Below, one piece after another: positions 1 through 64,000 of a stretch of DNA of 64,000 nucleotides. Numbering within the stretch: the first letter of the stretch is position 1; the number at the start of each line of letters is the position of its first letter. The notes below the pieces were generated by a model. It was not told the DNA's origin, did not search any database, and saw only the letters and a list, made by a program, of their open reading frames with translations. Origin of the DNA: a bacterium (GTDB taxonomy: Bacteria > Bacillota > Clostridia > Oscillospirales > Oscillospiraceae); NCBI GenBank assembly GCA_963613665.1, contig CAVEAL010000008.1, positions 14,943-78,942 of the forward strand. The letters run 5' to 3'. The translations under genes and the position numbers were made by a program.

Positions 1-235
1 AGTCGCCTTCGGAGCAGACCGAGCCGACGATTCGGCGCGAGAGCGGCGTGCAGATGCACAGATCGCATATTATACCCACGAGAAAGCCCAGCGGCAGACG
101 CTTGAGAGCGATAAGCCAGGCCTCTCCGGAGAAGTATCCGAGGCGTACGTCCATGTTCAGAACGGCCATGATGTAGATCATTATCAAGCTCATGATAACA
201 CTCAGCAGGATCCCCTGCTTTTTACTTTGCGGCAT
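1..235 (-). CDS. hypothetical small membrane protein (partial, runs off left edge)
   Basis: Reverse-strand ATG at 233-235 with GGAGG about 8 nt upstream. Translation MPQSKKQGILLSVIMSLIMIYIMAVLNMDVRLGYFSGEAWLIALKRLPLGFLVGII... is hydrophobic. Absent from the ORF track because it is truncated. Confidence 0.5.
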   Translation of the reverse strand, partial: MPQSKKQGILLSVIMSLIMIYIMAVLNMDVRLGYFSGEAWLIALKRLPLGFLVGIICDLCICTPLSRRIVGSVCSEGD

Positions 236-428
236 ATTTAATCCTCCGTATAAAAAATAAAAAGACAATAAATGCACCCGCCCGTCGGACATTGGGCAGG
301 AAACATTTATTGTCTGGTACGGATTATATCACTTTTGAAGCGAAAATGTCATAGGCGTTTTTCCGGTTTTCACGGCGATTTTCGAAAAACGTTTTTTGCA
401 TTTTGCCGATATGACAGCTTCCTAAATG

Positions 429-998
429 CTATATTAAAAGAGGCTGAAGCTGCACTCCGGCGAGGGCGGACTCAAGCGTTTTGCCTATGAGCGAGAAGTC
501 TGAGGCCATGGAAAAGGGCTTTTTGGCCGGATCGTCCTGACGGAAGGGCACGAAGTAGACGTTTTTGCGGTTTAAAAGCCCTGCAATATTCGGAGCGGAG
601 CCCGAGAGCGCGTCGTTTGTGGAAAATGCTATGACGAGCGGCCGGGAGTTGCGCAGATGTGCCTTTGCCGCCATCGTTACGGCGGTGTCCGTTATGCCGT
701 GGTTGAGCTTTGCCATGGTGTTTCCCGTGCAGGGCGCTATGAGAAGAGCCTCCATGGGCTTTGCAGGGCCGAGGGGCTCCGCTTCGGCGATCGAGCATAC
801 GGGCTCTGTGCCGCACAGCGCTTCAAGTCGCGCGGCAAAGCCTGAGCAGGTGCCGAAGCGCGTATCGGTCGCGGCGGCGGTCTCGCTCATGATGGGCACG
901 AGCTCATATTTATCGGCCAGAAGAGCAAGCTGAGCAAACAGCTTATCGTATGTGCAGTAAGAGCCGCAGAGGGCAATGCCTATCCGTGGCTTTTTCAT
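429..998 (-). CDS. dpaB: dipicolinate synthase subunit B (flavoprotein family)
   Basis: 189 aa with IGIALCGSYCTYDK, APCTGNTMAKL and FSTNDAL motifs typical of SpoVFB/DpaB. Has a 4-nt overlap with the upstream dpaA. Confidence 0.85.
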   Translation of the reverse strand: MKKPRIGIALCGSYCTYDKLFAQLALLADKYELVPIMSETAAATDTRFGTCSGFAARLEALCGTEPVCSIAEAEPLGPAKPMEALLIAPCTGNTMAKLNHGITDTAVTMAAKAHLRNSRPLVIAFSTNDALSGSAPNIAGLLNRKNVYFVPFRQDDPAKKPFSMASDFSLIGKTLESALAGVQLQPLLI

Positions 999-1840
999 GA
1001 TACCACCCCTTTTAATATGTCTGAAACGGACCCGTGTATAAGTCGCGCCGCGCTCTCCGGCGCATAGCGTCCCGGCAGACCGCGCAGAACGCTGAGACTG
1101 AGCCCGCAGTCCCGTGCAGCCTCCGTGTCAAAGCCGCCGGGTGCGGACGCAAGCTCGAGCAGTATGCAGCTGTCCCTGAACGCCCTTAGATCGGCAATGA
1201 CGGGCGCGGGTGCGGTGTTTATGACGGCGTCAAAGCTGCCGAGCAGCTCCGGCGGACAGTCGGGAGCCGCGACACCGCAGCCGAGCTCGCGCGCCAGAGC
1301 CCGAGCCTCGGAGCTGCGCGACATGAGGTACAGCGCAGGGCACAGTGCGCGCAGTCTGCTTATGAGGAGCTTCCCGATCCTGCCCCAGCCGATCACGAGT
1401 ATGCGCATGTCGCACAGCGCGGTCTTTGTTTTGCTCATGAGCTCACTCACTGCGCCCTCTGCGCTTATTGCGGCGTTGCGGGCGGTAAAGTCCGGGCTCT
1501 GCATATAGTCGTATACCGCCATGCCGCGCTGCGCGGCTGCCGACTTTATACCGGCTCCGAGCCTGCCGCCTATTACCGCCGCAGCGGAGCCCGCGCAGTC
1601 GAGTATGTGCTCAATGCGGCAGGGCTGAGTACCCAAGGGCGCATTTAAAAGCCCGTGCGCGTCCTCGGCCGGAACGGGGAGTATAACGGCATCGGCCCTG
1701 ACCGGCGAACCGAGGCTCCGGCAGCCCTCGGGCAGCTCGGCCTTTTCAAGGCAGAAGCACATGACTTCGTGGCCGTCGGCGCTCATAAGCCGCGACAGAT
1801 GTACGCTGCGCTCATCGCCGCCGCAAACGAGTATTTTCAT
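995..1840 (-). CDS. dpaA: dipicolinate synthase subunit A
   Basis: Start chosen at MKILVCGGDERS (ATG 1838-1840) with GGAGGTG upstream. Contains the Rossmann motif ILVIGWGRIGK. The longer 355-aa ORF start lies in the divergent promoter region. Confidence 0.8.
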   Translation of the reverse strand: MKILVCGGDERSVHLSRLMSADGHEVMCFCLEKAELPEGCRSLGSPVRADAVILPVPAEDAHGLLNAPLGTQPCRIEHILDCAGSAAAVIGGRLGAGIKSAAAQRGMAVYDYMQSPDFTARNAAISAEGAVSELMSKTKTALCDMRILVIGWGRIGKLLISRLRALCPALYLMSRSSEARALARELGCGVAAPDCPPELLGSFDAVINTAPAPVIADLRAFRDSCILLELASAPGGFDTEAARDCGLSLSVLRGLPGRYAPESAARLIHGSVSDILKGVVS

Positions 1841-1928
1841 CTCATCACCTCCTGTAATGCCATAATATGCGTTGCATAAAATTCGGTGAGATGATAAAAT
1901 AAGAAAAGTTTTGAATGTGAGGTGCCTT

Positions 1929-2759
1929 ATGAGCAGAGCCGACGAGATATTTATAGCAAATTGCAGAGACATACTGGAAAACGGCGTGTGGGATACCGAC
2001 CGCGAGGTGCGCCCGCGCTGGGAGGACGGAGCTCCGGCGCACACGGTCAAAAAGTTCGGCATCGTAAACCGCTATGATCTGTCCGAGGAGTTTCCGATAC
2101 TGACGATACGCAGAACGTTCCTCAAGTCCGCTATAGACGAGCTTTTGTGGATATGGCAGGCAAAGAGCAATAACGTAAATGAGCTGCGCACCCGCGTATG
2201 GGACGCATGGGCGGACGAAAACGGCTCCATCGGCAAGGCCTACGGTTATCAGCTCGGCATAAAGCATCATTATCCCGAGGGCGACATGGATCAGGTGGAC
2301 AGGGTCATCTGGGACTTGAAGCACAATCCCGCCTCGCGCCGCATAATGACCAATATCTATAACCACGCCGATCTCAGCGAAATGGCGCTGTACCCCTGCG
2401 CGTATTCCATGACCTTCAACGTCAGCGGCAATACGCTCAACGCCATACTCAACCAGCGCTCGCAGGACATGCTTGCGGCGAACAACTGGAACGTCGTGCA
2501 GTACGCCGTGCTCACGCATATGTTCGCGCAGGTCGCGGGACTCAGGGCGGGTGAGCTCGTGCACGTCATTGCCGACGCGCATATCTATGACCGCCACGTT
2601 CCGGCGATCGAGGAGATCATCGCAAACACGCCCAAGGCCGCGCCGAGGTTCATTATCGACCCCGCGGTGGATGATTTTTATAAGTTTACGCGCGACAGCT
2701 TCCGGCTCGAGGACTATGAGTACTCCGAGTTCAGGTCCAGGATCCCCGTCGCTGTCTGA
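1929..2759 (+). CDS. thyA: thymidylate synthase
   Basis: Translation has ThyA hallmarks (RRIMTNIYN, ALYPCAYSMTFNV, NQRSQDM). ATG at 1929 is preceded by an AGGTG ribosome-binding site. Confidence 0.9.
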   Translation: MSRADEIFIANCRDILENGVWDTDREVRPRWEDGAPAHTVKKFGIVNRYDLSEEFPILTIRRTFLKSAIDELLWIWQAKSNNVNELRTRVWDAWADENGSIGKAYGYQLGIKHHYPEGDMDQVDRVIWDLKHNPASRRIMTNIYNHADLSEMALYPCAYSMTFNVSGNTLNAILNQRSQDMLAANNWNVVQYAVLTHMFAQVAGLRAGELVHVIADAHIYDRHVPAIEEIIANTPKAAPRFIIDPAVDDFYKFTRDSFRLEDYEYSEFRSRIPVAV

Positions 2760-2770
2760 AAGGAAGGAAC

Positions 2771-3250
2771 ATGGATGCAATAGTTGCCGTCTATTCCGAT
2801 TGGGGGATAGGCGCAGACGGTACCCAGCCTGTCGTGCTGAAGGCCGACCGGCAGCATTTTGTCGAACTCACGCGCGGAAAGACGGTCATAGCCGGCCGCC
2901 GCACCCTCGCCGATTTTCCCGGCGGCAGACCGCTGAAAAACCGCAGGAATATTATCCTCACGCGGCAGGATATAAGCATTGAAGGCGCCGAGATCGCGCA
3001 CAGCCCCGAGGAGGCCGCCGCGATGTGCGCAGGCGATGCAATGGTGCTCGGCGGGCAGAGCGTTTTCCGCGATATGATGCCGTATCTCGACCGCGTTTTC
3101 GTCACTAAAATCAACAGCTGCCCGTATTCGGACAGCTATTTTGAAGACCTCGACGCAGCGGAGGAATGGCATATAGAAAGCCGGAGCGAAACGCTGCGCG
3201 AGGGTGATATCGAATACAGCTTCGTCTGCTACGAAAGGAAACTGCCATGA
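2771..3250 (+). CDS. folA: dihydrofolate reductase
   Basis: 159 aa with MDAIVAVYSDWGIG, VIAGRRT and LGGQSVF, in the classic thyA-folA arrangement. Confidence 0.85.
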   Translation: MDAIVAVYSDWGIGADGTQPVVLKADRQHFVELTRGKTVIAGRRTLADFPGGRPLKNRRNIILTRQDISIEGAEIAHSPEEAAAMCAGDAMVLGGQSVFRDMMPYLDRVFVTKINSCPYSDSYFEDLDAAEEWHIESRSETLREGDIEYSFVCYERKLP

Positions 3251-3831
3251 AAAAAAGAATAGCCGCAGCAATGCTGCTGATGCTCACCCTGCTTGCCGCC
3301 TGCGGCGAGGAAACACCGGCCGAAACGCCCGAGCCCTCGGCCGCAGTCCTCTCCAAAGGAGATAACTACATTGTAACGGAAGAGCACACGAGCGGAGTCA
3401 CCAAGTACAGCTACACGATAAGCGACAGCGAGGGAAACGAACTCGAGAGCGCCATATGCACAAATCAGCCGCGCGTTGCGGTCATAAACGACGGGCTTCT
3501 CGGCGTGAGATTCTATGTCAATGACAAGACATTCTGCCGCTATTATGACCTTAAAAACAGCCGCGTCTCCGAGTCGTTCTTCAACGCCTTCTGGGATGAC
3601 GGCAAGCTCGTCGCCTATCACGACTACGACAACGGCCACCGCATGATAGTGCGCGATATGTTCGATGACAACGGCTACCGTTACGAGCTCGATCTCGATA
3701 TCCAGGCGCTGTCGATAAGCGTCACGGCCTGCGAGCAGAACGAGGAGACGGGCGAGCTGACGGTCACATACACCTACGGCGACAGTGCCGCCGAGTACAG
3801 CGCGATGCTGCCGACAAAGCACGCGGAATAA
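3247..3831 (+). CDS. hypothetical lipoprotein
   Basis: Signal peptide with lipobox LLAAC. ATGA overlap with the folA stop. No recognisable catalytic motif. Confidence 0.6.
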   Translation: MKKRIAAAMLLMLTLLAACGEETPAETPEPSAAVLSKGDNYIVTEEHTSGVTKYSYTISDSEGNELESAICTNQPRVAVINDGLLGVRFYVNDKTFCRYYDLKNSRVSESFFNAFWDDGKLVAYHDYDNGHRMIVRDMFDDNGYRYELDLDIQALSISVTACEQNEETGELTVTYTYGDSAAEYSAMLPTKHAE

Positions 3832-3838
3832 CAAAACG

Positions 3839-3870
3839 AAAAATGCAGGGTCACGTGACCCTGCATTTTT
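3839..3870. terminator. bidirectional intrinsic terminator
   Basis: Perfect 24-nt palindrome atgcagggtcacgtgaccctgcat flanked by an A-run and a T-run, between convergent genes. Confidence 0.75.
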
Positions 3871-3879
3871 GCGTCAAAA

Positions 3880-5052
3880 CTAAGATTTTTTGCTGTCGCT
3901 CTGCGCGGCGGAGTAGTCTGCGTAGGACTGGAAGACAAAGCCGTCGGAGCTTATGAACTGGCTGAAATCTATGCTGTCGTACAGCTTGGTGTATTTTATC
4001 GTTGCGCTGCCTGCCCAGTCTGCAACGTCCGAGTCGAACTCGACGGGAGCGGCGAGATAGGTGAGGGGAACTACCGACTGCTGATAGCCGTTGGAGTAGG
4101 AGACGAGGTCGGTGCCCTTTACAGGCAGGCGCATGATGATATGGTAGCCGAATTGCGACTCGACAACGTCGGAGACCTGATACTCCTCAAGTGCTCGGCT
4201 TGCGTCGTCATACTCGTCGACCATGCTGCCGGTCGTGAAGCAGTAGCCCTCGGGGAACTGCTCAAGACCCGGATCCTCGCTGTATTCGTTCATGAGCTCC
4301 TTGAAGCGCGCCCAGCGCTCACTGTCGTCGGTGATCGCCTTGAGCTCGGCGCAAAGCTCCTCGGCCTTGGCCTTCTTCTCGGCCTTCGCTTCGTCGGAGA
4401 TCGCCTGCGAGCTGGTCGTTCCGTCCTCTGCGGTAACGGTCTCGGTAGTCAGAAACAGGATGTGCGCGGAGGTGATGTAGTCGTTTTCCTCGGCGTAGGC
4501 CTGAACCTTTTCGTCGCTGAGCTTGCTGCCCTGATCGCCGTAGAGCTCGGTGAAAAGATTGGTGTACAGATAATTGAGGCGGCAGCGCTCCTTATAGCTG
4601 TCCTCGGTGTAGCCGTAGGTGGCGAAGAATGCCTTGAGCTGGGTATCGGAATCGTCGTCGGAGGTGACGTACTGCTCCTTTATGCTTTCTATCTGCTCGT
4701 CGATGGCCGACTGCTGATCCTCGGTGAGCGTAAGGCCGAGCTCGTCTGCCTTGGCTTCGACTACGCGGTATCTTGCTACCTGCTGGGCTGCACGCTTGAG
4801 GCACCACTCGATATTCGTGACCGAGTCGTCGAACATGAACTTGCCGTCCCAGTCTACGCTCGTTCCGGAGTAGCTCTGATAAAGATCCTCCAGCTCGCTG
4901 ACCGCCTGATTCAGTCCGGCCATGTATTCGTCAAAGCCGACGGCCGTGCCGTTTACGGTCATTACGGTGTCCTCCTTGCTGCCGCTTGAGCAGCCCGCCG
5001 CACAGCAGCAGAGCATCACAAGGGCAAGCGCCAGTGCGATAAATTTTTTCAT
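3880..5052 (-). CDS. PpiC/parvulin-type peptidyl-prolyl isomerase lipoprotein (PrsA/SurA-like foldase)
   Basis: Lipobox AAGCSS. C-terminal parvulin signature SQFGYHIIMRL. Long SurA_N-like helical N-terminal part. Confidence 0.75.
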   Translation of the reverse strand: MKKFIALALALVMLCCCAAGCSSGSKEDTVMTVNGTAVGFDEYMAGLNQAVSELEDLYQSYSGTSVDWDGKFMFDDSVTNIEWCLKRAAQQVARYRVVEAKADELGLTLTEDQQSAIDEQIESIKEQYVTSDDDSDTQLKAFFATYGYTEDSYKERCRLNYLYTNLFTELYGDQGSKLSDEKVQAYAEENDYITSAHILFLTTETVTAEDGTTSSQAISDEAKAEKKAKAEELCAELKAITDDSERWARFKELMNEYSEDPGLEQFPEGYCFTTGSMVDEYDDASRALEEYQVSDVVESQFGYHIIMRLPVKGTDLVSYSNGYQQSVVPLTYLAAPVEFDSDVADWAGSATIKYTKLYDSIDFSQFISSDGFVFQSYADYSAAQSDSKKS

Positions 5053-5135
5053 AACAAATCTCCTAATGTAAAAATACTGTATCAGTATAATATAAACGTA
5101 TTAAATAATCTACGCTTTTTTGTAAACTAAACAAA

Positions 5136-5612
5136 CTAAACGATATCGCATATCTCGCATTTTATCTCGCCCTCGGGCGATATCTCGAGCTTTGCCCAGG
5201 TCCTTGCGGGCGGCTTGCCGGCCGTGCCGGGGTTCAGGACGAAAATGCCGCCGGTCTGCTCGAACACAGCCCTGTGCGTGTGCCCGAACATGGCGATCTG
5301 CGCGCCGCAGCACTCGGCAGCGTACAGCAGAACGTCGAGCCGGCCGCCGCGCACGGCATAGCGGTGGCCGTGGGTCAGAAATGCCGTGTACGGTCCGAGG
5401 CGTATGAGCTTATACGCCTCCTCGCCGTCATAGTATCCGTCGCAGTTGCCGGGAACGCAGCACACGGGGATGGCCGGAAATTTACCGCTCAGCGCCTGCG
5501 CATCGCGCATACCGTCGCCGAGGTGGATGATCTGGTCGGGCATATATTCCGCAACGGCGTTTTCCATGCCGCGGGCAGAGCCGTGCGTGTCCGAGAATAC
5601 GGCGATCTTCAT
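5136..5612 (-). CDS. YfcE/MJ0936-family metallophosphoesterase
   Basis: Start at MKIAVFSDTHG (ATG 5610-5612, AGGAGG upstream). Motifs DTHG, GDG, GNCD, GHTH. Confidence 0.8.
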   Translation of the reverse strand: MKIAVFSDTHGSARGMENAVAEYMPDQIIHLGDGMRDAQALSGKFPAIPVCCVPGNCDGYYDGEEAYKLIRLGPYTAFLTHGHRYAVRGGRLDVLLYAAECCGAQIAMFGHTHRAVFEQTGGIFVLNPGTAGKPPARTWAKLEISPEGEIKCEICDIV

Positions 5613-5685
5613 AATCTGCCTCCTGTGAAAATAAATTTGTAAAGCCGGAGCTGCCGCGTGAATATAATGGGAGCGGGTGATAGTG

Positions 5686-5922
5686 ATGAAGAATATCGAA
5701 AGGCTCGGCGAAGAGCTAAGAAAAAGCGGCAGGAGCGACGAGCTCATGAAGCTTGCACAATCGCCTGACGGCAAGGCGGTCAGCCGCCTCGTTGATGCCG
5801 ATGCCGTAGGCCGGGCCGCAAAAAGCGGGGATACGGAGGCTCTGTGGGATATACTGCGCGGCGTGCTCTCGACCGAAGAGGGGAGACGCCTTGCCGAAAG
5901 TCTCCGCAAAGCGATGCAGTGA
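5686..5922 (+). CDS. hypothetical small protein
   Basis: ORF MKNIERLGEELRKSG... with a purine-rich ribosome-binding site. No motif recognised. Confidence 0.4.
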   Translation: MKNIERLGEELRKSGRSDELMKLAQSPDGKAVSRLVDADAVGRAAKSGDTEALWDILRGVLSTEEGRRLAESLRKAMQ

Positions 5923-5933
5923 GGTGAAAGTCA

Positions 5934-6269
5934 TTGAGCGATTTTGAGGATAAGCTGAATAAGCTGCTGAACGACCCGAAGGAGATGGAGCGCTTTGCCG
6001 GCTTTGCAAGATCGCTCATGTCCGGGGCTGAGAGCGGCGCAGCGGAGCCAAGCGCGCCGCCGGATATAGACCCGTCGCTGCTCAAGAGTCTGAGCGGCGC
6101 ACTGTCCGGAAAGAGCGGCGGGCGAGATGCGAAGCTTCTTGAGGCCATGCGTCCGTATCTGTCGGAAAAGCGGCGCGGAAAGATGGACAGAGCCATGAAG
6201 CTCGCGCGCCTTGCCGGTATCGCGGGGCTTGCCGCGGGTCTCGGAGACGGTGACGATGGCAGCGTATAA
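5934..6269 (+). CDS. hypothetical protein
   Basis: TTG start after GAGGTGA. Translation MSDFEDKLNKLLNDPKEME... No motif recognised. Confidence 0.4.
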   Translation: MSDFEDKLNKLLNDPKEMERFAGFARSLMSGAESGAAEPSAPPDIDPSLLKSLSGALSGKSGGRDAKLLEAMRPYLSEKRRGKMDRAMKLARLAGIAGLAAGLGDGDDGSV

Positions 6270-6519
6270 TCTCTACCGCGGCAACGGCAGCCGTGCCGAG
6301 CGCGTTGACGATCACCGCCGCGAAACGCCGAAAGCGCAGCACCGCCGGCCGCCGGCTTCCGTGACGCCCGGCAAGCTCCCCATACTCGGCGATCTGCCGA
6401 AAAAGCTCGGCGATCTCGAGACCGAGGACCTTCTGCTCATCCTGATCCTCTATCTCATGTACCGCGAAAGCGGCGATAAGGAGCTGCTGGTAATTATGGG
6501 AGCAATGTATTTACTATAA
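6256..6519 (+). CDS. hypothetical protein with hydrophobic C-terminus
   Basis: Start placed at MAAYNLYRGNG, overlapping the end of the previous ORF. The C-terminal LLLILILYLMY segment looks membrane-associated. Confidence 0.35.
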   Translation: MAAYNLYRGNGSRAERVDDHRRETPKAQHRRPPASVTPGKLPILGDLPKKLGDLETEDLLLILILYLMYRESGDKELLVIMGAMYLL

Positions 6520-6529
6520 TAATCAAAAT

Positions 6530-6565
6530 AAAACCGCCGACTTTATATAACTAAGTCGGCGGTCA
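6530..6565 (-). terminator. intrinsic terminator of abrB
   Basis: Stem ccgccgac/gtcggcgg followed, on the minus strand, by ttttatttt. Confidence 0.65.
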
Positions 6566-6582
6566 TCAGTCGCTCTTGTCGA

Positions 6583-6828
6583 TTAAATTTTCTCCTTGAG
6601 CTTTTTGATGCAGTCAGGGCAGACATTCTTGCCCTTGTAGCTGATGATGTTCTTGGTGTTCTCGCAGAAGACGCAGGAAGGATGATACTTATGCAGAATG
6701 ATGTTGTCACCCTCTACAAAAATTTCAAGTGCATCTTTTTCGGCAATGTCGAGAGTACGACGCAGCTCAATGGGAAGAACTATACGGCCGAGTTCATCAA
6801 CTTTTCTTACAATACCGGTAGACTTCAT
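6583..6828 (-). CDS. abrB: AbrB/SpoVT-family transition-state regulator
   Basis: MKSTGIVRKVDELGRIVLPIELRRTLDI is the canonical AbrB swapped-hairpin N-terminus. ATG at 6826-6828 follows GGAGGGAAC. The C-terminus carries CxxC...CxxC. Confidence 0.85.
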   Translation of the reverse strand: MKSTGIVRKVDELGRIVLPIELRRTLDIAEKDALEIFVEGDNIILHKYHPSCVFCENTKNIISYKGKNVCPDCIKKLKEKI

Positions 6829-7033
6829 GTAGTTCCCTCCGTTTCGGAAATACTTATATCCCACAAAATACATCAATAAGTATACCAAAAATAAGAAGGC
6901 TGTCAATATATTTTTTTGCGATTTTTGAGCAAAACTTAATATTTTTTGAATATCTTCTAAGGCAAGGGACATATCTTTGCACTCGTTTCAATACAATGTT
7001 AAAACAAATGTTCGAAAACGTGAGGATTTTAAC

Positions 7034-7609
7034 ATGCTGATGGGTATCATATGGACGGCGATGATCGCAGTCTCTATTCTTTCCGGCTGCCTGAACGGGG
7101 CGGAACAAGAGGTTCAGCAAGCCGCGCTGGACGGTGCGGCGGCCGCATTCGAGCTGTGCTTTCAGATAGGCGGCGCAGTCTGCCTGTGGTGTGCCGTTAT
7201 GGAGCTCATGCATGCATCCGGCCTTGCCGATGCTCTGTCGCGCGCACTCAGACCGCTGCTTGCACTGCTGTTTCCCGAAAGCGCTGAGCATGAGAGCGTA
7301 ATGCAGCCGCTGTCGGCAAATGTCAGTGCCAATCTTCTCGGGCTCGGCAATGCGGCGACTCCGATGGGCATACGCGCCTGCCGGGAGATGGCGCGGCTCG
7401 GAACTCCGGGGGCAGCATCCAACGAGCTGTGCAGGCTCGTCGTGCTCAACACCGCGTCCATCCAGCTCCTGCCGGCGACAGTTGCCGCAATACGCTCTGC
7501 CGAAGGCGCGGCGGCGCCGTTTGACATTCTGCCTGCCGTGTGGATAAGCTCGGCTGTGTCCGTCACCGTCGGACTTATGGCGGCGCGTGCAATGGAGAGG
7601 CTAAGTTGA
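7034..7609 (+). CDS. spmA: spore maturation protein A (nucleoside-recognition domain membrane protein)
   Basis: MLMGIIWTAMIAVSILSG... is polytopic, about 190 aa, and immediately followed by spmB. Confidence 0.8.
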   Translation: MLMGIIWTAMIAVSILSGCLNGAEQEVQQAALDGAAAAFELCFQIGGAVCLWCAVMELMHASGLADALSRALRPLLALLFPESAEHESVMQPLSANVSANLLGLGNAATPMGIRACREMARLGTPGAASNELCRLVVLNTASIQLLPATVAAIRSAEGAAAPFDILPAVWISSAVSVTVGLMAARAMERLS

Positions 7610-8127
7610 GCCTGCTTCTCGAGCTTGCCGTGCCGCTCATCCTCGCCGCCGTCGGCATACACGCCATAGTGTCCGGTACGGATATTTTCCCCGCGCTCTG
7701 CCGCGGCGCTATGCAGGGACTCGTGACGCTCAAGGATATGCTGCCGGTGCTCACCGTGCTCTTTCCGGCGGTGTACATGCTGCGTGCATCGGGCGCACTT
7801 GACGCGCTGTCGGCGCTGCTCGAGCCGCTGATGGCATACATAGGCGTTCCGGCGGAGACCGTTCCGCTTGCGCTCCTGCGCCCTGTGAGCGGCGGAGCCG
7901 CCACGGCGGCCGCTGCCGACATTATAAAAAGCTGCGGCGCAGATTCGCTCGCGGGGCGAACGGCCGCCGTTATGATCGGCTCGAGCGAGACGACCTTTTA
8001 CGTCATCGCCGTTTATTTCGGCGCGGCAAAGATCAAAAATACGCGCCACGCCATACCGGCTGCGCTGCTGGCAGATCTTGCGGTGTTTCTGCTGTCGGCG
8101 TGGGTATGCCGCCTGTTCTGGGGATAA
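7606..8127 (+). CDS. spmB: spore maturation protein B
   Basis: TTG start overlapping the spmA stop (gTTGA). About 173 aa membrane protein with LRPVSGGAATAAA and GSSETTFYVIAVYFG motifs. Confidence 0.7.
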   Translation: MSLLLELAVPLILAAVGIHAIVSGTDIFPALCRGAMQGLVTLKDMLPVLTVLFPAVYMLRASGALDALSALLEPLMAYIGVPAETVPLALLRPVSGGAATAAAADIIKSCGADSLAGRTAAVMIGSSETTFYVIAVYFGAAKIKNTRHAIPAALLADLAVFLLSAWVCRLFWG

Positions 8128-8174
8128 TACGGGAAAGAGCGGGAAATAATAGCATCACATGGGAGAGTGATGCT

Positions 8175-8951
8175 ATGCAGGGAAAAGTCGAGCTGTGCGG
8201 CGTGAACACGGCCAAGCTGCCGCTTCTGAAAAATGCCGAGATGCGCGAGCTCATTGCGGCGGCGCAGTCGGGTGACGGCAAGGCACGCGACAGGCTGATA
8301 AACGGCAATCTGCGCCTTGTCCTGTCGGTGATACAGAAGTTCGCCGGTCGCGGCGAAAGCATGGACGATCTGTTTCAGGTCGGCTGCATCGGACTGATCA
8401 AGGCAATCGACTGCTTTGACCTGAGCCAGAACGTGCAGTTTTCGACCTACGGCGTGCCTATGATATCCGGCGAGCTGCGGCGCTTTCTGCGTGACCACGG
8501 CGCCGTGCGCGTATCGCGCTCGGTGCGGGATACGGCCTACCGCGTGCTTCAGGTCAGGGAGCGGCTCACCGCCGAGCTTGGGCGCGAGCCGGATGTGGAC
8601 ACCGTAGCGGAGCGGCTCGGGATAAAGCGCGCCGATGTCGTGCTTGCGCTCGACTCGATATGCGAGCCCGTGTCGCTGTACGAGCCGGTCTACAGCGACA
8701 GCGGAGAGAGCGTCTGCGTCATGGATCAGATAGGCGACACGAAAAACACCGACGAGCACTGGCTCGAGCAGATCGCTCTCGGCGAGGCGGTCGGGCGGCT
8801 CTCGCAGCGCGAAAAGCGCATACTATCGCTGCGCTTTTACATGGGCAAGACACAAACCGAGGTCGCACGGGAGATCGGCATAAGTCAGGCGCAGGTCTCG
8901 CGCCTTGAAAAAAACGCGATAGGGAGGATAAAAAAAGAGCTGGGATCGTGA
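8175..8951 (+). CDS. sigG: sporulation sigma factor of the SigF/SigG group (best match SigG)
   Basis: VELCGVNTAKLPLLKN...GNLRLVLSVIQKF..DDLFQVGCIGLIKAIDCFD..NVQFSTYGVPMISGELRRFLRD closely parallels B. subtilis SigG as I recall it. GGGAG ribosome-binding site upstream. Confidence 0.8.
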   Translation: MQGKVELCGVNTAKLPLLKNAEMRELIAAAQSGDGKARDRLINGNLRLVLSVIQKFAGRGESMDDLFQVGCIGLIKAIDCFDLSQNVQFSTYGVPMISGELRRFLRDHGAVRVSRSVRDTAYRVLQVRERLTAELGREPDVDTVAERLGIKRADVVLALDSICEPVSLYEPVYSDSGESVCVMDQIGDTKNTDEHWLEQIALGEAVGRLSQREKRILSLRFYMGKTQTEVAREIGISQAQVSRLEKNAIGRIKKELGS

Positions 8952-8999
8952 ATTCATAAAAAATTAAAAATTATTTGATAAAAAATTCGCAAATAACTC

Positions 9000-9189
9000 T
9001 TTACAAACACCGTGCGATGTGCTATCATAACATCGTCAGATAAATAACAAGACATTATTCGTTTGATTCTTCTTTCCATCTCTCTTTTCTTTGCTTGTTA
9101 CCGCTTCTGCGGACATCCTCAATCCGCAGGAAAACGCAACAAAACCAAAAAAGCCGCTGCCTTTCTCCTGTTTGGCAGCGGTTTTTTTG
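9000..9189 (+). ncRNA. candidate orphan small RNA (promoter to terminator, no credible ORF)
   Basis: TTTACA-17 nt-TATCAT at 9000-9028. About 155 nt downstream lies a strong terminator (gccgctgcc...ggcagcgg + T7). A CU-rich stretch and the internal hairpin ctgcgga/tccgcag lie in between. Confidence 0.3.
9147..9189. terminator. bidirectional intrinsic terminator
   Basis: aaaaaagccgctgcc-N12-ggcagcggttttttt sits downstream of sigG (+) and of the minus-strand ABC operon. Confidence 0.8.
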
Positions 9190-9266
9190 CGTCGCATTTT
9201 TATTTTCTCCGTTGTCCCGATACCGGGCTGACGCAATTACCGTATAGGCAGGGAGTCAATGCGCCT

Positions 9267-10052
9267 CTAAAAAAGCAGCATACGGTCGTTGTCGAGGGCT
9301 TTGCCGGAGCCGGCCTTGAAGCGATCGAGGAAATCCTGCACGGTCATGCCCTCGCGCTCTGCGCCGGATACGTCCATGATGATATTGCCCTTGTCCATCA
9401 TAAGCGTGCGGTTTCCGAGATCGAGCGCCGACTGCATGTTGTGAGTTATCATCATACAGGTGATCTTTCCCTCGGCGACTATTTCTTTCGTGAGCTCAAG
9501 CACCTTTTCCGCCGTGCCGGGATCGAGCGCTGCGGTGTGCTCGTCAAGAAGCAGGAGCTTGGGCGGAACGACCGTAGCCATGAGCAGCGTCAGTGCCTGA
9601 CGCTGGCCTCCGGAGAGCAGTCCGACCGGCTGGGTGAGCCGATCCTCGAGCCCCATGCCCAGAAGCGCGAGCTTTTCGCGGAACAGTGCACGGTCGGCCT
9701 TCGTGATGTGAGAAAACCAGCCGCCGCTTTTAGCTGCCATCGCAAGGTTTTCCTCAATGCTCATGCCCGGCGCACTGCCGCGCATGGGATCCTGAAAGAG
9801 CCTGCCGATATCGTGTGCGCGCTTGTGCTCGGGCATAAAGGTGATGTCGCGCCCGTCGAGCTCAATGCTGCCGCCGTCGGTGTAGAAGCTGCCGGCAATG
9901 GCGTTGAACAGCGTCGATTTACCCGCGCCGTTTGCACCGATAATGGTGATGAAATCGCCGTCACGCACGTCGAGAGTGAGGCCGCTGAGTGCGGTCTTTT
10001 CGTTGACCGTTCCGGGGTTGAAGGTCTTGCTTATGTTGTTGAGTTTGAGCAT
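9267..10052 (-). CDS. ABC transporter ATP-binding protein
   Basis: Walker A GANGAGKST, signature LSGGQRQ, Walker B LLLLDEHTAALD. Start at MLKLNNISK. Confidence 0.85.
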   Translation of the reverse strand: MLKLNNISKTFNPGTVNEKTALSGLTLDVRDGDFITIIGANGAGKSTLFNAIAGSFYTDGGSIELDGRDITFMPEHKRAHDIGRLFQDPMRGSAPGMSIEENLAMAAKSGGWFSHITKADRALFREKLALLGMGLEDRLTQPVGLLSGGQRQALTLLMATVVPPKLLLLDEHTAALDPGTAEKVLELTKEIVAEGKITCMMITHNMQSALDLGNRTLMMDKGNIIMDVSGAEREGMTVQDFLDRFKAGSGKALDNDRMLLF

Positions 10053-10053
10053 A

Positions 10054-10986
10054 TCACACACCGCCCTTCTGCGTTCTGAAGCCAAGCCGCCGCTTTATCA
10101 TCGGCATCTGCTTTTTCAGATAAGGTACGGAGATGGCAAGCACCACGATGACGGAGGATATGAGCTTGAGCATGAATGCCGGCATATCGAAGCGCAGCGC
10201 GATCGTATATACGAGCCTGAACAGTATCGAGCCGAGTACCACGCCCACGGCGCGGCTGAATATGCCGCCCCTGCCGAGAATAACGCCGCCGATGAGCAGC
10301 GAGGCCAGCGCGATGGTGACCATACCGGTGCCGATGTTTATATCAACGGCCTTCTGCGACTGTGCCAGCAGGCAGCCGGACAGCGCCGTGAACGAGCCGG
10401 CGATGCACAGACCGACCGTTGTCGTGAATACCGTGTTTATCGACGACGAGCGCACCATATCGGGATTGTTGCCCGTCGCCCGGATGGCAAGGCCGAGCCG
10501 CGTTTTGAGAAACAGCGTGAGCAGAACGAGGATGACGATGACCGCGATGAGTGCGACCGCAAGCTTGTACTGCTTTGCAAGGACCGTGCCCTTGAGAAGA
10601 TCCTTCATGAGTGAAAAAACGGTGTCCACCTTGTTCATGTTCAGCAGCGACGAGCCTCCCATGATGGCTATGTTTATTGAATAAAGTCCCGTGTTCACGA
10701 TGATGCCGGCAAGCAGACTGTCAACGCCGAGTCTGGTCTGTAAAACGGCGGTTATGAAGCCCGAGCACACGCCGGCAGCCATCGCGGCGGGTATCGCAAG
10801 ATACGGATGCCCCGAGATGGCCACGACCGCGCCGACCGCGGCACCGAGGGTGAAGCAGCCGTCGGTGGACAGGTCGCACACATTGAGCATGCTGTAGCTC
10901 AGATACAGCGCGAGCACCGTCAGCGAGCAGATAAGCCCCAGCTCAAGCGCTGTCTGCCCAAGGCTCAGTATCGTTGCAATATCCAT
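10054..10986 (-). CDS. ABC transporter permease
   Basis: 310-aa polytopic protein. Paralog of the permease at 19132-20115 (shared DLSTDGxFTLGAAV / RATGNNPxM motifs). Confidence 0.85.
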   Translation of the reverse strand: MDIATILSLGQTALELGLICSLTVLALYLSYSMLNVCDLSTDGCFTLGAAVGAVVAISGHPYLAIPAAMAAGVCSGFITAVLQTRLGVDSLLAGIIVNTGLYSINIAIMGGSSLLNMNKVDTVFSLMKDLLKGTVLAKQYKLAVALIAVIVILVLLTLFLKTRLGLAIRATGNNPDMVRSSSINTVFTTTVGLCIAGSFTALSGCLLAQSQKAVDINIGTGMVTIALASLLIGGVILGRGGIFSRAVGVVLGSILFRLVYTIALRFDMPAFMLKLISSVIVVLAISVPYLKKQMPMIKRRLGFRTQKGGV

Positions 10987-11010
10987 GTCGTTTCCTCTTT
11001 TCGGGTGTTA

Positions 11011-12075
11011 TTACTGCTCAATGTCGCTGAAGCTCTCAGCGGTGGTGATGGTGTTTATCTTTGTGCAGTAGGGCTCGAATGCCGCTGCAACGGTATCGTA
11101 ATCATAGCCGAGCTCGGCACAGATCTCGGTGTTTATGGTAGCCGTGCCGTTATCGAAGGTCTTGACTGCGGTGGCCGCGGGGTCTGCGCCGTTGATGAGG
11201 ATGTCGGCGACCATGTTCGCGGTCTCGACGCCGAGGTTTGCGTAGTCAACGCCGTAGCCGAGGAATGCACCGTTGAGTGCGAAGGAGTCGGCGCCGGTGT
11301 AGTGGGGGATGCCGGCTTTTGCAAGAGTCTCGTAGATGGCAAGCTCTGCCTTCATGATGGAGTTGTCGGTCGGGGTGAACACTGCGTCAACGCCGTCGGC
11401 AACCATTGCCTGAGCAGCGAGCATGACCTCGTCCGCGGTGGAGCCTGTGTGCTCGACGATCTCAACGCCCTTGCCCGTGAGGTATTCCTTTGCCGCTGCG
11501 ATGGAAGCTGCCGAGGAGTCCTGGCCGACGTCGTACAGCAGGCCGATCTTCTTTGCGTCGGGGTCGTTTGCGAAAATAAGGTTCATGATAGCCTCTGCGT
11601 CGAGGTAGTCGCTCGTTCCGGTGACGTTCGCGCCCGGAGCCTCGAGGCTCTCAACGAGCTCGGCGCCGACGGGGTCGGAAACGGCGGAGAACACGACGGG
11701 GATCCCGTTATCCTCGGTCAGAGCCTGCATGCGCATTGCAACGGGAGTCGCAACGCCGACCATGAGGTCAACGTCTTCTGCGATGAAGTTGGAGATTATC
11801 TGCTCCATAACGGTAGCATCGGCGTTGCAGTTATCGTAGCTCACCTCGAAGGTGACGCCCTTTTCCTCGCCGATGGCCTTGAGCTGAGCCTGAATGTTTT
11901 CGACAATCTGGTTGAGGGATGCATCGTCAACGTAGTTGCAGATGCCGACCTTGTAGACCTTTGCGCTGTCGCCGTCGCCGCTGCTTGAGTCCGTGCTGCC
12001 GCAGGCGCAGAGGGTGAATACCATTGCCATTGCGCATACAAGCGCGAGTGCCTTTTTGATGATTGCGTTTTTCAT
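11011..12075 (-). CDS. ABC transporter substrate-binding lipoprotein (ABC_sub_bind type)
   Basis: Start MKNAIIKKALALVCAMAMVFTLCACGS (lipobox) with GGAGGAAAA upstream. Paralog of 18083-19054. Confidence 0.85.
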   Translation of the reverse strand: MKNAIIKKALALVCAMAMVFTLCACGSTDSSSGDGDSAKVYKVGICNYVDDASLNQIVENIQAQLKAIGEEKGVTFEVSYDNCNADATVMEQIISNFIAEDVDLMVGVATPVAMRMQALTEDNGIPVVFSAVSDPVGAELVESLEAPGANVTGTSDYLDAEAIMNLIFANDPDAKKIGLLYDVGQDSSAASIAAAKEYLTGKGVEIVEHTGSTADEVMLAAQAMVADGVDAVFTPTDNSIMKAELAIYETLAKAGIPHYTGADSFALNGAFLGYGVDYANLGVETANMVADILINGADPAATAVKTFDNGTATINTEICAELGYDYDTVAAAFEPYCTKINTITTAESFSDIEQ

Positions 12076-12137
12076 TGTTTTTTCCTCCAAAAAAGTTTTT
12101 TGACTTGGGTGCAGATGGAGGGGAGCTTGCTTATAAA

Positions 12138-12412
12138 ACAAAAAAAGCAGCCTCCTATCCCAACAATGGGACAAGAGCTGCGCTCCTGCGATACCACCCA
12201 AATTGACGAAAAATTCGTCCGCTCGCTTATGCGTACCATCATACGCATCCCGATTGATAACGGGAGGGATCCCGTCGGCATCTACTCAAGCAAACGCTTT
12301 TTCAAGCCGCCCTCCGAAGTCCATTCATTCCGCGCCCACGACCGTGATCTCACCGCCCACGGTTCTCTTAACGCCTGCTTTCCGGAACTACTACTCTTCG
12401 TCACAGGTTTGA
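12138..12412 (-). promoter_or_regulatory. T-box leader (tRNA-sensing riboswitch) controlling the ABC operon
   Basis: Read on the minus strand: AAGAGA and GGTGAGA stem-I elements, an F-box-like CCGTTA, the T-box core AATTTGGGTGGTATCGCAGG (12189-12204), then a terminator hairpin plus T7. Candidate specifier UGG followed by A at 12321-12323. Confidence 0.75.
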
Positions 12413-12419
12413 TGCTGCA

Positions 12420-12447
12420 ATTATAGCACCTTGTTTTCGCTTGTCAA
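12420..12447 (-). promoter_or_regulatory. sigma-A type promoter for the T-box/ABC operon
   Basis: Minus strand reads TTGACA-16 nt-TATAAT with a TGC extended -10. Confidence 0.6.
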
Positions 12448-12491
12448 GCCCCAAAATCAAAAAATTACTGAAAAAATTTTTGCGTTTGCTA

Positions 12492-12520
12492 TTGCAAATT
12501 TCCTGCCCGTCGTTTATAAT
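12492..12520 (+). promoter_or_regulatory. sigma-A type promoter of the giant surface-protein gene
   Basis: TTGCAA (12492-12497), 17-nt spacer, TATAAT (12515-12520). Confidence 0.55.
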
Positions 12521-12560
12521 GCACAGTAACTTGATAGGAAATAAATTTTTTTGCAAGACG

Positions 12561-12700
12561 GTTAGCGGCCGCTAACTCAAAGCAAATTTTTTTCAGGATC
12601 AGTTAGCAACTGCTAACTCGCCCCGGAAAAGTCGAAGCCCCCACTGCGAGGACTTGGAGCTGAGATAGTATACCATCCAGTTAGCATATGCTAACTGGAT
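12561..12700. repeat. three copies of inverted repeat (A)GTTAGC-N4-GCTAAC(T)
   Basis: Copies at 12561-12576 gttagcggccgctaac and 12601-12618 agttagcaactgctaact. The third, at 12675-12700, is the perfect 26-nt palindrome atccagttagcatatgctaactggat. Confidence 0.9.
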
Positions 12701-12724
12701 GTGAATAAAAAGAAAGGAAGACAC

Positions 12725-15700
12725 ATGAAAACAAGAACCAAGACAACAAAGCTCCTGTCGCTGCTGCTTGCCGCGATCATGGTGCTGAGCCTTCTGCCCG
12801 TAACGGCGCTTGCCGCGACGGTGGATAACGGCTGCACACCCGGAACGTATACAGGCACGGCGCAGGGCTTCAAGGGAGACGTAACTGTTACAGTTACCCT
12901 TGAAGAGAAGGACGGAAATGTCGTCATAAGCGGCATTGAGGCAACGGGCGAAAGCGAAACGCCCACATACTGGGCAAGCGCCGTGGCTGTTCTCGACACG
13001 ATCAAGGAGAACAACGGCACCGACGGCGTTGATGCCGTCTCCGGCGCAACGAAAAGCTCCACCGGCATCATCAACGCGACGAATGAAGCGCTCGGCAAGG
13101 CAAATCCCAAGCCCTCCGGCAGCGGCGAGATGAATGATCCTTATGTCATCATGAACGCCACGCAGCTTCAGTGGCTTGCAACGAGCGTTGACAACGGCAA
13201 TAGCTTTCAGGGCGAGTACGTTGTCCTCGGCGCGGACATCGACCTGAGCTCAATTGAAAGCTGGAACCCCATCGGTGTCGAGAACGAAAGCGGGAATATC
13301 TTCCGCGGCACGTTTGACGGCAAGGGCTACAGCATCAAGGGTCTCACGATAAATGCAACTCTCACGAGCGGTGTCGGCAACTATGGACTGTTTTCTACGC
13401 TTGGCAATCAGGCAGTAGTCAAGAATGTCAATGTCAGCGGCGCAGATATTTCCGTAGTATCGACCGGCGATAAGGTGCTGGCGGGCGTGATAGCGGGCTA
13501 TACCGAAAAAGCTGAGGTAACCGGAGACGCAGGTATAGGCACCAGCATAGACTCCTGCTCCGCGACCGGCAGCGTTTCGGCTGTATCAAACAGTGATAAG
13601 CTGACCTATGCCGGCGGCATCATCGCATGGATGAACAGCGGAACCGCGATCACCAACTGCTGGACCGATGCAAGTGTAAGCGCAGTTGCCTCGCCTACCT
13701 CCGGCAAAAACAGTATGGCAGGCGGTATCGTAGGCAACAGCAGCCAAAATATCCTCATAGCAAACTGCGCGACCTTCGGCAATGTCTATGCTGAAACTCC
13801 GGCTGCTACCAATTACGGCGGCTTGGGCGGCGGCATCGTCGGCCTGATGGCCGGTAAGCAGTACAATGCTTATGCCGTCGGAGATGTCACCGTCGGCAAC
13901 GGCGGCCTGACTAAAGGCCATGTCTGGGTAGGCGCACTTGACGGCATGGTCACGTCCACCGGCATTACCAAGGATGCTTCGGGCAATTATACCATATATC
14001 CCGAGCAGGGCGCATTCCGCCTAGACAACTACTATGCCTCCGATGCAGTCCTCAAGATGAAGGTATACACCGACAGCGGCAGCACTCTGAGCGAGACAAA
14101 GACCATCGAAACCGTTGACCGCGGATACTCCGCCGCGATGAATACGGTAGATAAGGCCATGGTATCGACACCCATGACCAAGGCCGATATGGCCACGGCA
14201 GCCTTCGCTGAGACCCTTAACGGCAATATAAAGGAGATAAACGGAATTCTCGCGGCCTACGGCATTACCGGCATCGCGCTGCGCGAGTGGCAGCTCGTTA
14301 ACGGCCGTGTACTGCCCACAGGCAGTGTCTGGACCTCCGGCGATATCGATGCATCCGTCTTCGCCTCCGGCGACGGCAGCGAGGAAAACCCGTATATCAT
14401 CAGCACCGCAGATCAGCTCAAGGCCTTCGCGGGCTTGATGAACGAAAAGATCGACTACACCGGCAAATACGTCGCGCTGGGTGCAGATATTGCCGTCACC
14501 GGCGACTGGACGCCCATCGGCGGCAGCGACTACCTCTTTAACGGCACCTTCGACGGCAAGGGCTGCAGCATTACCGGCCTTAGCCTCGGCACGAAGGAAG
14601 CTCCCTATGCGCTCGATAAGGAAAACCTCTATATCGGCCTGTTCGGTCTCCTCGGCGCAAACGCCGTCGTCAAAAACGTCAGGGCAGACGTTGCGTTCTA
14701 TACAAGCTATGAAGCCACGGCGTTTGTCGGCGGCATCGCGGGCTATACCGACGGCAGCAGCGTAAGCGGAGATTACACCGGCGCTGTCATTGACGGCTGC
14801 TATGTCTCCGGCACGATCTCTCATGCCGGCGCAAAGGGCAACCAGAATGTCGGCGGCGTCATCGGTATGCAGTATAAGGGCGCGCTCATCAACAGCGCAT
14901 CGACCGTCAGCGTCTCCAACGTAGTTTCCTCCGGCGATCTTGCCGAGGCGGGCGGCCTTGTCGGTCTCAATAACCGCGGTCTTGTGGCAAACTGCTGGGC
15001 AGACTGCACCGTATACGGCTCCGGCAGCCGCGAAAACGGCAACGAGGGCATGGCCGTTGTAAGCAGCCTCGTGGCCTGCAACGCAGGCGCACTGGTAAAC
15101 TGCTATGCCTCCGGCGACGTGAGCACCTATGAGCACTCAACTTACGCGGGCATGGTCTCCGGCTGGGTCACAGGCATCGGCAAGAGCTACAGCTGCTGGT
15201 ACGATCTCGGCAGCACTATGACTCTCAAGACCGGCGATGCAAATCCGCAGAAGGTAAGCCCCGTCGAGTCCATCGGCACTAAGGTTGCCTCCGGCGTAAA
15301 TGACGAGGGCGACGCATACACCGGCGGCCTCGTCGATAAAATGACCGGCGTAAACGGCGCGGATGCATCCCTTGCCGAGGCACTCAACGCATCCTTTGCA
15401 GCCTTCCCGATTGATATAACGGTCTACGGACTTGATAATGCAAGCCTCAGAACATGGACATTTGACAACTCTCTCGGCTTCGGCAGCGAGGCGGCTTCCG
15501 TCTCCTATGTCCAGCCCGAGTGCGAGAAGGTCGTAAAGCCGGAGCTTACGCTCCTCGACGGCACATGGTACGGCCGCGACGACGATAAGCTGAGCGTTGT
15601 GTCCATCGAGGTGAAGGACGGCAGGATCGTAAAGACCGTCATCTCCGGCGAGAGCGAGGGCGAGGCTTACAAAGCGGCTCTCGAAAAGGCAAAGTACAAG

Positions 15701-17665
15701 GCCACCTACGGCGACTTCTCCGACTACGCTGCAGCAGATCCGGGCAAATTTGCAGGCGGCAGCGGCACGGCCGAGGATCCCTACCTCATCGCAAACGAGG
15801 CGCAGCTGCGTTATCTGTCGGGCTCCGTGAACGCGGACGTCAGCTGGAGCGGAGTATACTTCAGGCAGACCGCGGACATCACCCTGAGCGGTCAGTGGCA
15901 GCCCATCGGCTGGGCGCTCAACGGTGAGGTCGGCGGCAAGAAGAGCCAGATCTGCGCATACCCATTCCGCGGCAATTATGACGGCGGCGGCTACAGCATC
16001 TCCGGCCTTACGATCGGCAGCGCGGACGCTCCCGCCGACATGATGACGGCAGGCCTGTTCGGCCTTACCTCCGGCGAGTACATCACAAACGACGTGCCCA
16101 CCGGCAGCGAACAGACCGTCACCATAAAGAATGTAAATCTCAAGAACGTTTATATTAACGTTCAGACCCGCTACGAGACCTTTATCGGCGGCCTCGTCGG
16201 CTCTGGTCAGTACGGCATCTATATCGATAACTGCACCGTAACGGGCGAGATCGCCTCGGCAACGAGCGAGAGCTTCAGCCGTGCCGGCGGCATCGGCGGC
16301 AGCGTTATGCGCGGCAGTGTGACAAACAGCGGTGCGGATGTCAAAATCACCGCGGCCACCGATACGAACAATGTCTACGCAGGCGGCTTCTACGGCATGG
16401 ACAACCGCGTGACCACCGTAAACTGCTACGCACTCGGCAGTGTGACCGGCAACTCCACCAATAACAACAAGGTGCACATCGGCGGCTTCGTCGGTCAGGC
16501 CGGCGGCATCCACATCAACTGTTATGCAGCCGGAGACGTGGTCTCGCTCAAGACCACCACCGATGTCGGCATCATCAGCGGACGCAGCGGCGGCATCACC
16601 GTGGACCGCAGCTGCTACTACAACACCGACGCATACCTCAAGCAGGGCGACACCGTCGTCTCTCCGGCGGCGGCCGTCGGCGTAAACGCCAACAATCAGG
16701 CGGTAGTCAGCAATGTAGCAGGCAAGACCGCCTCCGAGCTCAAGAGCGCGGACTTTGCAAAGCTCCTTACCGCAAACACCGGCAAGGAGGAGATGGAAGC
16801 ATCCGCTCAGGTCGTTGCCGAGGCGCTTGCAGCTCAGGCAGAGCGCGGCTTTGACCAGCAAAACTACTACACCGGCAATGAACTCCTCGGCTGGACGGCC
16901 GACGGCAGCGGCTATGCCGTGCTGAGCTCCTCCGCGGAGCCCGATCCCGTAAAGCCCACGCACAGCCACAGCATCGTTGCCGATGCCGCAATAGCGCCGA
17001 CCTGCACAGAAACCGGCCTCACCGAGGGCAGCCACTGCTCGACCTGCAATGCGGTCATCACCGCACAGGAGACCGTTCCCGCACTCGGCCACAGCTTCTC
17101 TGACGGCGTGTGCACCGTCTGCGGCGCAAAGGATCCCGCATACAATCCCTTTGCTGACGTGAAGGAAGATTCGTTCTACGGCGACGCTGTCATCTGGGCG
17201 GCGGCAAACGGCATCACCAAGGGCACGACGGCTACGACCTTCAGCCCCGACGACGGCTGCACCCGCGCTCAGATCGTCACCTTCCTGTACCGCGCCGCAG
17301 GCTCTCCCAAGCCCGAAAACGTCAAGAACCCCTTCACTGACGTTAGCGAGAGCAGCGTATACTACGACGCTGTCATGTGGGCGGTATCCGAGGGCATCAC
17401 CAAGGGCACGACGGCGACGACCTTCAGCCCCGACAAGGTCTGCACCCGCGCCGAGATCGTTGCCTTCCTGTACCGCGCGTCCGGCGATGCACAGACCGGC
17501 ACTGCGGCCCGGTTCACGGACGTTGCGACCGGTGCATGGTGCGCCGAGGCCGTCGCATGGGCGGCGGCAAACGGCGTGACCAAGGGTACGACGGACACGA
17601 CCTTCAGCCCGAACGCAGGCTGCACCCGCGCTCAGGCGGTGACGCTTATTTACAGAGCACAGTAA
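12725..17665 (+). CDS. giant S-layer-anchored surface protein: FMN-binding domain + GLUG-type repeats + 3 SLH domains
   Basis: Signal peptide KLLSLLLAAIMVLSLLPVTALA. FMN_bind-like domain with DAVSGATKSS. Repeated F(R/N)GTFDGKG(Y/C)SIxGL and GG(I/L)(A/V)G blocks. A Cys-rich segment CTETG..HCSTC..CTVCG. Three C-terminal SLH repeats (F.DV...ITKGTT.TTFSP). ATG at 12725 follows GAAAGGAAG. Confidence 0.85.
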   Translation: MKTRTKTTKLLSLLLAAIMVLSLLPVTALAATVDNGCTPGTYTGTAQGFKGDVTVTVTLEEKDGNVVISGIEATGESETPTYWASAVAVLDTIKENNGTDGVDAVSGATKSSTGIINATNEALGKANPKPSGSGEMNDPYVIMNATQLQWLATSVDNGNSFQGEYVVLGADIDLSSIESWNPIGVENESGNIFRGTFDGKGYSIKGLTINATLTSGVGNYGLFSTLGNQAVVKNVNVSGADISVVSTGDKVLAGVIAGYTEKAEVTGDAGIGTSIDSCSATGSVSAVSNSDKLTYAGGIIAWMNSGTAITNCWTDASVSAVASPTSGKNSMAGGIVGNSSQNILIANCATFGNVYAETPAATNYGGLGGGIVGLMAGKQYNAYAVGDVTVGNGGLTKGHVWVGALDGMVTSTGITKDASGNYTIYPEQGAFRLDNYYASDAVLKMKVYTDSGSTLSETKTIETVDRGYSAAMNTVDKAMVSTPMTKADMATAAFAETLNGNIKEINGILAAYGITGIALREWQLVNGRVLPTGSVWTSGDIDASVFASGDGSEENPYIISTADQLKAFAGLMNEKIDYTGKYVALGADIAVTGDWTPIGGSDYLFNGTFDGKGCSITGLSLGTKEAPYALDKENLYIGLFGLLGANAVVKNVRADVAFYTSYEATAFVGGIAGYTDGSSVSGDYTGAVIDGCYVSGTISHAGAKGNQNVGGVIGMQYKGALINSASTVSVSNVVSSGDLAEAGGLVGLNNRGLVANCWADCTVYGSGSRENGNEGMAVVSSLVACNAGALVNCYASGDVSTYEHSTYAGMVSGWVTGIGKSYSCWYDLGSTMTLKTGDANPQKVSPVESIGTKVASGVNDEGDAYTGGLVDKMTGVNGADASLAEALNASFAAFPIDITVYGLDNASLRTWTFDNSLGFGSEAASVSYVQPECEKVVKPELTLLDGTWYGRDDDKLSVVSIEVKDGRIVKTVISGESEGEAYKAALEKAKYKATYGDFSDYAAADPGKFAGGSGTAEDPYLIANEAQLRYLSGSVNADVSWSGVYFRQTADITLSGQWQPIGWALNGEVGGKKSQICAYPFRGNYDGGGYSISGLTIGSADAPADMMTAGLFGLTSGEYITNDVPTGSEQTVTIKNVNLKNVYINVQTRYETFIGGLVGSGQYGIYIDNCTVTGEIASATSESFSRAGGIGGSVMRGSVTNSGADVKITAATDTNNVYAGGFYGMDNRVTTVNCYALGSVTGNSTNNNKVHIGGFVGQAGGIHINCYAAGDVVSLKTTTDVGIISGRSGGITVDRSCYYNTDAYLKQGDTVVSPAAAVGVNANNQAVVSNVAGKTASELKSADFAKLLTANTGKEEMEASAQVVAEALAAQAERGFDQQNYYTGNELLGWTADGSGYAVLSSSAEPDPVKPTHSHSIVADAAIAPTCTETGLTEGSHCSTCNAVITAQETVPALGHSFSDGVCTVCGAKDPAYNPFADVKEDSFYGDAVIWAAANGITKGTTATTFSPDDGCTRAQIVTFLYRAAGSPKPENVKNPFTDVSESSVYYDAVMWAVSEGITKGTTATTFSPDKVCTRAEIVAFLYRASGDAQTGTAARFTDVATGAWCAEAVAWAAANGVTKGTTDTTFSPNAGCTRAQAVTLIYRAQ

Positions 17666-17678
17666 AAGCATTTCCCTG

Positions 17679-17713
17679 CATCCGGCACGTTTTGTGCCGG
17701 ATGTAGTTTTTTT
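17679..17713 (+). terminator. intrinsic terminator
   Basis: catccggcac-gttttg-gtgccggatg followed by a T-run. Confidence 0.8.
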
Positions 17714-17749
17714 CGCGTAATCATATGCATCTTTTGTTGCAATTGACAG

Positions 17750-18036
17750 TTGACTTTTACCGTTTAAAGCGCTATTATTTCGACATGAAAAACACGGTGG
17801 CTTCCACCGGACTTCGGAAAGGAGATACGGCAATGAACATCCGCACGGCAAACGCAATGATCAGCTCCGGCAGACGTGAAGTGTCTGCGGTCTCCTATTT
17901 CGCTTTTAGAGCGGTCTGCTATGCAGACCGATATTTTGCTGCTCTGAATTTGTCCGGCCGGTGTGAATGCCCCGAATGTGTTTCCTGATTGCGGAAAGAC
18001 CAGGGTGCTGCCATTCCGGCGGCGCCCTGTTTTTTT
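17750..18036 (+). promoter_or_regulatory. promoter plus about 250-nt structured leader ending in a terminator (unclassified attenuator/riboswitch candidate)
   Basis: TTGACT-17-TATTAT (17750-17778). Several nested hairpins (ggcagac/gtctgc, ggtctgc/gcagacc). Terminator cagggtgctgcc...ggcggcgccctg + T7 (18001-18036), 46 nt before the ATG of the binding-protein gene. Confidence 0.45.
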
Positions 18037-18082
18037 ATTAAGTTCATCTTTTCAATTTAAATCAGTAAAGGAGAAATCGAGT

Positions 18083-19054
18083 ATGAAAAAGAAGATAACG
18101 GCTTTGGTCATGGCAGCTGCAATGTGTCTTAGCTTTGCGGGCTGCGGAACCGACAGCAGCAGCGGCGACACTGCAAAGGACAGCTACGTCGTCGGCATAT
18201 GCCAGCTGGTTCAGCATCAGGCGCTCGACGCCGCGACCCAGGGCTTCAAGGACGCTCTGACCGAGGAGCTTGGCGACAAGGTAGAGTTCGTTGAGCAGAA
18301 CGCATCAAACGATATAGCCACCTGCGGCACCATCTGCAACGGCTTTGTTTCCGACGGCGTTGACCTCATCCTTGCAAACGCAACTCCGGCGCTTCAGGCG
18401 GCAGTCGCGGCGACCCAGTCTATCCCCATTCTCGGCACGGCCGTCACCGAGTACGGCGTTGCGCTCGATATCGATAACTTCAGCGGTACCGTCGGCGGCA
18501 ATGTATCCGGCACCTCCGACCTTGCACCGCTCGATCAGCAGGCAGCGATGTTCTCCGAGCTCCTGCCCGAGGCAAAGACCATTGGCATCCTCTACTGCTC
18601 GGCAGAGGCCAACTCCGTATACCAGGCAGAGGTAGTCAAGGCTGCTCTTGAGGAAGACGGCCTGACCGTTAAGATCTACACCTTCGCAGACTCCAACGAC
18701 GTCGCCACCGTCACCGCCACCGCATGCGACGAGTGCGACGCACTGTACATCCCTACCGACAACACCGCAGCTTCCTGCGCAGAGGCAATAAACAACGTCG
18801 CTCTGCCTGCCAAGACCCCCATCATCGCAGGTGAGGAAGGCATAGCCACCGGCTGCGGCATTGCGACCCTGTCGATAGACTACTACCAGCTCGGCGTTAC
18901 CACCGGCAAGATGGCAGCCAAGATCCTCAAGGGCGAGAGCGATATCTCCACCATGCCCATCGAGTACTACCAGAACCCCGTCAAGAAGTACAACGCAGAG
19001 ATCTGCTCCGAGCTCGGCATCACCGTTCCTTCCGATTACACCGCGATCGGCTGA
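18083..19054 (+). CDS. ABC transporter substrate-binding lipoprotein (ABC_sub_bind type, paralog 2)
   Basis: MKKKITALVMAAAMCLSFAGCG lipobox with AAGGAG ribosome-binding site. Shares VGICQ/YVD, GVDLI, GTSD, IPT/PTDN blocks with 11011-12075. Confidence 0.85.
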   Translation: MKKKITALVMAAAMCLSFAGCGTDSSSGDTAKDSYVVGICQLVQHQALDAATQGFKDALTEELGDKVEFVEQNASNDIATCGTICNGFVSDGVDLILANATPALQAAVAATQSIPILGTAVTEYGVALDIDNFSGTVGGNVSGTSDLAPLDQQAAMFSELLPEAKTIGILYCSAEANSVYQAEVVKAALEEDGLTVKIYTFADSNDVATVTATACDECDALYIPTDNTAASCAEAINNVALPAKTPIIAGEEGIATGCGIATLSIDYYQLGVTTGKMAAKILKGESDISTMPIEYYQNPVKKYNAEICSELGITVPSDYTAIG

Positions 19055-19131
19055 TAAAACAAAGCAAAAACCGGCGGGCGGCAATTTGCCGCCCGCAAGC
19101 TCAACCATTAAGCTGAAATGAGGTCTGAAAA

Positions 19132-20115
19132 ATGACAATGTCCGTTTACCTGTCCGCTCTGAGCGTGACGAACCTAATAGGAAGAATGCCTGCCGCAGCG
19201 GCGCAGGGCATAATATGGGGCCTTATGGCGCTGGGCGTGTTCATAACCTTCCGCCTGCTGGATATTCCCGATATGACAGTTGACGGTTCGTTTGCGACCG
19301 GCGGCGCCGTGACGGTAATGCTCCTGCTTGCCGGCATGCCCGCATGGGCGGCGCTGCTCATAGCCATCGTTGTCGGCGTGCTCACCGGTCTGTGCACCGG
19401 CTTGCTGCATACAAAGCTCGGCATACCGGCCATCCTCGCCGGTATCCTGACGCAGTTTGCGCTGTATTCGATAAACCTGCGCATTATGACCCGCGCCAAT
19501 CAGACGGCCAGCGTGCAGAAGTTCGGCATGATCTGGGAAAACGGCAACGGCTTCCTCGTCTCCTCGCTGCACATCCCGCAGGCGATACTCGTAGGACTTG
19601 TCATAGCGGCCGTCATTGTCGCTCTTTCCTACTGGTACTTCGGCACCGAGCAGGGAAGCGCTCTGCGCGCAACGGGCAATAACCCCGCAATGAGCCGCGC
19701 ACAGGGCATCCACATAGAAACGATGAAGGTCATAGGCCTCGGCATCTCCAACGGCATCGTCGCCCTTGCCGGCGGACTCATGACCCAATTCCAGGGTACC
19801 GCCGACGTAAGCATGGGACGCGGCGCCATTGTCATCGGCCTTGCGGCCATCGTCATCGGCGAGATCCTCTGCGACGCGATATTCAGCAAGGGCTGCAACT
19901 TCGCCGTGAAGCTCTGCTTCATCATCTTCGGCGGCGTTATCTACTACGCCGTCATGGTAGTCATCCTGTGGCTCAAGCTCGATCCTAACGATCTGAAGCT
20001 GTTCACCGCCATCATCGTTGCGATATTCCTTGCGATACCGCAGCTCAAGGCACGGTCAAAAAGCTCGTTTTCACGTTCGGGCAAAAGAGCGGCAAGCGAA
20101 AGGAGCGAGGCATAA
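19132..20115 (+). CDS. ABC transporter permease (paralog 2)
   Basis: 327-aa polytopic protein with DMTVDGSFATGGAV and RATGNNPAM motifs. Confidence 0.85.
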   Translation: MTMSVYLSALSVTNLIGRMPAAAAQGIIWGLMALGVFITFRLLDIPDMTVDGSFATGGAVTVMLLLAGMPAWAALLIAIVVGVLTGLCTGLLHTKLGIPAILAGILTQFALYSINLRIMTRANQTASVQKFGMIWENGNGFLVSSLHIPQAILVGLVIAAVIVALSYWYFGTEQGSALRATGNNPAMSRAQGIHIETMKVIGLGISNGIVALAGGLMTQFQGTADVSMGRGAIVIGLAAIVIGEILCDAIFSKGCNFAVKLCFIIFGGVIYYAVMVVILWLKLDPNDLKLFTAIIVAIFLAIPQLKARSKSSFSRSGKRAASERSEA

Positions 20116-20909
20116 TGCTGGAGATAAAAAATGTTTCAAAGACCTTTAATCCGGGAACCATAAACGAAAAGCACGCGCTTTCAAACCTCAGCCTCAGCCT
20201 CAATGACGGCGATTTCGTCACCGTCATCGGCGGCAACGGCGCGGGCAAATCGACGCTCTTGAATGCCGTCGCGGGCGTGTGGCCGATAGATTCCGGAGCT
20301 ATCCTCATAGACGGCGAGGACGTCACAGGCATGCCGGAATACAAGCGCGCAAAGTACATCGGCCGCGTGTTCCAGGACCCCATGATGGGTACTGCGCCCG
20401 ACATGCAGATCGAGGAAAACCTTGCGCTGGCCATGCGCCGCGGCAAAAAGCGAGGCCTCAGATGGGGCGTCACGAACGCCGAACGCGAGGCCTACCGCGA
20501 AAAGCTTGCCGCCCTCGGTCTCGGCCTTGAGGACCGGCTCACCGCGAAGGTCGGCCTTCTCTCCGGAGGACAGCGTCAGGCGCTGACGCTGCTCATGGCG
20601 TCGCTCCAGACCCCGAAGCTTCTGCTTCTCGATGAGCACACCGCTGCCCTTGACCCCGGCACCGCGAAGAAGGTGCTTGAGCTTTCCGACAAGATCATCA
20701 GCGAAAACAAGCTTACCGCGCTCATGATAACGCACAACATGACCGATGCCATCCGCCACGGCAACCGCCTTATCATGATGGACCGTGGCCGCATCGTCCT
20801 TGATATCTCCGGCGAGGAAAAAAGCCGCCTTACCAAGGCCGACCTCCTTGAGCGCTTCGCCGAAAAGGCGGGCGTTCAGGAAGAGACCGACGCCGTTCTG
20901 CTGTCGTAA
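20115..20909 (+). CDS. ABC transporter ATP-binding protein (paralog 2)
   Basis: GGNGAGKST, LSGGQRQ, LLLLDEHTAALD. The ATG overlaps the permease stop codon. Confidence 0.85.
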   Translation: MLEIKNVSKTFNPGTINEKHALSNLSLSLNDGDFVTVIGGNGAGKSTLLNAVAGVWPIDSGAILIDGEDVTGMPEYKRAKYIGRVFQDPMMGTAPDMQIEENLALAMRRGKKRGLRWGVTNAEREAYREKLAALGLGLEDRLTAKVGLLSGGQRQALTLLMASLQTPKLLLLDEHTAALDPGTAKKVLELSDKIISENKLTALMITHNMTDAIRHGNRLIMMDRGRIVLDISGEEKSRLTKADLLERFAEKAGVQEETDAVLLS

Positions 20910-20920
20910 AGTGAAATAAC

Positions 20921-20956
20921 AAAAACCGTCCGTGAGATCTCTCACGGACGGTTTTC
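20921..20956. terminator. bidirectional intrinsic terminator
   Basis: aaaaaccgtccgtgagatctctcacggacggtttt between convergent genes. Confidence 0.8.
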
Positions 20957-20966
20957 TGCCTGCGTT

Positions 20967-23678
20967 TCAGAACAGGCAGTTTTCGATATAGCGGTGGAGT
21001 ATCGCCGCAACCTGTGCTCGGGCCGCACCGCTGCCCGGCATGAGCTTATTGCCGCAGCCGTTTATGATGCCCTCGGCCGCCGCCCATGACATTGCGCCCT
21101 TCGCGTAAGCGCTGACGCTTCCGAAGTCGGCAAATCCGCTGATGTCCTTCGAGGCCGAAACGTCAACACCCTTGAAAGCGGCGTAACGGAAAAGTACCGC
21201 TGCCATTTGTTCGCGCGTAATGCCCGCGTTCGGAGAGAACACGTCCTCGCTGTAGCCGCTTACGATGCCTTTTGCTTCTGCCCAACCGACGGCCTTGCTG
21301 CACCATGTGCCGCAAACGTCGGAGAATGTCGGCTCGGCAGCCTCGGGACTGCCCTCCATGCGCCACAGCACGGTAACGAGCATGGCGCGCGTCATGGTGA
21401 CGTCTGGGGAGAACACGGAAGCCGAGGTCCCTGCGAAGAGCGCGTTGTTATAGGCGTAGTAAACGTCGCCGAAGTACCATGCGCTCGCGGAAACGTCGCT
21501 GAAGGGGAAGGGGGAAACGGCGGTCATAACGCCGCTTGCCGTCGTGCAGCTGAGAGTGCTTCCGCTTATGCTGCTGCCGGCTGCTTTTATCGCACCGTCC
21601 CCGGCTATAATGGCTGCAGTGCAGGCTTCGCCGCTTACGGGGACTGTGAGAGTACAGGCTGTGCCCAGATCCTTGCCGCCTGACTCTGCTGATACCGTGT
21701 ATAGTCGTGCATCCGAAATCCTTTCGCCGAGTGCACGCTTCTGCGCCGCGTTGGGCTCGGCGGTCTTGAGACTGATGCTGACGTCTCCCTTGCCTGTGAG
21801 CTGCGCCGTGTTGAAGCTGACCGTGCCCGCGGAGCTTATGAAATTCACCTTATCCGCTGCCGCCAGAGCAGATAGACCGCGCTCCCAGACATTTATGGTG
21901 TCAACACCGAGCTGCGATGCGTCGATGCTGACGGTTTTTCCACCGGCGGAAAGCTCACGCATCATGATGCGCGTCGGGAACACGATGCACTCGCCGCCGT
22001 TGATGATCGCCGGGGCGCTCACGGTGCTTGCGCCGCACGAGAGCGTGACGTTCGTGGTGATCAGATTGCCGTTTAAAACGATCAGCGCGTCGTTGTCCGA
22101 GCTGAAGTTCGAGTCATTGCCCATGGAGTCGGCTACTTTATAAATGTAGTCGTTTATTTTAGCCTTGAGGGCTTTCGTGAAGAAGTTATCGAATTTCAGA
22201 GCCGATGCAGCGTCGCCGAAGGCATGCTTTTTGACGATCGCAAGCAGCTCGTCGAGTATCTCACCGTTCTTGAGCTTTTTCATGCCTTCCTGCACCCATG
22301 CCGGATAATTGCCGTCATCCTCGCCGCCGAGATGGCTCTGATAGATGTAGTTTACTGCGTCAAGCAGGGTCCTGCCGTCCGAAACGGATATGTTTACACC
22401 CTCGGAAATGATGCTCTGAATGTTGGTGACGATGCGGCTGCTTATCCATTTTGAGATGCTTGTTTCGATCGGACAGAGCTTTTTCAGAAAGCTGCCGACA
22501 TAGCTTCCGGCGACCGTCCTGAGCATATCCTCGGATAAGCCGTGCTCCCTGCCGTACTCGGTCACGTCGGCAATGGTCTCGACTTTTCCGGTAACGGCGT
22601 TGTAGTAGCTGATGGGGCCTATATGGTTGAGAGTATTTACCGAGGCGACAAGGCTGTCAGATACCTCGCGCAGCTGAACAAAGCGCATCGGTGAGGGGTA
22701 GGTGAGGTTCGAGCCTGTCTCAATATCGTAAAGCGTATTGCCGTTTTCGGTGGTCATTGCCGCGATGTCGTTTGCGTGCATGTGACCGGTGAATATCATT
22801 TCAAGGCCTGCGTCGGCGAGCTTTGAGGAGATCTCGGCGTAGTCCTCGACGAGGTACATGCCGAGCACATCGGGTTCCATAGAAAAATGCGGTATAAAGC
22901 CGTGGTGCGCCATGCCGATAACACGGTCGCCGCTTGCCTTGGCGGCCTTTATCTGCCCGACCGCCCATTCGACGAGCTCGGAGCTCATCTCGCCGCGCGT
23001 TTCGTGCTCATCCTCATTGTCCGAGGTGTTGTCGGCGCTGTAGCAGCAGGTGTCGAGCACAATGAGCGTCAGCCCCTCGCAGGGCTTTGCAACATAGGAA
23101 AGCTGCCCCGATTCCTTGCCCGCCGGCGGTGTGTAGCGGGCGACTACGCTCTCGTCGGAATAGACAAAGTCATAGACGGAAAGAAAATCCTCCGGCTCCG
23201 TGCGCGTCGCGGGGACGGCCTTGCCGTCGGCGGTGTTGAAGTTCTTGGCATCCGAGTTGCGAACGTCATGATTGCCGTTTATGACGTATACCTTCATGCC
23301 CGGCACGTCCTCCTGCACCTGCTTGAGGCGTGCGGCAAATTCCTTATGCCCCTCAAGCTCACCGTCCTTCGTGAGATCGCCGGAAACGAGAAGCACATCC
23401 GGCTTATCCTCTCTCACCGCATCCAGCAGTTCGAGATTTATCTGGCTGCTCTCGGTGAAGAGTTTGCGGTCGCTGTTGAGGTCTGTAACGTAGTCCTCTG
23501 TGCCTTTTATCATGGTAGGGGACAGGTAGTGCGTATCGCTCATGACGGCAATCTTCAGATCAATGCCGCCCTCTGATGCCGTGTCCTGCCCGGCAAGCGC
23601 GGGTGCTGTCAGCGTGCATGCCATTATCACGGCAAGCAGCAGCGCCGTACCGCGCCGCAGACGAGTGCTTGATTTCAT
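20967..23678 (-). CDS. secreted calcineurin-like metallophosphoesterase with C-terminal SLH domains
   Basis: Start MKSSTRLRRGTALLLAVIMAC after AGGAGGAAAAAC. Motifs DTHY, GDLTKDG, GNHD, GHMH. C-terminal SLH repeats (FSDV...WYF, FSP, ITREQ). Confidence 0.8.
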   Translation of the reverse strand: MKSSTRLRRGTALLLAVIMACTLTAPALAGQDTASEGGIDLKIAVMSDTHYLSPTMIKGTEDYVTDLNSDRKLFTESSQINLELLDAVREDKPDVLLVSGDLTKDGELEGHKEFAARLKQVQEDVPGMKVYVINGNHDVRNSDAKNFNTADGKAVPATRTEPEDFLSVYDFVYSDESVVARYTPPAGKESGQLSYVAKPCEGLTLIVLDTCCYSADNTSDNEDEHETRGEMSSELVEWAVGQIKAAKASGDRVIGMAHHGFIPHFSMEPDVLGMYLVEDYAEISSKLADAGLEMIFTGHMHANDIAAMTTENGNTLYDIETGSNLTYPSPMRFVQLREVSDSLVASVNTLNHIGPISYYNAVTGKVETIADVTEYGREHGLSEDMLRTVAGSYVGSFLKKLCPIETSISKWISSRIVTNIQSIISEGVNISVSDGRTLLDAVNYIYQSHLGGEDDGNYPAWVQEGMKKLKNGEILDELLAIVKKHAFGDAASALKFDNFFTKALKAKINDYIYKVADSMGNDSNFSSDNDALIVLNGNLITTNVTLSCGASTVSAPAIINGGECIVFPTRIMMRELSAGGKTVSIDASQLGVDTINVWERGLSALAAADKVNFISSAGTVSFNTAQLTGKGDVSISLKTAEPNAAQKRALGERISDARLYTVSAESGGKDLGTACTLTVPVSGEACTAAIIAGDGAIKAAGSSISGSTLSCTTASGVMTAVSPFPFSDVSASAWYFGDVYYAYNNALFAGTSASVFSPDVTMTRAMLVTVLWRMEGSPEAAEPTFSDVCGTWCSKAVGWAEAKGIVSGYSEDVFSPNAGITREQMAAVLFRYAAFKGVDVSASKDISGFADFGSVSAYAKGAMSWAAAEGIINGCGNKLMPGSGAARAQVAAILHRYIENCLF

Positions 23679-23863
23679 GTTTTTCCTCCTTTTTTCCTTG
23701 GTTTTCAACCATGATTCAGCTTATCAAAAACAAACTTTACAAACAAGTAGCCTACCCGGTTGACAGGTAAATTGTAAGTATATATAATGTAAAACGTTTT
23801 TCTGACAGGCTCAAATGCGCTCATGCTGCGTTGAAGTGCCTGCACACACATCAGAGGCACACT

Positions 23864-24484
23864 ATGAACAGAGAAAATTTTTTCAGAAAATTCGATAAGA
23901 TCGTCGCGGGCTTCGGCGAGGATAAGCCGCGCATACTGCTGCACAGCTGCTGCGGACCGTGCTCAAGCTCCGTCATCGAGCTTTTATCGCAGCATTTTGA
24001 GGTCACGGTTTTATGGTATAATCCCAACCTCTGGCCGGAGGAGGAGTATGAAAAACGCCTTGAAACGCAGAAAAAGCTCATCGGCTGCCTTGCGGCCGAC
24101 GGCTCGGAGGCGGAACTCATGGTTCTGCCATGGCGCAGCGAGGACTATTTTTCCCGCATAAAGGGTCTGGAAAACGAGCCAGAAGAGGGTAAGCGCTGCC
24201 TTGAATGCTTCCGCATCCGCCTTGAGGAGACGGCGCACATCGCCGCCGATCGGGGCTTTGACTGGTTCTGCACGACGCTGACCGTGTCCTCGCGCAAGGA
24301 TGCCGTCGCAATAAACGCCATCGGCCGTGAGGTCGCACAAAAATATAATGTAAGCTGGCTGCCCTCGGAGTTCAAAAAACGCGAGGGAAACCACCGATCT
24401 ATAATCCTGTCGGAAAAATACGGTCTGTACCGCCAGGAATATTGCGGCTGCATTTTTTCACTCAATGGAGGACACAATGAATAA
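23864..24484 (+). CDS. queH: epoxyqueuosine reductase QueH (DUF208 family)
   Basis: LLHSCCGPCSS, KRCLECF and YRQEYCGCIFS cysteine motifs characteristic of QueH. Confidence 0.8.
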   Translation: MNRENFFRKFDKIVAGFGEDKPRILLHSCCGPCSSSVIELLSQHFEVTVLWYNPNLWPEEEYEKRLETQKKLIGCLAADGSEAELMVLPWRSEDYFSRIKGLENEPEEGKRCLECFRIRLEETAHIAADRGFDWFCTTLTVSSRKDAVAINAIGREVAQKYNVSWLPSEFKKREGNHRSIILSEKYGLYRQEYCGCIFSLNGGHNE

Positions 24485-24989
24485 AACAACAAGAAGCATA
24501 GTCACCGCCGCCGTTGCAGGTGCTCTGTACGCGGTGCTCACCATGGTGCTCGCACCGATAAGCTACGGCCCTGTGCAGTGCAGGATATCCGAGGTGCTGT
24601 GCATACTGCCGTTTTTCATGCCCTGCACGACGTGGGGCCTGTTTTTCGGCTGCGCTATAGCCAACGTCGCAAGCGCGGCGGGACTGCCGGACATAATCTT
24701 TGGCTCACTGGCGACGCTCATAGCCTGCCTGTGCATATCGTACTGCGGGAAGCATGATAAAAAGATACTTGCCTGCCTTATGCCCGTCGTGTGGAACGGG
24801 CTCATAGTCGGTGCGATGCTCACCGTCGTTATCGCGGGGCTCGACCCCATAAAGAATTTCGGCGCGTTTGCCGTCTTTGCCGGACAGGTCGCACTCGGCG
24901 AGGCCGCAGTCATGTTCATTGCGGGGCTCCCGCTGCTTTCATGGCTGCCCAAGCAAAATTTTTTTACCGACTATATAAGCAGGACTTGA
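24477..24989 (+). CDS. queT: queuosine-precursor transporter QueT (ECF S-component type)
   Basis: 170-aa polytopic protein with SYGPVQCRISEVLCILPFF. GGAGGA ribosome-binding site. Overlaps the end of queH. Confidence 0.7.
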   Translation: MNKTTRSIVTAAVAGALYAVLTMVLAPISYGPVQCRISEVLCILPFFMPCTTWGLFFGCAIANVASAAGLPDIIFGSLATLIACLCISYCGKHDKKILACLMPVVWNGLIVGAMLTVVIAGLDPIKNFGAFAVFAGQVALGEAAVMFIAGLPLLSWLPKQNFFTDYISRT

Positions 24990-25023
24990 CAAAACAGCGT
25001 CAGGATATTAAGATAGCTGTGCA

Positions 25024-25132
25024 AAAGGGGTGCTGAGTTTTTCTCGGCTGAGACGGAAAGAATCGAATTTCCGAGACCCTCGAACCTGATCCGGGTAATG
25101 CCGGCGTAGGAAACGAAAATTCATATCAAATC
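25024..25132 (+). promoter_or_regulatory. TPP (THI-box) riboswitch
   Basis: aggggtgctgag...ggctgagac...accctcgaacctgatccgggtaatgccggcgtaggaa matches the THI-box consensus. Confidence 0.9.
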
Positions 25133-25143
25133 GTTTTCCTATG

Positions 25144-25173
25144 ACCGCATTGCATTTGCAGTGCGGTTTTTTG
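25144..25173 (+). terminator. riboswitch expression-platform terminator
   Basis: accgcattgca-tt-tgcagtgcggt followed by tttttt, 20 nt before the thiT ribosome-binding site. Confidence 0.7.
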
Positions 25174-25194
25174 TGCTTTTTAGGAGGAATAGTT

Positions 25195-26013
25195 ATGAAT
25201 CAGAGCAAAACAAAGTGCCTGGTGGAATGCGCCATCATGGTCGCGCTTGCCACCGTGCTGAGCATGATAAAGCTTGCCGAGCTTCCGTACGGCGGCTCAA
25301 TAACGATAGCGTCAATGCTGCCGATAGCCATCATCGCATACCGCAGAGGCATGGGCTGGGGCCTCGGCTCGGCCTTCGTTTACGGCATCGTTCAGCAGCT
25401 TTTGGGTCTGAACTCGCTTTCGTATGTCACTACATGGCAGAGCATAGTTGCAGTCATACTTCTTGACTACATTGCTGCATTTACGGTAGTCGGCTTTGCC
25501 GGTATATTCAAAAACAAAATAGAAAATCAGGCTGCCGGCCTCACCCTCGGCTGCGTTTTCGCATCGCTTCTTCGCTATATCTGCCATGTCATCTCCGGAG
25601 CTACCGTATGGGCAGGTCTGTCGATACCGACCCAGGCCGCACTGTCCTACTCTTTTATCTACAATGCCACCTATATGCTGCCTGAATGCATCATCCTTGC
25701 GGTAACTGCCGCCTATATCGGCTCCGTCATAGACTTCAGGGATGAGAAGCTCAGCAGGATCGTAAAGGGCGGTACAGCGGCACACTCTCCCGCCATCGGA
25801 GTGGCTGCGGGACTTGTGGCCGCAGGAGCCGTCATTTACGACGCCGTCGAGGTGTTCTCACACCTCCAGAACGCCGAAACAGGCGAGTTTGACATAACAG
25901 GGCTCGCGGCTGCAAACTGGACTGCGCTCATTGCCGTAACAGTCTCGGCTGTGGTCGTCACTGTGCTGCTGGTGGTCGTAAACAAGGCTCTTAAAAAGAG
26001 CAAAGCCGCATAA
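25195..26013 (+). CDS. thiT: thiamine transporter ThiT (ECF S component) with extended C-terminus
   Basis: MNQSKTKCLVECAIMVALATVLSMIKL..LPYGGSITIASMLP is typical of ThiT. TAGGAGGA ribosome-binding site. Located directly behind the TPP riboswitch. Confidence 0.8.
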   Translation: MNQSKTKCLVECAIMVALATVLSMIKLAELPYGGSITIASMLPIAIIAYRRGMGWGLGSAFVYGIVQQLLGLNSLSYVTTWQSIVAVILLDYIAAFTVVGFAGIFKNKIENQAAGLTLGCVFASLLRYICHVISGATVWAGLSIPTQAALSYSFIYNATYMLPECIILAVTAAYIGSVIDFRDEKLSRIVKGGTAAHSPAIGVAAGLVAAGAVIYDAVEVFSHLQNAETGEFDITGLAAANWTALIAVTVSAVVVTVLLVVVNKALKKSKAA

Positions 26014-26081
26014 AAGCTTTCGGGACGGGCTGCCCATGCTACCCGAGCGGTTCGTCTCCGAAGGCTATAAATAAAAAAACC

Positions 26082-26111
26082 TTGACAGGGTAAAAGCCTA
26101 TCGTATATAAT
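26082..26111 (+). promoter_or_regulatory. promoter of the rpmH operon
   Basis: TTGACA (26082-26087), 18 nt spacer, TATAAT (26106-26111). Confidence 0.5.
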
Positions 26112-26207
26112 AAACTTCCGATGCCTGTGGGCGTCGGAAGTTTTATTGTCAACTGCTTTGAGCTTCGGCTCAATGTTGAGTATTATTCTGAAAGGAGTGC
26201 ACAAAAC

Positions 26208-26342
26208 ATGCTGCGTACCTACCAGCCCAAGAAGCGTCAGCGCAAGAAAGAGCACGGCTTCCGCAAAAGAATGGCCACCGCAAACGGCCGCAAGGTCCTC
26301 GCCCGCCGCAGAGCAAAGGGCAGAGCAAAGCTGAGCGCCTGA
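26208..26342 (+). CDS. rpmH: 50S ribosomal protein L34
   Basis: [44 protein letters not shown] is near-universal L34 sequence. Confidence 0.95.
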
Positions 26343-26442
26343 TTTGGCAGCTCCGAGCAGGAAAAGCAAATAAATTTTTAGGGCGGCTAACCTCCGCCCT
26401 TAATGTGTTTGCCGATAAAAACGGAAAGCAAGGGTGGAATAA

Positions 26443-26790
26443 TTGGATTTCAGGTCAACTCTGAAAAAGAATTATGAGTTCAAACGGCTCTATAACAAAG
26501 GCAAGACCGCCGTTACGCCCTATATGGTCGTGTATGCTCTCAAAGCGCCGCGGGGACGCCGCCGCGTTGGATACACCGTGTCCACCAAGCTGGGCAAGGC
26601 CGTCGTGCGCAACCGCGTGCGGCGCAGATTGAGGGAGATATACAGACTCAATTCGGACAAGCTCAGGGACGGCGTCGATATCGTCATCGTTGCGCGCAGC
26701 CGCTGCGTTGACGCCGAGTATGCCAAAATGGAGCGTGCGTTCCTGCACGCCTGCGCCGAGCTCGGTCTGCTGAGGGACGAAGAACAATGA
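26443..26790 (+). CDS. rnpA: ribonuclease P protein component
   Basis: TTG start. [15 protein letters not shown]...[17 protein letters not shown] is the RnpA RNR motif. Confidence 0.85.
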
Positions 26791-27005
26791 AAAAGCTTCT
26801 GCTTGCACTTATCCGTATTTATCAGAAATACGTCTCCCCGGCCTTCCCGCCGAGGTGCAGATTTATCCCGACCTGCTCACAGTATGCCGTTGAGGCCATC
26901 GAGAAATACGGGGCCTTGAAGGGCGGCTGGCTCGCCCTGAAGCGGCTGTCGAGGTGTCATCCTTTTCACCTCGGCGAACACGATTTCTTCGATCCCGTTC
27001 CCTGA
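26787..27005 (+). CDS. yidD: membrane protein insertion efficiency factor YidD
   Basis: [44 protein letters not shown] is the YidD signature. Confidence 0.9.
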
Positions 27006-27032
27006 CGAGGATCGGAATACAAGGAGAAACTT

Positions 27033-28286
27033 ATGTCACTATGGGATATTATAGTCTGGCCGTTCGCCAGACTGCTGGAGATCCTCTATAACTGGACCGA
27101 CAGCTACGGTCTTGCCATTATTCTCTTCGCTCTTGTGGTCAATCTGATCCTCCTGCCGTTCATGGCAAAGAGCAAGAAGGGCATGATGAAGACCACCCGA
27201 ATCCAGCCGCAGCTCAAGGAGCTGGAGAAAAAACATAGGGGCAACCAGCAGAAGTATCAGCAGGAAGTCATGAAGCTGTATAAGGAGCAGGGCGCAAGCC
27301 CCACCTCCGGCTGCCTGTGGTCGCTGCTGCCCTTCCCGATACTCATCGCTCTGTACAGCGTCATCCGTCAGCCTCTCGGCAGCATGATGGGCCTGGGCGA
27401 GAGCAGTATCACAAAGCTCACCGAGTGGGCGACCGAAAATGCGGGCTTTGTAGCCTCCAAGCAGGGCACCTACGATCAGATCGGCGTCGCCGATGCTATC
27501 CACAAGAATTGGGACGCGGTCGTAAACGCGCTCGGCAACTTTGACGGAAAGCTTCTCGACATCGACTACGGCTTCATCGGTATGAACCTCGGCTCGATCC
27601 CCGACTGGAAGATCTGGAACTATGACTTCACGAGCGCCGACATCTTTGCGAACATCGGCCTGTTCCTTATCCCCCTGATCGCGGCGTTCCTTTCCTGGGC
27701 GTCGATGAAGATCAGCCAGGCGACCAATCCTCCGCAAGCCGGACAGGCGGCAATGAGCATGAAAACCATGAATATCATGATGCCTCTCATGTCCGTCTGG
27801 ATCTGCTTCATTATGCCTGCGGCTCTCGGCGTTTACTGGATCGCCAACAGCTGCTTCGGCATCGTCCGTGACCTTGTGCTCACCAAGTACTACAAGCGCA
27901 AGCTCGATATAGAGGACGCGGAGCGCATTGCGGCTCAGAAGGAGAAGGATGAGGAGCGCGCACGCCGCCATGAGGAGCACGAGCAGCTCAAGGCGGAGGG
28001 TGCAACTACCCGCAACAACAACACCAGCAAGAAAAAAATGCAGGCTCAGCAGAAGCAGGCCGACGCGGAGCGCATAGCCGCAAGCGAAAGAGCGGAGCGC
28101 GAGGCGCGCCTTGAAAAGCTCGGCATAGACAAGCCCGAGAACCCGTCTCAGGTCGGCAAGCGCCGCTATGCAAGAGGCAGAGCTTACGATCCCGACCGCT
28201 ACGCCGCAGAAATGACGGCGGCCGCCGCAGCGGAAGCTCAGAGCGAAGAAGAGCCTGAAAAGTCACAGGAGAACAGTGAAACATGA
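27033..28286 (+). CDS. yidC: YidC/SpoIIIJ membrane insertase with long charged C-terminal tail
   Basis: 60-kDa inner-membrane insertase core (ILLPFMAKS, NPTSGCLWSLLPFPILIALY). The last 130 aa or so are K/E/R/A-rich. Confidence 0.85.
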   Translation: MSLWDIIVWPFARLLEILYNWTDSYGLAIILFALVVNLILLPFMAKSKKGMMKTTRIQPQLKELEKKHRGNQQKYQQEVMKLYKEQGASPTSGCLWSLLPFPILIALYSVIRQPLGSMMGLGESSITKLTEWATENAGFVASKQGTYDQIGVADAIHKNWDAVVNALGNFDGKLLDIDYGFIGMNLGSIPDWKIWNYDFTSADIFANIGLFLIPLIAAFLSWASMKISQATNPPQAGQAAMSMKTMNIMMPLMSVWICFIMPAALGVYWIANSCFGIVRDLVLTKYYKRKLDIEDAERIAAQKEKDEERARRHEEHEQLKAEGATTRNNNTSKKKMQAQQKQADAERIAASERAEREARLEKLGIDKPENPSQVGKRRYARGRAYDPDRYAAEMTAAAAAEAQSEEEPEKSQENSET

Positions 28287-29050
28287 TAAAGTCTTTGGAA
28301 ACCACAGGCCGCACCGAGGATGAAGCCATCGCCGCAGCCCTGAAGGAACTCGGACTTGAGCGCGACGATGTTTCCGTAACCGTCGTCGAGCGTGCAAAAT
28401 CCGGATTTCTGGGCATAGGCGCTTCTCCGGCAGTCGTGCGCGTCGAGTATGAAGCACCCGACGAGCCCGAGGCGGCGGCAGAGCCCGAGGCCGAGAAGGC
28501 CGCGCCGAAAGCCGAAGTCAAGGCTTGCGGGCAGGCAGAGGCAAAGCCCGCCGCGGAAGGCGAGTTTGCCGATATAAGAGCCTTCCTTGAGGGACTTCTC
28601 GAGCGTATGGACGTCAAGGCTGATATAGAGATCAGCCGCCGCGACGGCAAGAGCATTGCCGTCAATCTCTCCGGCCCGAATATGGGCGCGGTCATCGGCC
28701 GCAGGGGAGAGACCCTCGATGCGATCCAGCACCTGACCAACTACGTCGTAAACCGCGGCAGCGACAAGCACATGCACATCTGCGTCGATGCAGAGAGCTA
28801 CCGTGCAAAGCGCGAGGAATCACTTGTCCGCCTTGCCGAAAAGATGGCGGCAAAGGTCATAAAGTATAAGCGCAGCATGGCGCTTGAACCGATGAACAGC
28901 TACGAGCGCCACATTATCCACGCCGCCCTTCAGGACTACGAGGGCGTTACCACAAGCTCGACCGGCACAGAGCCCAACCGCCGCGTCGTCGTATCCTACG
29001 ACAGGCCGCAGAACACGGGAAATAAGCCGCAGAGCCGTGAATGGGCATAA
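28283..29050 (+). CDS. jag: Jag/KhpB RNA-binding protein (KH + R3H domains)
   Basis: N-terminal Jag_N (GRTEDEAIAAALKELG), IGRRGETLDAIQHL (KH), MNSYERHIIHAAL (R3H). Overlaps the yidC stop. Confidence 0.85.
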   Translation: MIKSLETTGRTEDEAIAAALKELGLERDDVSVTVVERAKSGFLGIGASPAVVRVEYEAPDEPEAAAEPEAEKAAPKAEVKACGQAEAKPAAEGEFADIRAFLEGLLERMDVKADIEISRRDGKSIAVNLSGPNMGAVIGRRGETLDAIQHLTNYVVNRGSDKHMHICVDAESYRAKREESLVRLAEKMAAKVIKYKRSMALEPMNSYERHIIHAALQDYEGVTTSSTGTEPNRRVVVSYDRPQNTGNKPQSREWA

Positions 29051-29071
29051 TGTATATTGGAGGAATAAATC

Positions 29072-29299
29072 ATGATACTTGAAAAGATACAGCAGATCCT
29101 TGCACAGCAGTTTGAAGTATCCGCAGGCAGCATTTCCGAAGACACCAATATAGTCGATGACCTCGGCGCGGATTCGCTTGACGTTGTCGAGCTCATCATG
29201 TCCGTTGAGGACGAGTTCGGCATCCAGATCCCCGATGAGGACGCAGCGGAGCTGCCCACCGTCGGCAGGATCGTAGAGTACATCGAAGCAAGACAGTAA
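29072..29299 (+). CDS. acpP: acyl carrier protein
   Basis: 75 aa with the DLGADSLDVVELIMSVEDEFGI phosphopantetheine-attachment motif. Confidence 0.85.
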   Translation: MILEKIQQILAQQFEVSAGSISEDTNIVDDLGADSLDVVELIMSVEDEFGIQIPDEDAAELPTVGRIVEYIEARQ

Positions 29300-29310
29300 T
29301 TGAATCAATG

Positions 29311-29341
29311 AAAAATCCCGTCCTGCCGGACGGGATTTTTT
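29311..29341. terminator. bidirectional intrinsic terminator
   Basis: aaaaatcccgtcc-tgcc-ggacgggatttttt. Confidence 0.85.
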
Positions 29342-29342
29342 G

Positions 29343-29789
29343 TTATTCATCATACGATATTGTTTTCAGCAGCTTTTTCAGAAGCGTGCCGAGCTCTGCT
29401 GCATCGTCAAGCGACAGATCGACACAGGCGGCGAGCCTTGACGGTATTGTGACCGCACGGTCCTTGAGAGCTTCGCCGGCCTCGGTTATCGTGACATTGA
29501 GTATGCGCTCGTCCGCGCTGTCGCGGGCTCTGGACACATAGCCCTTCTGCTCAAGCTTTTTCAGAAGTGGTGTGAGCGTGCCGGAATCGAGATACAGGAA
29601 GCTTCCGAGCTCCTTTACACTGATCTTCTTATGCTCCCACATGACCATCATCGCTATATACTGCGTGTAGGTAAGTCCAATCTCGTCCAAAAACGGCTTG
29701 TATTTGCGCACGACCTCCTTGGCGCAGGCATACAGAGGAAAGCATATCTGATTTTCGAGCTTCAGTACATCGTATTTGCTGTCATCCAT
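29343..29789 (-). CDS. ohrR: MarR-family regulator, OhrR-like
   Basis: LENQICFPLYACAKEV (sensing Cys near the N-terminus) and a winged-HTH core. Lies in an operon with a peroxidase. Confidence 0.7.
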   Translation of the reverse strand: MDDSKYDVLKLENQICFPLYACAKEVVRKYKPFLDEIGLTYTQYIAMMVMWEHKKISVKELGSFLYLDSGTLTPLLKKLEQKGYVSRARDSADERILNVTITEAGEALKDRAVTIPSRLAACVDLSLDDAAELGTLLKKLLKTISYDE

Positions 29790-29875
29790 ATCAATTGGAC
29801 CCGCCGTGCAGAGTACGGCAGCCTCTCCTCCGTGAATACTTTATGCATCCATTATACAACAACAGCCCCGCCGGT

Positions 29876-30139
29876 TCAAGAACAGCATTCGATTTTCGCC
29901 TTCATTACGGCTGACGCAAGTTGATCTGCGCATGAGGTCTGCTTCCTGCCGCAGGTATTGCCCGAAAGCAGGGCGTATATCTTATCGGCACTTTCACCGT
30001 CAAGCAGCTTGGCTATGGCTTTGAGATTGCCGTCGCAGCCGCCGAAGAACGATATGCTGCTGACCGTTCCGGCGCTGTCTATGTCAAACTCGATCTGCAT
30101 TGCGCAGACGCCCTCGGGCTCGTATTCGTAATGCATCAC
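29876..30139 (-). CDS. TSCPD-domain small protein (TIGR03905-like)
   Basis: 87 aa with FFGGCDGNLKAI and GNTCGRKQTSCADQLA motifs. Confidence 0.65.
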   Translation of the reverse strand: MMHYEYEPEGVCAMQIEFDIDSAGTVSSISFFGGCDGNLKAIAKLLDGESADKIYALLSGNTCGRKQTSCADQLASAVMKAKIECCS

Positions 30140-30609
30140 AGCAGCTCCTTTACTGCGCTTTCGATCATTTCGGGCCTTGTCATCGGAGCATAGCGCGCCA
30201 CGACATTACCCTCGCGGTCGATGAGAAATTTCGTAAAATTCCATTTGATCTGACTTCCTAACTTGCCGGTCTTTTGACTTTTGAGATATGTGTACAGAGG
30301 CTCTTCGCCTTCGCCGTTGACGCGTATTTTTGAAAACTGGTCAAAACTGACGCCGAATTTGACCTGACAGAAGCTGACGATCTCGTCCTCGGTGCCGGGC
30401 GCCTGTCCGGCAAACTGGTTGCAGGGGAAGTCCAGCACCTCAAAGCCGGATGAATTGTATTTTTCATATAGTTCCTGCAAGCCCTCGTATTGCGGAGTAA
30501 AGCCGCAGCCGGTGGCCGTGTTCACAATAAGCAGCACCTTGCCCCTGTATTTGCCGAGGCTGACCTCTGCGCCGGAGATGTCCTTTACCGTAAAATCATA
30601 AATACTCAT
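30136..30609 (-). CDS. glutathione peroxidase-family thiol peroxidase
   Basis: LIVNTATGCGFTPQY, FPCNQFAGQ and WNFTKFLI are canonical GPx motifs. Confidence 0.9.
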   Translation of the reverse strand: MSIYDFTVKDISGAEVSLGKYRGKVLLIVNTATGCGFTPQYEGLQELYEKYNSSGFEVLDFPCNQFAGQAPGTEDEIVSFCQVKFGVSFDQFSKIRVNGEGEEPLYTYLKSQKTGKLGSQIKWNFTKFLIDREGNVVARYAPMTRPEMIESAVKELL

Positions 30610-30633
30610 TTTCCCGAACTCCTAATTGAATAA

Positions 30634-30651
30634 AATTAAATTGCATACAAT
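30634..30651. promoter_or_regulatory. OhrR-type operator in the gpx operon leader
   Basis: aattaaattgcatacaat differs at one position from the B. subtilis ohrA operator segment AATTAAATTGTATACAAT as I recall it. It lies just downstream of TTGACA-18-TATATT (30660-30689, minus strand). Confidence 0.5.
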
Positions 30652-30810
30652 CTATCTGTAATATACACCCCGCTTCAGAGTTTTGTCAAGAGCTTTTTGA
30701 AAAATTTAATACGATGAGCAGCCTGTACAGAGTGAACGCGCGGTTTTTGTTGACTTAAAACACGGAAAAGAGTAAAATAAACTGATTAAGTATTTATTCC
30801 GGAGGGTGCT

Positions 30811-31587
30811 GTGGAAAAGCTCTCACATGCATATATCGTGTCCTCGGCGTCGGAAAGCGCACGGGAGGAGAAGGCTTTTTACCTCGCGGCGAAAATGCTG
30901 TGCCGGGGTGAGGGCGAGCGCCCCTGCGGCGCCTGCCGCGATTGCCGTAAGGTAAGGTCGCGTGTTCACCCCGATCTTGCGGTTATAGAGCGGATAAGCG
31001 ACGATAAGGGCAAGCAGAAAAAGGAGATACTGGTCGATCAGGTGCGCGCTATGGGTGCGGATGCCTATGTCCTGCCGAACGAGGCGGCGGCAAAGGTATA
31101 CATCATAAAAGACGCGGACACGATGAACGAGCAGGCGCAGAACGCTGCTCTCAAAATTTTTGAAGAGCCGCCCAAGGGGGTTCACTTTATCCTTTGCGTG
31201 TCAAATCCGGAGAGGCTTCTTGCTACGGTGCGCTCACGCTGCGTGCTCCTGAGCTGTGCAGGCGATGAGGATGCGGAGGACGAAACTGCCGCCGCGCTTG
31301 CCGATGAGTTTGTTGCCATCGAGCGCAGGGGAGACACACCGGCGCTGACGGCGTGGTGCTTTGCGCACGAAACGCTCGATGCAAGGGCGCTCGGAGATCT
31401 TCTGCTTGCACTCAAGCGCCGCTATACGGCGCTGCTGCTGTCGGAAAAGGATAAAATGCGCATAATGGATATTATACGGCTTCTTGACCGCTGCATGAAG
31501 TATCAGACGGTCAACACGGGCGTGAAACACATTCTGGGGCTGCTGGCGGTGCGCTCGGCAGCGGAAACGAGGAAAACAATTGACTGA
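30811..31587 (+). CDS. holB: DNA polymerase III delta-prime subunit
   Basis: GTG start after GGAGGG. HAYIVSS, CGACRDCRKV zinc module, HPDL, NALLKIFEEPP-like NAALKIFEEPP, and SRC (sensor). Confidence 0.8.
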   Translation: MEKLSHAYIVSSASESAREEKAFYLAAKMLCRGEGERPCGACRDCRKVRSRVHPDLAVIERISDDKGKQKKEILVDQVRAMGADAYVLPNEAAAKVYIIKDADTMNEQAQNAALKIFEEPPKGVHFILCVSNPERLLATVRSRCVLLSCAGDEDAEDETAAALADEFVAIERRGDTPALTAWCFAHETLDARALGDLLLALKRRYTALLLSEKDKMRIMDIIRLLDRCMKYQTVNTGVKHILGLLAVRSAAETRKTID

Positions 31588-32851
31588 GGTTATAAGCGTA
31601 AAATTTAAAAACAGGGGCAAGAGCTATTATTTTGCCCCGAACGGAAAAATCGTGAAAAGCGGCCAGCAGATCATAGTAGAGACCAGCAAGGGACTCGAGA
31701 TTGCGGACTGCATCCGCGGCAATCACGAGGTCGAGGACAATGCGGTCGTCCAGCCGCTGCGCCCGGTCGTGAGACTTGCCACTCGCGACGATCTGCGCGT
31801 TGCGGAGATAAACAAGCAGCGCGAGAAGGAAGCGTTCGATATTTGCCGGAAGAAGATCGCCGAGCACGGGCTGGACATGAAGCTCGTTGACGTCGAGTGC
31901 AACTTTGAGGGCAATAAGACCATGTTCTTTTTCACCTCCGACGGAAGAGTGGACTTCCGCGAGCTCGTTAAGGACCTTGCAGGAATATTCCGCAACAGGA
32001 TAGAGCTCCGCCAGATCGGCGTCAGGGACGAGGCAAAAATGCTCGGCGGACTCGGGATCTGCGGCAGACCCTTCTGCTGCAATCAGTTTATCGACGAGTT
32101 CCAGCCCGTGTCTACCAAGATGGCGAAGGTGCAGTCCATGTCGCTCAACCCCGGCAAGATATCCGGAAGCTGCGGCAGACTCATGTGCTGCCTGAGATAT
32201 GAGCAGGAGGCGTACGAGGAGCTCACGAAAAATGTGCCCAAGCAGGGCGCCTTCGTCGAAACTCCGATAGGCTACGGAAATGTCACGCAGGTGAACCTGC
32301 TGCGCCAGATGGTCAAGGTCAAGCTTGACGGCGAGGGTGACGATACGGTCAAGACCTTCCGCGCGGTAGAGGTCGCGGCGGTGCCCGGCGGCCGTCCCAA
32401 GGACGGCGAAACTCCGCCGTCGGTGCTCAAATACATCCCCGAGCCCGAAGAGGAAGAGGAGGAAGAGGACGAATGGAAGCTGCCGGAGCTGTTCGCTGCC
32501 GACAGTACGGACGGCGCGGCGCAGGAGAATGCTCCCGCAATGAAAAAGCGCAGCCGCAGCCGCCGCTCACACCGCGGCGGAAAGAAGCCGCAGGGCGAGG
32601 CAAAGCCTGCGGCGCAGTCCGAGCAGAGCTCTAAGGCTCCCGAGGAAAAGAAGGTATCGGCGAGACCCAGACCGAGAAATAACCGCCGCGGCGGAGGAAA
32701 AAAGTCCGAGGAAAAGAAGTCTGTCGAGCAGCAGCCAAAGCCGCAGCAGCAACAGGCAAAGAGTGCCGACGGCGAGAAAAAGAAAAGCAGCCGCCGCTAC
32801 TATCACCGCGGCAAGCCCAAAAACAAGGGCGGTCAGACCCAGAACCAGTAA
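31580..32851 (+). CDS. ricT: PSP1-domain protein RicT/YaaT with long disordered basic tail
   Basis: TTG start. PSP1 core with GICGRPFCCNQF and SGSCGRLMCCLRYE. Classic holB-yaaT order. The C-terminal 140 aa or so are E/K/R/Q-rich. Confidence 0.8.
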   Translation: MTEVISVKFKNRGKSYYFAPNGKIVKSGQQIIVETSKGLEIADCIRGNHEVEDNAVVQPLRPVVRLATRDDLRVAEINKQREKEAFDICRKKIAEHGLDMKLVDVECNFEGNKTMFFFTSDGRVDFRELVKDLAGIFRNRIELRQIGVRDEAKMLGGLGICGRPFCCNQFIDEFQPVSTKMAKVQSMSLNPGKISGSCGRLMCCLRYEQEAYEELTKNVPKQGAFVETPIGYGNVTQVNLLRQMVKVKLDGEGDDTVKTFRAVEVAAVPGGRPKDGETPPSVLKYIPEPEEEEEEEDEWKLPELFAADSTDGAAQENAPAMKKRSRSRRSHRGGKKPQGEAKPAAQSEQSSKAPEEKKVSARPRPRNNRRGGGKKSEEKKSVEQQPKPQQQQAKSADGEKKKSSRRYYHRGKPKNKGGQTQNQ

Positions 32852-32869
32852 TGATCCCGGAGGCGAGAT

Positions 32870-33367
32870 ATGAGCAGAAACAATAATGGTAAACGCTCAA
32901 TGAGCATGAAAACAAAATGGATAGTAACAGGCATACTCTGCGTTTTGGCGCTGCTTACGGTCGTTGTAGTTGCTGCTGACGGATGCTTTGATTTCAGAGC
33001 GGGCTCCGTTACGTCAAATAACAAGGCCGCAGTCGAGAGTGCCGCACCGGAAAGCAAGAAGGATACGGCCAAGACCGTAAATACGCACACCGTGCACGTT
33101 ACGGCCGGCAACGGCGGCAGCACCGATCCCAACGGCAGCACGACCGTCAGCGACGGAGGGAAGCTGGAGATCAAGATCACGCCCAATGACGGCTATGAGA
33201 TACAGTCGGTCATGGTAGACGGCAAGGACGTCGGCACCGTTGACAGCTATACGCTGTCAAACGTGACCGAGGACCACAGTGTCGTCGCTACCTTTGTAAA
33301 GAAGGTCGTTCCCACTCCGACACCCGCACCGGCAACTCCCGAGCCGGACGACGGCGACGACGAATAA
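32870..33367 (+). CDS. membrane-anchored protein with one bacterial repeat (InlB B-repeat/List-Bact type) domain
   Basis: N-terminal TM helix WIVTGILCVLALLTVVVVAA. HTVHVTAGNGGSTDPNGSTTV..GYEIQSVMVDGKDVG..YTLSNVTEDHSVVATF is typical of that repeat. Confidence 0.55.
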   Translation: MSRNNNGKRSMSMKTKWIVTGILCVLALLTVVVVAADGCFDFRAGSVTSNNKAAVESAAPESKKDTAKTVNTHTVHVTAGNGGSTDPNGSTTVSDGGKLEIKITPNDGYEIQSVMVDGKDVGTVDSYTLSNVTEDHSVVATFVKKVVPTPTPAPATPEPDDGDDE

Positions 33368-33379
33368 AAGCGGATAATG

Positions 33380-33411
33380 AAAAAATCCCCGACCGCGGTC
33401 GGGGATTTTCG
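33380..33411. terminator. bidirectional intrinsic terminator
   Basis: aaaaaatccccgaccgcggtcggggatttt. Confidence 0.85.
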
Positions 33412-33421
33412 TTTATCAAAA

Positions 33422-34825
33422 TCAAACCGTCATGCCGCCGGCGAAGCGATTGAACATCACCGCGACCTGAGCTCTTGAAGCGTCGGCCTTCGGGCTGAGC
33501 GTTGTTGCGCTCGTTCCGCTCACTATTCCGGCGCCGATCGCCCAGCACATGCTTTCGCGTGCAAAGGGGCTGACCTGCTGCGCGTCGGAGTAGCCGCCTA
33601 TATCGGCGTACACCTCCGTATTGTAGCCCTTGTAGTTTGCGTATCTGTTCAGGAAGGTCACGAACTCCTCACGCGTGAGCGTGCCGTCGGGAAGGAAGGT
33701 GCCGTCAACATAGCCGTTTGAAATATTGTTGTGCGCGCCCCAGAGCAGGGCGTTGTAGTAGTATTTGCCGGATTGAACGTCGGAAAAACGGTTTTCGTAT
33801 CCGGACACATCGGGGCTTCCCTCAAGCCTGTACAGCACAGTGAGCAGCATGGCGCGCGTCATGACGTCGTTCACGCCGAAGGTTGCAGCCGTAGTGCCCA
33901 TGAACAGCCCCGAAGAGACGACGTTGTCAATGTCGCTGTGCGCCCAATAGGCAGCGGGAACGTCGGTGAAGCTCTTCGACGGGCACTTGTCGCCGAGCGG
34001 GCACACGGGATCGCCCCAGACAGCCTTGAGCGTGCGTATCTTGTCGGCTGCGGAGCTTGACGTTATCGTGCTGCCGGTGCTCTCGTCCTGCCAATAGCCG
34101 AATTTCGTGCCGCTTATCGAAGCGGTCGGCAGCGAGCCGTAGGGCTTGTCCTTTTCGTAGGCAATAACGCGGTTGCCGCTGCTTAGCGTACCGCCGTTTG
34201 CATCGAAAACGACTGCGACATAATCGGTAAAGGCGGTGCTGTAATCGCCGCAGAGGAAAATTTCCGCTTCGTTCAGGCGTCGCTTTAAGAGACCCGGGAG
34301 TATCTCTCCGCCTGCCGAGCACAGCACGGCAAAGGCATCGGCGATCTCAAGATCGGGAATGCGGTTTCCGCTGCTGTCCTTGAAGCCTGCCTTGACATAG
34401 CGCGCAAGCCGCCATGAGCCGGCGTACGTTTCGACCCAGCTCGGTCCGAAGTTGTATGAAAGGCTCAGCATCGCGTCGAATACGTTCTGGTTTGCTTCGA
34501 GCCCGTAATTTGCTATTATGCGGTTTGCCGCCGCCTCAAATACGGCGATGTCCTGCTCAAAGTAAGCGTCGGCCTGCTCCGCCGTGATCTCCATGCCCTC
34601 GTAAACGTCCGGACCGTAGTGACCGTAGCCTATCGTCCAGTACTCTTCGCTCGAGTGTGCCTTGTAAGCCTTGAGCCTTACGCCCTCCCAGTATTTTATG
34701 AGAGTTTTAAGCTCCTCGCTGGCTTTCATGGCTGCCTCCTCGGTTTCGCTGTCAGCCAGAGCCGATGCCGGAACAAGGCTGACGAGCATCAGAACGGCAA
34801 GCAGAAATGCTATGTATCTTTTCAT
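33422..34825 (-). CDS. secreted GH24-type lysozyme with repeat domain and C-terminal SLH domains
   Basis: Signal peptide. YWEGVRLKAYKA..YWTIGYGHYG resembles the T4-lysozyme catalytic segment. A central List-Bact-type repeat (VVFDANGGTL). SLH repeats (FTDV..., FSDV...). Confidence 0.75.
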   Translation of the reverse strand: MKRYIAFLLAVLMLVSLVPASALADSETEEAAMKASEELKTLIKYWEGVRLKAYKAHSSEEYWTIGYGHYGPDVYEGMEITAEQADAYFEQDIAVFEAAANRIIANYGLEANQNVFDAMLSLSYNFGPSWVETYAGSWRLARYVKAGFKDSSGNRIPDLEIADAFAVLCSAGGEILPGLLKRRLNEAEIFLCGDYSTAFTDYVAVVFDANGGTLSSGNRVIAYEKDKPYGSLPTASISGTKFGYWQDESTGSTITSSSAADKIRTLKAVWGDPVCPLGDKCPSKSFTDVPAAYWAHSDIDNVVSSGLFMGTTAATFGVNDVMTRAMLLTVLYRLEGSPDVSGYENRFSDVQSGKYYYNALLWGAHNNISNGYVDGTFLPDGTLTREEFVTFLNRYANYKGYNTEVYADIGGYSDAQQVSPFARESMCWAIGAGIVSGTSATTLSPKADASRAQVAVMFNRFAGGMTV

Positions 34826-35091
34826 GCGGGTCTCTCCTGTGGTGCGTGAAAATAAGTTTAAAAATAAGTGGCAAAAGTGTTACATCAAGCATTTTAACAA
34901 AAAAATGCTGAAAAATCAAGGCTTTTGTTGTCGAAGGACATACGGGGCGGAAGCGCAGACTCAAAATAGGGCAAAAGTCGCCTAAACGCCGCGGCTTCCG
35001 GGAGACTATTTTGTAACAGGCGCTTATTGACATACACGGAGGGATATTATAAAATTTATTGTAAAAACGTTTTTTTGAGGAGCTGAATACA

Positions 35092-35829
35092 ATGCGTGAT
35101 TACAGCAAGGAATTTGCCGACAGAGTGCAGTATATAAGGGCGCTCGTGGAGGAAAGCGGCGTTGACGGCATCGTTTTCGGAAACTCCGGCGGTAAGGACT
35201 CCGCCCTCGTCGGCATACTGTGCAAATTCGCCTGCGAGAACACGGTCGGCATTATGATGCCCTGTGCGTCAAAGCGCAATTTTGAGCAGGATATGAAGGA
35301 CGCAAAGGAGGTCGCTGAGCATTTCGGCATCGAAAGCCGCGTGATCGACCTGACCGATGTGCGTCAGGCGGAGATCGACAGGCTTCAGGGCATAACGACG
35401 CTCACGAATGCAGCGGTCAACAACATTGCGCCGCGCCTGAGAATGGCTACGCTCTACGCCGTCGCGGCGTCAGAGTACCGCCTCGTCGCCGGAACCGGCA
35501 ACCGCAGCGAGAGATATATGGGCTACTTCACAAAATGGGGCGACGGCGCCTGCGACTTTAATCCCATATCCGACCTCACCGCGAGCGAGATCATTGAGTT
35601 TCTCAAATGGCTCACGGCGCCGGCGTGCATCATAAACAAGGCCCCCTCCGCCGGACTTTTCGACGGTCAGACCGATGAGAACGAGATGGGCGTGAGCTAC
35701 GCCGCGATAGACAGCTATATAAACGGCGGCGAGGTGAGCCCCACGGAAAAGAGGATCATCGACCGCTTCCACCGTAATTCCGGCCACAAGCGCAGCGGAA
35801 TCAACGTATTTAAGCAGATAGATGAGTAA
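35092..35829 (+). CDS. nadE: ammonia-dependent NAD+ synthetase
   Basis: GNSGGKDSALVG PP-loop and TGNRSERYMGYFTKWGDG motif. Confidence 0.85.
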   Translation: MRDYSKEFADRVQYIRALVEESGVDGIVFGNSGGKDSALVGILCKFACENTVGIMMPCASKRNFEQDMKDAKEVAEHFGIESRVIDLTDVRQAEIDRLQGITTLTNAAVNNIAPRLRMATLYAVAASEYRLVAGTGNRSERYMGYFTKWGDGACDFNPISDLTASEIIEFLKWLTAPACIINKAPSAGLFDGQTDENEMGVSYAAIDSYINGGEVSPTEKRIIDRFHRNSGHKRSGINVFKQIDE

Positions 35830-37261
35830 ACACGAATTTTACGAAAATCCCCTCTGCGGGAGATATGCCGGAGAAGAGATGCAGCGCCTTTTCTCCGATG
35901 ACTTCAAGTTTTCAACATGGCGCAGGCTGTGGATAGCCCTTGCCGAGAGTGAGAAGGAGCTCGGGCTTGATATAAGCGATGCGCAGATAGAGCAGATGAA
36001 GGCGCATGTTGACGATATCGACTATGAATCGGCCGCGCGTCACGAGCACGAGGTGCGCCACGACGTTATGGCGCATGTGCTCACCTTCGGCGAGTGCTGT
36101 CCGGATGCAAAGCCGATAATACATCTGGGCGCCACGAGCTGCTACGTCGGCGACAACACGGATATCATCCGTATGCGCGCGGCGCTCGTTCTTGTGCGGC
36201 GCAAGCTCATAAACGCGATCGCCGCGCTGCGTGACTTCGCCGGAAAGTACAAGAGCGTGCCGACGCTTGCGTACACGCATTTTCAGGCAGCCCAGCCGAC
36301 TACCGTCGGCAAGCGCGCGACGCTCTGGGCGTATGACCTCATTAACGATCTTGAGCAGCTTGACTGTCAGCTCGGCAGACTGGAGCTTTTGGGCTGCAAG
36401 GGCACGACCGGCACCGGCGCGAGCTTCCTTGAGCTTTTTGACGGCGATGAGGCGAAGGTCACGGAGCTTGAAAGGCTGATAGCCGCAAAAATGGGCTTTG
36501 AGCGCTGCGCACCGGTCAGCGGGCAGACCTATTCGCGCAAGGTGGATTTTTACGTTTTGCAGGTGCTGTCCGGCATCGCGCAGAGCGCGTCAAAGTTTTC
36601 AAGCGATGTGCGGCTGCTGTCGCACCTCAAGGAGGTCGATGAGCCGTTTGAGTCAAAGCAGATAGGCTCCTCGGCGATGGCCTACAAGCGTAATCCCATG
36701 AGATCCGAGCGCATAGCCTCGCTTTCGCGCTTTGTCATGAGCGATCTTCAGAATGCGGCCTTCACAGCCTCAAGCCAGTGGCTCGAGCGCACGCTTGACG
36801 ACTCGGCAAACCGCCGCCTGAGTATCCCTGAGGCTTTTCTGGCAATCGACGGCATACTTAATCTCTATATAAACGTCGCATCCGGAATGACGGTATACCC
36901 CGCAGTGTGCAGAAAGCATCTGGATGAGGAGCTGCCGTTCATGGCCAGCGAAAATATCCTCATGTACTGCGTAAAGCACAAGGGCGGTGACAGGCAGGAG
37001 CTGCACGAGCGCATCCGCGTCCACTCGGTCGCGGCGGCGCAGGAGGTAAAGCTTCGCGGCGGTGAGAACGATCTTCTCGGACGCATTATGGCTGACCCGG
37101 CCTTCGGACTTGCGGAGGATGAGCTCACGGCGCTCTGCGATGCGCACGGCTTCACCGGCATGGCCGAGCATCAGACCGAAAAATTTATAAAAGAGTATCT
37201 TGATCCCGTCATCGACGCGAACAGAGAAGAGCTGGGCGTCGAGGCGAACGTAAATGTATAA
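35822..37261 (+). CDS. purB: adenylosuccinate lyase
   Basis: 479 aa with the fumarate-lyase signature GSSAMAYKRNPMRSE. Confidence 0.9.
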   Translation: MSKHEFYENPLCGRYAGEEMQRLFSDDFKFSTWRRLWIALAESEKELGLDISDAQIEQMKAHVDDIDYESAARHEHEVRHDVMAHVLTFGECCPDAKPIIHLGATSCYVGDNTDIIRMRAALVLVRRKLINAIAALRDFAGKYKSVPTLAYTHFQAAQPTTVGKRATLWAYDLINDLEQLDCQLGRLELLGCKGTTGTGASFLELFDGDEAKVTELERLIAAKMGFERCAPVSGQTYSRKVDFYVLQVLSGIAQSASKFSSDVRLLSHLKEVDEPFESKQIGSSAMAYKRNPMRSERIASLSRFVMSDLQNAAFTASSQWLERTLDDSANRRLSIPEAFLAIDGILNLYINVASGMTVYPAVCRKHLDEELPFMASENILMYCVKHKGGDRQELHERIRVHSVAAAQEVKLRGGENDLLGRIMADPAFGLAEDELTALCDAHGFTGMAEHQTEKFIKEYLDPVIDANREELGVEANVNV

Positions 37262-37274
37262 AGGAGCGTAAACA

Positions 37275-38552
37275 ATGTTAACAGCAATCGTTGGAACCAA
37301 CTGGGGCGATGAGGGCAAGGGCCGCATGGTCGATCTGCTCTCTGAAAAATATGATATAGTTGTCCGCTATCAGGGCGGCAACAACGCCGGTCACACCGTC
37401 GTTAACGACAATGGCAGGTTTATCCTGAACTTGCTGCCCTCCGGCATACTGCGCGACGACACCGTCAATGTCCTCGGCGCGGGAATAGTCATCGACCTTG
37501 AGCATCTGTTTAACGAGACCGCGCGCCTGCGCGAGGGCGGCATTGCGATAAGCCCCGCAAACCTCAAGATAAGCGACCGCGCGACGATCTGCATGCCCTA
37601 CCATAAGCTTCTTGACGGATTGGAGGAGGACAGGCTCGGCGATAAGAAGTTCGGCTCGACCCGCCGCGGCATTTCTCCCGTTTACGCAGATAAGTACATG
37701 AAAAAGGCCCTGCGCATGGGCGATCTTAAAAACCTCGACCACCTGCGCGAACGCGTCGCCGGCATCGTCGAGTGGAAAAACCTCACCGTCGCCGGCGGCT
37801 ACGGCCACGAGCCGATCGACGTTGACGAGATCATGGCGTGGCTCGAGAAATTCGGCAAGCCCTTTGAGGAGTATGTCTGCGATACGACCGTGTACCTCAG
37901 CGAGGCCGTAAACAGCGGCAAGTCCGTAATGTTTGAGGCTCAGCTCGGCGCACTGCGCGATATAGACTTCGGCATCTACCCCTACACATCAGCTTCCACC
38001 ACTCTGGCATCCTACGCGCCCATCGGCTCCGGCGTTCCGCAGCTCAAGCTCGATGAGAGCATCGGCATCATGAAGGCGTATTCCAGCTGCGTCGGCGAGG
38101 GCCCGTTCACCTGCGAGATGTCCGGCGACGAGGCTCACGCACTGCGTGAGGCAGGCGGCGAGTACGGCGCGGCAACGGGACGTCCCCGCAGAGTCGGCGG
38201 CTTTGATGTCGTCGCGTCGCGCTACGGCACCCGGATGCAGGGCTGCACCTGCATCGCCCTGACCAAGCTCGACGTTATGAGCTATATGGATAAGATCCCC
38301 GTCTGCGTTGCCTATGAGCTCGACGGCAAGCGAATTGAAAACTTCCCCGGCAACATCGAGGAGCTCGAGCGCGCAAAGCCCGTTTACGAGTATCTTGAGG
38401 GCTTCAAGTGCGACATCTCCGCCTGCCGCAGGCCTGAGGATCTGCCCAAGGCCGCCCTCGACTATGTCAAATATATCGAGAAGGCCGTCGGCTGCCCGAT
38501 CAAATACGTTTCAGTCAGCGCCGAGCGCGATGGCTGCATCGAAATGTTTTAA
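37275..38552 (+). CDS. purA: adenylosuccinate synthetase
   Basis: [16 protein letters not shown]-loop, [29 protein letters not shown]. Confidence 0.95.
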
Positions 38553-38566
38553 CAGGAGGAACGGGA

Positions 38567-40108
38567 ATGCAGAATCAGCGTGTACTTGTTCTGGACTTCG
38601 GCGGTCAGTATAATCAGCTCATCGCCCGCAGAGTCCGCGAATGCAATGTCTACTGCGAGGTAAAGCCCCACAGCATGAGCATTGACGAGATAAAGTCATA
38701 CGATCCCATCGGCATCATCTTCACCGGCGGCCCGCAGAGCGTTTACGCTGCCGGCTCACCGCAGGTAGACCCGGAGATATTCAGGCTCGGCATCCCCGTG
38801 CTGGGCATCTGCTACGGCTGCCAGCTCATGGCTCACTACCTCGGCGGCGAGGTGACCGCCGCACAGTCAGATACCGCACGCGAGTACGGCAAAACTCCGA
38901 CATTCTTCGACACAGGCTGCCGCCTGTTCAAGGGCCTGCCGGAGGAGAGCGTCACATGGATGAGCCACGGCGACTACATGGCCAAGGTACCGGAGAGCTT
39001 CCGCCTTGTCGCACACAGTGCCGCCTGTCCGACCGTCGGCATCTGTGACGAAGCGCGCGGCTTTTACGGCGTGCAGTTCCACCCAGAGGTGAACCACACC
39101 GAATACGGTCAGAAAATGCTGCACAACTTCCTGTATGAGATATGCGGTGCAAAGGGCGACTGGACGATGGGCGACTATATGCGCGCGTCGATCGAATCCA
39201 TCCGCGCCAAGGTCGGCGACGGGAAGGTGCTGCTCGCACTTTCCGGCGGCGTCGATTCTTCCGTCGCTGCGGCCCTGCTCGCTGAGGCGGTAGGCAGCCA
39301 GCTCACCTGCATTTTCGTCGATCACGGCCTCATGCGCAAGGATGAGGGAGACGAGGTCGAGGCCGCGTTCAAAAACTGGGATATAAATTTCATCCGCGTG
39401 AATGCGCAGGAGCGCTTTCTCGGCCGCCTCGCGGGCGTTTCCGAGCCCGAGGCAAAGCGCAAGATAATAGGCGAGGAGTTCATCCGCGTTTTTGAGGATG
39501 AGGGCAAGAAAATAGGCTCTGTCGATTACCTCGCACAGGGCACGATCTACCCCGATGTCATCGAGTCCGGGACGAATGTCGCGGCGGTGATAAAGAGCCA
39601 TCACAACGTCGGCGGTCTGCCCGACTTTGTCGATTTCAAGGAGATCATCGAGCCGCTGCGCCTGCTGTTCAAGGACGAGGTGCGCGCTCTCGGCCGCGAG
39701 CTTGGCCTGCCCGAGTATCTTGTTATGCGTCAGCCCTTCCCGGGCCCCGGCCTTGCCATCCGCGTCATCGGCGATATCACGAAGGAGAAACTCGATATCC
39801 TGCGCGAGGCTGACTTCATCTTCCGTGACGAGATCGCAAAGGCGCATCTTGAGAGCACGATGAACCAGTATTTTGCGGTGCTTACGAGCATGCGTTCGGT
39901 CGGCGTGATGGGCGACGGCAGGACCTATGACTACACCCTCGCTCTGCGCTCCGTGACCACGACCGACTTCATGACCGCCGACTGGGCGCGTATCCCCTAT
40001 GACGTGCTCGACAAAGTCTCCGTGCGCATCGTAAACGAGGTCAAGGGCATAAACCGCATCGTCTATGATATAACCTCCAAACCCCCCGCAACTATAGAGT
40101 GGGAATGA
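38567..40108 (+). CDS. guaA: glutamine-hydrolysing GMP synthase
   Basis: GATase ([12 protein letters not shown]), ATP-PPase SGGVDSSV, and the conserved C-terminal ...PPATIEWE. Confidence 0.95.
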
Positions 40109-40329
40109 GAAAAAGGTGAACATGAGGGGCTGCAAAGCCTTGAAAACACGCACTTTTTGAAAATCTCATTTCCCGTTTGATAGCAAAATGATAGCAGATA
40201 CCCAAACTGTTTTGTTTATTCTTGTTTCAAGGGACAAGCGGTTTGCAGGTTGAGCTATTACCAATCCTATATTGAGAGCGAAAAAGGCTCTGCTGACTTT
40301 CTGTAAAAGAAAGCCGGCAGAGCCTTTTG

Positions 40330-40860
40330 TTATTTTTCCGTGTGTTCTTTGAGGTCGGCAAGGAGCAAATCGCTCAATTCCTGCGACGGCGCGATCTTAT
40401 GCCACTGACCGGAGGTGTCGTACTTCGGATAGTGATAGCGCCAGCGGTCGTATTCTTCTTTGGTGATCTCGCCTGCTTTCAGCTTGGCGGCGACTGCGCC
40501 CCATGCGGCAAGCATCCTGTGAAGCGCTGCTGCGTCGCGTCCCTTATGAATATGGACGCGCAGATGCACCTCGTCATCACACTTGCAGACCTCAAGCCCA
40601 TACCGGTCTTCCAGAGTGAACAGCGTGTGCATCAGTCCGGTATAGGAGTCAATGTCCGGTACGTCCAACGCCTTGGGCGAAACGTCAAGCACCTGTGCCA
40701 GCGCAGCGGTCACGTCCGCTTTGGGCGTTCTGGAGCCATTCTCGTACTGCGCAAGGCGGACATCTGCGGATTTCTCCGGGAAGCCCAGTGCCATGCCAAG
40801 GTATTTCTGTGTCATGCCCCGCATCGTGCGGAAAAAGTGGATGCGTTCACCAATCGCCAT
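40330..40860 (-). CDS. XRE-family HTH transcriptional regulator (element repressor candidate)
   Basis: IGERIHFFRTMRGMTQKYLGMALG... is a classic Cro/C1 HTH. Start taken at the second ATG (9 nt after AGGAG). Confidence 0.75.
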   Translation of the reverse strand: MAIGERIHFFRTMRGMTQKYLGMALGFPEKSADVRLAQYENGSRTPKADVTAALAQVLDVSPKALDVPDIDSYTGLMHTLFTLEDRYGLEVCKCDDEVHLRVHIHKGRDAAALHRMLAAWGAVAAKLKAGEITKEEYDRWRYHYPKYDTSGQWHKIAPSQELSDLLLADLKEHTEK

Positions 40861-40880
40861 AATAGCCATCTCCTGTGTCG

Positions 40881-40925
40881 GTTATCTTTGATAACGAGTA
40901 TAGCAGATATGTTTAATTTCGTCAA
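40881..40925 (-). promoter_or_regulatory. promoter of the XRE gene with palindromic operator
   Basis: Minus strand reads TTGACG-17-TATACT (40897-40925), followed by the perfect palindrome GTTATC-AAA-GATAAC (40881-40895). Confidence 0.55.
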
Positions 40926-40999
40926 GAAAAATCTAAGCAAATTTATTTAATATTTTCCTGCAAACCGGCTTGACTTAAACGAATGTGTATAGTAAAACG

Positions 41000-41395
41000 A
41001 CTTCAAGCTAAGCTAATATGTTTAGAATCCGCTGTTGGGGTAACAGCTTAATCCCGAGCAGCGGACAGACCCTTTGAAACACGAATAGCTCCTCCGAATA
41101 ACGACCTCTCTGTATATGGGTAACACCTGAGCCGCAAGGAAGCGCGTAAGCGCCGCACCAAAATACCGGATAGTTCCCGGTCAGGCCACGACAGCAGAGA
41201 GCGGATACTCCCCACCAGCTACAGTCCGAGCGTGATAGCAACCGTCGCAGGCAATAGGGTGAGAGGCTTCGTAAGTCAATCGGAGATTGAAAAATGAGCG
41301 CCGGGTAACTACCAGCGGTTCGGAGGAGCAGAAAAACCTTACGAAGAAGTGCGGGGGTAGTCTGTACTTCTTCGTAAAACCAAAAATGAAGAAAG
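41000..41395 (+). ncRNA. ORF-free, GC-rich, hairpin-dense region (candidate structured RNA or attP-arm/regulatory DNA)
   Basis: No credible ORF. GNRA-capped hairpins gcgcGTAAgcgc (41142-41153) and ccGCAAgg (41132-41139). Perfect 12-bp stem ttacgaagaagt/acttcttcgtaa (41339-41377). Strand is uncertain. Confidence 0.3.
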
Positions 41396-41403
41396 GATAT
41401 TTT

Positions 41404-41619
41404 ATGGCAAGAGAAATTTTTATGAGAGTGAACGAAGTTGCGGAAGAGCTTGGCGTATCGGTTCCGTATGCGTATAAGCTCATCCGCGAGCTGAACGGAG
41501 AACTGCGAAAGACCGGCTGCATCACCATTGCAGGCAGGATCGACCGCAAGTTCTTCCATGAGAAGTTCTACGGGACAAGAGAACAGCAGGAAAGGAAGGA
41601 ATCCAATGGCGGCGTTTAA
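41404..41619 (+). CDS. excisionase-like/MerR-type HTH DNA-binding protein
   Basis: MAREIFMRVNEVAEELGVSVPYAYKLIRELN. Sits immediately upstream of the integrase and overlaps it. Confidence 0.6.
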   Translation: MAREIFMRVNEVAEELGVSVPYAYKLIRELNGELRKTGCITIAGRIDRKFFHEKFYGTREQQERKESNGGV

Positions 41620-42679
41620 GGATAAGAAAAACGGTTCGTGGTATGTGCAGTTCCGCTATACCGACTGGCGCGGCGAGCGCCAGCAAAAATTGAAGCGCGG
41701 CTTTGCCACAAAAAAAGAGGCGCAGGCGTGGGAACGCGAGTTTCTGATGCAGAAGCAGGCTGACATCAATATGAGCTTCGAGAGCTTTGTGGCGCTTTAC
41801 GAAAAGGACGTCAAACCCAAGCTGAAGCTCAACACATGGCTCAGCAAGGAGCATATCATCCGCACAAAGATTCTGCCGTATTTCAAGAAGCGCAAGCTCT
41901 CGGAGATCACCGCCCGTGATGTGATCGACTGGCAGAATGAGATACGGCAGCACACCAAATCAAGCGGCGAAACCTATTCCCCGGACTATCTCAAGAACGT
42001 CCATACGCAACTGAGCTGTATTTTCAACCACGCCATCAAGTATTACGGTTTGCAGATCAATCCCGCCGCAAAGGCCGGGAATATGGGCAGCGAGCAGCCG
42101 AAGGAAATGCTGTTCTGGACGAAGGAAGAATACCTCAAATTCATCGATGCCATGATGGACAAGCCCATGCTGTACTACGCCTTTGAAATTCTGTACTGGT
42201 GCGGCATCCGCGAGGGTGAGCTGCTGGCGCTGACGCCTGCGGACTTTGATTTTGAGAAGAAAACGCTCCGCATCAATAAATCCTATCAGCGGTTGCAGGG
42301 AAAAGACGTTATTACTACGCCGAAAACAAAGAAAAGCAACCGCGTAATCCAGATGCCAGGCTTCCTCTGTAACGAGATGCAGGACTATTTCAAGCAGCTT
42401 TACGGGCTGGAACCGGACAGCCGCATCTTTCCATTAACCAAGCACACCTTGAAGCGCGGCATGGAGTTCGGATGCAAGGCATCGGGCGTCAAGGTCATCA
42501 GAATCCACGATTTGAGACACAGCCACGTTTCCTTACTTATTAACATGGGCTATTCCGCCGTTGCCATCGGCAATCGCGTGGGACACGAGAGCGTGGAGAT
42601 TACCTACCGGTACGCACATCTGTTCCCTACCGTGCAGAAGGAAATGGCAGATAAATTGAACGTCGAAAGGAGCAATTAA
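41606..42679 (+). CDS. int: tyrosine site-specific integrase with N-terminal arm-binding-type domain
   Basis: KDKKNGSWYVQFRYTDWRGERQQKLKRGFATKKEAQAWEREF (Tn916-Int-like N-domain), RIHDLRHSHVSLL (HxxR), GHESVEITYRYAHL (catalytic Tyr). Confidence 0.9.
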   Translation: MAAFKDKKNGSWYVQFRYTDWRGERQQKLKRGFATKKEAQAWEREFLMQKQADINMSFESFVALYEKDVKPKLKLNTWLSKEHIIRTKILPYFKKRKLSEITARDVIDWQNEIRQHTKSSGETYSPDYLKNVHTQLSCIFNHAIKYYGLQINPAAKAGNMGSEQPKEMLFWTKEEYLKFIDAMMDKPMLYYAFEILYWCGIREGELLALTPADFDFEKKTLRINKSYQRLQGKDVITTPKTKKSNRVIQMPGFLCNEMQDYFKQLYGLEPDSRIFPLTKHTLKRGMEFGCKASGVKVIRIHDLRHSHVSLLINMGYSAVAIGNRVGHESVEITYRYAHLFPTVQKEMADKLNVERSN

Positions 42680-42680
42680 A

Positions 42681-43016
42681 ATGTCACTGAAAAACCGAGA
42701 CAATCACAACCGCTGGCGCAATAAGACCGTTGCTTTCCGGGTCTCCCCGGAGGAAGACGCACAAATTGAAACCTTTGTCAAGCTCTCCGGGCTGACCAAA
42801 CAGGACTATATCACCCGCCGCCTGACTTGCAGGGATGTGGTGGTACAGGGCAATCCGAGGGTCTATAAGGCGCTACGCGACCAGCTTGCCGCCGTGCTGG
42901 ACGAACTGCGGCGCATGGAGGCAGGCAGCAACGTGAACGATGAGCTGCTGGACGTGATTGAAATGATTGCAGCCATCATGGACGGCATGAAGGAGGAAAA
43001 TGCCTGTGGAGAATGA
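42681..43016 (+). CDS. MobC-like ribbon-helix-helix relaxosome accessory protein
   Basis: KTVAFRVSPEEDAQIETFVKLSGLTKQDYITRRL is the typical RHH pattern of mobilisation accessory proteins. Confidence 0.55.
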   Translation: MSLKNRDNHNRWRNKTVAFRVSPEEDAQIETFVKLSGLTKQDYITRRLTCRDVVVQGNPRVYKALRDQLAAVLDELRRMEAGSNVNDELLDVIEMIAAIMDGMKEENACGE

Positions 43017-44178
43017 AATTTGCAAAAAGAAAACGACCGCCCCGGACACATCTGTTGGCGCAGATGATGGGCAGCCGCTTCACAATTCAACTGAGAACAG
43101 TATATCCGCTTTTGATGAAAAAATCAACGGTGATTTTCAAAACAGTGAGGAAAGTCTGGACGAAATCTACCGCAGGATGCAGAGGTTGACCGACCCGCAT
43201 TACCTGCGCACGATCTCCATGACCGAGCTGTACCAGACCGCGTATCAGAGCAGGCCGCCGATCATCGACGGCTTGCTCTACGCGGGCGCGTATATCCTGG
43301 CAGGTGCGCCGAAGATCGGTAAGTCGTTTCTGGTGGCGCAGATCGCCTATCATGTCAGCACGGGCGAAGCTCTGTGGGGTTACGAAGTCCATCCCGGTAC
43401 GGTGTTGTACCTTGCCTTGGAGGATGATTTTCAGCGTATCCAGAGCCGAATGTTTATGATGTACGGCGTCAACGACACCGACCGGTTGCACTTTGCAACC
43501 GCTGCGGGCAAGATTGAAAACGGGTTAGACGAACAGCTTGAGAATTTCGTGCGGGAGCATCCTGACACCAGACTCATTATCATCGACACCATGCAGAAAA
43601 TCCGGGAAGTCGGCGGCGAGGCATACAGCTATGCCAGCGATTATGAGATCATCGGTCGGCTCAAGCAGTTTGCCGACAAACACTGTATCTGCGTCTTAAC
43701 CGTCCATCACACACGCAAGCAGCCTTCCGGTGACAGCTTTGAGATGATCTCTGGAACAACGGGACTGCTCGGCTGCGCGGACGGTTCGCTGCTTATGCAG
43801 AAGAAAAAGCGCACGGCGCTGGAGGCAACCATCGACGTGGTGGGACGTGACCAGCAGGATCAGATTCTCTATCTAAAAAAGGATGTCGACACACAAATCT
43901 GGAATCTTGAAAAGGTGGAGAACGAGCTGCACAAAGAGCCGCCCGATCATGTTCTGGAATCCGTTTCAAGGCTGGTATCCGCAGATCAACCGGTATGGAC
44001 AGGCTCCCCCTCCAAGCTTGCCGATGCCGTCCATGTCGGCATGGCGGCTAATGCGCTGAGCAAGTATCTGAATGTGAAGTCTGGCAGACTTCTGGCCGAA
44101 TACCACGTCCGCTATGAGAACAAAGTCCGGCACGAAGGGCGGCGTATCACACTGACCTTCGTAACCGCAAACGAATAA
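43000..44178 (+). CDS. RecA-fold AAA_25/RepA-like ATPase (replication/primase-associated helicase-like)
   Basis: ILAGAPKIGKSFLVAQIA Walker A, LYLALEDD, LIIIDTMQKI Walker B, LTVHHTRK. Confidence 0.7.
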   Translation: MPVENEICKKKTTAPDTSVGADDGQPLHNSTENSISAFDEKINGDFQNSEESLDEIYRRMQRLTDPHYLRTISMTELYQTAYQSRPPIIDGLLYAGAYILAGAPKIGKSFLVAQIAYHVSTGEALWGYEVHPGTVLYLALEDDFQRIQSRMFMMYGVNDTDRLHFATAAGKIENGLDEQLENFVREHPDTRLIIIDTMQKIREVGGEAYSYASDYEIIGRLKQFADKHCICVLTVHHTRKQPSGDSFEMISGTTGLLGCADGSLLMQKKKRTALEATIDVVGRDQQDQILYLKKDVDTQIWNLEKVENELHKEPPDHVLESVSRLVSADQPVWTGSPSKLADAVHVGMAANALSKYLNVKSGRLLAEYHVRYENKVRHEGRRITLTFVTANE

Positions 44179-44182
44179 GCTG

Positions 44183-44256
44183 TGCGACGGCTGCGACGGT
44201 TGCAACGGTGAAAATGATACCGTCAAAACAGCCGTCGCAATCGTTGCGACCGTCGC
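44183..44256. repeat. iteron-like array of GCGACGG/GCAACGG heptamers in both orientations
   Basis: tGCGACGGctGCGACGGttGCAACGGtgaaaatgataCCGTCaaaacagCCGTCGCaatCGTTGCgaCCGTCGCg. Confidence 0.7.
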
Positions 44257-44274
44257 GGAAAGGAGCAAAACAGA

Positions 44275-44529
44275 ATGAAAACCGTACAAATCCCCTATGA
44301 TCTTTTTCTCGACCTCGCCATGTACCATCTGCGGGGCGAGGATGATTACGAAGAAGAAATCCGTCATGGGTTGGAGCAGAAGCTCGATGCCATGCTGAAC
44401 CGGCAGCTCTATTCCCGGTACAAAACGGCGCCGACCGAGGAAGAACGGGAGCAGGCGCGGCAGGAATATCTTGACCGGCGCGGCGTTCTGCAGAGCTATC
44501 GCTGGACTATTCCTCCGTGGGAACTGTGA
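44275..44529 (+). CDS. hypothetical element protein
   Basis: 84 aa, MKTVQIPYDLFLDLAMYHLRGEDD.... Good ribosome-binding site (AAAGGAG). Followed by the perfect hairpin acaggagcgtg-c-cacgctcctgt. Confidence 0.5.
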   Translation: MKTVQIPYDLFLDLAMYHLRGEDDYEEEIRHGLEQKLDAMLNRQLYSRYKTAPTEEEREQARQEYLDRRGVLQSYRWTIPPWEL

Positions 44530-44771
44530 CAGGAGCGTGCCACGCTCCTGTTGCTGGCAGACAAGGCAGAGCATTGGCTGCTGTCCCCTCGTGTCCCCCC
44601 GTCCCCATCGAAAAAACCAGATGGATGTGGGCAGAAGATTATGCGCAGCGGACGCCTGCAAATAAGCTGCTGCCCACGCCGGTTTTTAAGGTTTGTATAA
44701 ACACTGCAAACCGCAAAACCGGCAGAGGCATCCGCAGATGCCGCATTCCCCCGCATCCCCCCTCGGGAGAG

Positions 44772-44814
44772 CCCACGATACTTTGCAGCCGCAGAATGAA
44801 AGTATCATAGTGGG
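44772..44814 (+). promoter_or_regulatory. candidate oriT inverted repeat upstream of the relaxase gene
   Basis: cccacgatacttt-N14-aaagtatcatagtggg lies about 80 nt upstream of the MobV start. A second small inverted repeat, cacttc-cgca-gaagtg, lies just downstream. Confidence 0.3.
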
Positions 44815-44891
44815 TTATTACACTTCCGCAGAAGTGCTACCCCGAAAACCGCCCCGTCCTGTACAATCTGAAATCAGGAGGTAAACTGCCT

Positions 44892-46154
44892 ATGGCAAGA
44901 GGCGACGGTATTCACCGTACCAGCGCAAGAAACGCAAAAATGAAAGACACAGACATCGACAACGCGCAGGCGCACAACGAGCGCGAAAAATCGTCGTATG
45001 TCAATCAGGACATTGTTCCTGAACGGACAAAATACAATGTCCACTTCAAAACACCAACCGCCGGGTACATGGAGATGTTTGAACAGATGCGCTCTGACGG
45101 CGTGATCTCAACACGCGGTCTGAAAGCGGATGCCGAGAAATTCGGAGAGCTGATCTTCGACGTCAACTCCGCGTACTTCTTCAACCACGGCGGCTATAAG
45201 TTTGCAAAACAATTTTACACCGATGCGTACAAAGCTGCAATCAAAATTGTCGGTGGAGAACAGTACATCCTTTCGGCGGTCATGCACGCCGATGAGCGCA
45301 ACCGTGCCATGTCCGACGCGCTGGGGCAGGACGTGTATCACTATCACCTTCATGTGGTCTATATCCCAGTCGTGGAGAAGCAAATTCTGTGGTCTAAACG
45401 CTGTAAGGATGAATCGCTTCGCGGCACGGTCAAGGAAACGATTCAACAGGTCAGCATGAGCAAGAAGTGGATTTCCAAGCCCGCGCTGGACGAAAACGGC
45501 GAGCCGATCTTGAGTACAAAGGGCAAGCCTGTTCTCAAAAAATCCTACAGCGTTTTGCAGGATGACTTCTTCCAGTATATGCGCGACGCCGGGTACGACG
45601 ATGTAGAGCGCGGCGAACGCGGCAGCTCCGAAGAACATCTGACGGTCACGCAGTTCAAGGTGCAGCAGGAACAGGCGCGGCTGGCAGAACTCACGGAGCA
45701 GAATCACCAGCAGGAGCAGCAGGCAGTGGCGCTCGGTAAGCAGATCGAGAAAATCCAGAATCAGCAGGTTGATGTGGCAGCCATTGAAAAGATTGAAGCG
45801 AAGTCCATTCCCTTCTCTACCAAGGTTATATTGGAGCGTTCTGAATACGAATCGCTGGCAACGGCAGCGAAGAAGTACGCTGCGTCAGAGAAAAAGGAAT
45901 CCAAGTTGCAAAGGGCTCTGGATGCAGCGAACAGGCTGATTGCAAAGCTGAAAGCAGAAATTGCCAGTTTAAAGCAGGAGCTTTCCGAGTACAAATCCGT
46001 TCGCAGCAAGCTCCGCACGTCGGATCTGGAATGTGAAAACGCAGAGCTTCGCAGAAAAGTTCAACACTATGAGGACGTGATCCAGCGCAATAACCTCTGG
46101 CATTTCTTTCGTCCGCGCAGAGAAAAAGCAGTGATGCGGGACAATGCCCGCTGA
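44892..46154 (+). CDS. mob: MobV-family relaxase (Mob_Pre/plasmid recombination enzyme)
   Basis: AHNEREK, VMHADERN and HYHLHVVYIPV (HxDE / HxH metal motifs), plus a long coiled-coil C-terminus. Confidence 0.8.
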   Translation: MARGDGIHRTSARNAKMKDTDIDNAQAHNEREKSSYVNQDIVPERTKYNVHFKTPTAGYMEMFEQMRSDGVISTRGLKADAEKFGELIFDVNSAYFFNHGGYKFAKQFYTDAYKAAIKIVGGEQYILSAVMHADERNRAMSDALGQDVYHYHLHVVYIPVVEKQILWSKRCKDESLRGTVKETIQQVSMSKKWISKPALDENGEPILSTKGKPVLKKSYSVLQDDFFQYMRDAGYDDVERGERGSSEEHLTVTQFKVQQEQARLAELTEQNHQQEQQAVALGKQIEKIQNQQVDVAAIEKIEAKSIPFSTKVILERSEYESLATAAKKYAASEKKESKLQRALDAANRLIAKLKAEIASLKQELSEYKSVRSKLRTSDLECENAELRRKVQHYEDVIQRNNLWHFFRPRREKAVMRDNAR

Positions 46155-46326
46155 TGCCGTGTTGAGCCGAGAAAAACAAATTTTATCAAATGGGAGCGTC
46201 CGGATTGAGCAGCGTATCGTCCGGGCGCTCCCCGTTCAAAAATCACTCTGCTTTTGCAGGTGTAGAGCTGACAAAAAATCCTGAAAATGCGCCTGTTTTC
46301 ACAGAACAGGCAGAAATGGAGGCAAT

Positions 46327-46617
46327 ATGAAAACCGGACTGACTAAACGGCAGAAAACGACCTGCATCTATTTTGACGAAGCCAGCAAAACCGTCGAAAT
46401 TCAGACGCATAATACCGCGCTCAAGAAGCGGCTGACTCAGTACGCGGCGGCATATCCTGATTTGTGCAGGCAGACCGACGATGACGAACGGGGCGGGCTG
46501 ACCTTTGAGATCGACCGCAGCCGATTTGCTGTCCGTCTGACCGCGCCGTATTCCGACGAGCGCCGACACGCGGCAAGTGAGCTTGCCAAGAGAAATGGAT
46601 TGAAGGGGCAAGGATAA
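46327..46617 (+). CDS. hypothetical element protein
   Basis: 96 aa with GGAGG ribosome-binding site, followed by a strong terminator. Confidence 0.45.
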   Translation: MKTGLTKRQKTTCIYFDEASKTVEIQTHNTALKKRLTQYAAAYPDLCRQTDDDERGGLTFEIDRSRFAVRLTAPYSDERRHAASELAKRNGLKGQG

Positions 46618-46620
46618 GGA

Positions 46621-46667
46621 AAAAGCCGCCCGCAGGAGTTTGAATGCTCCTGCGGGCGGCTTTTTCT
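46621..46667 (+). terminator. intrinsic terminator closing the backbone module
   Basis: agccgcccgcaggag-N8-ctcctgcgggcggct + ttttt. Confidence 0.85.
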
Positions 46668-46699
46668 TTGTTTTATAGCCGTCAAAAAAACCAAAATGC

Positions 46700-46728
46700 T
46701 TGACCGATTTCGCTTAAACGAATATAAT
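46700..46728 (+). promoter_or_regulatory. promoter of the defence cassette
   Basis: TTGACC-17-TATAAT. Shares cttaaacgaat with the sequence next to TTGACT at 40970-40990. Confidence 0.55.
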
Positions 46729-46764
46729 AAAAATGGTGTAGTATAGCACATATGCAGATATGAG

Positions 46765-46965
46765 GTGCAGTCTTTGAACGGATACATCACAGCTCAGGAA
46801 GCTGCTAAAAAATGGGGCGCAACATCGCGCCAAGTGCAAATTTTGTGCAAAGAAAACCGTGTCCCCGGCGCTTCACGGATGAGTCGCATTTGGATTATTC
46901 CCGAAGATGCCGAAAAGCCTACTAACGATAAGAGAAAGGTTGGAAGCACAAATGACCAATATTGA
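46765..46965 (+). CDS. small HTH DNA-binding protein (possible controller of the R-M genes)
   Basis: GTG start. YITAQEAAKKWGATSRQVQILCKENRVPGA is an HTH_17/MerR-like motif. Overlaps the start of the restriction enzyme gene by 14 nt. Confidence 0.55.
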   Translation: MQSLNGYITAQEAAKKWGATSRQVQILCKENRVPGASRMSRIWIIPEDAEKPTNDKRKVGSTNDQY

Positions 46966-49948
46966 AAAGCTCAGTGATCTTGCTAATCGTTTCCAAGCGA
47001 ATCTGGCTTACTACAAAGATGCTAAAAACAATTATAATGAACACTCTTGCCGGATTGAGTATATTGATCCACTTTTGAAAATTCTCGGCTGGGATGTAGC
47101 GAATGAAAAAGGGCTTGCCCCGCAATATAGAGAGGTAATTGCCGAAAACTATTCAACTCCTACGGATCGTCCAGATTATACGATGACATTAAGAGGCGTG
47201 GCTAAGTTTTTTGTTGAAGCAAAGAAGCCCGCAGCTGATATTACAAGAGTAACCGCTCCTGCTTTTCAAACAAGAAAATATGGTTGGAATGCCAATCATA
47301 GAATTGCCGTTCTAACGAACTTTGAATATTTGGCGGTATATGACACTTGCTATATTCCAAAAGAGGAAGATGGGTGCGCTGTAGCTCGCTATCGAATTTT
47401 TCATTTTACCGAATATGTAAGCAGATATGATGAGATTATAGCCCTCATTTCCAGAGATGTTGTTTATTCTGGTGAATTTGACAAATATTTAGATGATAAT
47501 TTCCCTGCGAGCGGCGGTGAGAAGCAGCAGGTCGATACGCTGTTTTTAAAACAAATCAACGAATGGAGAGTATCTCTGAGCAACGAACTTTATAGACAAG
47601 GTGGACGGTATCAGTCCCTTGAGGTTCTTAATGATGTTGTTCAGGAGTTTATCAACCAGATTGTGTTCCTTCGTATTTGCGAGGATAAGAATCTTCCGTT
47701 GTACCATAAACTCCAAGATACAGTTTCTGCTCCAGATCAGCTTCAAGCAAAGCTGGAAGAACTGTTCCGTTCTGCGGATCACCGTTACAACTCTGGCATG
47801 TTTTCCGGAGAAGATATTGTCTTTGATCTGTCCAGCACAGTAATCTCTGAAATGATAAAAGGGCTCTATTATCCGCAGAGCCCCTATTTGTTTAATATTA
47901 TCGAGCCAAATCTTCTTGGAAAGATTTACGAAATGTTTCTTACCGAGCAGTTAGTTATTTTACCTGACAGTACAATTGGGCTCGGCAAGAAAAAGGACTG
48001 TGTTAACAGATCAGTAGTCACGACGCCAACTGAAATCGTTAAATATATGGTTGAGAAGACGCTAAGCAGGGCGTGTGATGGAAAAACTCCAGCAGAGATT
48101 TTGAATATCCATATTGCAGATATTGCATGTGGATCGGGAATTTTTCTCGAAGAAGCATTCTCATATCTACAAGACTATTGTGTTCAGCAGTATCTCCTCG
48201 CTGGTGAGCAGGAACACCTGATTGAAATAGGAAATGGCTTATACAAACTACCGCTCGATGAAAAGAAACGAATTCTTTGTTCTTGTATTTATGGCATTGA
48301 TATTGATATTCATGCTGTAGAAGTGGCAAAATTCTCGCTTTTAATTAAGCTAATAGAAAATGAGACTGCCCCTTCTGTTGCAGATGAAACGCCTATATTG
48401 CCTGATCTAAGCCATAATATTCTTTTCGGAAATTCGCTCGTCAGTTCCGAAGAACTTTTAGGCATACAGGTATCAGATACAGAAATGATTGATTTGGCTC
48501 CGTTTGACTGGAACTCGATCAATAACGGCAGTCCTTTTAGTGTAATCATCGGGAATCCGCCCTATGTTAATACAGAAGGGATGCATGCTTTATTGCCTCC
48601 CCCGGAAGTTGAAATATACAAGAAGAAGTATAAGACTTCTCATAAGCAATTTGACAAGTATTTCATCTTCATTGAGCAAGCTGTGCGAAAGACTGAGAAG
48701 AATGGCTATATTTGTTATATTGTTCCAAATAAGTTCTTCAAAATTGGAGCCGGTGAAAAGCTGAGAACTCTGATTTCGAGGGAGCAAATGCTTGTAAGCC
48801 TCGACGATTTTGGCGATGCTCAGCTTTTTGAAGACAAAACAATCTATAGCTCAATTCTACTTCTTCAAAAAGCAAAGCAAAATACGTTCGTTTATTCAAG
48901 CATAGATTCAGCAAATAGGCTCTGGGGCGGAGAAGAAGTAAGCAGAATTGAATTGAGCTCATTTATTCTGAATAAGCTCCCGTGGCGGTTGACAACAGAT
49001 ATGGACTTCTTAGAGATGCTCCAGCGGTTAGATCAAGTTTCGGTTCCGCTCACAAAACATGCTGAAATCTTTAATGGTATTCAGACAAGCGCTGAGCGTC
49101 CTACCCCGATATATTGGTTTTCCTCGGATGACATCGTTGCTGAATATCAGGATACAGTTGAAATTCGCAGAGATGGTCACAATTACACGATTGAGAAGGC
49201 TTTGCTGCGTCAATATTTTAAGCCCACACGCCAAGATGAACGCGGTTTGAACTCTTACAGTATTTTACAGACGGATAAGAGAATAATCTTTCCTTATGAT
49301 GCTGCTGGGCATCTTATTCCAATCGATGAGATGAAGTCATCTTATCCTGGAACATATGCTTATCTTGAGGCACATTATGACCGATTAGTTCCGAAGAGTG
49401 TGTCCCAATTCGGTGTTCGTGATGTTCCCAATGCAACGGCAGATACGTGGTATCAATACGGAAGAACTCAAGCGCTAACTGCGTTCATTAACACGCCGAA
49501 ATTGATTGTTGGTGTATTAAGCAAGGATCCCATGTATGTTCTTGATAAGGACGATATCTTAATCGCTTCCGGTGGCACTGCAGGATACTGCGCTGTCAGT
49601 AAAAAGGCCGATAGCCCCTATGCGCTAGAGTATATTCAGGCGTGGCTGTCTAATCCAATTACTGAAAGAATTCTTGAGATTGTTGGCAGCGATTTTGAAG
49701 GCGGATTCATTGCACGAGGGACATTCGTACTTTCAACGCTCCCGTTTGTCGAACTTGATTTTGAAGATGCCGTGCAAAAGGGAATTTATGATCGCGTTGT
49801 TGAAGCTAGCAGAGAGATTTATGATATAAACGCTACTTTATCGAGCCAGCCGGCAAAGCGTATTTCAACATTGCTCCAAACCAGAAAAAGCGCATTGATT
49901 AAAGAAATTGAAGACCTGATAGAAAAAGTATATCATTTGGATTTTTAG
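46952..49948 (+). CDS. type IIG (Eco57I-like) bifunctional restriction endonuclease / N6-adenine methyltransferase
   Basis: N-terminal PD-(D/E)xK (RPDYTM...FFVEAKK). AdoMet motif DIACGSGIFLEEAF. Catalytic IIGNPPYV. About 998 aa from MTNIEKL. Confidence 0.85.
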   Translation: MTNIEKLSDLANRFQANLAYYKDAKNNYNEHSCRIEYIDPLLKILGWDVANEKGLAPQYREVIAENYSTPTDRPDYTMTLRGVAKFFVEAKKPAADITRVTAPAFQTRKYGWNANHRIAVLTNFEYLAVYDTCYIPKEEDGCAVARYRIFHFTEYVSRYDEIIALISRDVVYSGEFDKYLDDNFPASGGEKQQVDTLFLKQINEWRVSLSNELYRQGGRYQSLEVLNDVVQEFINQIVFLRICEDKNLPLYHKLQDTVSAPDQLQAKLEELFRSADHRYNSGMFSGEDIVFDLSSTVISEMIKGLYYPQSPYLFNIIEPNLLGKIYEMFLTEQLVILPDSTIGLGKKKDCVNRSVVTTPTEIVKYMVEKTLSRACDGKTPAEILNIHIADIACGSGIFLEEAFSYLQDYCVQQYLLAGEQEHLIEIGNGLYKLPLDEKKRILCSCIYGIDIDIHAVEVAKFSLLIKLIENETAPSVADETPILPDLSHNILFGNSLVSSEELLGIQVSDTEMIDLAPFDWNSINNGSPFSVIIGNPPYVNTEGMHALLPPPEVEIYKKKYKTSHKQFDKYFIFIEQAVRKTEKNGYICYIVPNKFFKIGAGEKLRTLISREQMLVSLDDFGDAQLFEDKTIYSSILLLQKAKQNTFVYSSIDSANRLWGGEEVSRIELSSFILNKLPWRLTTDMDFLEMLQRLDQVSVPLTKHAEIFNGIQTSAERPTPIYWFSSDDIVAEYQDTVEIRRDGHNYTIEKALLRQYFKPTRQDERGLNSYSILQTDKRIIFPYDAAGHLIPIDEMKSSYPGTYAYLEAHYDRLVPKSVSQFGVRDVPNATADTWYQYGRTQALTAFINTPKLIVGVLSKDPMYVLDKDDILIASGGTAGYCAVSKKADSPYALEYIQAWLSNPITERILEIVGSDFEGGFIARGTFVLSTLPFVELDFEDAVQKGIYDRVVEASREIYDINATLSSQPAKRISTLLQTRKSALIKEIEDLIEKVYHLDF

Positions 49949-49960
49949 TGAGGTATTCCC

Positions 49961-51589
49961 ATGAAGCTCAAGAAGGACAGTTCCGAACAGAAGTTACGAG
50001 GGGCATATTACACACCATTACAGCTTGCAAACGCTATGGTGGAGCTATGCATCTCTCAAAATATCCATACCATTCTTGAGCCGAGCTGTGGTGACGGTGT
50101 TTTCCTTGATAGTCTTAAGCAGCTATCGCTTATTGAGAAAATGAACTCTGTTGATGCAGTTGAAATTGAGTCAGATGAAGCAAGAAAAGTACAAAACAAT
50201 TACCTCGATTATCAAAATGTTCATGTTCTAAACGAGGATTTTTTTGAGTTCTACTCTCGGATGGTTAGTACCCAAAAGCAGTATGATCTGATTTTGGGGA
50301 ATCCTCCTTATATCCGCTATCAATATCTTACTGAAACACAAAGAGAACTTCAATCCAATATTCTTACCTCGCATGGGATGAAAGCGAACAAACTTATCAA
50401 TGCGTGGGTAGCTTTCTTGGTAGCCTGTGTTCAGTTGTTGTCTGAAAATGGAAGAATCGCATTTGTTATTCCAGCCGAAATTTTACAGGTAGCATATGCC
50501 GAAGATTTGCGTCTGTTCCTTTCTGAACATCTTGCAAAAATCACATTAATCACGTTTGAGCAACTCGTATTTCCCGATATTGAACAAGAAGTCGTAATTT
50601 TTATTGGAGAAAAAGGCTCAGTGGAAAAAGGTATTCGCATTATTGAGATGAATGACCTCTCTGACATTGAAAAACTCGATCTTCAGCAGAACGGATTTCA
50701 AAAGATGCAGCACGTGAAAGAAAAGTGGACACGATATTTCACAACTGCCAAAGAGATGGAACTGATTCAATCGATTCGTACAGATAAGAGATTTGCGAAA
50801 TTCGCCGATTATGGACTTATAAATATAGGTATTACTACCGGGAATAATGGTTATTTTTCTATTTCTGAAAAGACCTGTGATGAATATGATTTAGGAAATG
50901 TAACGCTTCCACTTATCGGAAGAAGTTCGCATGCTCATGGAATCTTCTTTACAAATGAAGATTGGGAAAAGAACAAGGCATCAGGTAAAAGGGCCAGACT
51001 AGTAAACTTTCCTGATACACCAATAGAAAACTATCCAGAGCGGCATAAAGCGTACATCGCATCGGGTGAAGAGGCTGGTGAAAATAAAGGCTATAAATGC
51101 TCAATCAGGGATCGCTGGTATATCGTTCCCTCCATATGGATTCCGGATGCTTTTTTCCTCCGCAGAAACAACTTATATCCCAAATTTGTCCTGAATCGCT
51201 GCAATGCTGTATCTACAGATACAATGCATCGGATGAAGTTCAATCCTAACGTGCAACCGGAAAATATTTTACTTTCGTACTATAATAGTATTTCTTTTGC
51301 TTTTACAGAAATATGTGGCCGGAGCTATGGCGGTGGAGTCTTAGAAATACTGCCCAGCGAAATGGGAAACATCATGTTGCCACAGATTGATAAGATTGAT
51401 CCACAGCGACGCGAGTTCTTGCTGTCGCAAATTGATGCCATTGTTCGAAAAAGTGAAGACATTGAATTAGCACTGGATATTGTGGATAAGGAAATATTAA
51501 TCAATATGCTCGGTATAGATCCGGAATGGTGTGCTTCTTTCCGCAAAATATGGAAAAAGTTGAGAAGAAGGAGGCTCGCCAGAGGGTAA
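49961..51589 (+). CDS. stand-alone N6-adenine DNA methyltransferase (M.Eco57I-like)
   Basis: GAYYTP, ILEPSCGDGVFL (motif I), ILGNPPYIRYQ (motif IV). 542 aa. Confidence 0.85.
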   Translation: MKLKKDSSEQKLRGAYYTPLQLANAMVELCISQNIHTILEPSCGDGVFLDSLKQLSLIEKMNSVDAVEIESDEARKVQNNYLDYQNVHVLNEDFFEFYSRMVSTQKQYDLILGNPPYIRYQYLTETQRELQSNILTSHGMKANKLINAWVAFLVACVQLLSENGRIAFVIPAEILQVAYAEDLRLFLSEHLAKITLITFEQLVFPDIEQEVVIFIGEKGSVEKGIRIIEMNDLSDIEKLDLQQNGFQKMQHVKEKWTRYFTTAKEMELIQSIRTDKRFAKFADYGLINIGITTGNNGYFSISEKTCDEYDLGNVTLPLIGRSSHAHGIFFTNEDWEKNKASGKRARLVNFPDTPIENYPERHKAYIASGEEAGENKGYKCSIRDRWYIVPSIWIPDAFFLRRNNLYPKFVLNRCNAVSTDTMHRMKFNPNVQPENILLSYYNSISFAFTEICGRSYGGGVLEILPSEMGNIMLPQIDKIDPQRREFLLSQIDAIVRKSEDIELALDIVDKEILINMLGIDPEWCASFRKIWKKLRRRRLARG

Positions 51590-51628
51590 GCATATATAGC
51601 GGTTTTATGTTATTTTAGAGGTGAGCAA

Positions 51629-52828
51629 ATGGGAAGTCGCGGACGTGATGCTGTCAGTACAATTAAGGGTTACTACTATCAGTTTGATCACTATATCCTT
51701 CAACTTCTTAGTCTTCAAAATGATAGTGACTCAGTGCGAATTGAAGGAATTGAAGATGTTGATATAATTTTGAAAGATACAATAAATGCTGTACAGTGTA
51801 AGTACTACGACGAAACATCATGTTCCCCCTCCGTAATAGGCAAAGCCGTTCGTCCTATGTTAAGACACTTTGCTGAAAATAAAGGCTACATGTATAAATA
51901 TAGTTTATACGGACACTACAAATCGGGTCAGGATTCAATTGTGCTGCCTTTAACAGTTGAATATGTCAAGGGAAAATTTCTTACTTATACTGAGCAAGGC
52001 ATTAAGCATAAACTTCATGTTGAGCTGAACTTAAACGACGCGGATCTAGAGACCTTTATAAGCCGTTTGGAGCTACAATTGTGTTCAGACTCATACGAAG
52101 GACAAATTGAAAGAATAATTTGTTGCTTGCAAAGCGAAATCCACTGCTCTGAGTATGATGCTCGGTATTTCTTTTACAATAACGCTGTTTCTTTTGTAAA
52201 GAGTATCGTTGTCAATAAAACCCCATCGGCAAGAACAATTACTAAGAAGCGCTTTATTGAGGCAATAAGTAAAAAGAAGCCGTTATTCGACAAATGGTAT
52301 ATTGAGTTTGTTGGCTTTGAAAAATACTACAAAGATGCAAGGAAAGAATTCTTCACTCAAACAAACATTTCGCCTAAGCATCGTTTCTTTCTTCTTGATT
52401 GCGACACAAATATAAATGATTCTGATTTATCTGCCATCATAATAAAGATTAGCGAAAAATGGAGCAAATTATCTCAACGAGAAAAAAGCCCATATTGCCC
52501 ATATATCTATCTTCATGGGATAACATCTGCACGCCTAGCAAGCGTAAAAAGAATACTACTTGAAAACGAGTTTCATATTTGGGATGGATATGAATTTAAA
52601 GATGCAGATTTTTCTCCAATCTCATTGGCTCGAGGGATAAATTATCATATTGGAATCAGAGCAAAAATTGTAAACAAGATTGACCAAATAAACCTCACTT
52701 TTAATGAGTGTCATGGGCAAAAGGAAATATTTCAGTTTTACTTAAATACTCGGTTTTATAATCGTACATCGGCGTTAGGAAAAGATATTCAAATTCAAAA
52801 TACTATTGATGTACTGAAAATAGTATGA
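51629..52828 (+). CDS. DUF4297/Cap4-like nuclease-domain protein (effector candidate)
   Basis: N-terminus TIKGYYYQFDHYILQLL...RIEGIEDVDIIL...AVQCKYY is a GYxYQ + E..ED + QxK PD-(D/E)xK-like signature. The remaining 300 aa or so have no recognisable motifs. Confidence 0.6.
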   Translation: MGSRGRDAVSTIKGYYYQFDHYILQLLSLQNDSDSVRIEGIEDVDIILKDTINAVQCKYYDETSCSPSVIGKAVRPMLRHFAENKGYMYKYSLYGHYKSGQDSIVLPLTVEYVKGKFLTYTEQGIKHKLHVELNLNDADLETFISRLELQLCSDSYEGQIERIICCLQSEIHCSEYDARYFFYNNAVSFVKSIVVNKTPSARTITKKRFIEAISKKKPLFDKWYIEFVGFEKYYKDARKEFFTQTNISPKHRFFLLDCDTNINDSDLSAIIIKISEKWSKLSQREKSPYCPYIYLHGITSARLASVKRILLENEFHIWDGYEFKDADFSPISLARGINYHIGIRAKIVNKIDQINLTFNECHGQKEIFQFYLNTRFYNRTSALGKDIQIQNTIDVLKIV

Positions 52829-52842
52829 TAAGGAGTTAGTAT

Positions 52843-54486
52843 ATGGTTACCGACGAACATAAATTGAGCGCAGAAGTAATTGCTGTTTTTCCGGATAAGG
52901 TAAGAATATCAGTAGATAGTATTGAGGATTTTTCGATTGCGGAAAATCAGTTGCGGGTCGGATCATATTTACGCATAGCAGATAATGATAACTCCGTAGT
53001 AATTGCTGTCATTGAAAACTTTACAATAGAAGTGGGAACGACATCAACGGGCGACGCTAGCCGTAAATATATTCTTGAAGCAAATCCTCTAGGTATTATT
53101 CGTAACGGAAGATTTGAACGGGGCAGCGATACATTAGCAATTCCCCCTAAAAAAGTTGAGCCAGCGAAGATAGAAGAAATACAGCAAATTTTCGAAGAAG
53201 CTCTCCCTGCTCAGAAAAAGTTCAGTTTTGCAAAATTAGCATCAGATCATACTATTTGTGTACCTGTTGATGGAGATAAATTTTTCAACAAGCATATTGC
53301 TATTGTAGGTTCTACCGGATCTGGAAAATCCCACACGGTTGCAAAAATAATTCAGCAAGCAGCAAGTGGAAAGGCAGGAGGATATGTCGGAATGAATAAT
53401 TCTCATGTAGTCATTTTTGACATACATGCAGAGTATAAGGCCGCATTTCCAGATGCAAAGCATATTGACATCACAAATCTGCGACTTCCCTATTGGCTGC
53501 TGAATAGTGATGAATTGCAAGAGCTATTTATAGATACAGAAGCAAATGATCATAATCAGCGGAACCTATTCAAGGAGGCGGTAGTCAAAAGCAAAAAAGA
53601 ACATTTTAGAGGAGATGATGTAGCAAAAGAAAAAATACATTTTGACTCGCCATTGTTGTTTGAAATAAATGATATATTAGAATTGGCGCGGTATAAGAAC
53701 ACTACCGAGCGAGATGGGACTCGTCAAGGGCCTCTGGTTGGAAAGTTGAGTAATTTTATTAGCAGATTTGAAAATAAATTGGCAGACAAGCGACTTGACT
53801 TTTTACTTGGAGATGAATCACGTGACACCTCCTTCGAAGATGTGCTTAAGAGCCTGATTGGCTATGGAGAGAGTAAAACTAATATTACAATTATAGATTT
53901 AAGTGGTGTCCCATTTGATGTTCTTAGCATTACCGTCTCGCTTATTTCAAGAATTCTATTTGAATATGGGTACTACTATAAACGTTTGCGGATTGCAGAA
54001 AACAATAATGAAAACGAAGCAAATGATGTTCCTTTACTTTTGGTTTATGAAGAGGCACATAAATATGCACCAAATAATGATGCTGCAAAGTATAGAGCGT
54101 CAAGAGAATCTATTGAGCGCATTGCAAAAGAGGGCAGAAAGTATGGGATTACTTTGCTGTTGGCTAGTCAGCGCCCATCAGAGATTTCAGAGACAATTTT
54201 CTCTCAATGTAGCAACTTCTTGGCATTGAGACTCACTAATCCCTCCGATCAGAATTATGTCAAACGCTTATTGCCAGATACAATGGGTAACCTTGTAGAC
54301 AGAATGCCTTCCCTGCGTGCAGGAGAAAGTCTACTGATCGGAGATGCTGTCGTGTTACCATCCGTTGTCCAAATAGATATGTGCGATCCAACTCCTGCAT
54401 CTACTGATATTCCGTATTGGCAATTATGGCAAGAACCTTGGCATGATTTAGATTTTGAAGCTATAAAAAGAATGTGGAGAAATTAA
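52843..54486 (+). CDS. HerA/DUF87-type P-loop ATPase
   Basis: IAIVGSTGSGKSHTV Walker A, PLLLVYEEAHKYAP Walker B, LLLASQRPSEIS. N-terminal beta-barrel-like segment (VIAVFPDKVRISV...IAVIENF). Confidence 0.8.
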   Translation: MVTDEHKLSAEVIAVFPDKVRISVDSIEDFSIAENQLRVGSYLRIADNDNSVVIAVIENFTIEVGTTSTGDASRKYILEANPLGIIRNGRFERGSDTLAIPPKKVEPAKIEEIQQIFEEALPAQKKFSFAKLASDHTICVPVDGDKFFNKHIAIVGSTGSGKSHTVAKIIQQAASGKAGGYVGMNNSHVVIFDIHAEYKAAFPDAKHIDITNLRLPYWLLNSDELQELFIDTEANDHNQRNLFKEAVVKSKKEHFRGDDVAKEKIHFDSPLLFEINDILELARYKNTTERDGTRQGPLVGKLSNFISRFENKLADKRLDFLLGDESRDTSFEDVLKSLIGYGESKTNITIIDLSGVPFDVLSITVSLISRILFEYGYYYKRLRIAENNNENEANDVPLLLVYEEAHKYAPNNDAAKYRASRESIERIAKEGRKYGITLLLASQRPSEISETIFSQCSNFLALRLTNPSDQNYVKRLLPDTMGNLVDRMPSLRAGESLLIGDAVVLPSVVQIDMCDPTPASTDIPYWQLWQEPWHDLDFEAIKRMWRN

Positions 54487-54653
54487 AGATAGAATTTTGA
54501 TATTGTTTAGCAAGAGCAACGGTGATGATTGATGGAACTACTTCTAAAATCATTTCGCCCCGCAAGTGTCTTCAAATCATAATAACTAACAGTCAGGTTG
54601 TTGGAATTAATTTCCTCTACGTCATGAAGCCTTCAACTCATATATCTCTGCTA

Positions 54654-54686
54654 TTGATAGCATCCCTTGATAGCTTTTTGATAGCA
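54654..54686 (+). repeat. three direct TTGATAGC(A) repeats in the right arm of the element
   Basis: TTGATAGCA at 54654-54662, TTGATAGC at 54667-54674 and TTGATAGCA at 54678-54686. The same 8-9-mer occurs twice at the left end (40177-40196) and once at 41233-40240 region (41233-41240). Confidence 0.85.
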
Positions 54687-54977
54687 GAAAGTCGGATACC
54701 CCGTAGGATTGGGATAATAGGTATCAAATTAAGCCAAATGGAATCAAACAGTCTATACAAAAAAGTTTAGACTGCGTTTCCACTTGGCGAGTGGGAATAA
54801 TAAACGAGAGCTTAAAAAGTCTGTTATATCAATGATTTCAGAGCCTCGGCTACCCGCTTTGATAACAAAATGATAACATCCTTTGAAGCACAATTATTCT
54901 TTACCCCGAGTGGCTTGCGGGTTATCAGAATATAAACAGTGTGGATTGAGACTGATGCAGCCGTATTATAAGACGAA

Positions 54978-55009
54978 GAAAGCCCGTACCGTTTTCGGTA
55001 CGGGCTTTG
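54978..55009. terminator. intrinsic terminator of the glycyl-radical operon (and probably of guaA in the empty site)
   Basis: aaagcccgtacc-gttttc-ggtacgggcttt. Confidence 0.8.
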
Positions 55010-55023
55010 CTGCGCGCTGCGCT

Positions 55024-57990
55024 TTACATGCTGTAGTCGGCGCGGCGGATCAGCTCGAGCTGGAGATCCTTGTTGAGCGTGGTGAAGTAGGCATTATAGC
55101 CGGAGATGCGCACCATCAGGTCGCGGTAGGAGTCGGGATCTGCCATTGCCGCGCGCATGGTGTCGCTGGAGACGACGTTGAACTGCATCTGCATTCCGCC
55201 GAGCGAAACATAGGCGCGGGCGTAGGAGGTCAGATGCTCGACGGTCTGCTCGTGACTGTCGTTCGGAGAAGGATTGACCTTGACGTTGAAGGCTATGTTG
55301 TTGTTCATGTTCAGCGGGTCGAGGCGGCTGACATCCTTTATGTTGTCCAGCAGACTCGGCGAGGCATTGGCCTCCGGAGTCAGACCGGGCGTGAAGGGAA
55401 GACCGGCGAGGCGGCCGGAGGGAAGCGCACCGGCAAGCGTGCCGAAGGCAACGTGGTTTGACATGCTCCACCAGCCGGTGGTGTAATGGCCGCCGCGGAA
55501 ATTCTTGTGCGACCAGAATATATCGCGGGTCGCCTTGGTGAGGCGGTTTGCCATCTCGACGGCCTCGTCACTGCCGCCGCCGAAGCGCGGGACCTCGGTG
55601 AGTATTCTGCTGCGCATGGTCTCGTACCCTTCAAAATTGTTCTTGACCGCTTCGAAAAGCTCCGCAAGCGTATACAGCTTTCTGTCATACACCAGCGTTT
55701 TTATGGCCATCAGAGAATCGACGACGTCGGCAAGACCGATGCAGGCCGTGCCGGAGGAATTATATTTTGCGCCGCCCTTGGTGCAGTCGAGCCCCTTGCT
55801 GATGCAGCCGTCTATCATCGCGCTCATAAGCGGCGTCGGACGCAGCACGGAGTGCGCTTCACCGAGGTAATTGTTGTATTCGCAGGTGAGCCCCGCCATG
55901 AATGACAGCTGCGTTATGTAGGCGTTGAAGAAATCGTCAAACTCCGCAAAGCTGTCCGCTTCGCCGGTCTTTGGGCCGAGATGCCAGCGCATCAGTGGGT
56001 GATAGCCGTTGAACATGGCCATTTCAAAGGGCGCGACCATGCTGAACATCATGCAGTTGGTGTGCCCAAGATGCTTACCGGAGATGGTCGGCTCGACGCA
56101 GCCGGTGGCTGACCAGTCGCGCAGATCGGCGGTCTCGTAATGGTGATCCGCAAGTGAGGCCATGACCGCAGTGTCGTTGTGGATAGACGGCGTGGAGGTT
56201 GTGTTCACGTTGACCTCGCACAGGCGGCGAAGGTAGGTCAGAGAGTTCTTTTCGCTGTTGTAGCGCGCGTTGACGTTGGGGTCGCGCATGCTGAGCATCT
56301 CTGTGACCTTCAGGAACACATAGGTCATGTCGTTTACAGCATCCTCGCCCTCGGGTGTGATGCCGCCGAGAGTTATCGCCTGATCAGAGGAGCTGCCGCC
56401 GAAGAGATAGTTGCCGATATCGGGTGTGAGAGGAACGTGATCCTGACAGTTTATATAGAAGCAGCCGATAAGCTCTATCGCATGGCGGATATAGGCCTCG
56501 CGCCTGGCCTTGCTTCTGCACTTTGCCATATCGGCCTCAAAATACGGCTGGAGCCACTGATCCATGCGGCCGAAGGAGAAGCCTGCGTTTGTGCTTTCCA
56601 TATGTACGGCGACCCAGTGGATCCATATGGCATTCACCGCCTCGTCGAGCGTGCGTGCCGGATATTCGGGAGAATGCTCAACCGCCGCGGCTATCGTCTC
56701 AAGCTCCGCTCTGCGCTCACGCTTGAGCTCGAGGCTCGCCTCGTATCTTGCCTGACGGGCGAGGTTGTGCGCGTAGGCGATAACGCCCTCGTAGCAGTCG
56801 ATCATGGCGTGCAGCTCGTCCTTTTTCGACTGCGGAGCATCCGCGTCGTGCTCAAGCTCGGCCTCGATCTCGGCGATGATGCCGCGCAGACCCAGTCTCA
56901 GAAGCTTGGGATAATCGAGTATCGTGTGCGACAGAGCGACGTTTTTCCACATGAAGGCCGCCGCCCAGCGCTCGTCGAGCTTCTGGCAGGTGGGCTCGTG
57001 GTATTTGTCGCGGACGTATTCGCGCATGTTGCGGTGGATCCAGAAGGGAAAGATATCGTTGTTGAGCCTGTGTATCTCCTCCTCGGAGAGCGGGGCGTAG
57101 GCGTTGAGCAGGCGATCCTGCACAGTCAGCAGCTCACCCCAGAAGATAAGGCCGATCGCGTCGGGGTATACGGGCACGCCGATCTCCTTTGCTGTCGTCG
57201 TTCCAGCGATGAGGTTGCCCTTTCTGATGATCGGGCGGCGGTTTTCCATGAGATAGCGGAACGCCTTGCCCTGACGCAGCTCGGGCACCCACGGGGTGCC
57301 GTCCTTGTGCATCTCAAAGCCGTTTTCGCGGAAGAAATCGGTGAGCAGTCCCGCGCGCTCGGTGCACACTGCGGGCGCGGCGGTGTGGTGGATATCCAGA
57401 TATTCCTTGAGACGGGGGAAGTCCTCAAGCGCGTAGGAGGTCAGATACGGATCGTCCTTGAGACAGTGAACGCCCGGATCGACGCTGCCGCAGGGCATGA
57501 ATTCCTTGCGCGGCCGCGGTCCTGCGGGAGCCTTCGCGTCGGACATGGTCTTGCCGAATTCCTCGCGCTCCTTTTTCTGAAGCTGCATCTGCTGTATCTG
57601 CTTATCCTTCATCATAACGGAAAGAAGAAGGTTAAAGAACTCAAGATAAGCCATGTTGCCGCTGCTGGACATTTTGTTTTTGAGCATGAGGTTGAGCACC
57701 TCGTTGGGAGGCAGGGTCGCAAGCTGCGCAAGAACGCCCGTGTCCTGAAGCACGAGCAGGGTGTTCACGCCGTCGATATCTCCGCGCACGCTGCCCCTGC
57801 CGTCGCAAAAGCGTATGCTCTGCTTAACGCTGCCGTCCTCGGTGGTGAGGCCGACGGCAAAGTTCATCCAGCCGTCCTTGGTCTTCAGATACGCCTGCTT
57901 TTCCTTGTCGTAGGTAAACAGCTTGGCCATGAATTGCAGCACGACATGTGCCAGGGAATTTGCGACCTTTCCGGTCAGTTTTTCGTTCAT
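55024..57990 (-). CDS. glycyl radical enzyme (PFL2/glycerol-dehydratase-like clade), substrate unknown, with N-terminal extension
   Basis: C-terminal glycyl radical motif MVRISGYNAYF, active-site TGCVEP, 988 aa. The first 130 aa or so are an extra domain. Confidence 0.9.
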   Translation of the reverse strand: MNEKLTGKVANSLAHVVLQFMAKLFTYDKEKQAYLKTKDGWMNFAVGLTTEDGSVKQSIRFCDGRGSVRGDIDGVNTLLVLQDTGVLAQLATLPPNEVLNLMLKNKMSSSGNMAYLEFFNLLLSVMMKDKQIQQMQLQKKEREEFGKTMSDAKAPAGPRPRKEFMPCGSVDPGVHCLKDDPYLTSYALEDFPRLKEYLDIHHTAAPAVCTERAGLLTDFFRENGFEMHKDGTPWVPELRQGKAFRYLMENRRPIIRKGNLIAGTTTAKEIGVPVYPDAIGLIFWGELLTVQDRLLNAYAPLSEEEIHRLNNDIFPFWIHRNMREYVRDKYHEPTCQKLDERWAAAFMWKNVALSHTILDYPKLLRLGLRGIIAEIEAELEHDADAPQSKKDELHAMIDCYEGVIAYAHNLARQARYEASLELKRERRAELETIAAAVEHSPEYPARTLDEAVNAIWIHWVAVHMESTNAGFSFGRMDQWLQPYFEADMAKCRSKARREAYIRHAIELIGCFYINCQDHVPLTPDIGNYLFGGSSSDQAITLGGITPEGEDAVNDMTYVFLKVTEMLSMRDPNVNARYNSEKNSLTYLRRLCEVNVNTTSTPSIHNDTAVMASLADHHYETADLRDWSATGCVEPTISGKHLGHTNCMMFSMVAPFEMAMFNGYHPLMRWHLGPKTGEADSFAEFDDFFNAYITQLSFMAGLTCEYNNYLGEAHSVLRPTPLMSAMIDGCISKGLDCTKGGAKYNSSGTACIGLADVVDSLMAIKTLVYDRKLYTLAELFEAVKNNFEGYETMRSRILTEVPRFGGGSDEAVEMANRLTKATRDIFWSHKNFRGGHYTTGWWSMSNHVAFGTLAGALPSGRLAGLPFTPGLTPEANASPSLLDNIKDVSRLDPLNMNNNIAFNVKVNPSPNDSHEQTVEHLTSYARAYVSLGGMQMQFNVVSSDTMRAAMADPDSYRDLMVRISGYNAYFTTLNKDLQLELIRRADYSM

Positions 57991-58003
57991 TTGTCCACTC
58001 TCC

Positions 58004-58915
58004 TTAGCAGTTTATATTTTTATCTGTAAAAATTTTCTTCGCTCTATCAAGCTGCTCACGCGACTGAAAGCTGCCGGCGTTCTTGAGCTCGTCGCAGAGG
58101 CGGAGCCCCAGCTTGTCGTTTTTCGGATACCAGGTGGGATTGTAGGGGAGAAGCTGCGCTTTTTCTATGCCGAGCTCCGAGAGAAACGCTGCTATATCTC
58201 GGAGATTTTCCTCGGTGTCCGTTATGCCCGGGATCAGCGGCGTGCGAGGCAGGAAGCTGTAGGAATATTTCTCCTTGTCCTGCCACATCCGGCGGATGTT
58301 CTCAAGAATGCGGTCGTTGTATATGCCGCAGTATTTTTTGTGCCTTTCCCGGTCGAGGATCTTAACGTCGCAGAAAATATCACTGACATACGGCAGAAGA
58401 TGCTTTTCGGCACGCTCATAGTCAAACTGCCCGCAGGTCTCGAGCAGCACTCTCACTCCGGCCTCATCGAGTCTCCGAGCAAGCTCACCGACCCACTCGG
58501 TGCACAGTGTCGCCTCGCCGCCGGAAAGTGTGACTCCGCCGCCGGACACATCGTAAAAGGGCTTGTCCGACATGAGCTTTTTAAAAAGCTCGTCGTGCGG
58601 CATCTGCTTTCCGACCCTCGTTATAGCCTTGGCGGGGCAGACCTGCGTGCACTCAAAGCAGAGCGTGCAGCGCTCCCTGTCCGCATAATAGGGATTGGCC
58701 AGAGCCAGTGCACCGGCCTTGCAGACCCTGCGGCAGCTTCCGCAGTTTATGCAGACGGAGGCATCAAATGACAGCTCGGCCTCTCTCAGCTTGCTTTCGG
58801 GATTGTGACACCACACGCAGCTGAGCGGGCAGCCCTTGAAAAATACAGCCGTGCGTATCCCCGGGCCGTCGTCAAGAGAATTGCCCTTTACATCAAGAAC
58901 CAGCGGAACGAGCAT
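58004..58915 (-). CDS. glycyl-radical enzyme activating protein (radical SAM with two ferredoxin-type clusters)
   Basis: CPLSCVWCHNPE (CxxxCxxC), CINCGSCRRVC, CTLCFECTQVCP. Start at MLVPLVLD after AGGAGG. Confidence 0.85.
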   Translation of the reverse strand: MLVPLVLDVKGNSLDDGPGIRTAVFFKGCPLSCVWCHNPESKLREAELSFDASVCINCGSCRRVCKAGALALANPYYADRERCTLCFECTQVCPAKAITRVGKQMPHDELFKKLMSDKPFYDVSGGGVTLSGGEATLCTEWVGELARRLDEAGVRVLLETCGQFDYERAEKHLLPYVSDIFCDVKILDRERHKKYCGIYNDRILENIRRMWQDKEKYSYSFLPRTPLIPGITDTEENLRDIAAFLSELGIEKAQLLPYNPTWYPKNDKLGLRLCDELKNAGSFQSREQLDRAKKIFTDKNINC

Positions 58916-59195
58916 AATGACCTCCTGATTATCATGCATGATGCATTTCCTGTTTTGCCATGCCTTTGAATAGCAAAATGCCGAGGTAGATAAGGTGCCT
59001 CGAACATTGAAATTCTTTTAACAAAGACTATTATAACAGAAAACGGCGCTTTGTAAAGTCTGCTGCGGATATTCATAACATCGCTTTAACGTTTTTAATT
59101 AATTTAAAGGGAGTCTGAGCGTGCTTGACAAACGCAGGCCGTGCGGTATATCATATATACACTGCCTGAAGTTACAACTCTAAGGAGATGCAGCC

Positions 59196-59471
59196 ATGAA
59201 ACAATGCATGGATTCGGATAATCTGCACCGCAGACTCAAAAAAATAATCGGTCAGGTTCAGGCCATTGACCGCATGATCGACGAGGATGTGCCCTGTGAG
59301 GATGTTCTTTCGCAGATAAACGCCGCAAAAAGCGCGCTCAACGGCTGCGGCAAGGTCGTGCTCGAAGGTCACATAAAGCATTGCGTGCGCGACGGTATAG
59401 AGCACGGCGATGCGGATAAGACCATCGAGAGCTTTACAAAAGCGGTCGAACGCTTTGCAAATATGCAGTGA
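59196..59471 (+). CDS. csoR: CsoR/RcnR-family metal-sensing repressor
   Basis: 91 aa with LHRRLKKIIGQVQAIDRMIDED.PCEDVLSQI......HIKHC (C-H-C ligand pattern). Confidence 0.8.
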   Translation: MKQCMDSDNLHRRLKKIIGQVQAIDRMIDEDVPCEDVLSQINAAKSALNGCGKVVLEGHIKHCVRDGIEHGDADKTIESFTKAVERFANMQ

Positions 59472-59510
59472 AAACGGAGATCTTTTATCTCCGTTTTTTA
59501 TTTTATCCTC

Positions 59511-59561
59511 TTGACAACATATACCCCTATAGGTATAATGCGAATATACCCCACGGGGTAT
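59511..59561 (+). promoter_or_regulatory. promoter with two CsoR-type operators
   Basis: TTGACA-17-TATAAT (59511-59539). It overlaps atacccctataggtat (59521-59536) and is followed by the perfect palindrome ATACCCC-AC-GGGGTAT (59546-59561). Confidence 0.65.
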
Positions 59562-59577
59562 GCAGGGAGGACTGACC

Positions 59578-61455
59578 ATGCATAATGCAACAGATAAATT
59601 GGAGCGGCTGCTTGAGCTTGGCGGTACGAAAAAAGACATCGTGCTGCTTGCAATATCGGGCATTGCGCTCATCGTGAGCATATTTGAGCCTGTGCAGCTG
59701 CCCTTTGACGCTGCGTGGATTGCGATAATACTCTGCGGACTGCCAATAGTTCTCGAAGCGATTATAGGGCTCGTCACAGACTTTGATATCAAGGCGGACG
59801 TGCTCGTTTCCATGGCGCTCATAGCCTCCGTGTGCATCGGCGAGGACTTTGCGGCCGGCGAGGTGGCCTTTATCATGCAGATAGGAGCGCTGCTCGAGGA
59901 TCTGACGGTTGCAAGGGCGCGGGCGGGCATTGAAAAGCTCGTGCATCTCACGCCGCAGACGGCACGCGTGATATCCGGCGCACAGGAGAAGATAGTTGCC
60001 GCCGAGGAGGTGTCAGTCGGTGATATCCTGCGCGTTCTGCCGGGTGAGACGATACCGGTTGACGGCATCATTGTTTCCGGCAGAACATCTGTAAATCAGG
60101 CGGTCATGACGGGCGAGTCGCTGCCTGTGGACAAAGGCCCCGGTGACGAAGTCTCCTCGGGCACGGTAAACCAGTTCGGAGCGTTCGAGATGCGCGCTGA
60201 AAAGGTCGGCGAGGACAGCTCGATACAGCGCATGATACGTCTCGTGCAGTCGGCCGATGCGGGCAAAGCCAGAATAGTCAGCCTTGCCGACCGCTGGGCG
60301 ACGTGGATCGTGATAATTGCGGTCAGCGCCGCGATAATAACATGGGCACTCACCGGAGAGATCATCCGCGCGGTGACTATCCTTGTCGTGTTCTGCCCCT
60401 GCGCACTCGTCCTCGCAACGCCGACGGCGATCATGGCGGCCATAGGCAATGCGGCAAAGCGCGGCTTTCTCGTGCGCGAGGGCGACGCGCTTGAGCGTCT
60501 GGCCCGGGTGAAAAAGATATGCTTTGACAAGACCGGCACGCTGACCTGCGGCGTTCCCGAGGTCGTGTGCGTGCGCGGCGCAGGCGGCACTTCCGATGAT
60601 GAGCTGTACGCCCTGTGCGCCGCGGCTGAGCAGCTTTCCGAGCATCCCCTCGGCAAGGCGGTGACGCGCTGCTTTAAGCGCGACAGCGGTAAAATTCCGT
60701 ATCAGGCCGAAGGCTTCCGCATGATACCCGGACGCGGAGTGAGCGCCTCGGCGGCAGGCCGCGATATTATTGCGGGAAATGCGCAGATGCTCGCAGAGCG
60801 GGGCATAGGCATACCCGATGCTGCCGAAACGGAGGCAGAGAGCTATCTCTCGCAGGGCTGCACGGTCATCTATGCCGCGTTTGACGGAGCCTTTGCGGGC
60901 TTTACCGCCCTGTCGGATACCGTGAGAACGGAGAGCGCCGGCATGATAGACAGCCTGCACTCTTTGGGCGTGCAGCCCGTGCTGCTCACCGGCGACCGTG
61001 AAAACGCCGCTGCGGCAATAGCCGCGCAGCTTCATATATCGGAGCTGCGCTCCGACTGCCGCCCGGAGGATAAGCTCGACTTCATCCGCATGTGTCAGCG
61101 CAGCGGAGAGCCCGTGTGCATGATAGGCGACGGCGTGAACGACGCGCCGGCTCTCAAGGCTGCCGATACAGGCATAGCTATGGGCGGCGTTGGCAGCGAT
61201 ATCGCCGTCGATGCTGCCGATATCGCGCTCGTTGACGACGAGATAAAGGAGCTGCCGCATCTGCTGGCCCTGTCAAAGCACATGATGACGACCATAAAGC
61301 TGAACATGAGCTTTTCCATGGGGCTTAATTTTCTGGCGATAACGCTGGCTATAATCGGCAGCATCGACCCTGTAGTCGGCGCCCTGATACATAACGCGGG
61401 CTCGGTGCTCGTTATAAGCAACTCGGCCTTATTATTAAAATGGAGGAAAAAGTAA
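59578..61455 (+). CDS. P1B-type heavy-metal translocating ATPase lacking an N-terminal metal-binding domain
   Basis: CPC transmembrane motif (VFCPCALVLATP), DKTGTLT, SEHPLGKA, GDGVNDAPAL. No MxCxxC domain is seen. Confidence 0.85.
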   Translation: MHNATDKLERLLELGGTKKDIVLLAISGIALIVSIFEPVQLPFDAAWIAIILCGLPIVLEAIIGLVTDFDIKADVLVSMALIASVCIGEDFAAGEVAFIMQIGALLEDLTVARARAGIEKLVHLTPQTARVISGAQEKIVAAEEVSVGDILRVLPGETIPVDGIIVSGRTSVNQAVMTGESLPVDKGPGDEVSSGTVNQFGAFEMRAEKVGEDSSIQRMIRLVQSADAGKARIVSLADRWATWIVIIAVSAAIITWALTGEIIRAVTILVVFCPCALVLATPTAIMAAIGNAAKRGFLVREGDALERLARVKKICFDKTGTLTCGVPEVVCVRGAGGTSDDELYALCAAAEQLSEHPLGKAVTRCFKRDSGKIPYQAEGFRMIPGRGVSASAAGRDIIAGNAQMLAERGIGIPDAAETEAESYLSQGCTVIYAAFDGAFAGFTALSDTVRTESAGMIDSLHSLGVQPVLLTGDRENAAAAIAAQLHISELRSDCRPEDKLDFIRMCQRSGEPVCMIGDGVNDAPALKAADTGIAMGGVGSDIAVDAADIALVDDEIKELPHLLALSKHMMTTIKLNMSFSMGLNFLAITLAIIGSIDPVVGALIHNAGSVLVISNSALLLKWRKK

Positions 61456-61634
61456 TGGCGGTAAAAATTATAGGAACAATGATCGGCGCACTTATTCTTA
61501 TTGCAGGTCTTTACTATCTCAAAACCGAAAAAGACGACGCGGAGTCAAGGAAGATATACACCGCCGCGAGCATTATCGGCGGCGTGATATTTGCAGTGAT
61601 GCTCGTGATGACCGTGCTTGCATTCCAAGGCTGA
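61455..61634 (+). CDS. small membrane protein
   Basis: TAATG overlap with the ATPase stop. MAVKIIGTMIGALILIAGLYY... has two hydrophobic helices. Confidence 0.4.
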   Translation: MAVKIIGTMIGALILIAGLYYLKTEKDDAESRKIYTAASIIGGVIFAVMLVMTVLAFQG

Positions 61635-61661
61635 AAAAAGCCGCCCGACGGCGGCTTTTTT
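61634..61661 (+). terminator. intrinsic terminator
   Basis: aaaaaagccgcccgacggcggctttttt. Confidence 0.85.
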
Positions 61662-61874
61662 CGGAGACTGTCAAAAAACCTATGCTGCTGCGTGAAGATG
61701 ACCGCGCAGCGGGGGAGCTCGAGGGGGCAAGACCCGCCTCGAGTTAGATAAACCGCCGTCGAAATCCTTGAAATTTCAAGGATTTCGGTAAAAGCATTTT
61801 GAATACTTTCAAAATGCTCGGCGGAAAAGTGCAGTCAAAAAAAGTCCCTCGGGGGACTTTTTTGACAAGCTGTG

Positions 61875-61902
61875 AAAAAAGCCGCCCGATGGCGGCTTTT
61901 TT
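61875..61902 (-). terminator. intrinsic terminator (near-identical copy)
   Basis: aaaaaagccgcccgatggcggctttttt, directly downstream of the minus-strand transporter gene. Confidence 0.85.
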
Positions 61903-61913
61903 CGTATATACAT

Positions 61914-63236
61914 TCAGAATGCAACGTGCTTGAACAGCGCGACGCAGCAGAGGATGAGCGCAAGCGGAACATAGACATAGCGCCCCATGCAGTACCACAG
62001 CTCGCCGCGGTGCCTGACGGCGCCCGTGTTCACCGCATTCATAAGCTCGCTTTTTTTCATCACATAGAACCATGACACTGCGCCAAGCGTCGCGCCGATT
62101 GGTATGATGTAGATCGAGACGAGATCCATCCACGGCCCCCATTTGGAGATGGGCTCCATACCGATGCCGAAGCCCAGACATAAAACGCAGAGTAACGTGA
62201 GCACAGCCGTGCGGCTGAGCCTGGGGAATTTGTGCATCAGCGACTCGGCAACGGCCTCGAACATGTTCTGCAGGGAGCTGACTCCGGCGAAGATCATGGC
62301 AACGTAGAGGATAACGGCAAACAGTCTGCCGAGCGGAATATCCTGCAAAATGGTCGGCAGCGTTACGAACAGCAGGCTCGGCCCCGCGCCCACGTCCTGA
62401 CCGTAGGCAAAGCAGGCGGGAATAATGACGAGTGCGGCTACGACGGCTGCGATGGTGTCAAACAGCGCGGTGTGCTGCGCAACGTCCACGACATCCTCTC
62501 CGTCGGAAAGATACGCACCGTAAACTATCATGCCGCTGCCAGTGACGGACAGCGAGAAAAATGCCTGTCCCATCGCCCAGATCCAGATCATCGGGTCGCA
62601 CAGCGCCTCCCAGCGCGGCGTGAACATGAATTTATAACCCTCCGCCACGCCCGGAAGGAACGCGACGCGCACCGCCAGCACGATAAAAATGATGAAAAAC
62701 AGCGGCATCATGATCTTATTCGTCTTTTCGATGCTGTGCGCACCGAAATAGAGCGTCAGAAGCGTACCGGCCACGACGATAACGTGAAACGGTACGACCG
62801 AGTAAGGTGTTGAGGAAAACTCGTCGAACCATGCGGCGGCATCGGCCGTCATGAGCGTTCCGGCAAGGGAGTCAAACAGCGCCTTGAGTATGTACGTCAC
62901 TATGACGGCATAGCCGATGGCGATGCACAGCGAACCGGCCAGCGGCAGCCAGCCGAGTATCCCGCCGGCCTTTCCAGCAGCTCTGCCGCGCGTTGACCAT
63001 GCGCTTTCGTATGCGCCCAGCGTTCCGGTGCGTGCGCGTCTGCCCATGGCAAACTCAGCGGGCAGCCCGACATAGCTGAAAATGAATACGAACAGCAGAT
63101 AGATCAGCAGGAACGCGCCGCCGCCGTTTGAACCGAGCTTGTTCGGAAAACCCCAGACATTGGCCATGCCTACGGCAGAGCCGACCGAAGCGAGGATAAA
63201 GCCCCAGCGGCTCGCAAAATTCTTTGTTTTTTTCAT
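61914..63236 (-). CDS. sodium-dependent transporter, neurotransmitter:sodium symporter (SNF/NSS) family
   Basis: RWGFILASVGSAVGMANVWGFP is the NSS N-terminal signature. 440-aa polytopic protein. Confidence 0.85.
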   Translation of the reverse strand: MKKTKNFASRWGFILASVGSAVGMANVWGFPNKLGSNGGGAFLLIYLLFVFIFSYVGLPAEFAMGRRARTGTLGAYESAWSTRGRAAGKAGGILGWLPLAGSLCIAIGYAVIVTYILKALFDSLAGTLMTADAAAWFDEFSSTPYSVVPFHVIVVAGTLLTLYFGAHSIEKTNKIMMPLFFIIFIVLAVRVAFLPGVAEGYKFMFTPRWEALCDPMIWIWAMGQAFFSLSVTGSGMIVYGAYLSDGEDVVDVAQHTALFDTIAAVVAALVIIPACFAYGQDVGAGPSLLFVTLPTILQDIPLGRLFAVILYVAMIFAGVSSLQNMFEAVAESLMHKFPRLSRTAVLTLLCVLCLGFGIGMEPISKWGPWMDLVSIYIIPIGATLGAVSWFYVMKKSELMNAVNTGAVRHRGELWYCMGRYVYVPLALILCCVALFKHVAF

Positions 63237-63570
63237 ATGCTCTCTCTCCTACAAAAAGTCCTCTTTTTCGAGGACTTTTTCATTTTAACGCAGCAAAGCG
63301 AAAAAGGCAAATGACGAAAAAGCACAGGAGTATGAATTTTATTAATACCACGAAAAATTATTGACCAACGATAGTCTGAAAGTTATAGTTAAATTATCGA
63401 AAAACAATAATTTCGGGACGGCTGAACAGTGAACGGAAAGAAGCCGTATACAGTTATTGCGGCAGGGCAAAGGGCATAAGATTTGCAGCGATAAAGGAAA
63501 TGCGCTGCTGCCTCGCCTGCAATGTGAGGGATATCCTGAAATCCGGAGCTTCATTGGAGGACGAGTGAAA

Positions 63571-64000
63571 ATGACGTATACATATAAATATGCCTCGCCG
63601 CTGGGCGATATCCTGCTTGCGGCTAATGATGCCGGTCTCACGGGACTGTGGTTTTACGGTGCAAGGTACTTTGCCGAGGGTCTGGAGGTAGAGTGCCGCG
63701 AAGAGCTCACGCCCGTGCTCGAGCAGACGCTGCGCTGGCTCGATATGTATTTTTCAGGCTCCGAGCCGGATTTCACGCCGCCTTTGGAGCTGCAGGGTAC
63801 GCCCTTTCGCCGTCGCGTGTGGGCCGAGCTCATGAAGATACCCTACGGCAGTACCGTCAGCTACGGCAGGATATCGTCGGCGCTCGGCGTAAACAGTGCA
63901 CAGGCCGTCGGAGGAGCGGTGGGGCATAACCCGATAGGCATAATCGTGCCCTGCCACCGAGTCCTCGGCGCAGACGGCAGCCTCACGGGCTACGCCGCAG
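63571..64000 (+). CDS. ogt: methylated-DNA--protein-cysteine methyltransferase (partial, runs off right edge)
   Basis: Translated by hand: MTYTYKYASPLGDILLAANDAGLTGLWF...TPFRRRVWAELMKIPYGSTVSYG...AVGGAVGHNPIGIIVPCHRVLGADGSLTGY, containing the PCHRV active site. GGAGG ribosome-binding site upstream. Not in the ORF track because no stop codon lies in the window. Confidence 0.85.
   Translation, partial: MTYTYKYASPLGDILLAANDAGLTGLWFYGARYFAEGLEVECREELTPVLEQTLRWLDMYFSGSEPDFTPPLELQGTPFRRRVWAELMKIPYGSTVSYGRISSALGVNSAQAVGGAVGHNPIGIIVPCHRVLGADGSLTGYAA

Follow-up and report, generated by a model that had tools for sequence, protein, structure and literature searches.

Two co-oriented genes, which encode a DUF4297-family nuclease and a HerA-type ATPase, lie in the window (the whole 64,000-nucleotide stretch of DNA that was analysed). 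They follow an M.Eco57I-like methylase, and their coordinates and translation signals are as follows:

51618..51623, + strand, Shine-Dalgarno sequence GAGGTG of the DUF4297 gene, read from the sequence
51629..52828, + strand, DUF4297-family anti-phage nuclease gene (gene 1), ATG start, 399 aa; identified with PADLOC, NCBIfam, PDB and AF2/Foldseek
52830..52835, + strand, Shine-Dalgarno sequence AAGGAG of the HerA gene, read from the sequence
52843..54486, + strand, anti-phage-associated HerA ATPase gene (gene 2), ATG start, 547 aa; identified with PADLOC, NCBIfam, Pfam and PDB

The first Shine-Dalgarno sequence is inside the spacer behind the methylase and the second is inside the intergenic spacer. 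The close spacing described by the initial annotation was found again, but the exact values were each one nucleotide too large: the two genes are separated by 14 nt and not 15, and gene 1 begins 39 nt and not 40 behind the methylase stop at 51589. Both open reading frames were confirmed in the ORF listing with the expected orientation, and all of the motifs quoted for them were found in the translations, namely G14-Y-Y-Y-Q18, E39-G-I-E-D-V-D45 and V55-Q-C-K58 in gene 1, and Walker A GSTGSGKS (156-163) and Walker B VYEEAH (401-406) in gene 2. The genes were also correctly described as AT-rich, with a GC content in the window sequence of 35.1% for the DUF4297 gene and 38.8% for the HerA gene against about 56% in the flanks. 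Since frames of 400-550 codons at 35-39% GC go together with E-values of 1e-136 and 9e-267, a chance origin of the two frames is excluded. Four public contigs carry identical copies of the proteins, and the 90% cluster comprises 32 members. Rfam gave no match in the pair or its vicinity.

The nuclease and the ATPase

Gene 1 has the PADLOC model PDLC02187 (DUF4297) as its top match (E=1.3e-136, profile positions 3-403 of 404) and passes the NCBIfam equivalog NF042945 with 445 bits at a cutoff of 300 (profile 1-400 of 400). In addition, residues 6-398 were aligned with PDB chain 8xav_G (E=2.5e-81), and the identity to the E. coli DUF4297 (8XAV) is 38% overall and 32% in the C-terminal domain (CTD). 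In Pfam-A, PF14130 (DUF4297) was not matched by gene 1 at E≤0.1. The same model fails to detect 118 of the 120 closest gene 1 homologues, whereas full-length matches were obtained with the PADLOC and NCBIfam models; therefore, the missing match was not counted against membership.

Residues ~1-205 form a Cap4-like PD-(D/E)xK nuclease domain, and residues ~206-399 correspond by homology to the C-terminal domain which in the E. coli prototype mediates oligomerisation and HerA docking (PMC11291478). The "remaining 300 aa or so", which had been thought to match nothing recognisable, are thus the rest of the nuclease domain followed by the family CTD. The catalytic residues D43/Q56/K58 align with D40/Q53/K55 of the E. 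coli DUF4297, whose mutation abolishes defence (PMC11291478), and the three residues are invariant across 54 homologues. The single-chain AF2 model of gene 1 (pLDDT 90.4, pTM 0.83) retrieved the DUF4297 crystal structure 8zgi_A first in Foldseek (E=2e-32) and superposed on the solved CTD chains 8xav_M and 8xaw_Q with a TM-score of 0.92 and an rmsd of 1.6-1.7 Å. The structures that came after those of DUF4297 were the Cap4-type nuclease domains of Avs3, LmuA and HamA (E=6e-8 to 8e-5), and partial PADLOC matches were obtained to LmuA (E=4e-15) and HamA (E=4e-5). A 15-sequence family profile searched against all PDB sequences recovered DUF4297 entries only and did not reach Cap4, so that the Cap4 relationship is shown by the fold. 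With the catalytic residues aligned and the fold matched, the reading of gene 1 as a Cap4/DUF4297-type PD-(D/E)xK nuclease was borne out, as was the resemblance sought by structure prediction.

The product of gene 2 was matched best by the PADLOC model PDLC02188 (HerA; E=9.1e-267). It also matched Pfam DUF87 (E=1.6e-34) and passed the NCBIfam equivalog NF042944 narrowly, by 5.6 bits (855.6 bits, cutoff 850). Profile searches therefore gave full-length matches in PADLOC and NCBIfam for both proteins. Furthermore, the alignment with PDB chain 8xau_A covered chain residues 5-569 of 571 (E=4e-206), with 55% identity to the E. coli HerA (8XAU). The protein is built of an N-terminal HAS beta-barrel, a RecA-like core, a helix bundle bearing a short insertion loop, and a C-terminal hook. 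Its Walker A residues K162/S163 correspond to K157/S158 of the E. coli HerA, where mutation of K157 abolishes defence (PMC11291478), its Walker B residues E403/E404 to E426/E427 and its trans R-finger residues R432/K433 to R455/K456. All the parts of the HerA/FtsK-like P-loop ATPase with an N-terminal barrel, as first annotated, are therefore present. The insertion loop of the helix bundle has 61 aa against a median of 75 and is the shortest among 79 homologues; this region has been implicated in autoinhibition in the E. coli prototype (PMC11291478).

Family membership and known relatives

For the co-occurrence of the two genes, a census of 80 species-representative loci was made. A HerA homologue was found directly downstream of DUF4297 in 79 of the 79 testable loci, the contig of the 80th ending 3 nt after gene 1, and the pairing is thus obligate in this set. 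The spacing between the two genes was about -52 to +151 nt in most of the 79 loci, and two larger apparent gaps were start-codon or frameshift artefacts.

The closest characterised system is the DUF4297–HerA of E. coli (WP_016239654.1/WP_016239655.1; PDB 8XAU, 8XAV-8XAY, 8ZGI; An et al. 2024, PMC11291478), with which the pair shares gene order, domain architecture, end-to-end alignment, active residues and predicted fold. It differs from this prototype in a HerA that is 24 aa shorter and has the shortest insertion loop, as well as in its gut-type host of ~56% GC, its guaA-targeting element and its probable co-transcription with restriction-modification (R-M) genes. Other solved HerA–DUF4297 complexes (PDB 9C1M/9C1N/9C5X, Rish et al. 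2025; 8ZIQ/8ZIR/8ZIT, Tang et al. 2025) were matched with E=1.7e-130 and 4.4e-121 for HerA, E=3.7e-20 and 1e-16 for DUF4297 and a Foldseek probability of 1.0. Their DUF4297 proteins are much more distant subtypes (~19-20% identity in structural alignment), whereas the pair in the window and the 8XAV prototype fall into one subfamily.

The SIR2–HerA systems (PDB 8WIV, 8J4U, 8SU9 and others) have a paralogous HerA (E=6.6e-48 and 1.5e-27) and share the logic of a 12:6 architecture with DUF4297–HerA (PMC12198126), but their effector is an NADase SIR2 domain in place of the PD-(D/E)xK nuclease found here. Membership in this group was rejected, as gene 1 has no SIR2 match in Pfam or PADLOC and gene 2 fails NF042943, the model for HerA of the other anti-phage type, with 162 bits at a cutoff of 800. 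Among the Cap4-type nucleases compared (CBASS Cap4; Avs3, 8DGC; Lamassu LmuA, 9NXX/9HR5; Hachiman HamA, 8ZUE), the N-terminal PD-(D/E)xK Cap4-like fold is the feature that the model of gene 1 is predicted to share, and dimerisation of the nuclease domain has been described as the activating step for Avs3 and DUF4297 (PMC11291478). Unlike the Cap4-type systems, the pair has no SAVED, STAND or SMC partner or sensor, and the C-terminal domain of gene 1 is specific to the DUF4297–HerA family. A role of gene 1 as a CBASS Cap4 effector was also rejected, for neither PF14130 nor a SAVED domain was matched in Pfam at E≤0.1 and the likeness is at the level of the fold only.

HerA is known above all for its part in archaeal double-strand-break repair, and the pair could be imagined as an end-resection machine of the NurA–HerA kind, or else as a decayed remnant without function. 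We gave this reading virtually no weight. The HerA in the window does resemble that of NurA–HerA (e.g. PDB 4D2I, E=2.8e-27) in being a hexameric translocase of the HerA clade with both HAS barrel and RecA core, and it has weak matches to repair-HerA models; but these scores, 130 bits for NF040937 and 118 bits for NF040819, are far under the cutoffs of 800 and 970, and the helix-bundle insertion and C-terminal hook are those typical of defence HerA proteins. Gene 1 is not a NurA by Pfam, PADLOC, NCBIfam and PDB searches, which leaves a repair complex without its partner. Against decay, both frames are intact, none of the catalytic residues is missing and the same proteins recur identically in several samples, and the pair is located as AT-rich mobile cargo beside an R-M system.

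The two genes are an ordinary and intact copy of the known DUF4297–HerA anti-phage system. Curated models, solved structures and catalytic residues agree on this assignment, which had been preferred from the beginning to that of a new family, and with the full set of defining features the pair is ordinary rather than new. The suggestion of a divergent member overstates the distance, since the proteins pass the NCBIfam equivalog cutoffs and share 38% and 55% identity with the E. coli prototype of known structure. Automatic annotation by standard pipelines would already give the pair its name. DUF4297–HerA was catalogued in 2021, has been validated experimentally and has had its structure determined by cryo-EM in three laboratories (2024-2025). 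As a discovery the pair therefore carries little weight, because the family is already well studied and mechanistically solved.

The mobile element and the restriction-modification genes

An integrative mobilizable element of ~14.7 kb, inserted in the 3' end of guaA, carries the pair as its last cargo and has the following features:

38567..40108, guaA, with its stop codon overlapped by the attL core
40097..40106, + strand, attL core GAGTGGGAAT
41528..46154, + strand, element backbone, by Pfam matches
41528..42679, + strand, tyrosine integrase (Pfam)
42681..43016, + strand, NikA-like gene (Pfam)
43000..44178, + strand, AAA_25 gene (Pfam)
44892..46154, + strand, Mob_Pre relaxase (Pfam)
54789..54798, + strand, attR core GAGTGGGAAT, right edge of the element

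With these backbone genes and att repeats, the initial placing of the pair inside a mobile element was well founded. No tRNA gene was found as the integration target, which is the guaA 3' end. A public contig (L002) is 99.5% identical up to position 54798 and unrelated beyond it, so that the same cargo is seen in a different chromosomal context. HerA homologues are carried on at least 23 plasmids; at the DNA level, a plasmid search returned only weak (64-70%) partial HerA matches and no near-identical copy.

Such a setting raises the question of whether the pair chiefly serves the element, as an addiction or exclusion module directed against competing plasmids and elements or against cells that have lost it. 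Its carriage beside an integrase and a Mob_Pre relaxase, the moving cargo and the plasmid-borne HerA homologues would agree with this, and the literature on homologues describes the DUF4297 nuclease as nonspecific and toxic when active. On the other hand, all the characterised homologues act by phage-specific abortive infection and are non-toxic without infection, an antitoxin-like partner is absent from the pair, and the neighbours over 73 loci are typical defence-island genes. We regard this purpose as extremely improbable as the chief one; moreover, it overlaps with defence and does not exclude it.

Between the backbone and the pair lie the following features:

46619-46666, strong bidirectional terminator, just before the candidate promoter
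46700..46728, + strand, candidate sigma-70-like promoter TTGACC-17-TATAAT, 11 of 12 positions matched, the best in the region
46765-46965, small HTH gene, behind the candidate promoter
46907..49948, + strand, Eco57I-like type IIG restriction-methylase fusion, first-ATG ORF of 1013 aa
49961..51589, + strand, M.Eco57I-like stand-alone N6-adenine methyltransferase, 542 aa

For the fusion gene, the public gene call (L001) and the homologues suggest a product of 998 aa with a start at ~46952. It matched Pfam Eco57I (E=2.8e-34) and HSDR_N as well as PADLOC REase_MTase_IIG (E=7e-262), and the methylase matched Pfam M_Eco57I_C (E=1.7e-32) and Eco57I (E=2e-15) as well as PADLOC MTase_II (E=1.5e-180). 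By these sequence matches, the two genes have what is expected of an Eco57I-type R-M system composed of a type IIG fusion and a separate M.Eco57I-like methylase. The fusion gene was upstream of the methylase in all 45 testable homologous loci (≥60% identity).

Promoter-like matches in the region are no more frequent than chance, so the site at 46700..46728 is a candidate only. No terminator comparable to that at 46619-46666 was found between 46728 and 54486, including the junction of the methylase and gene 1. A five-gene operon from the candidate promoter at ~46.7 kb through HerA is likely, and the DUF4297–HerA pair is probably co-transcribed with the Eco57I-type R-M pair. If it is transcribed constitutively with these genes, the idea in the literature that the system is expressed only on infection would not apply here.

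The tight linkage to an Eco57I-like R-M system, to which the initial annotation had drawn attention, does exist and recurs in other loci, but it is not specific. The order RM-M-DUF4297-HerA with spacers of 0-100 nt was found in 7 of the 80 species loci (L010, L011, L046, L071, L074, L076 and L080), and these loci represent four or more distinct clades in the DUF4297 tree. The relationships of HerA were taken from the identity matrix only. Across the four-gene loci, identity matrices showed that the R-M and DUF4297–HerA identities are incongruent; therefore, the genes have either been brought together anew or stayed together through recombination. The M.Eco57I-type methylase is also the commonest single upstream neighbour of DUF4297 (7/73). 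In the reverse direction, a HerA-type pair lay downstream in 9 of 43 testable methylase homologues (≥60% identity). Elsewhere the same slot holds Shedu, GmrSD, HEPN/AAA_21, Gabija-like, Hachiman or ABC-3C modules, and in two loci (L086 and L094) SIR2–HerA stands behind the homologous R-M pair.

We examined in both directions, by the forward census, by trees and identity matrices and by the reverse census from the methylase, whether the four genes could be one system, in which ends made by restriction load or trigger the HerA–nuclease and the pair depends on the R-M genes. The recurrence of the order in several clades, the re-made or kept association, the first rank of the methylase among upstream neighbours and the terminator-free junction would all suit such a system, and a 100%-identical four-gene block moves together in L002. 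But this R-M is absent from about 90% of DUF4297–HerA loci, and the many unrelated modules behind the methylase homologues, few of which are followed by a HerA-type pair, are the signature of a variable cargo slot and not of a dedicated partnership. Furthermore, the two E. coli genes alone, without R-M, protect the cell (PMC11291478), in vitro the prototype complex can degrade both linear and circular dsDNA, and no paper connecting DUF4297 with Eco57I turned up in a literature search. In view of the varied slot contents and the ~90% of pairs without R-M, a dedicated four-gene system was rejected as the main explanation, and we hold it to be very unlikely. A looser arrangement is also unlikely, namely a co-transcribed unit of two layers, in which restriction ends or stalled restriction would be the signal or loading substrate and the R-M genes a selected "anchor" for an exchangeable abortive-infection module.

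Proposed mechanism and its meaning

Very probably, the pair is a functional abortive-infection system of the E. coli DUF4297–HerA type, and its action may be proposed by analogy with that prototype (PMC11291478; reviewed in PMC12198126). Twelve of the 399-aa nucleases would stack through their CTDs in two layers on the HAS-barrel face of a HerA hexamer, giving a 12:6 complex of ~1 MDa that, judged from homology to 8XAV, would activate both nuclease and ATPase. Assembly is expected to flatten the HerA ring, by which the trans arginine finger would be positioned and ATP hydrolysis switched on. It would also pair the Cap4-like nuclease domains of the upper layer as dimers, which would cleave dsDNA in a Mg2+-dependent and sequence-nonspecific manner, while HerA would feed dsDNA along the central channel to the nucleases. 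On infection, phage and host DNA would both be destroyed and the cell would die without release of progeny. Phage resistance by abortive infection, with both active sites required, has been demonstrated for the E. coli homologue only, and the pair in the window may be expected to behave in the same way and is presumably active in its present host. Most likely, it backs up restriction as a second line of defence that acts by abortive infection and would protect both the host and the element.

That the pair is probably transcribed together with a constitutive R-M operon speaks for post-translational control of the system, at least here, and against control by infection-induced expression. The compact HerA loop variant from a gut-type Bacillota could help to dissect the autoinhibition of the family. 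The R-M pair with its exchangeable slot clearly illustrates how defence islands are assembled from modules on small mobilizable elements, and modules not yet characterised may be sought in this slot.

Family identity of the two proteins

In the present analysis, the two genes were found to form a member of DUF4297–HerA, a type of system which has been catalogued, experimentally validated and structurally solved. The initial annotation had proposed two co-oriented open reading frames, and these were found in the window as described, with every quoted motif at its place in the sequence of both genes:

51629..52828, + strand: gene 1 (DUF4297-family nuclease), open reading frame of 399 aa
52843..54486, + strand: gene 2 (HerA ATPase), open reading frame of 547 aa
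51618-51623, + strand: Shine-Dalgarno sequence of gene 1 (GAGGTG), at the right distance from the start
52830-52835, + strand: Shine-Dalgarno sequence of gene 2 (AAGGAG), at the right distance from the start

A spacer of 14 nt separates the two genes, and 39 nt lie between gene 1 and the stop of the 542-aa methylase gene ahead of it. GC content is 35-41% across the four-gene stretch at 46.9-54.5 kb vs a background of ~56%. Of the PADLOC models for DUF4297–HerA, the DUF4297 one matched gene 1 over its full length (E=1.3e-136; positions 3-403 in a profile of 404) and the partner HerA one matched gene 2 (E=9.1e-267). The NCBI equivalog models were also passed, by gene 1 with 445 bits (NF042945, cutoff 300) and narrowly by gene 2 with 855.6 bits (NF042944, cutoff 850). 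Pfam-A search gave DUF87/HerA for gene 2 (E=1.6e-34) and no PF14130 match in gene 1 at E<=0.1; since the PF14130 model also misses 118/120 of the closest homologues listed for gene 1, this miss is due to the model and not to the protein. Among solved structures, gene 1 residues 6 to 398 align with chain 8xav_G of DUF4297 from E. coli (E=2.5e-81) at 38% identity (43% in residues 6-205 and 32% in 206-398), and gene 2 residues 6 to 546 align with HerA 8xau_A (E=4e-206), with 55% identity to the E. coli protein.

The AlphaFold2 model of gene 1, for which an alignment of 54 homologues was the input, was confident (pLDDT 90.4, pTM 0.83). Its top Foldseek match was the E. coli DUF4297 crystal structure 8zgi_A (E=2e-32), followed by other DUF4297 complexes and then by the Cap4-type nuclease domains of Avs3 (8dgc), Lamassu LmuA and Hachiman HamA. 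This HMM and structural similarity favours the nuclease assignment made in the initial annotation, which had left the "remaining 300 aa" unmatched. That region can now be assigned: the C-terminal half of the model superposes on solved C-terminal-domain chains (TM 0.92, rmsd 1.6-1.7 A) and all 120 of the 120 homologues among the matches listed are about 400 aa long (query coverage 93-100%), so the residues are the rest of the nuclease domain and the conserved C-terminal domain of the family.

The pairing of both genes was examined in a scan with one genome per species, which gave 174 relatives of gene 1. The best 80 of these 174 loci, from Bacillota, Bacteroidota, Pseudomonadota and other phyla, were kept. 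A HerA homologue with 48-80% identity to gene 2 follows directly in 79 of them, mostly with spacers of -4 to +18 nt, and in the remaining one the contig stops 3 nt past the gene 1 relative; the pair thus shows the conserved co-occurrence on which the earlier proposal depended. The copy in the window has each defining feature that could be tested and is a new member of this known type of system.

Active sites and predicted mode of action

In E. coli, defence is abolished by the DUF4297 mutant D40A/Q53A/K55A and also by HerA K157A; HerA holds ATP through S158 and E426/E427 and senses it in trans through R455/K456 (PMC11291478). The aligned positions in the window are D43/Q56/K58 of gene 1 and K162/S163, E403/E404 and R432/K433 of gene 2. 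The nuclease residues are invariant in the alignment of 54 homologues, and the HerA motifs are present in 77-78/79 partner HerAs.

The homologues form a complex of ~1 MDa, with 12 DUF4297 on a HerA hexamer (PMC11291478; PMC12198126), in which both rings are formed by the C-terminal domains, which also dock on the HAS barrels. On assembly, the inactive split-spiral HerA becomes a planar, active hexamer, and the upper-layer nuclease domains dimerise, which switches on nonspecific dsDNA cleavage; both phage and host DNA are then lost from infected cells, an abortive infection (PMC11291478). By analogy, it is very probable that the pair in the window would work in the same way, with 12 DUF4297 and a HerA hexamer giving an assembly-activated nonspecific dsDNA nuclease and abortive infection. 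According to the literature on homologues, a phage kinase is able to counteract DUF4297–HerA.

The helix-bundle insertion of HerA, which in the prototype shuts the site of DNA entry and holds back the R-finger (PMC11291478), carries a loop (residues ~285-295) that is hypervariable across the family. The window version is the shortest among the 79 partner HerAs, with 61 aa in segment 260-320 (median 75, maximum 114).

The mobile element and its probable operon

The features upstream of the pair and at the ends of the element were as follows:

38567..40108: guaA, upstream of the pair
40097-40106 and again 54789-54798: 10-bp direct repeat GAGTGGGAAT, the first copy overlapping the guaA stop codon
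Upstream of the pair, - strand: XRE-like gene
Also upstream: tyrosine integrase with arm-binding domain, NikA-like, AAA_25 and Mob_Pre relaxase genes
46619-46666: strong terminator, before the HTH and R-M genes
46700-46728: near-consensus candidate promoter, before the HTH and R-M genes
Nearest upstream genes: small HTH, Eco57I-like type IIG fusion and M.Eco57I-like methylase

The metagenome contig L002 matches the window at 99.5% identity, starting at 47772 and ending exactly at 54798; past this point the two sequences are unrelated. This end point and the repeat establish that a ~14.7-kb integrative mobilizable element lies in the guaA 3' end (~40.1-54.8 kb) with the pair as its final cargo, and the same cargo is present in at least two chromosomal contexts. 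The element provides guaA with a new TGA stop and leaves the original TAA at attR. GC content is 35-41% in the cargo, 49-55% in the element backbone and ~56% in the host.

Since a candidate promoter lies ahead and no comparable terminator was found between the HTH/R-M genes and HerA, co-transcription of all five genes, from HTH through HerA, is likely. The 66-aa HTH gene (46765-46965; HTH_59/HTH_17) and the R-M fusion gene overlap at the start of the latter, and the HTH product may be a C-protein-like controller of the R-M operon. For the fusion gene, a start at ~46952 (998 aa), which agrees with the public gene call and with homologues, is more probable than one at the first ATG, 46907.

Several other features were observed. 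The ~90 nt just past attR (54799-54880) are similar to the left end of the element itself (40107-40197), both having the motif TTTGATA(A/G)CAAAATGATA(A/G)CA; an earlier related element may have left them behind (tandem accretion). Clusters of TTGATARC repeats, candidate arm-type integrase sites, occur at both element ends (40177, 40888, 54654, 54667, 54678, 54859). Upstream of an Xis-like ORF and the integrase, ~380 nt on the + strand (41005-41385) hold no annotated gene, fold with an MFE of -134.9 kcal/mol (z = -4.5; 0/100 shuffles as good) and have a perfect hairpin of 17 bp at their end. Rfam gave no match for this stretch, nor did any of the other loci fetched contain a similar sequence; it may represent a structured leader or an ncRNA belonging to the element. 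Directly right of the element lie ordinary chromosomal genes, for a PFL-like glycyl-radical enzyme (988 aa) and its radical-SAM activase (311 aa; 55024-58939, - strand), then on the + strand for a CsoR-like metal repressor and a P-type ATPase. A T-box leader (12164-12413, - strand, 113 bits) and a TPP riboswitch (25015-25129, + strand, 56 bits), both at the Rfam gathering threshold, are unremarkable and fit a Bacillota host.

Linkage to the R-M pair

The order of R-M fusion, methylase, DUF4297 and HerA recurs in 7 of the best 80 species loci. The DUF4297 tree puts these in at least four clades, each of which also has unlinked sister loci, and an M.Eco57I-type methylase is the commonest upstream neighbour of DUF4297–HerA (7/73; next AbiL/RloB, 4). 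This recurrence speaks for a dedicated four-gene system. However, the reverse census, which we take as settling the matter, placed a HerA-type pair behind only 9/43 testable methylase homologues (>=60% identity). Elsewhere, this closely spaced and co-oriented slot behind the R-M pair (window 46907-54486; loci L085-L164) is filled by Shedu (6), GmrSD (5), HEPN + AAA_21 pairs (4), SIR2-HerA (2), Gabija-like (2), Hachiman (1), ABC-3C or DUF4297-HerA. A dedicated four-gene system is therefore very unlikely, and functional coupling of DUF4297–HerA to the R-M pair, with synergy between the two, has a slightly higher but still low probability. Some fillers gave no family match, and these could be uncharacterised modules.

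The R-M proteins of the window are nearest to the group of species locus L074 (68% and 74% identity) and its DUF4297 and HerA to locus L010 (45% and 72%), so the two modules have been reshuffled. Within the closely related four-gene cassettes L071, L074, L076 and L080, DUF4297 and HerA identities are mutually incongruent: the L071 DUF4297 is 93% identical to that of L074, while its HerA is 95% identical to that of L080 and only 81% to that of L074. This suggests recombination even between the partner genes. Overall, the varied fillers indicate that the R-M pair is an anchor and that the defence slot behind it is exchangeable, with DUF4297–HerA as one filler among many.
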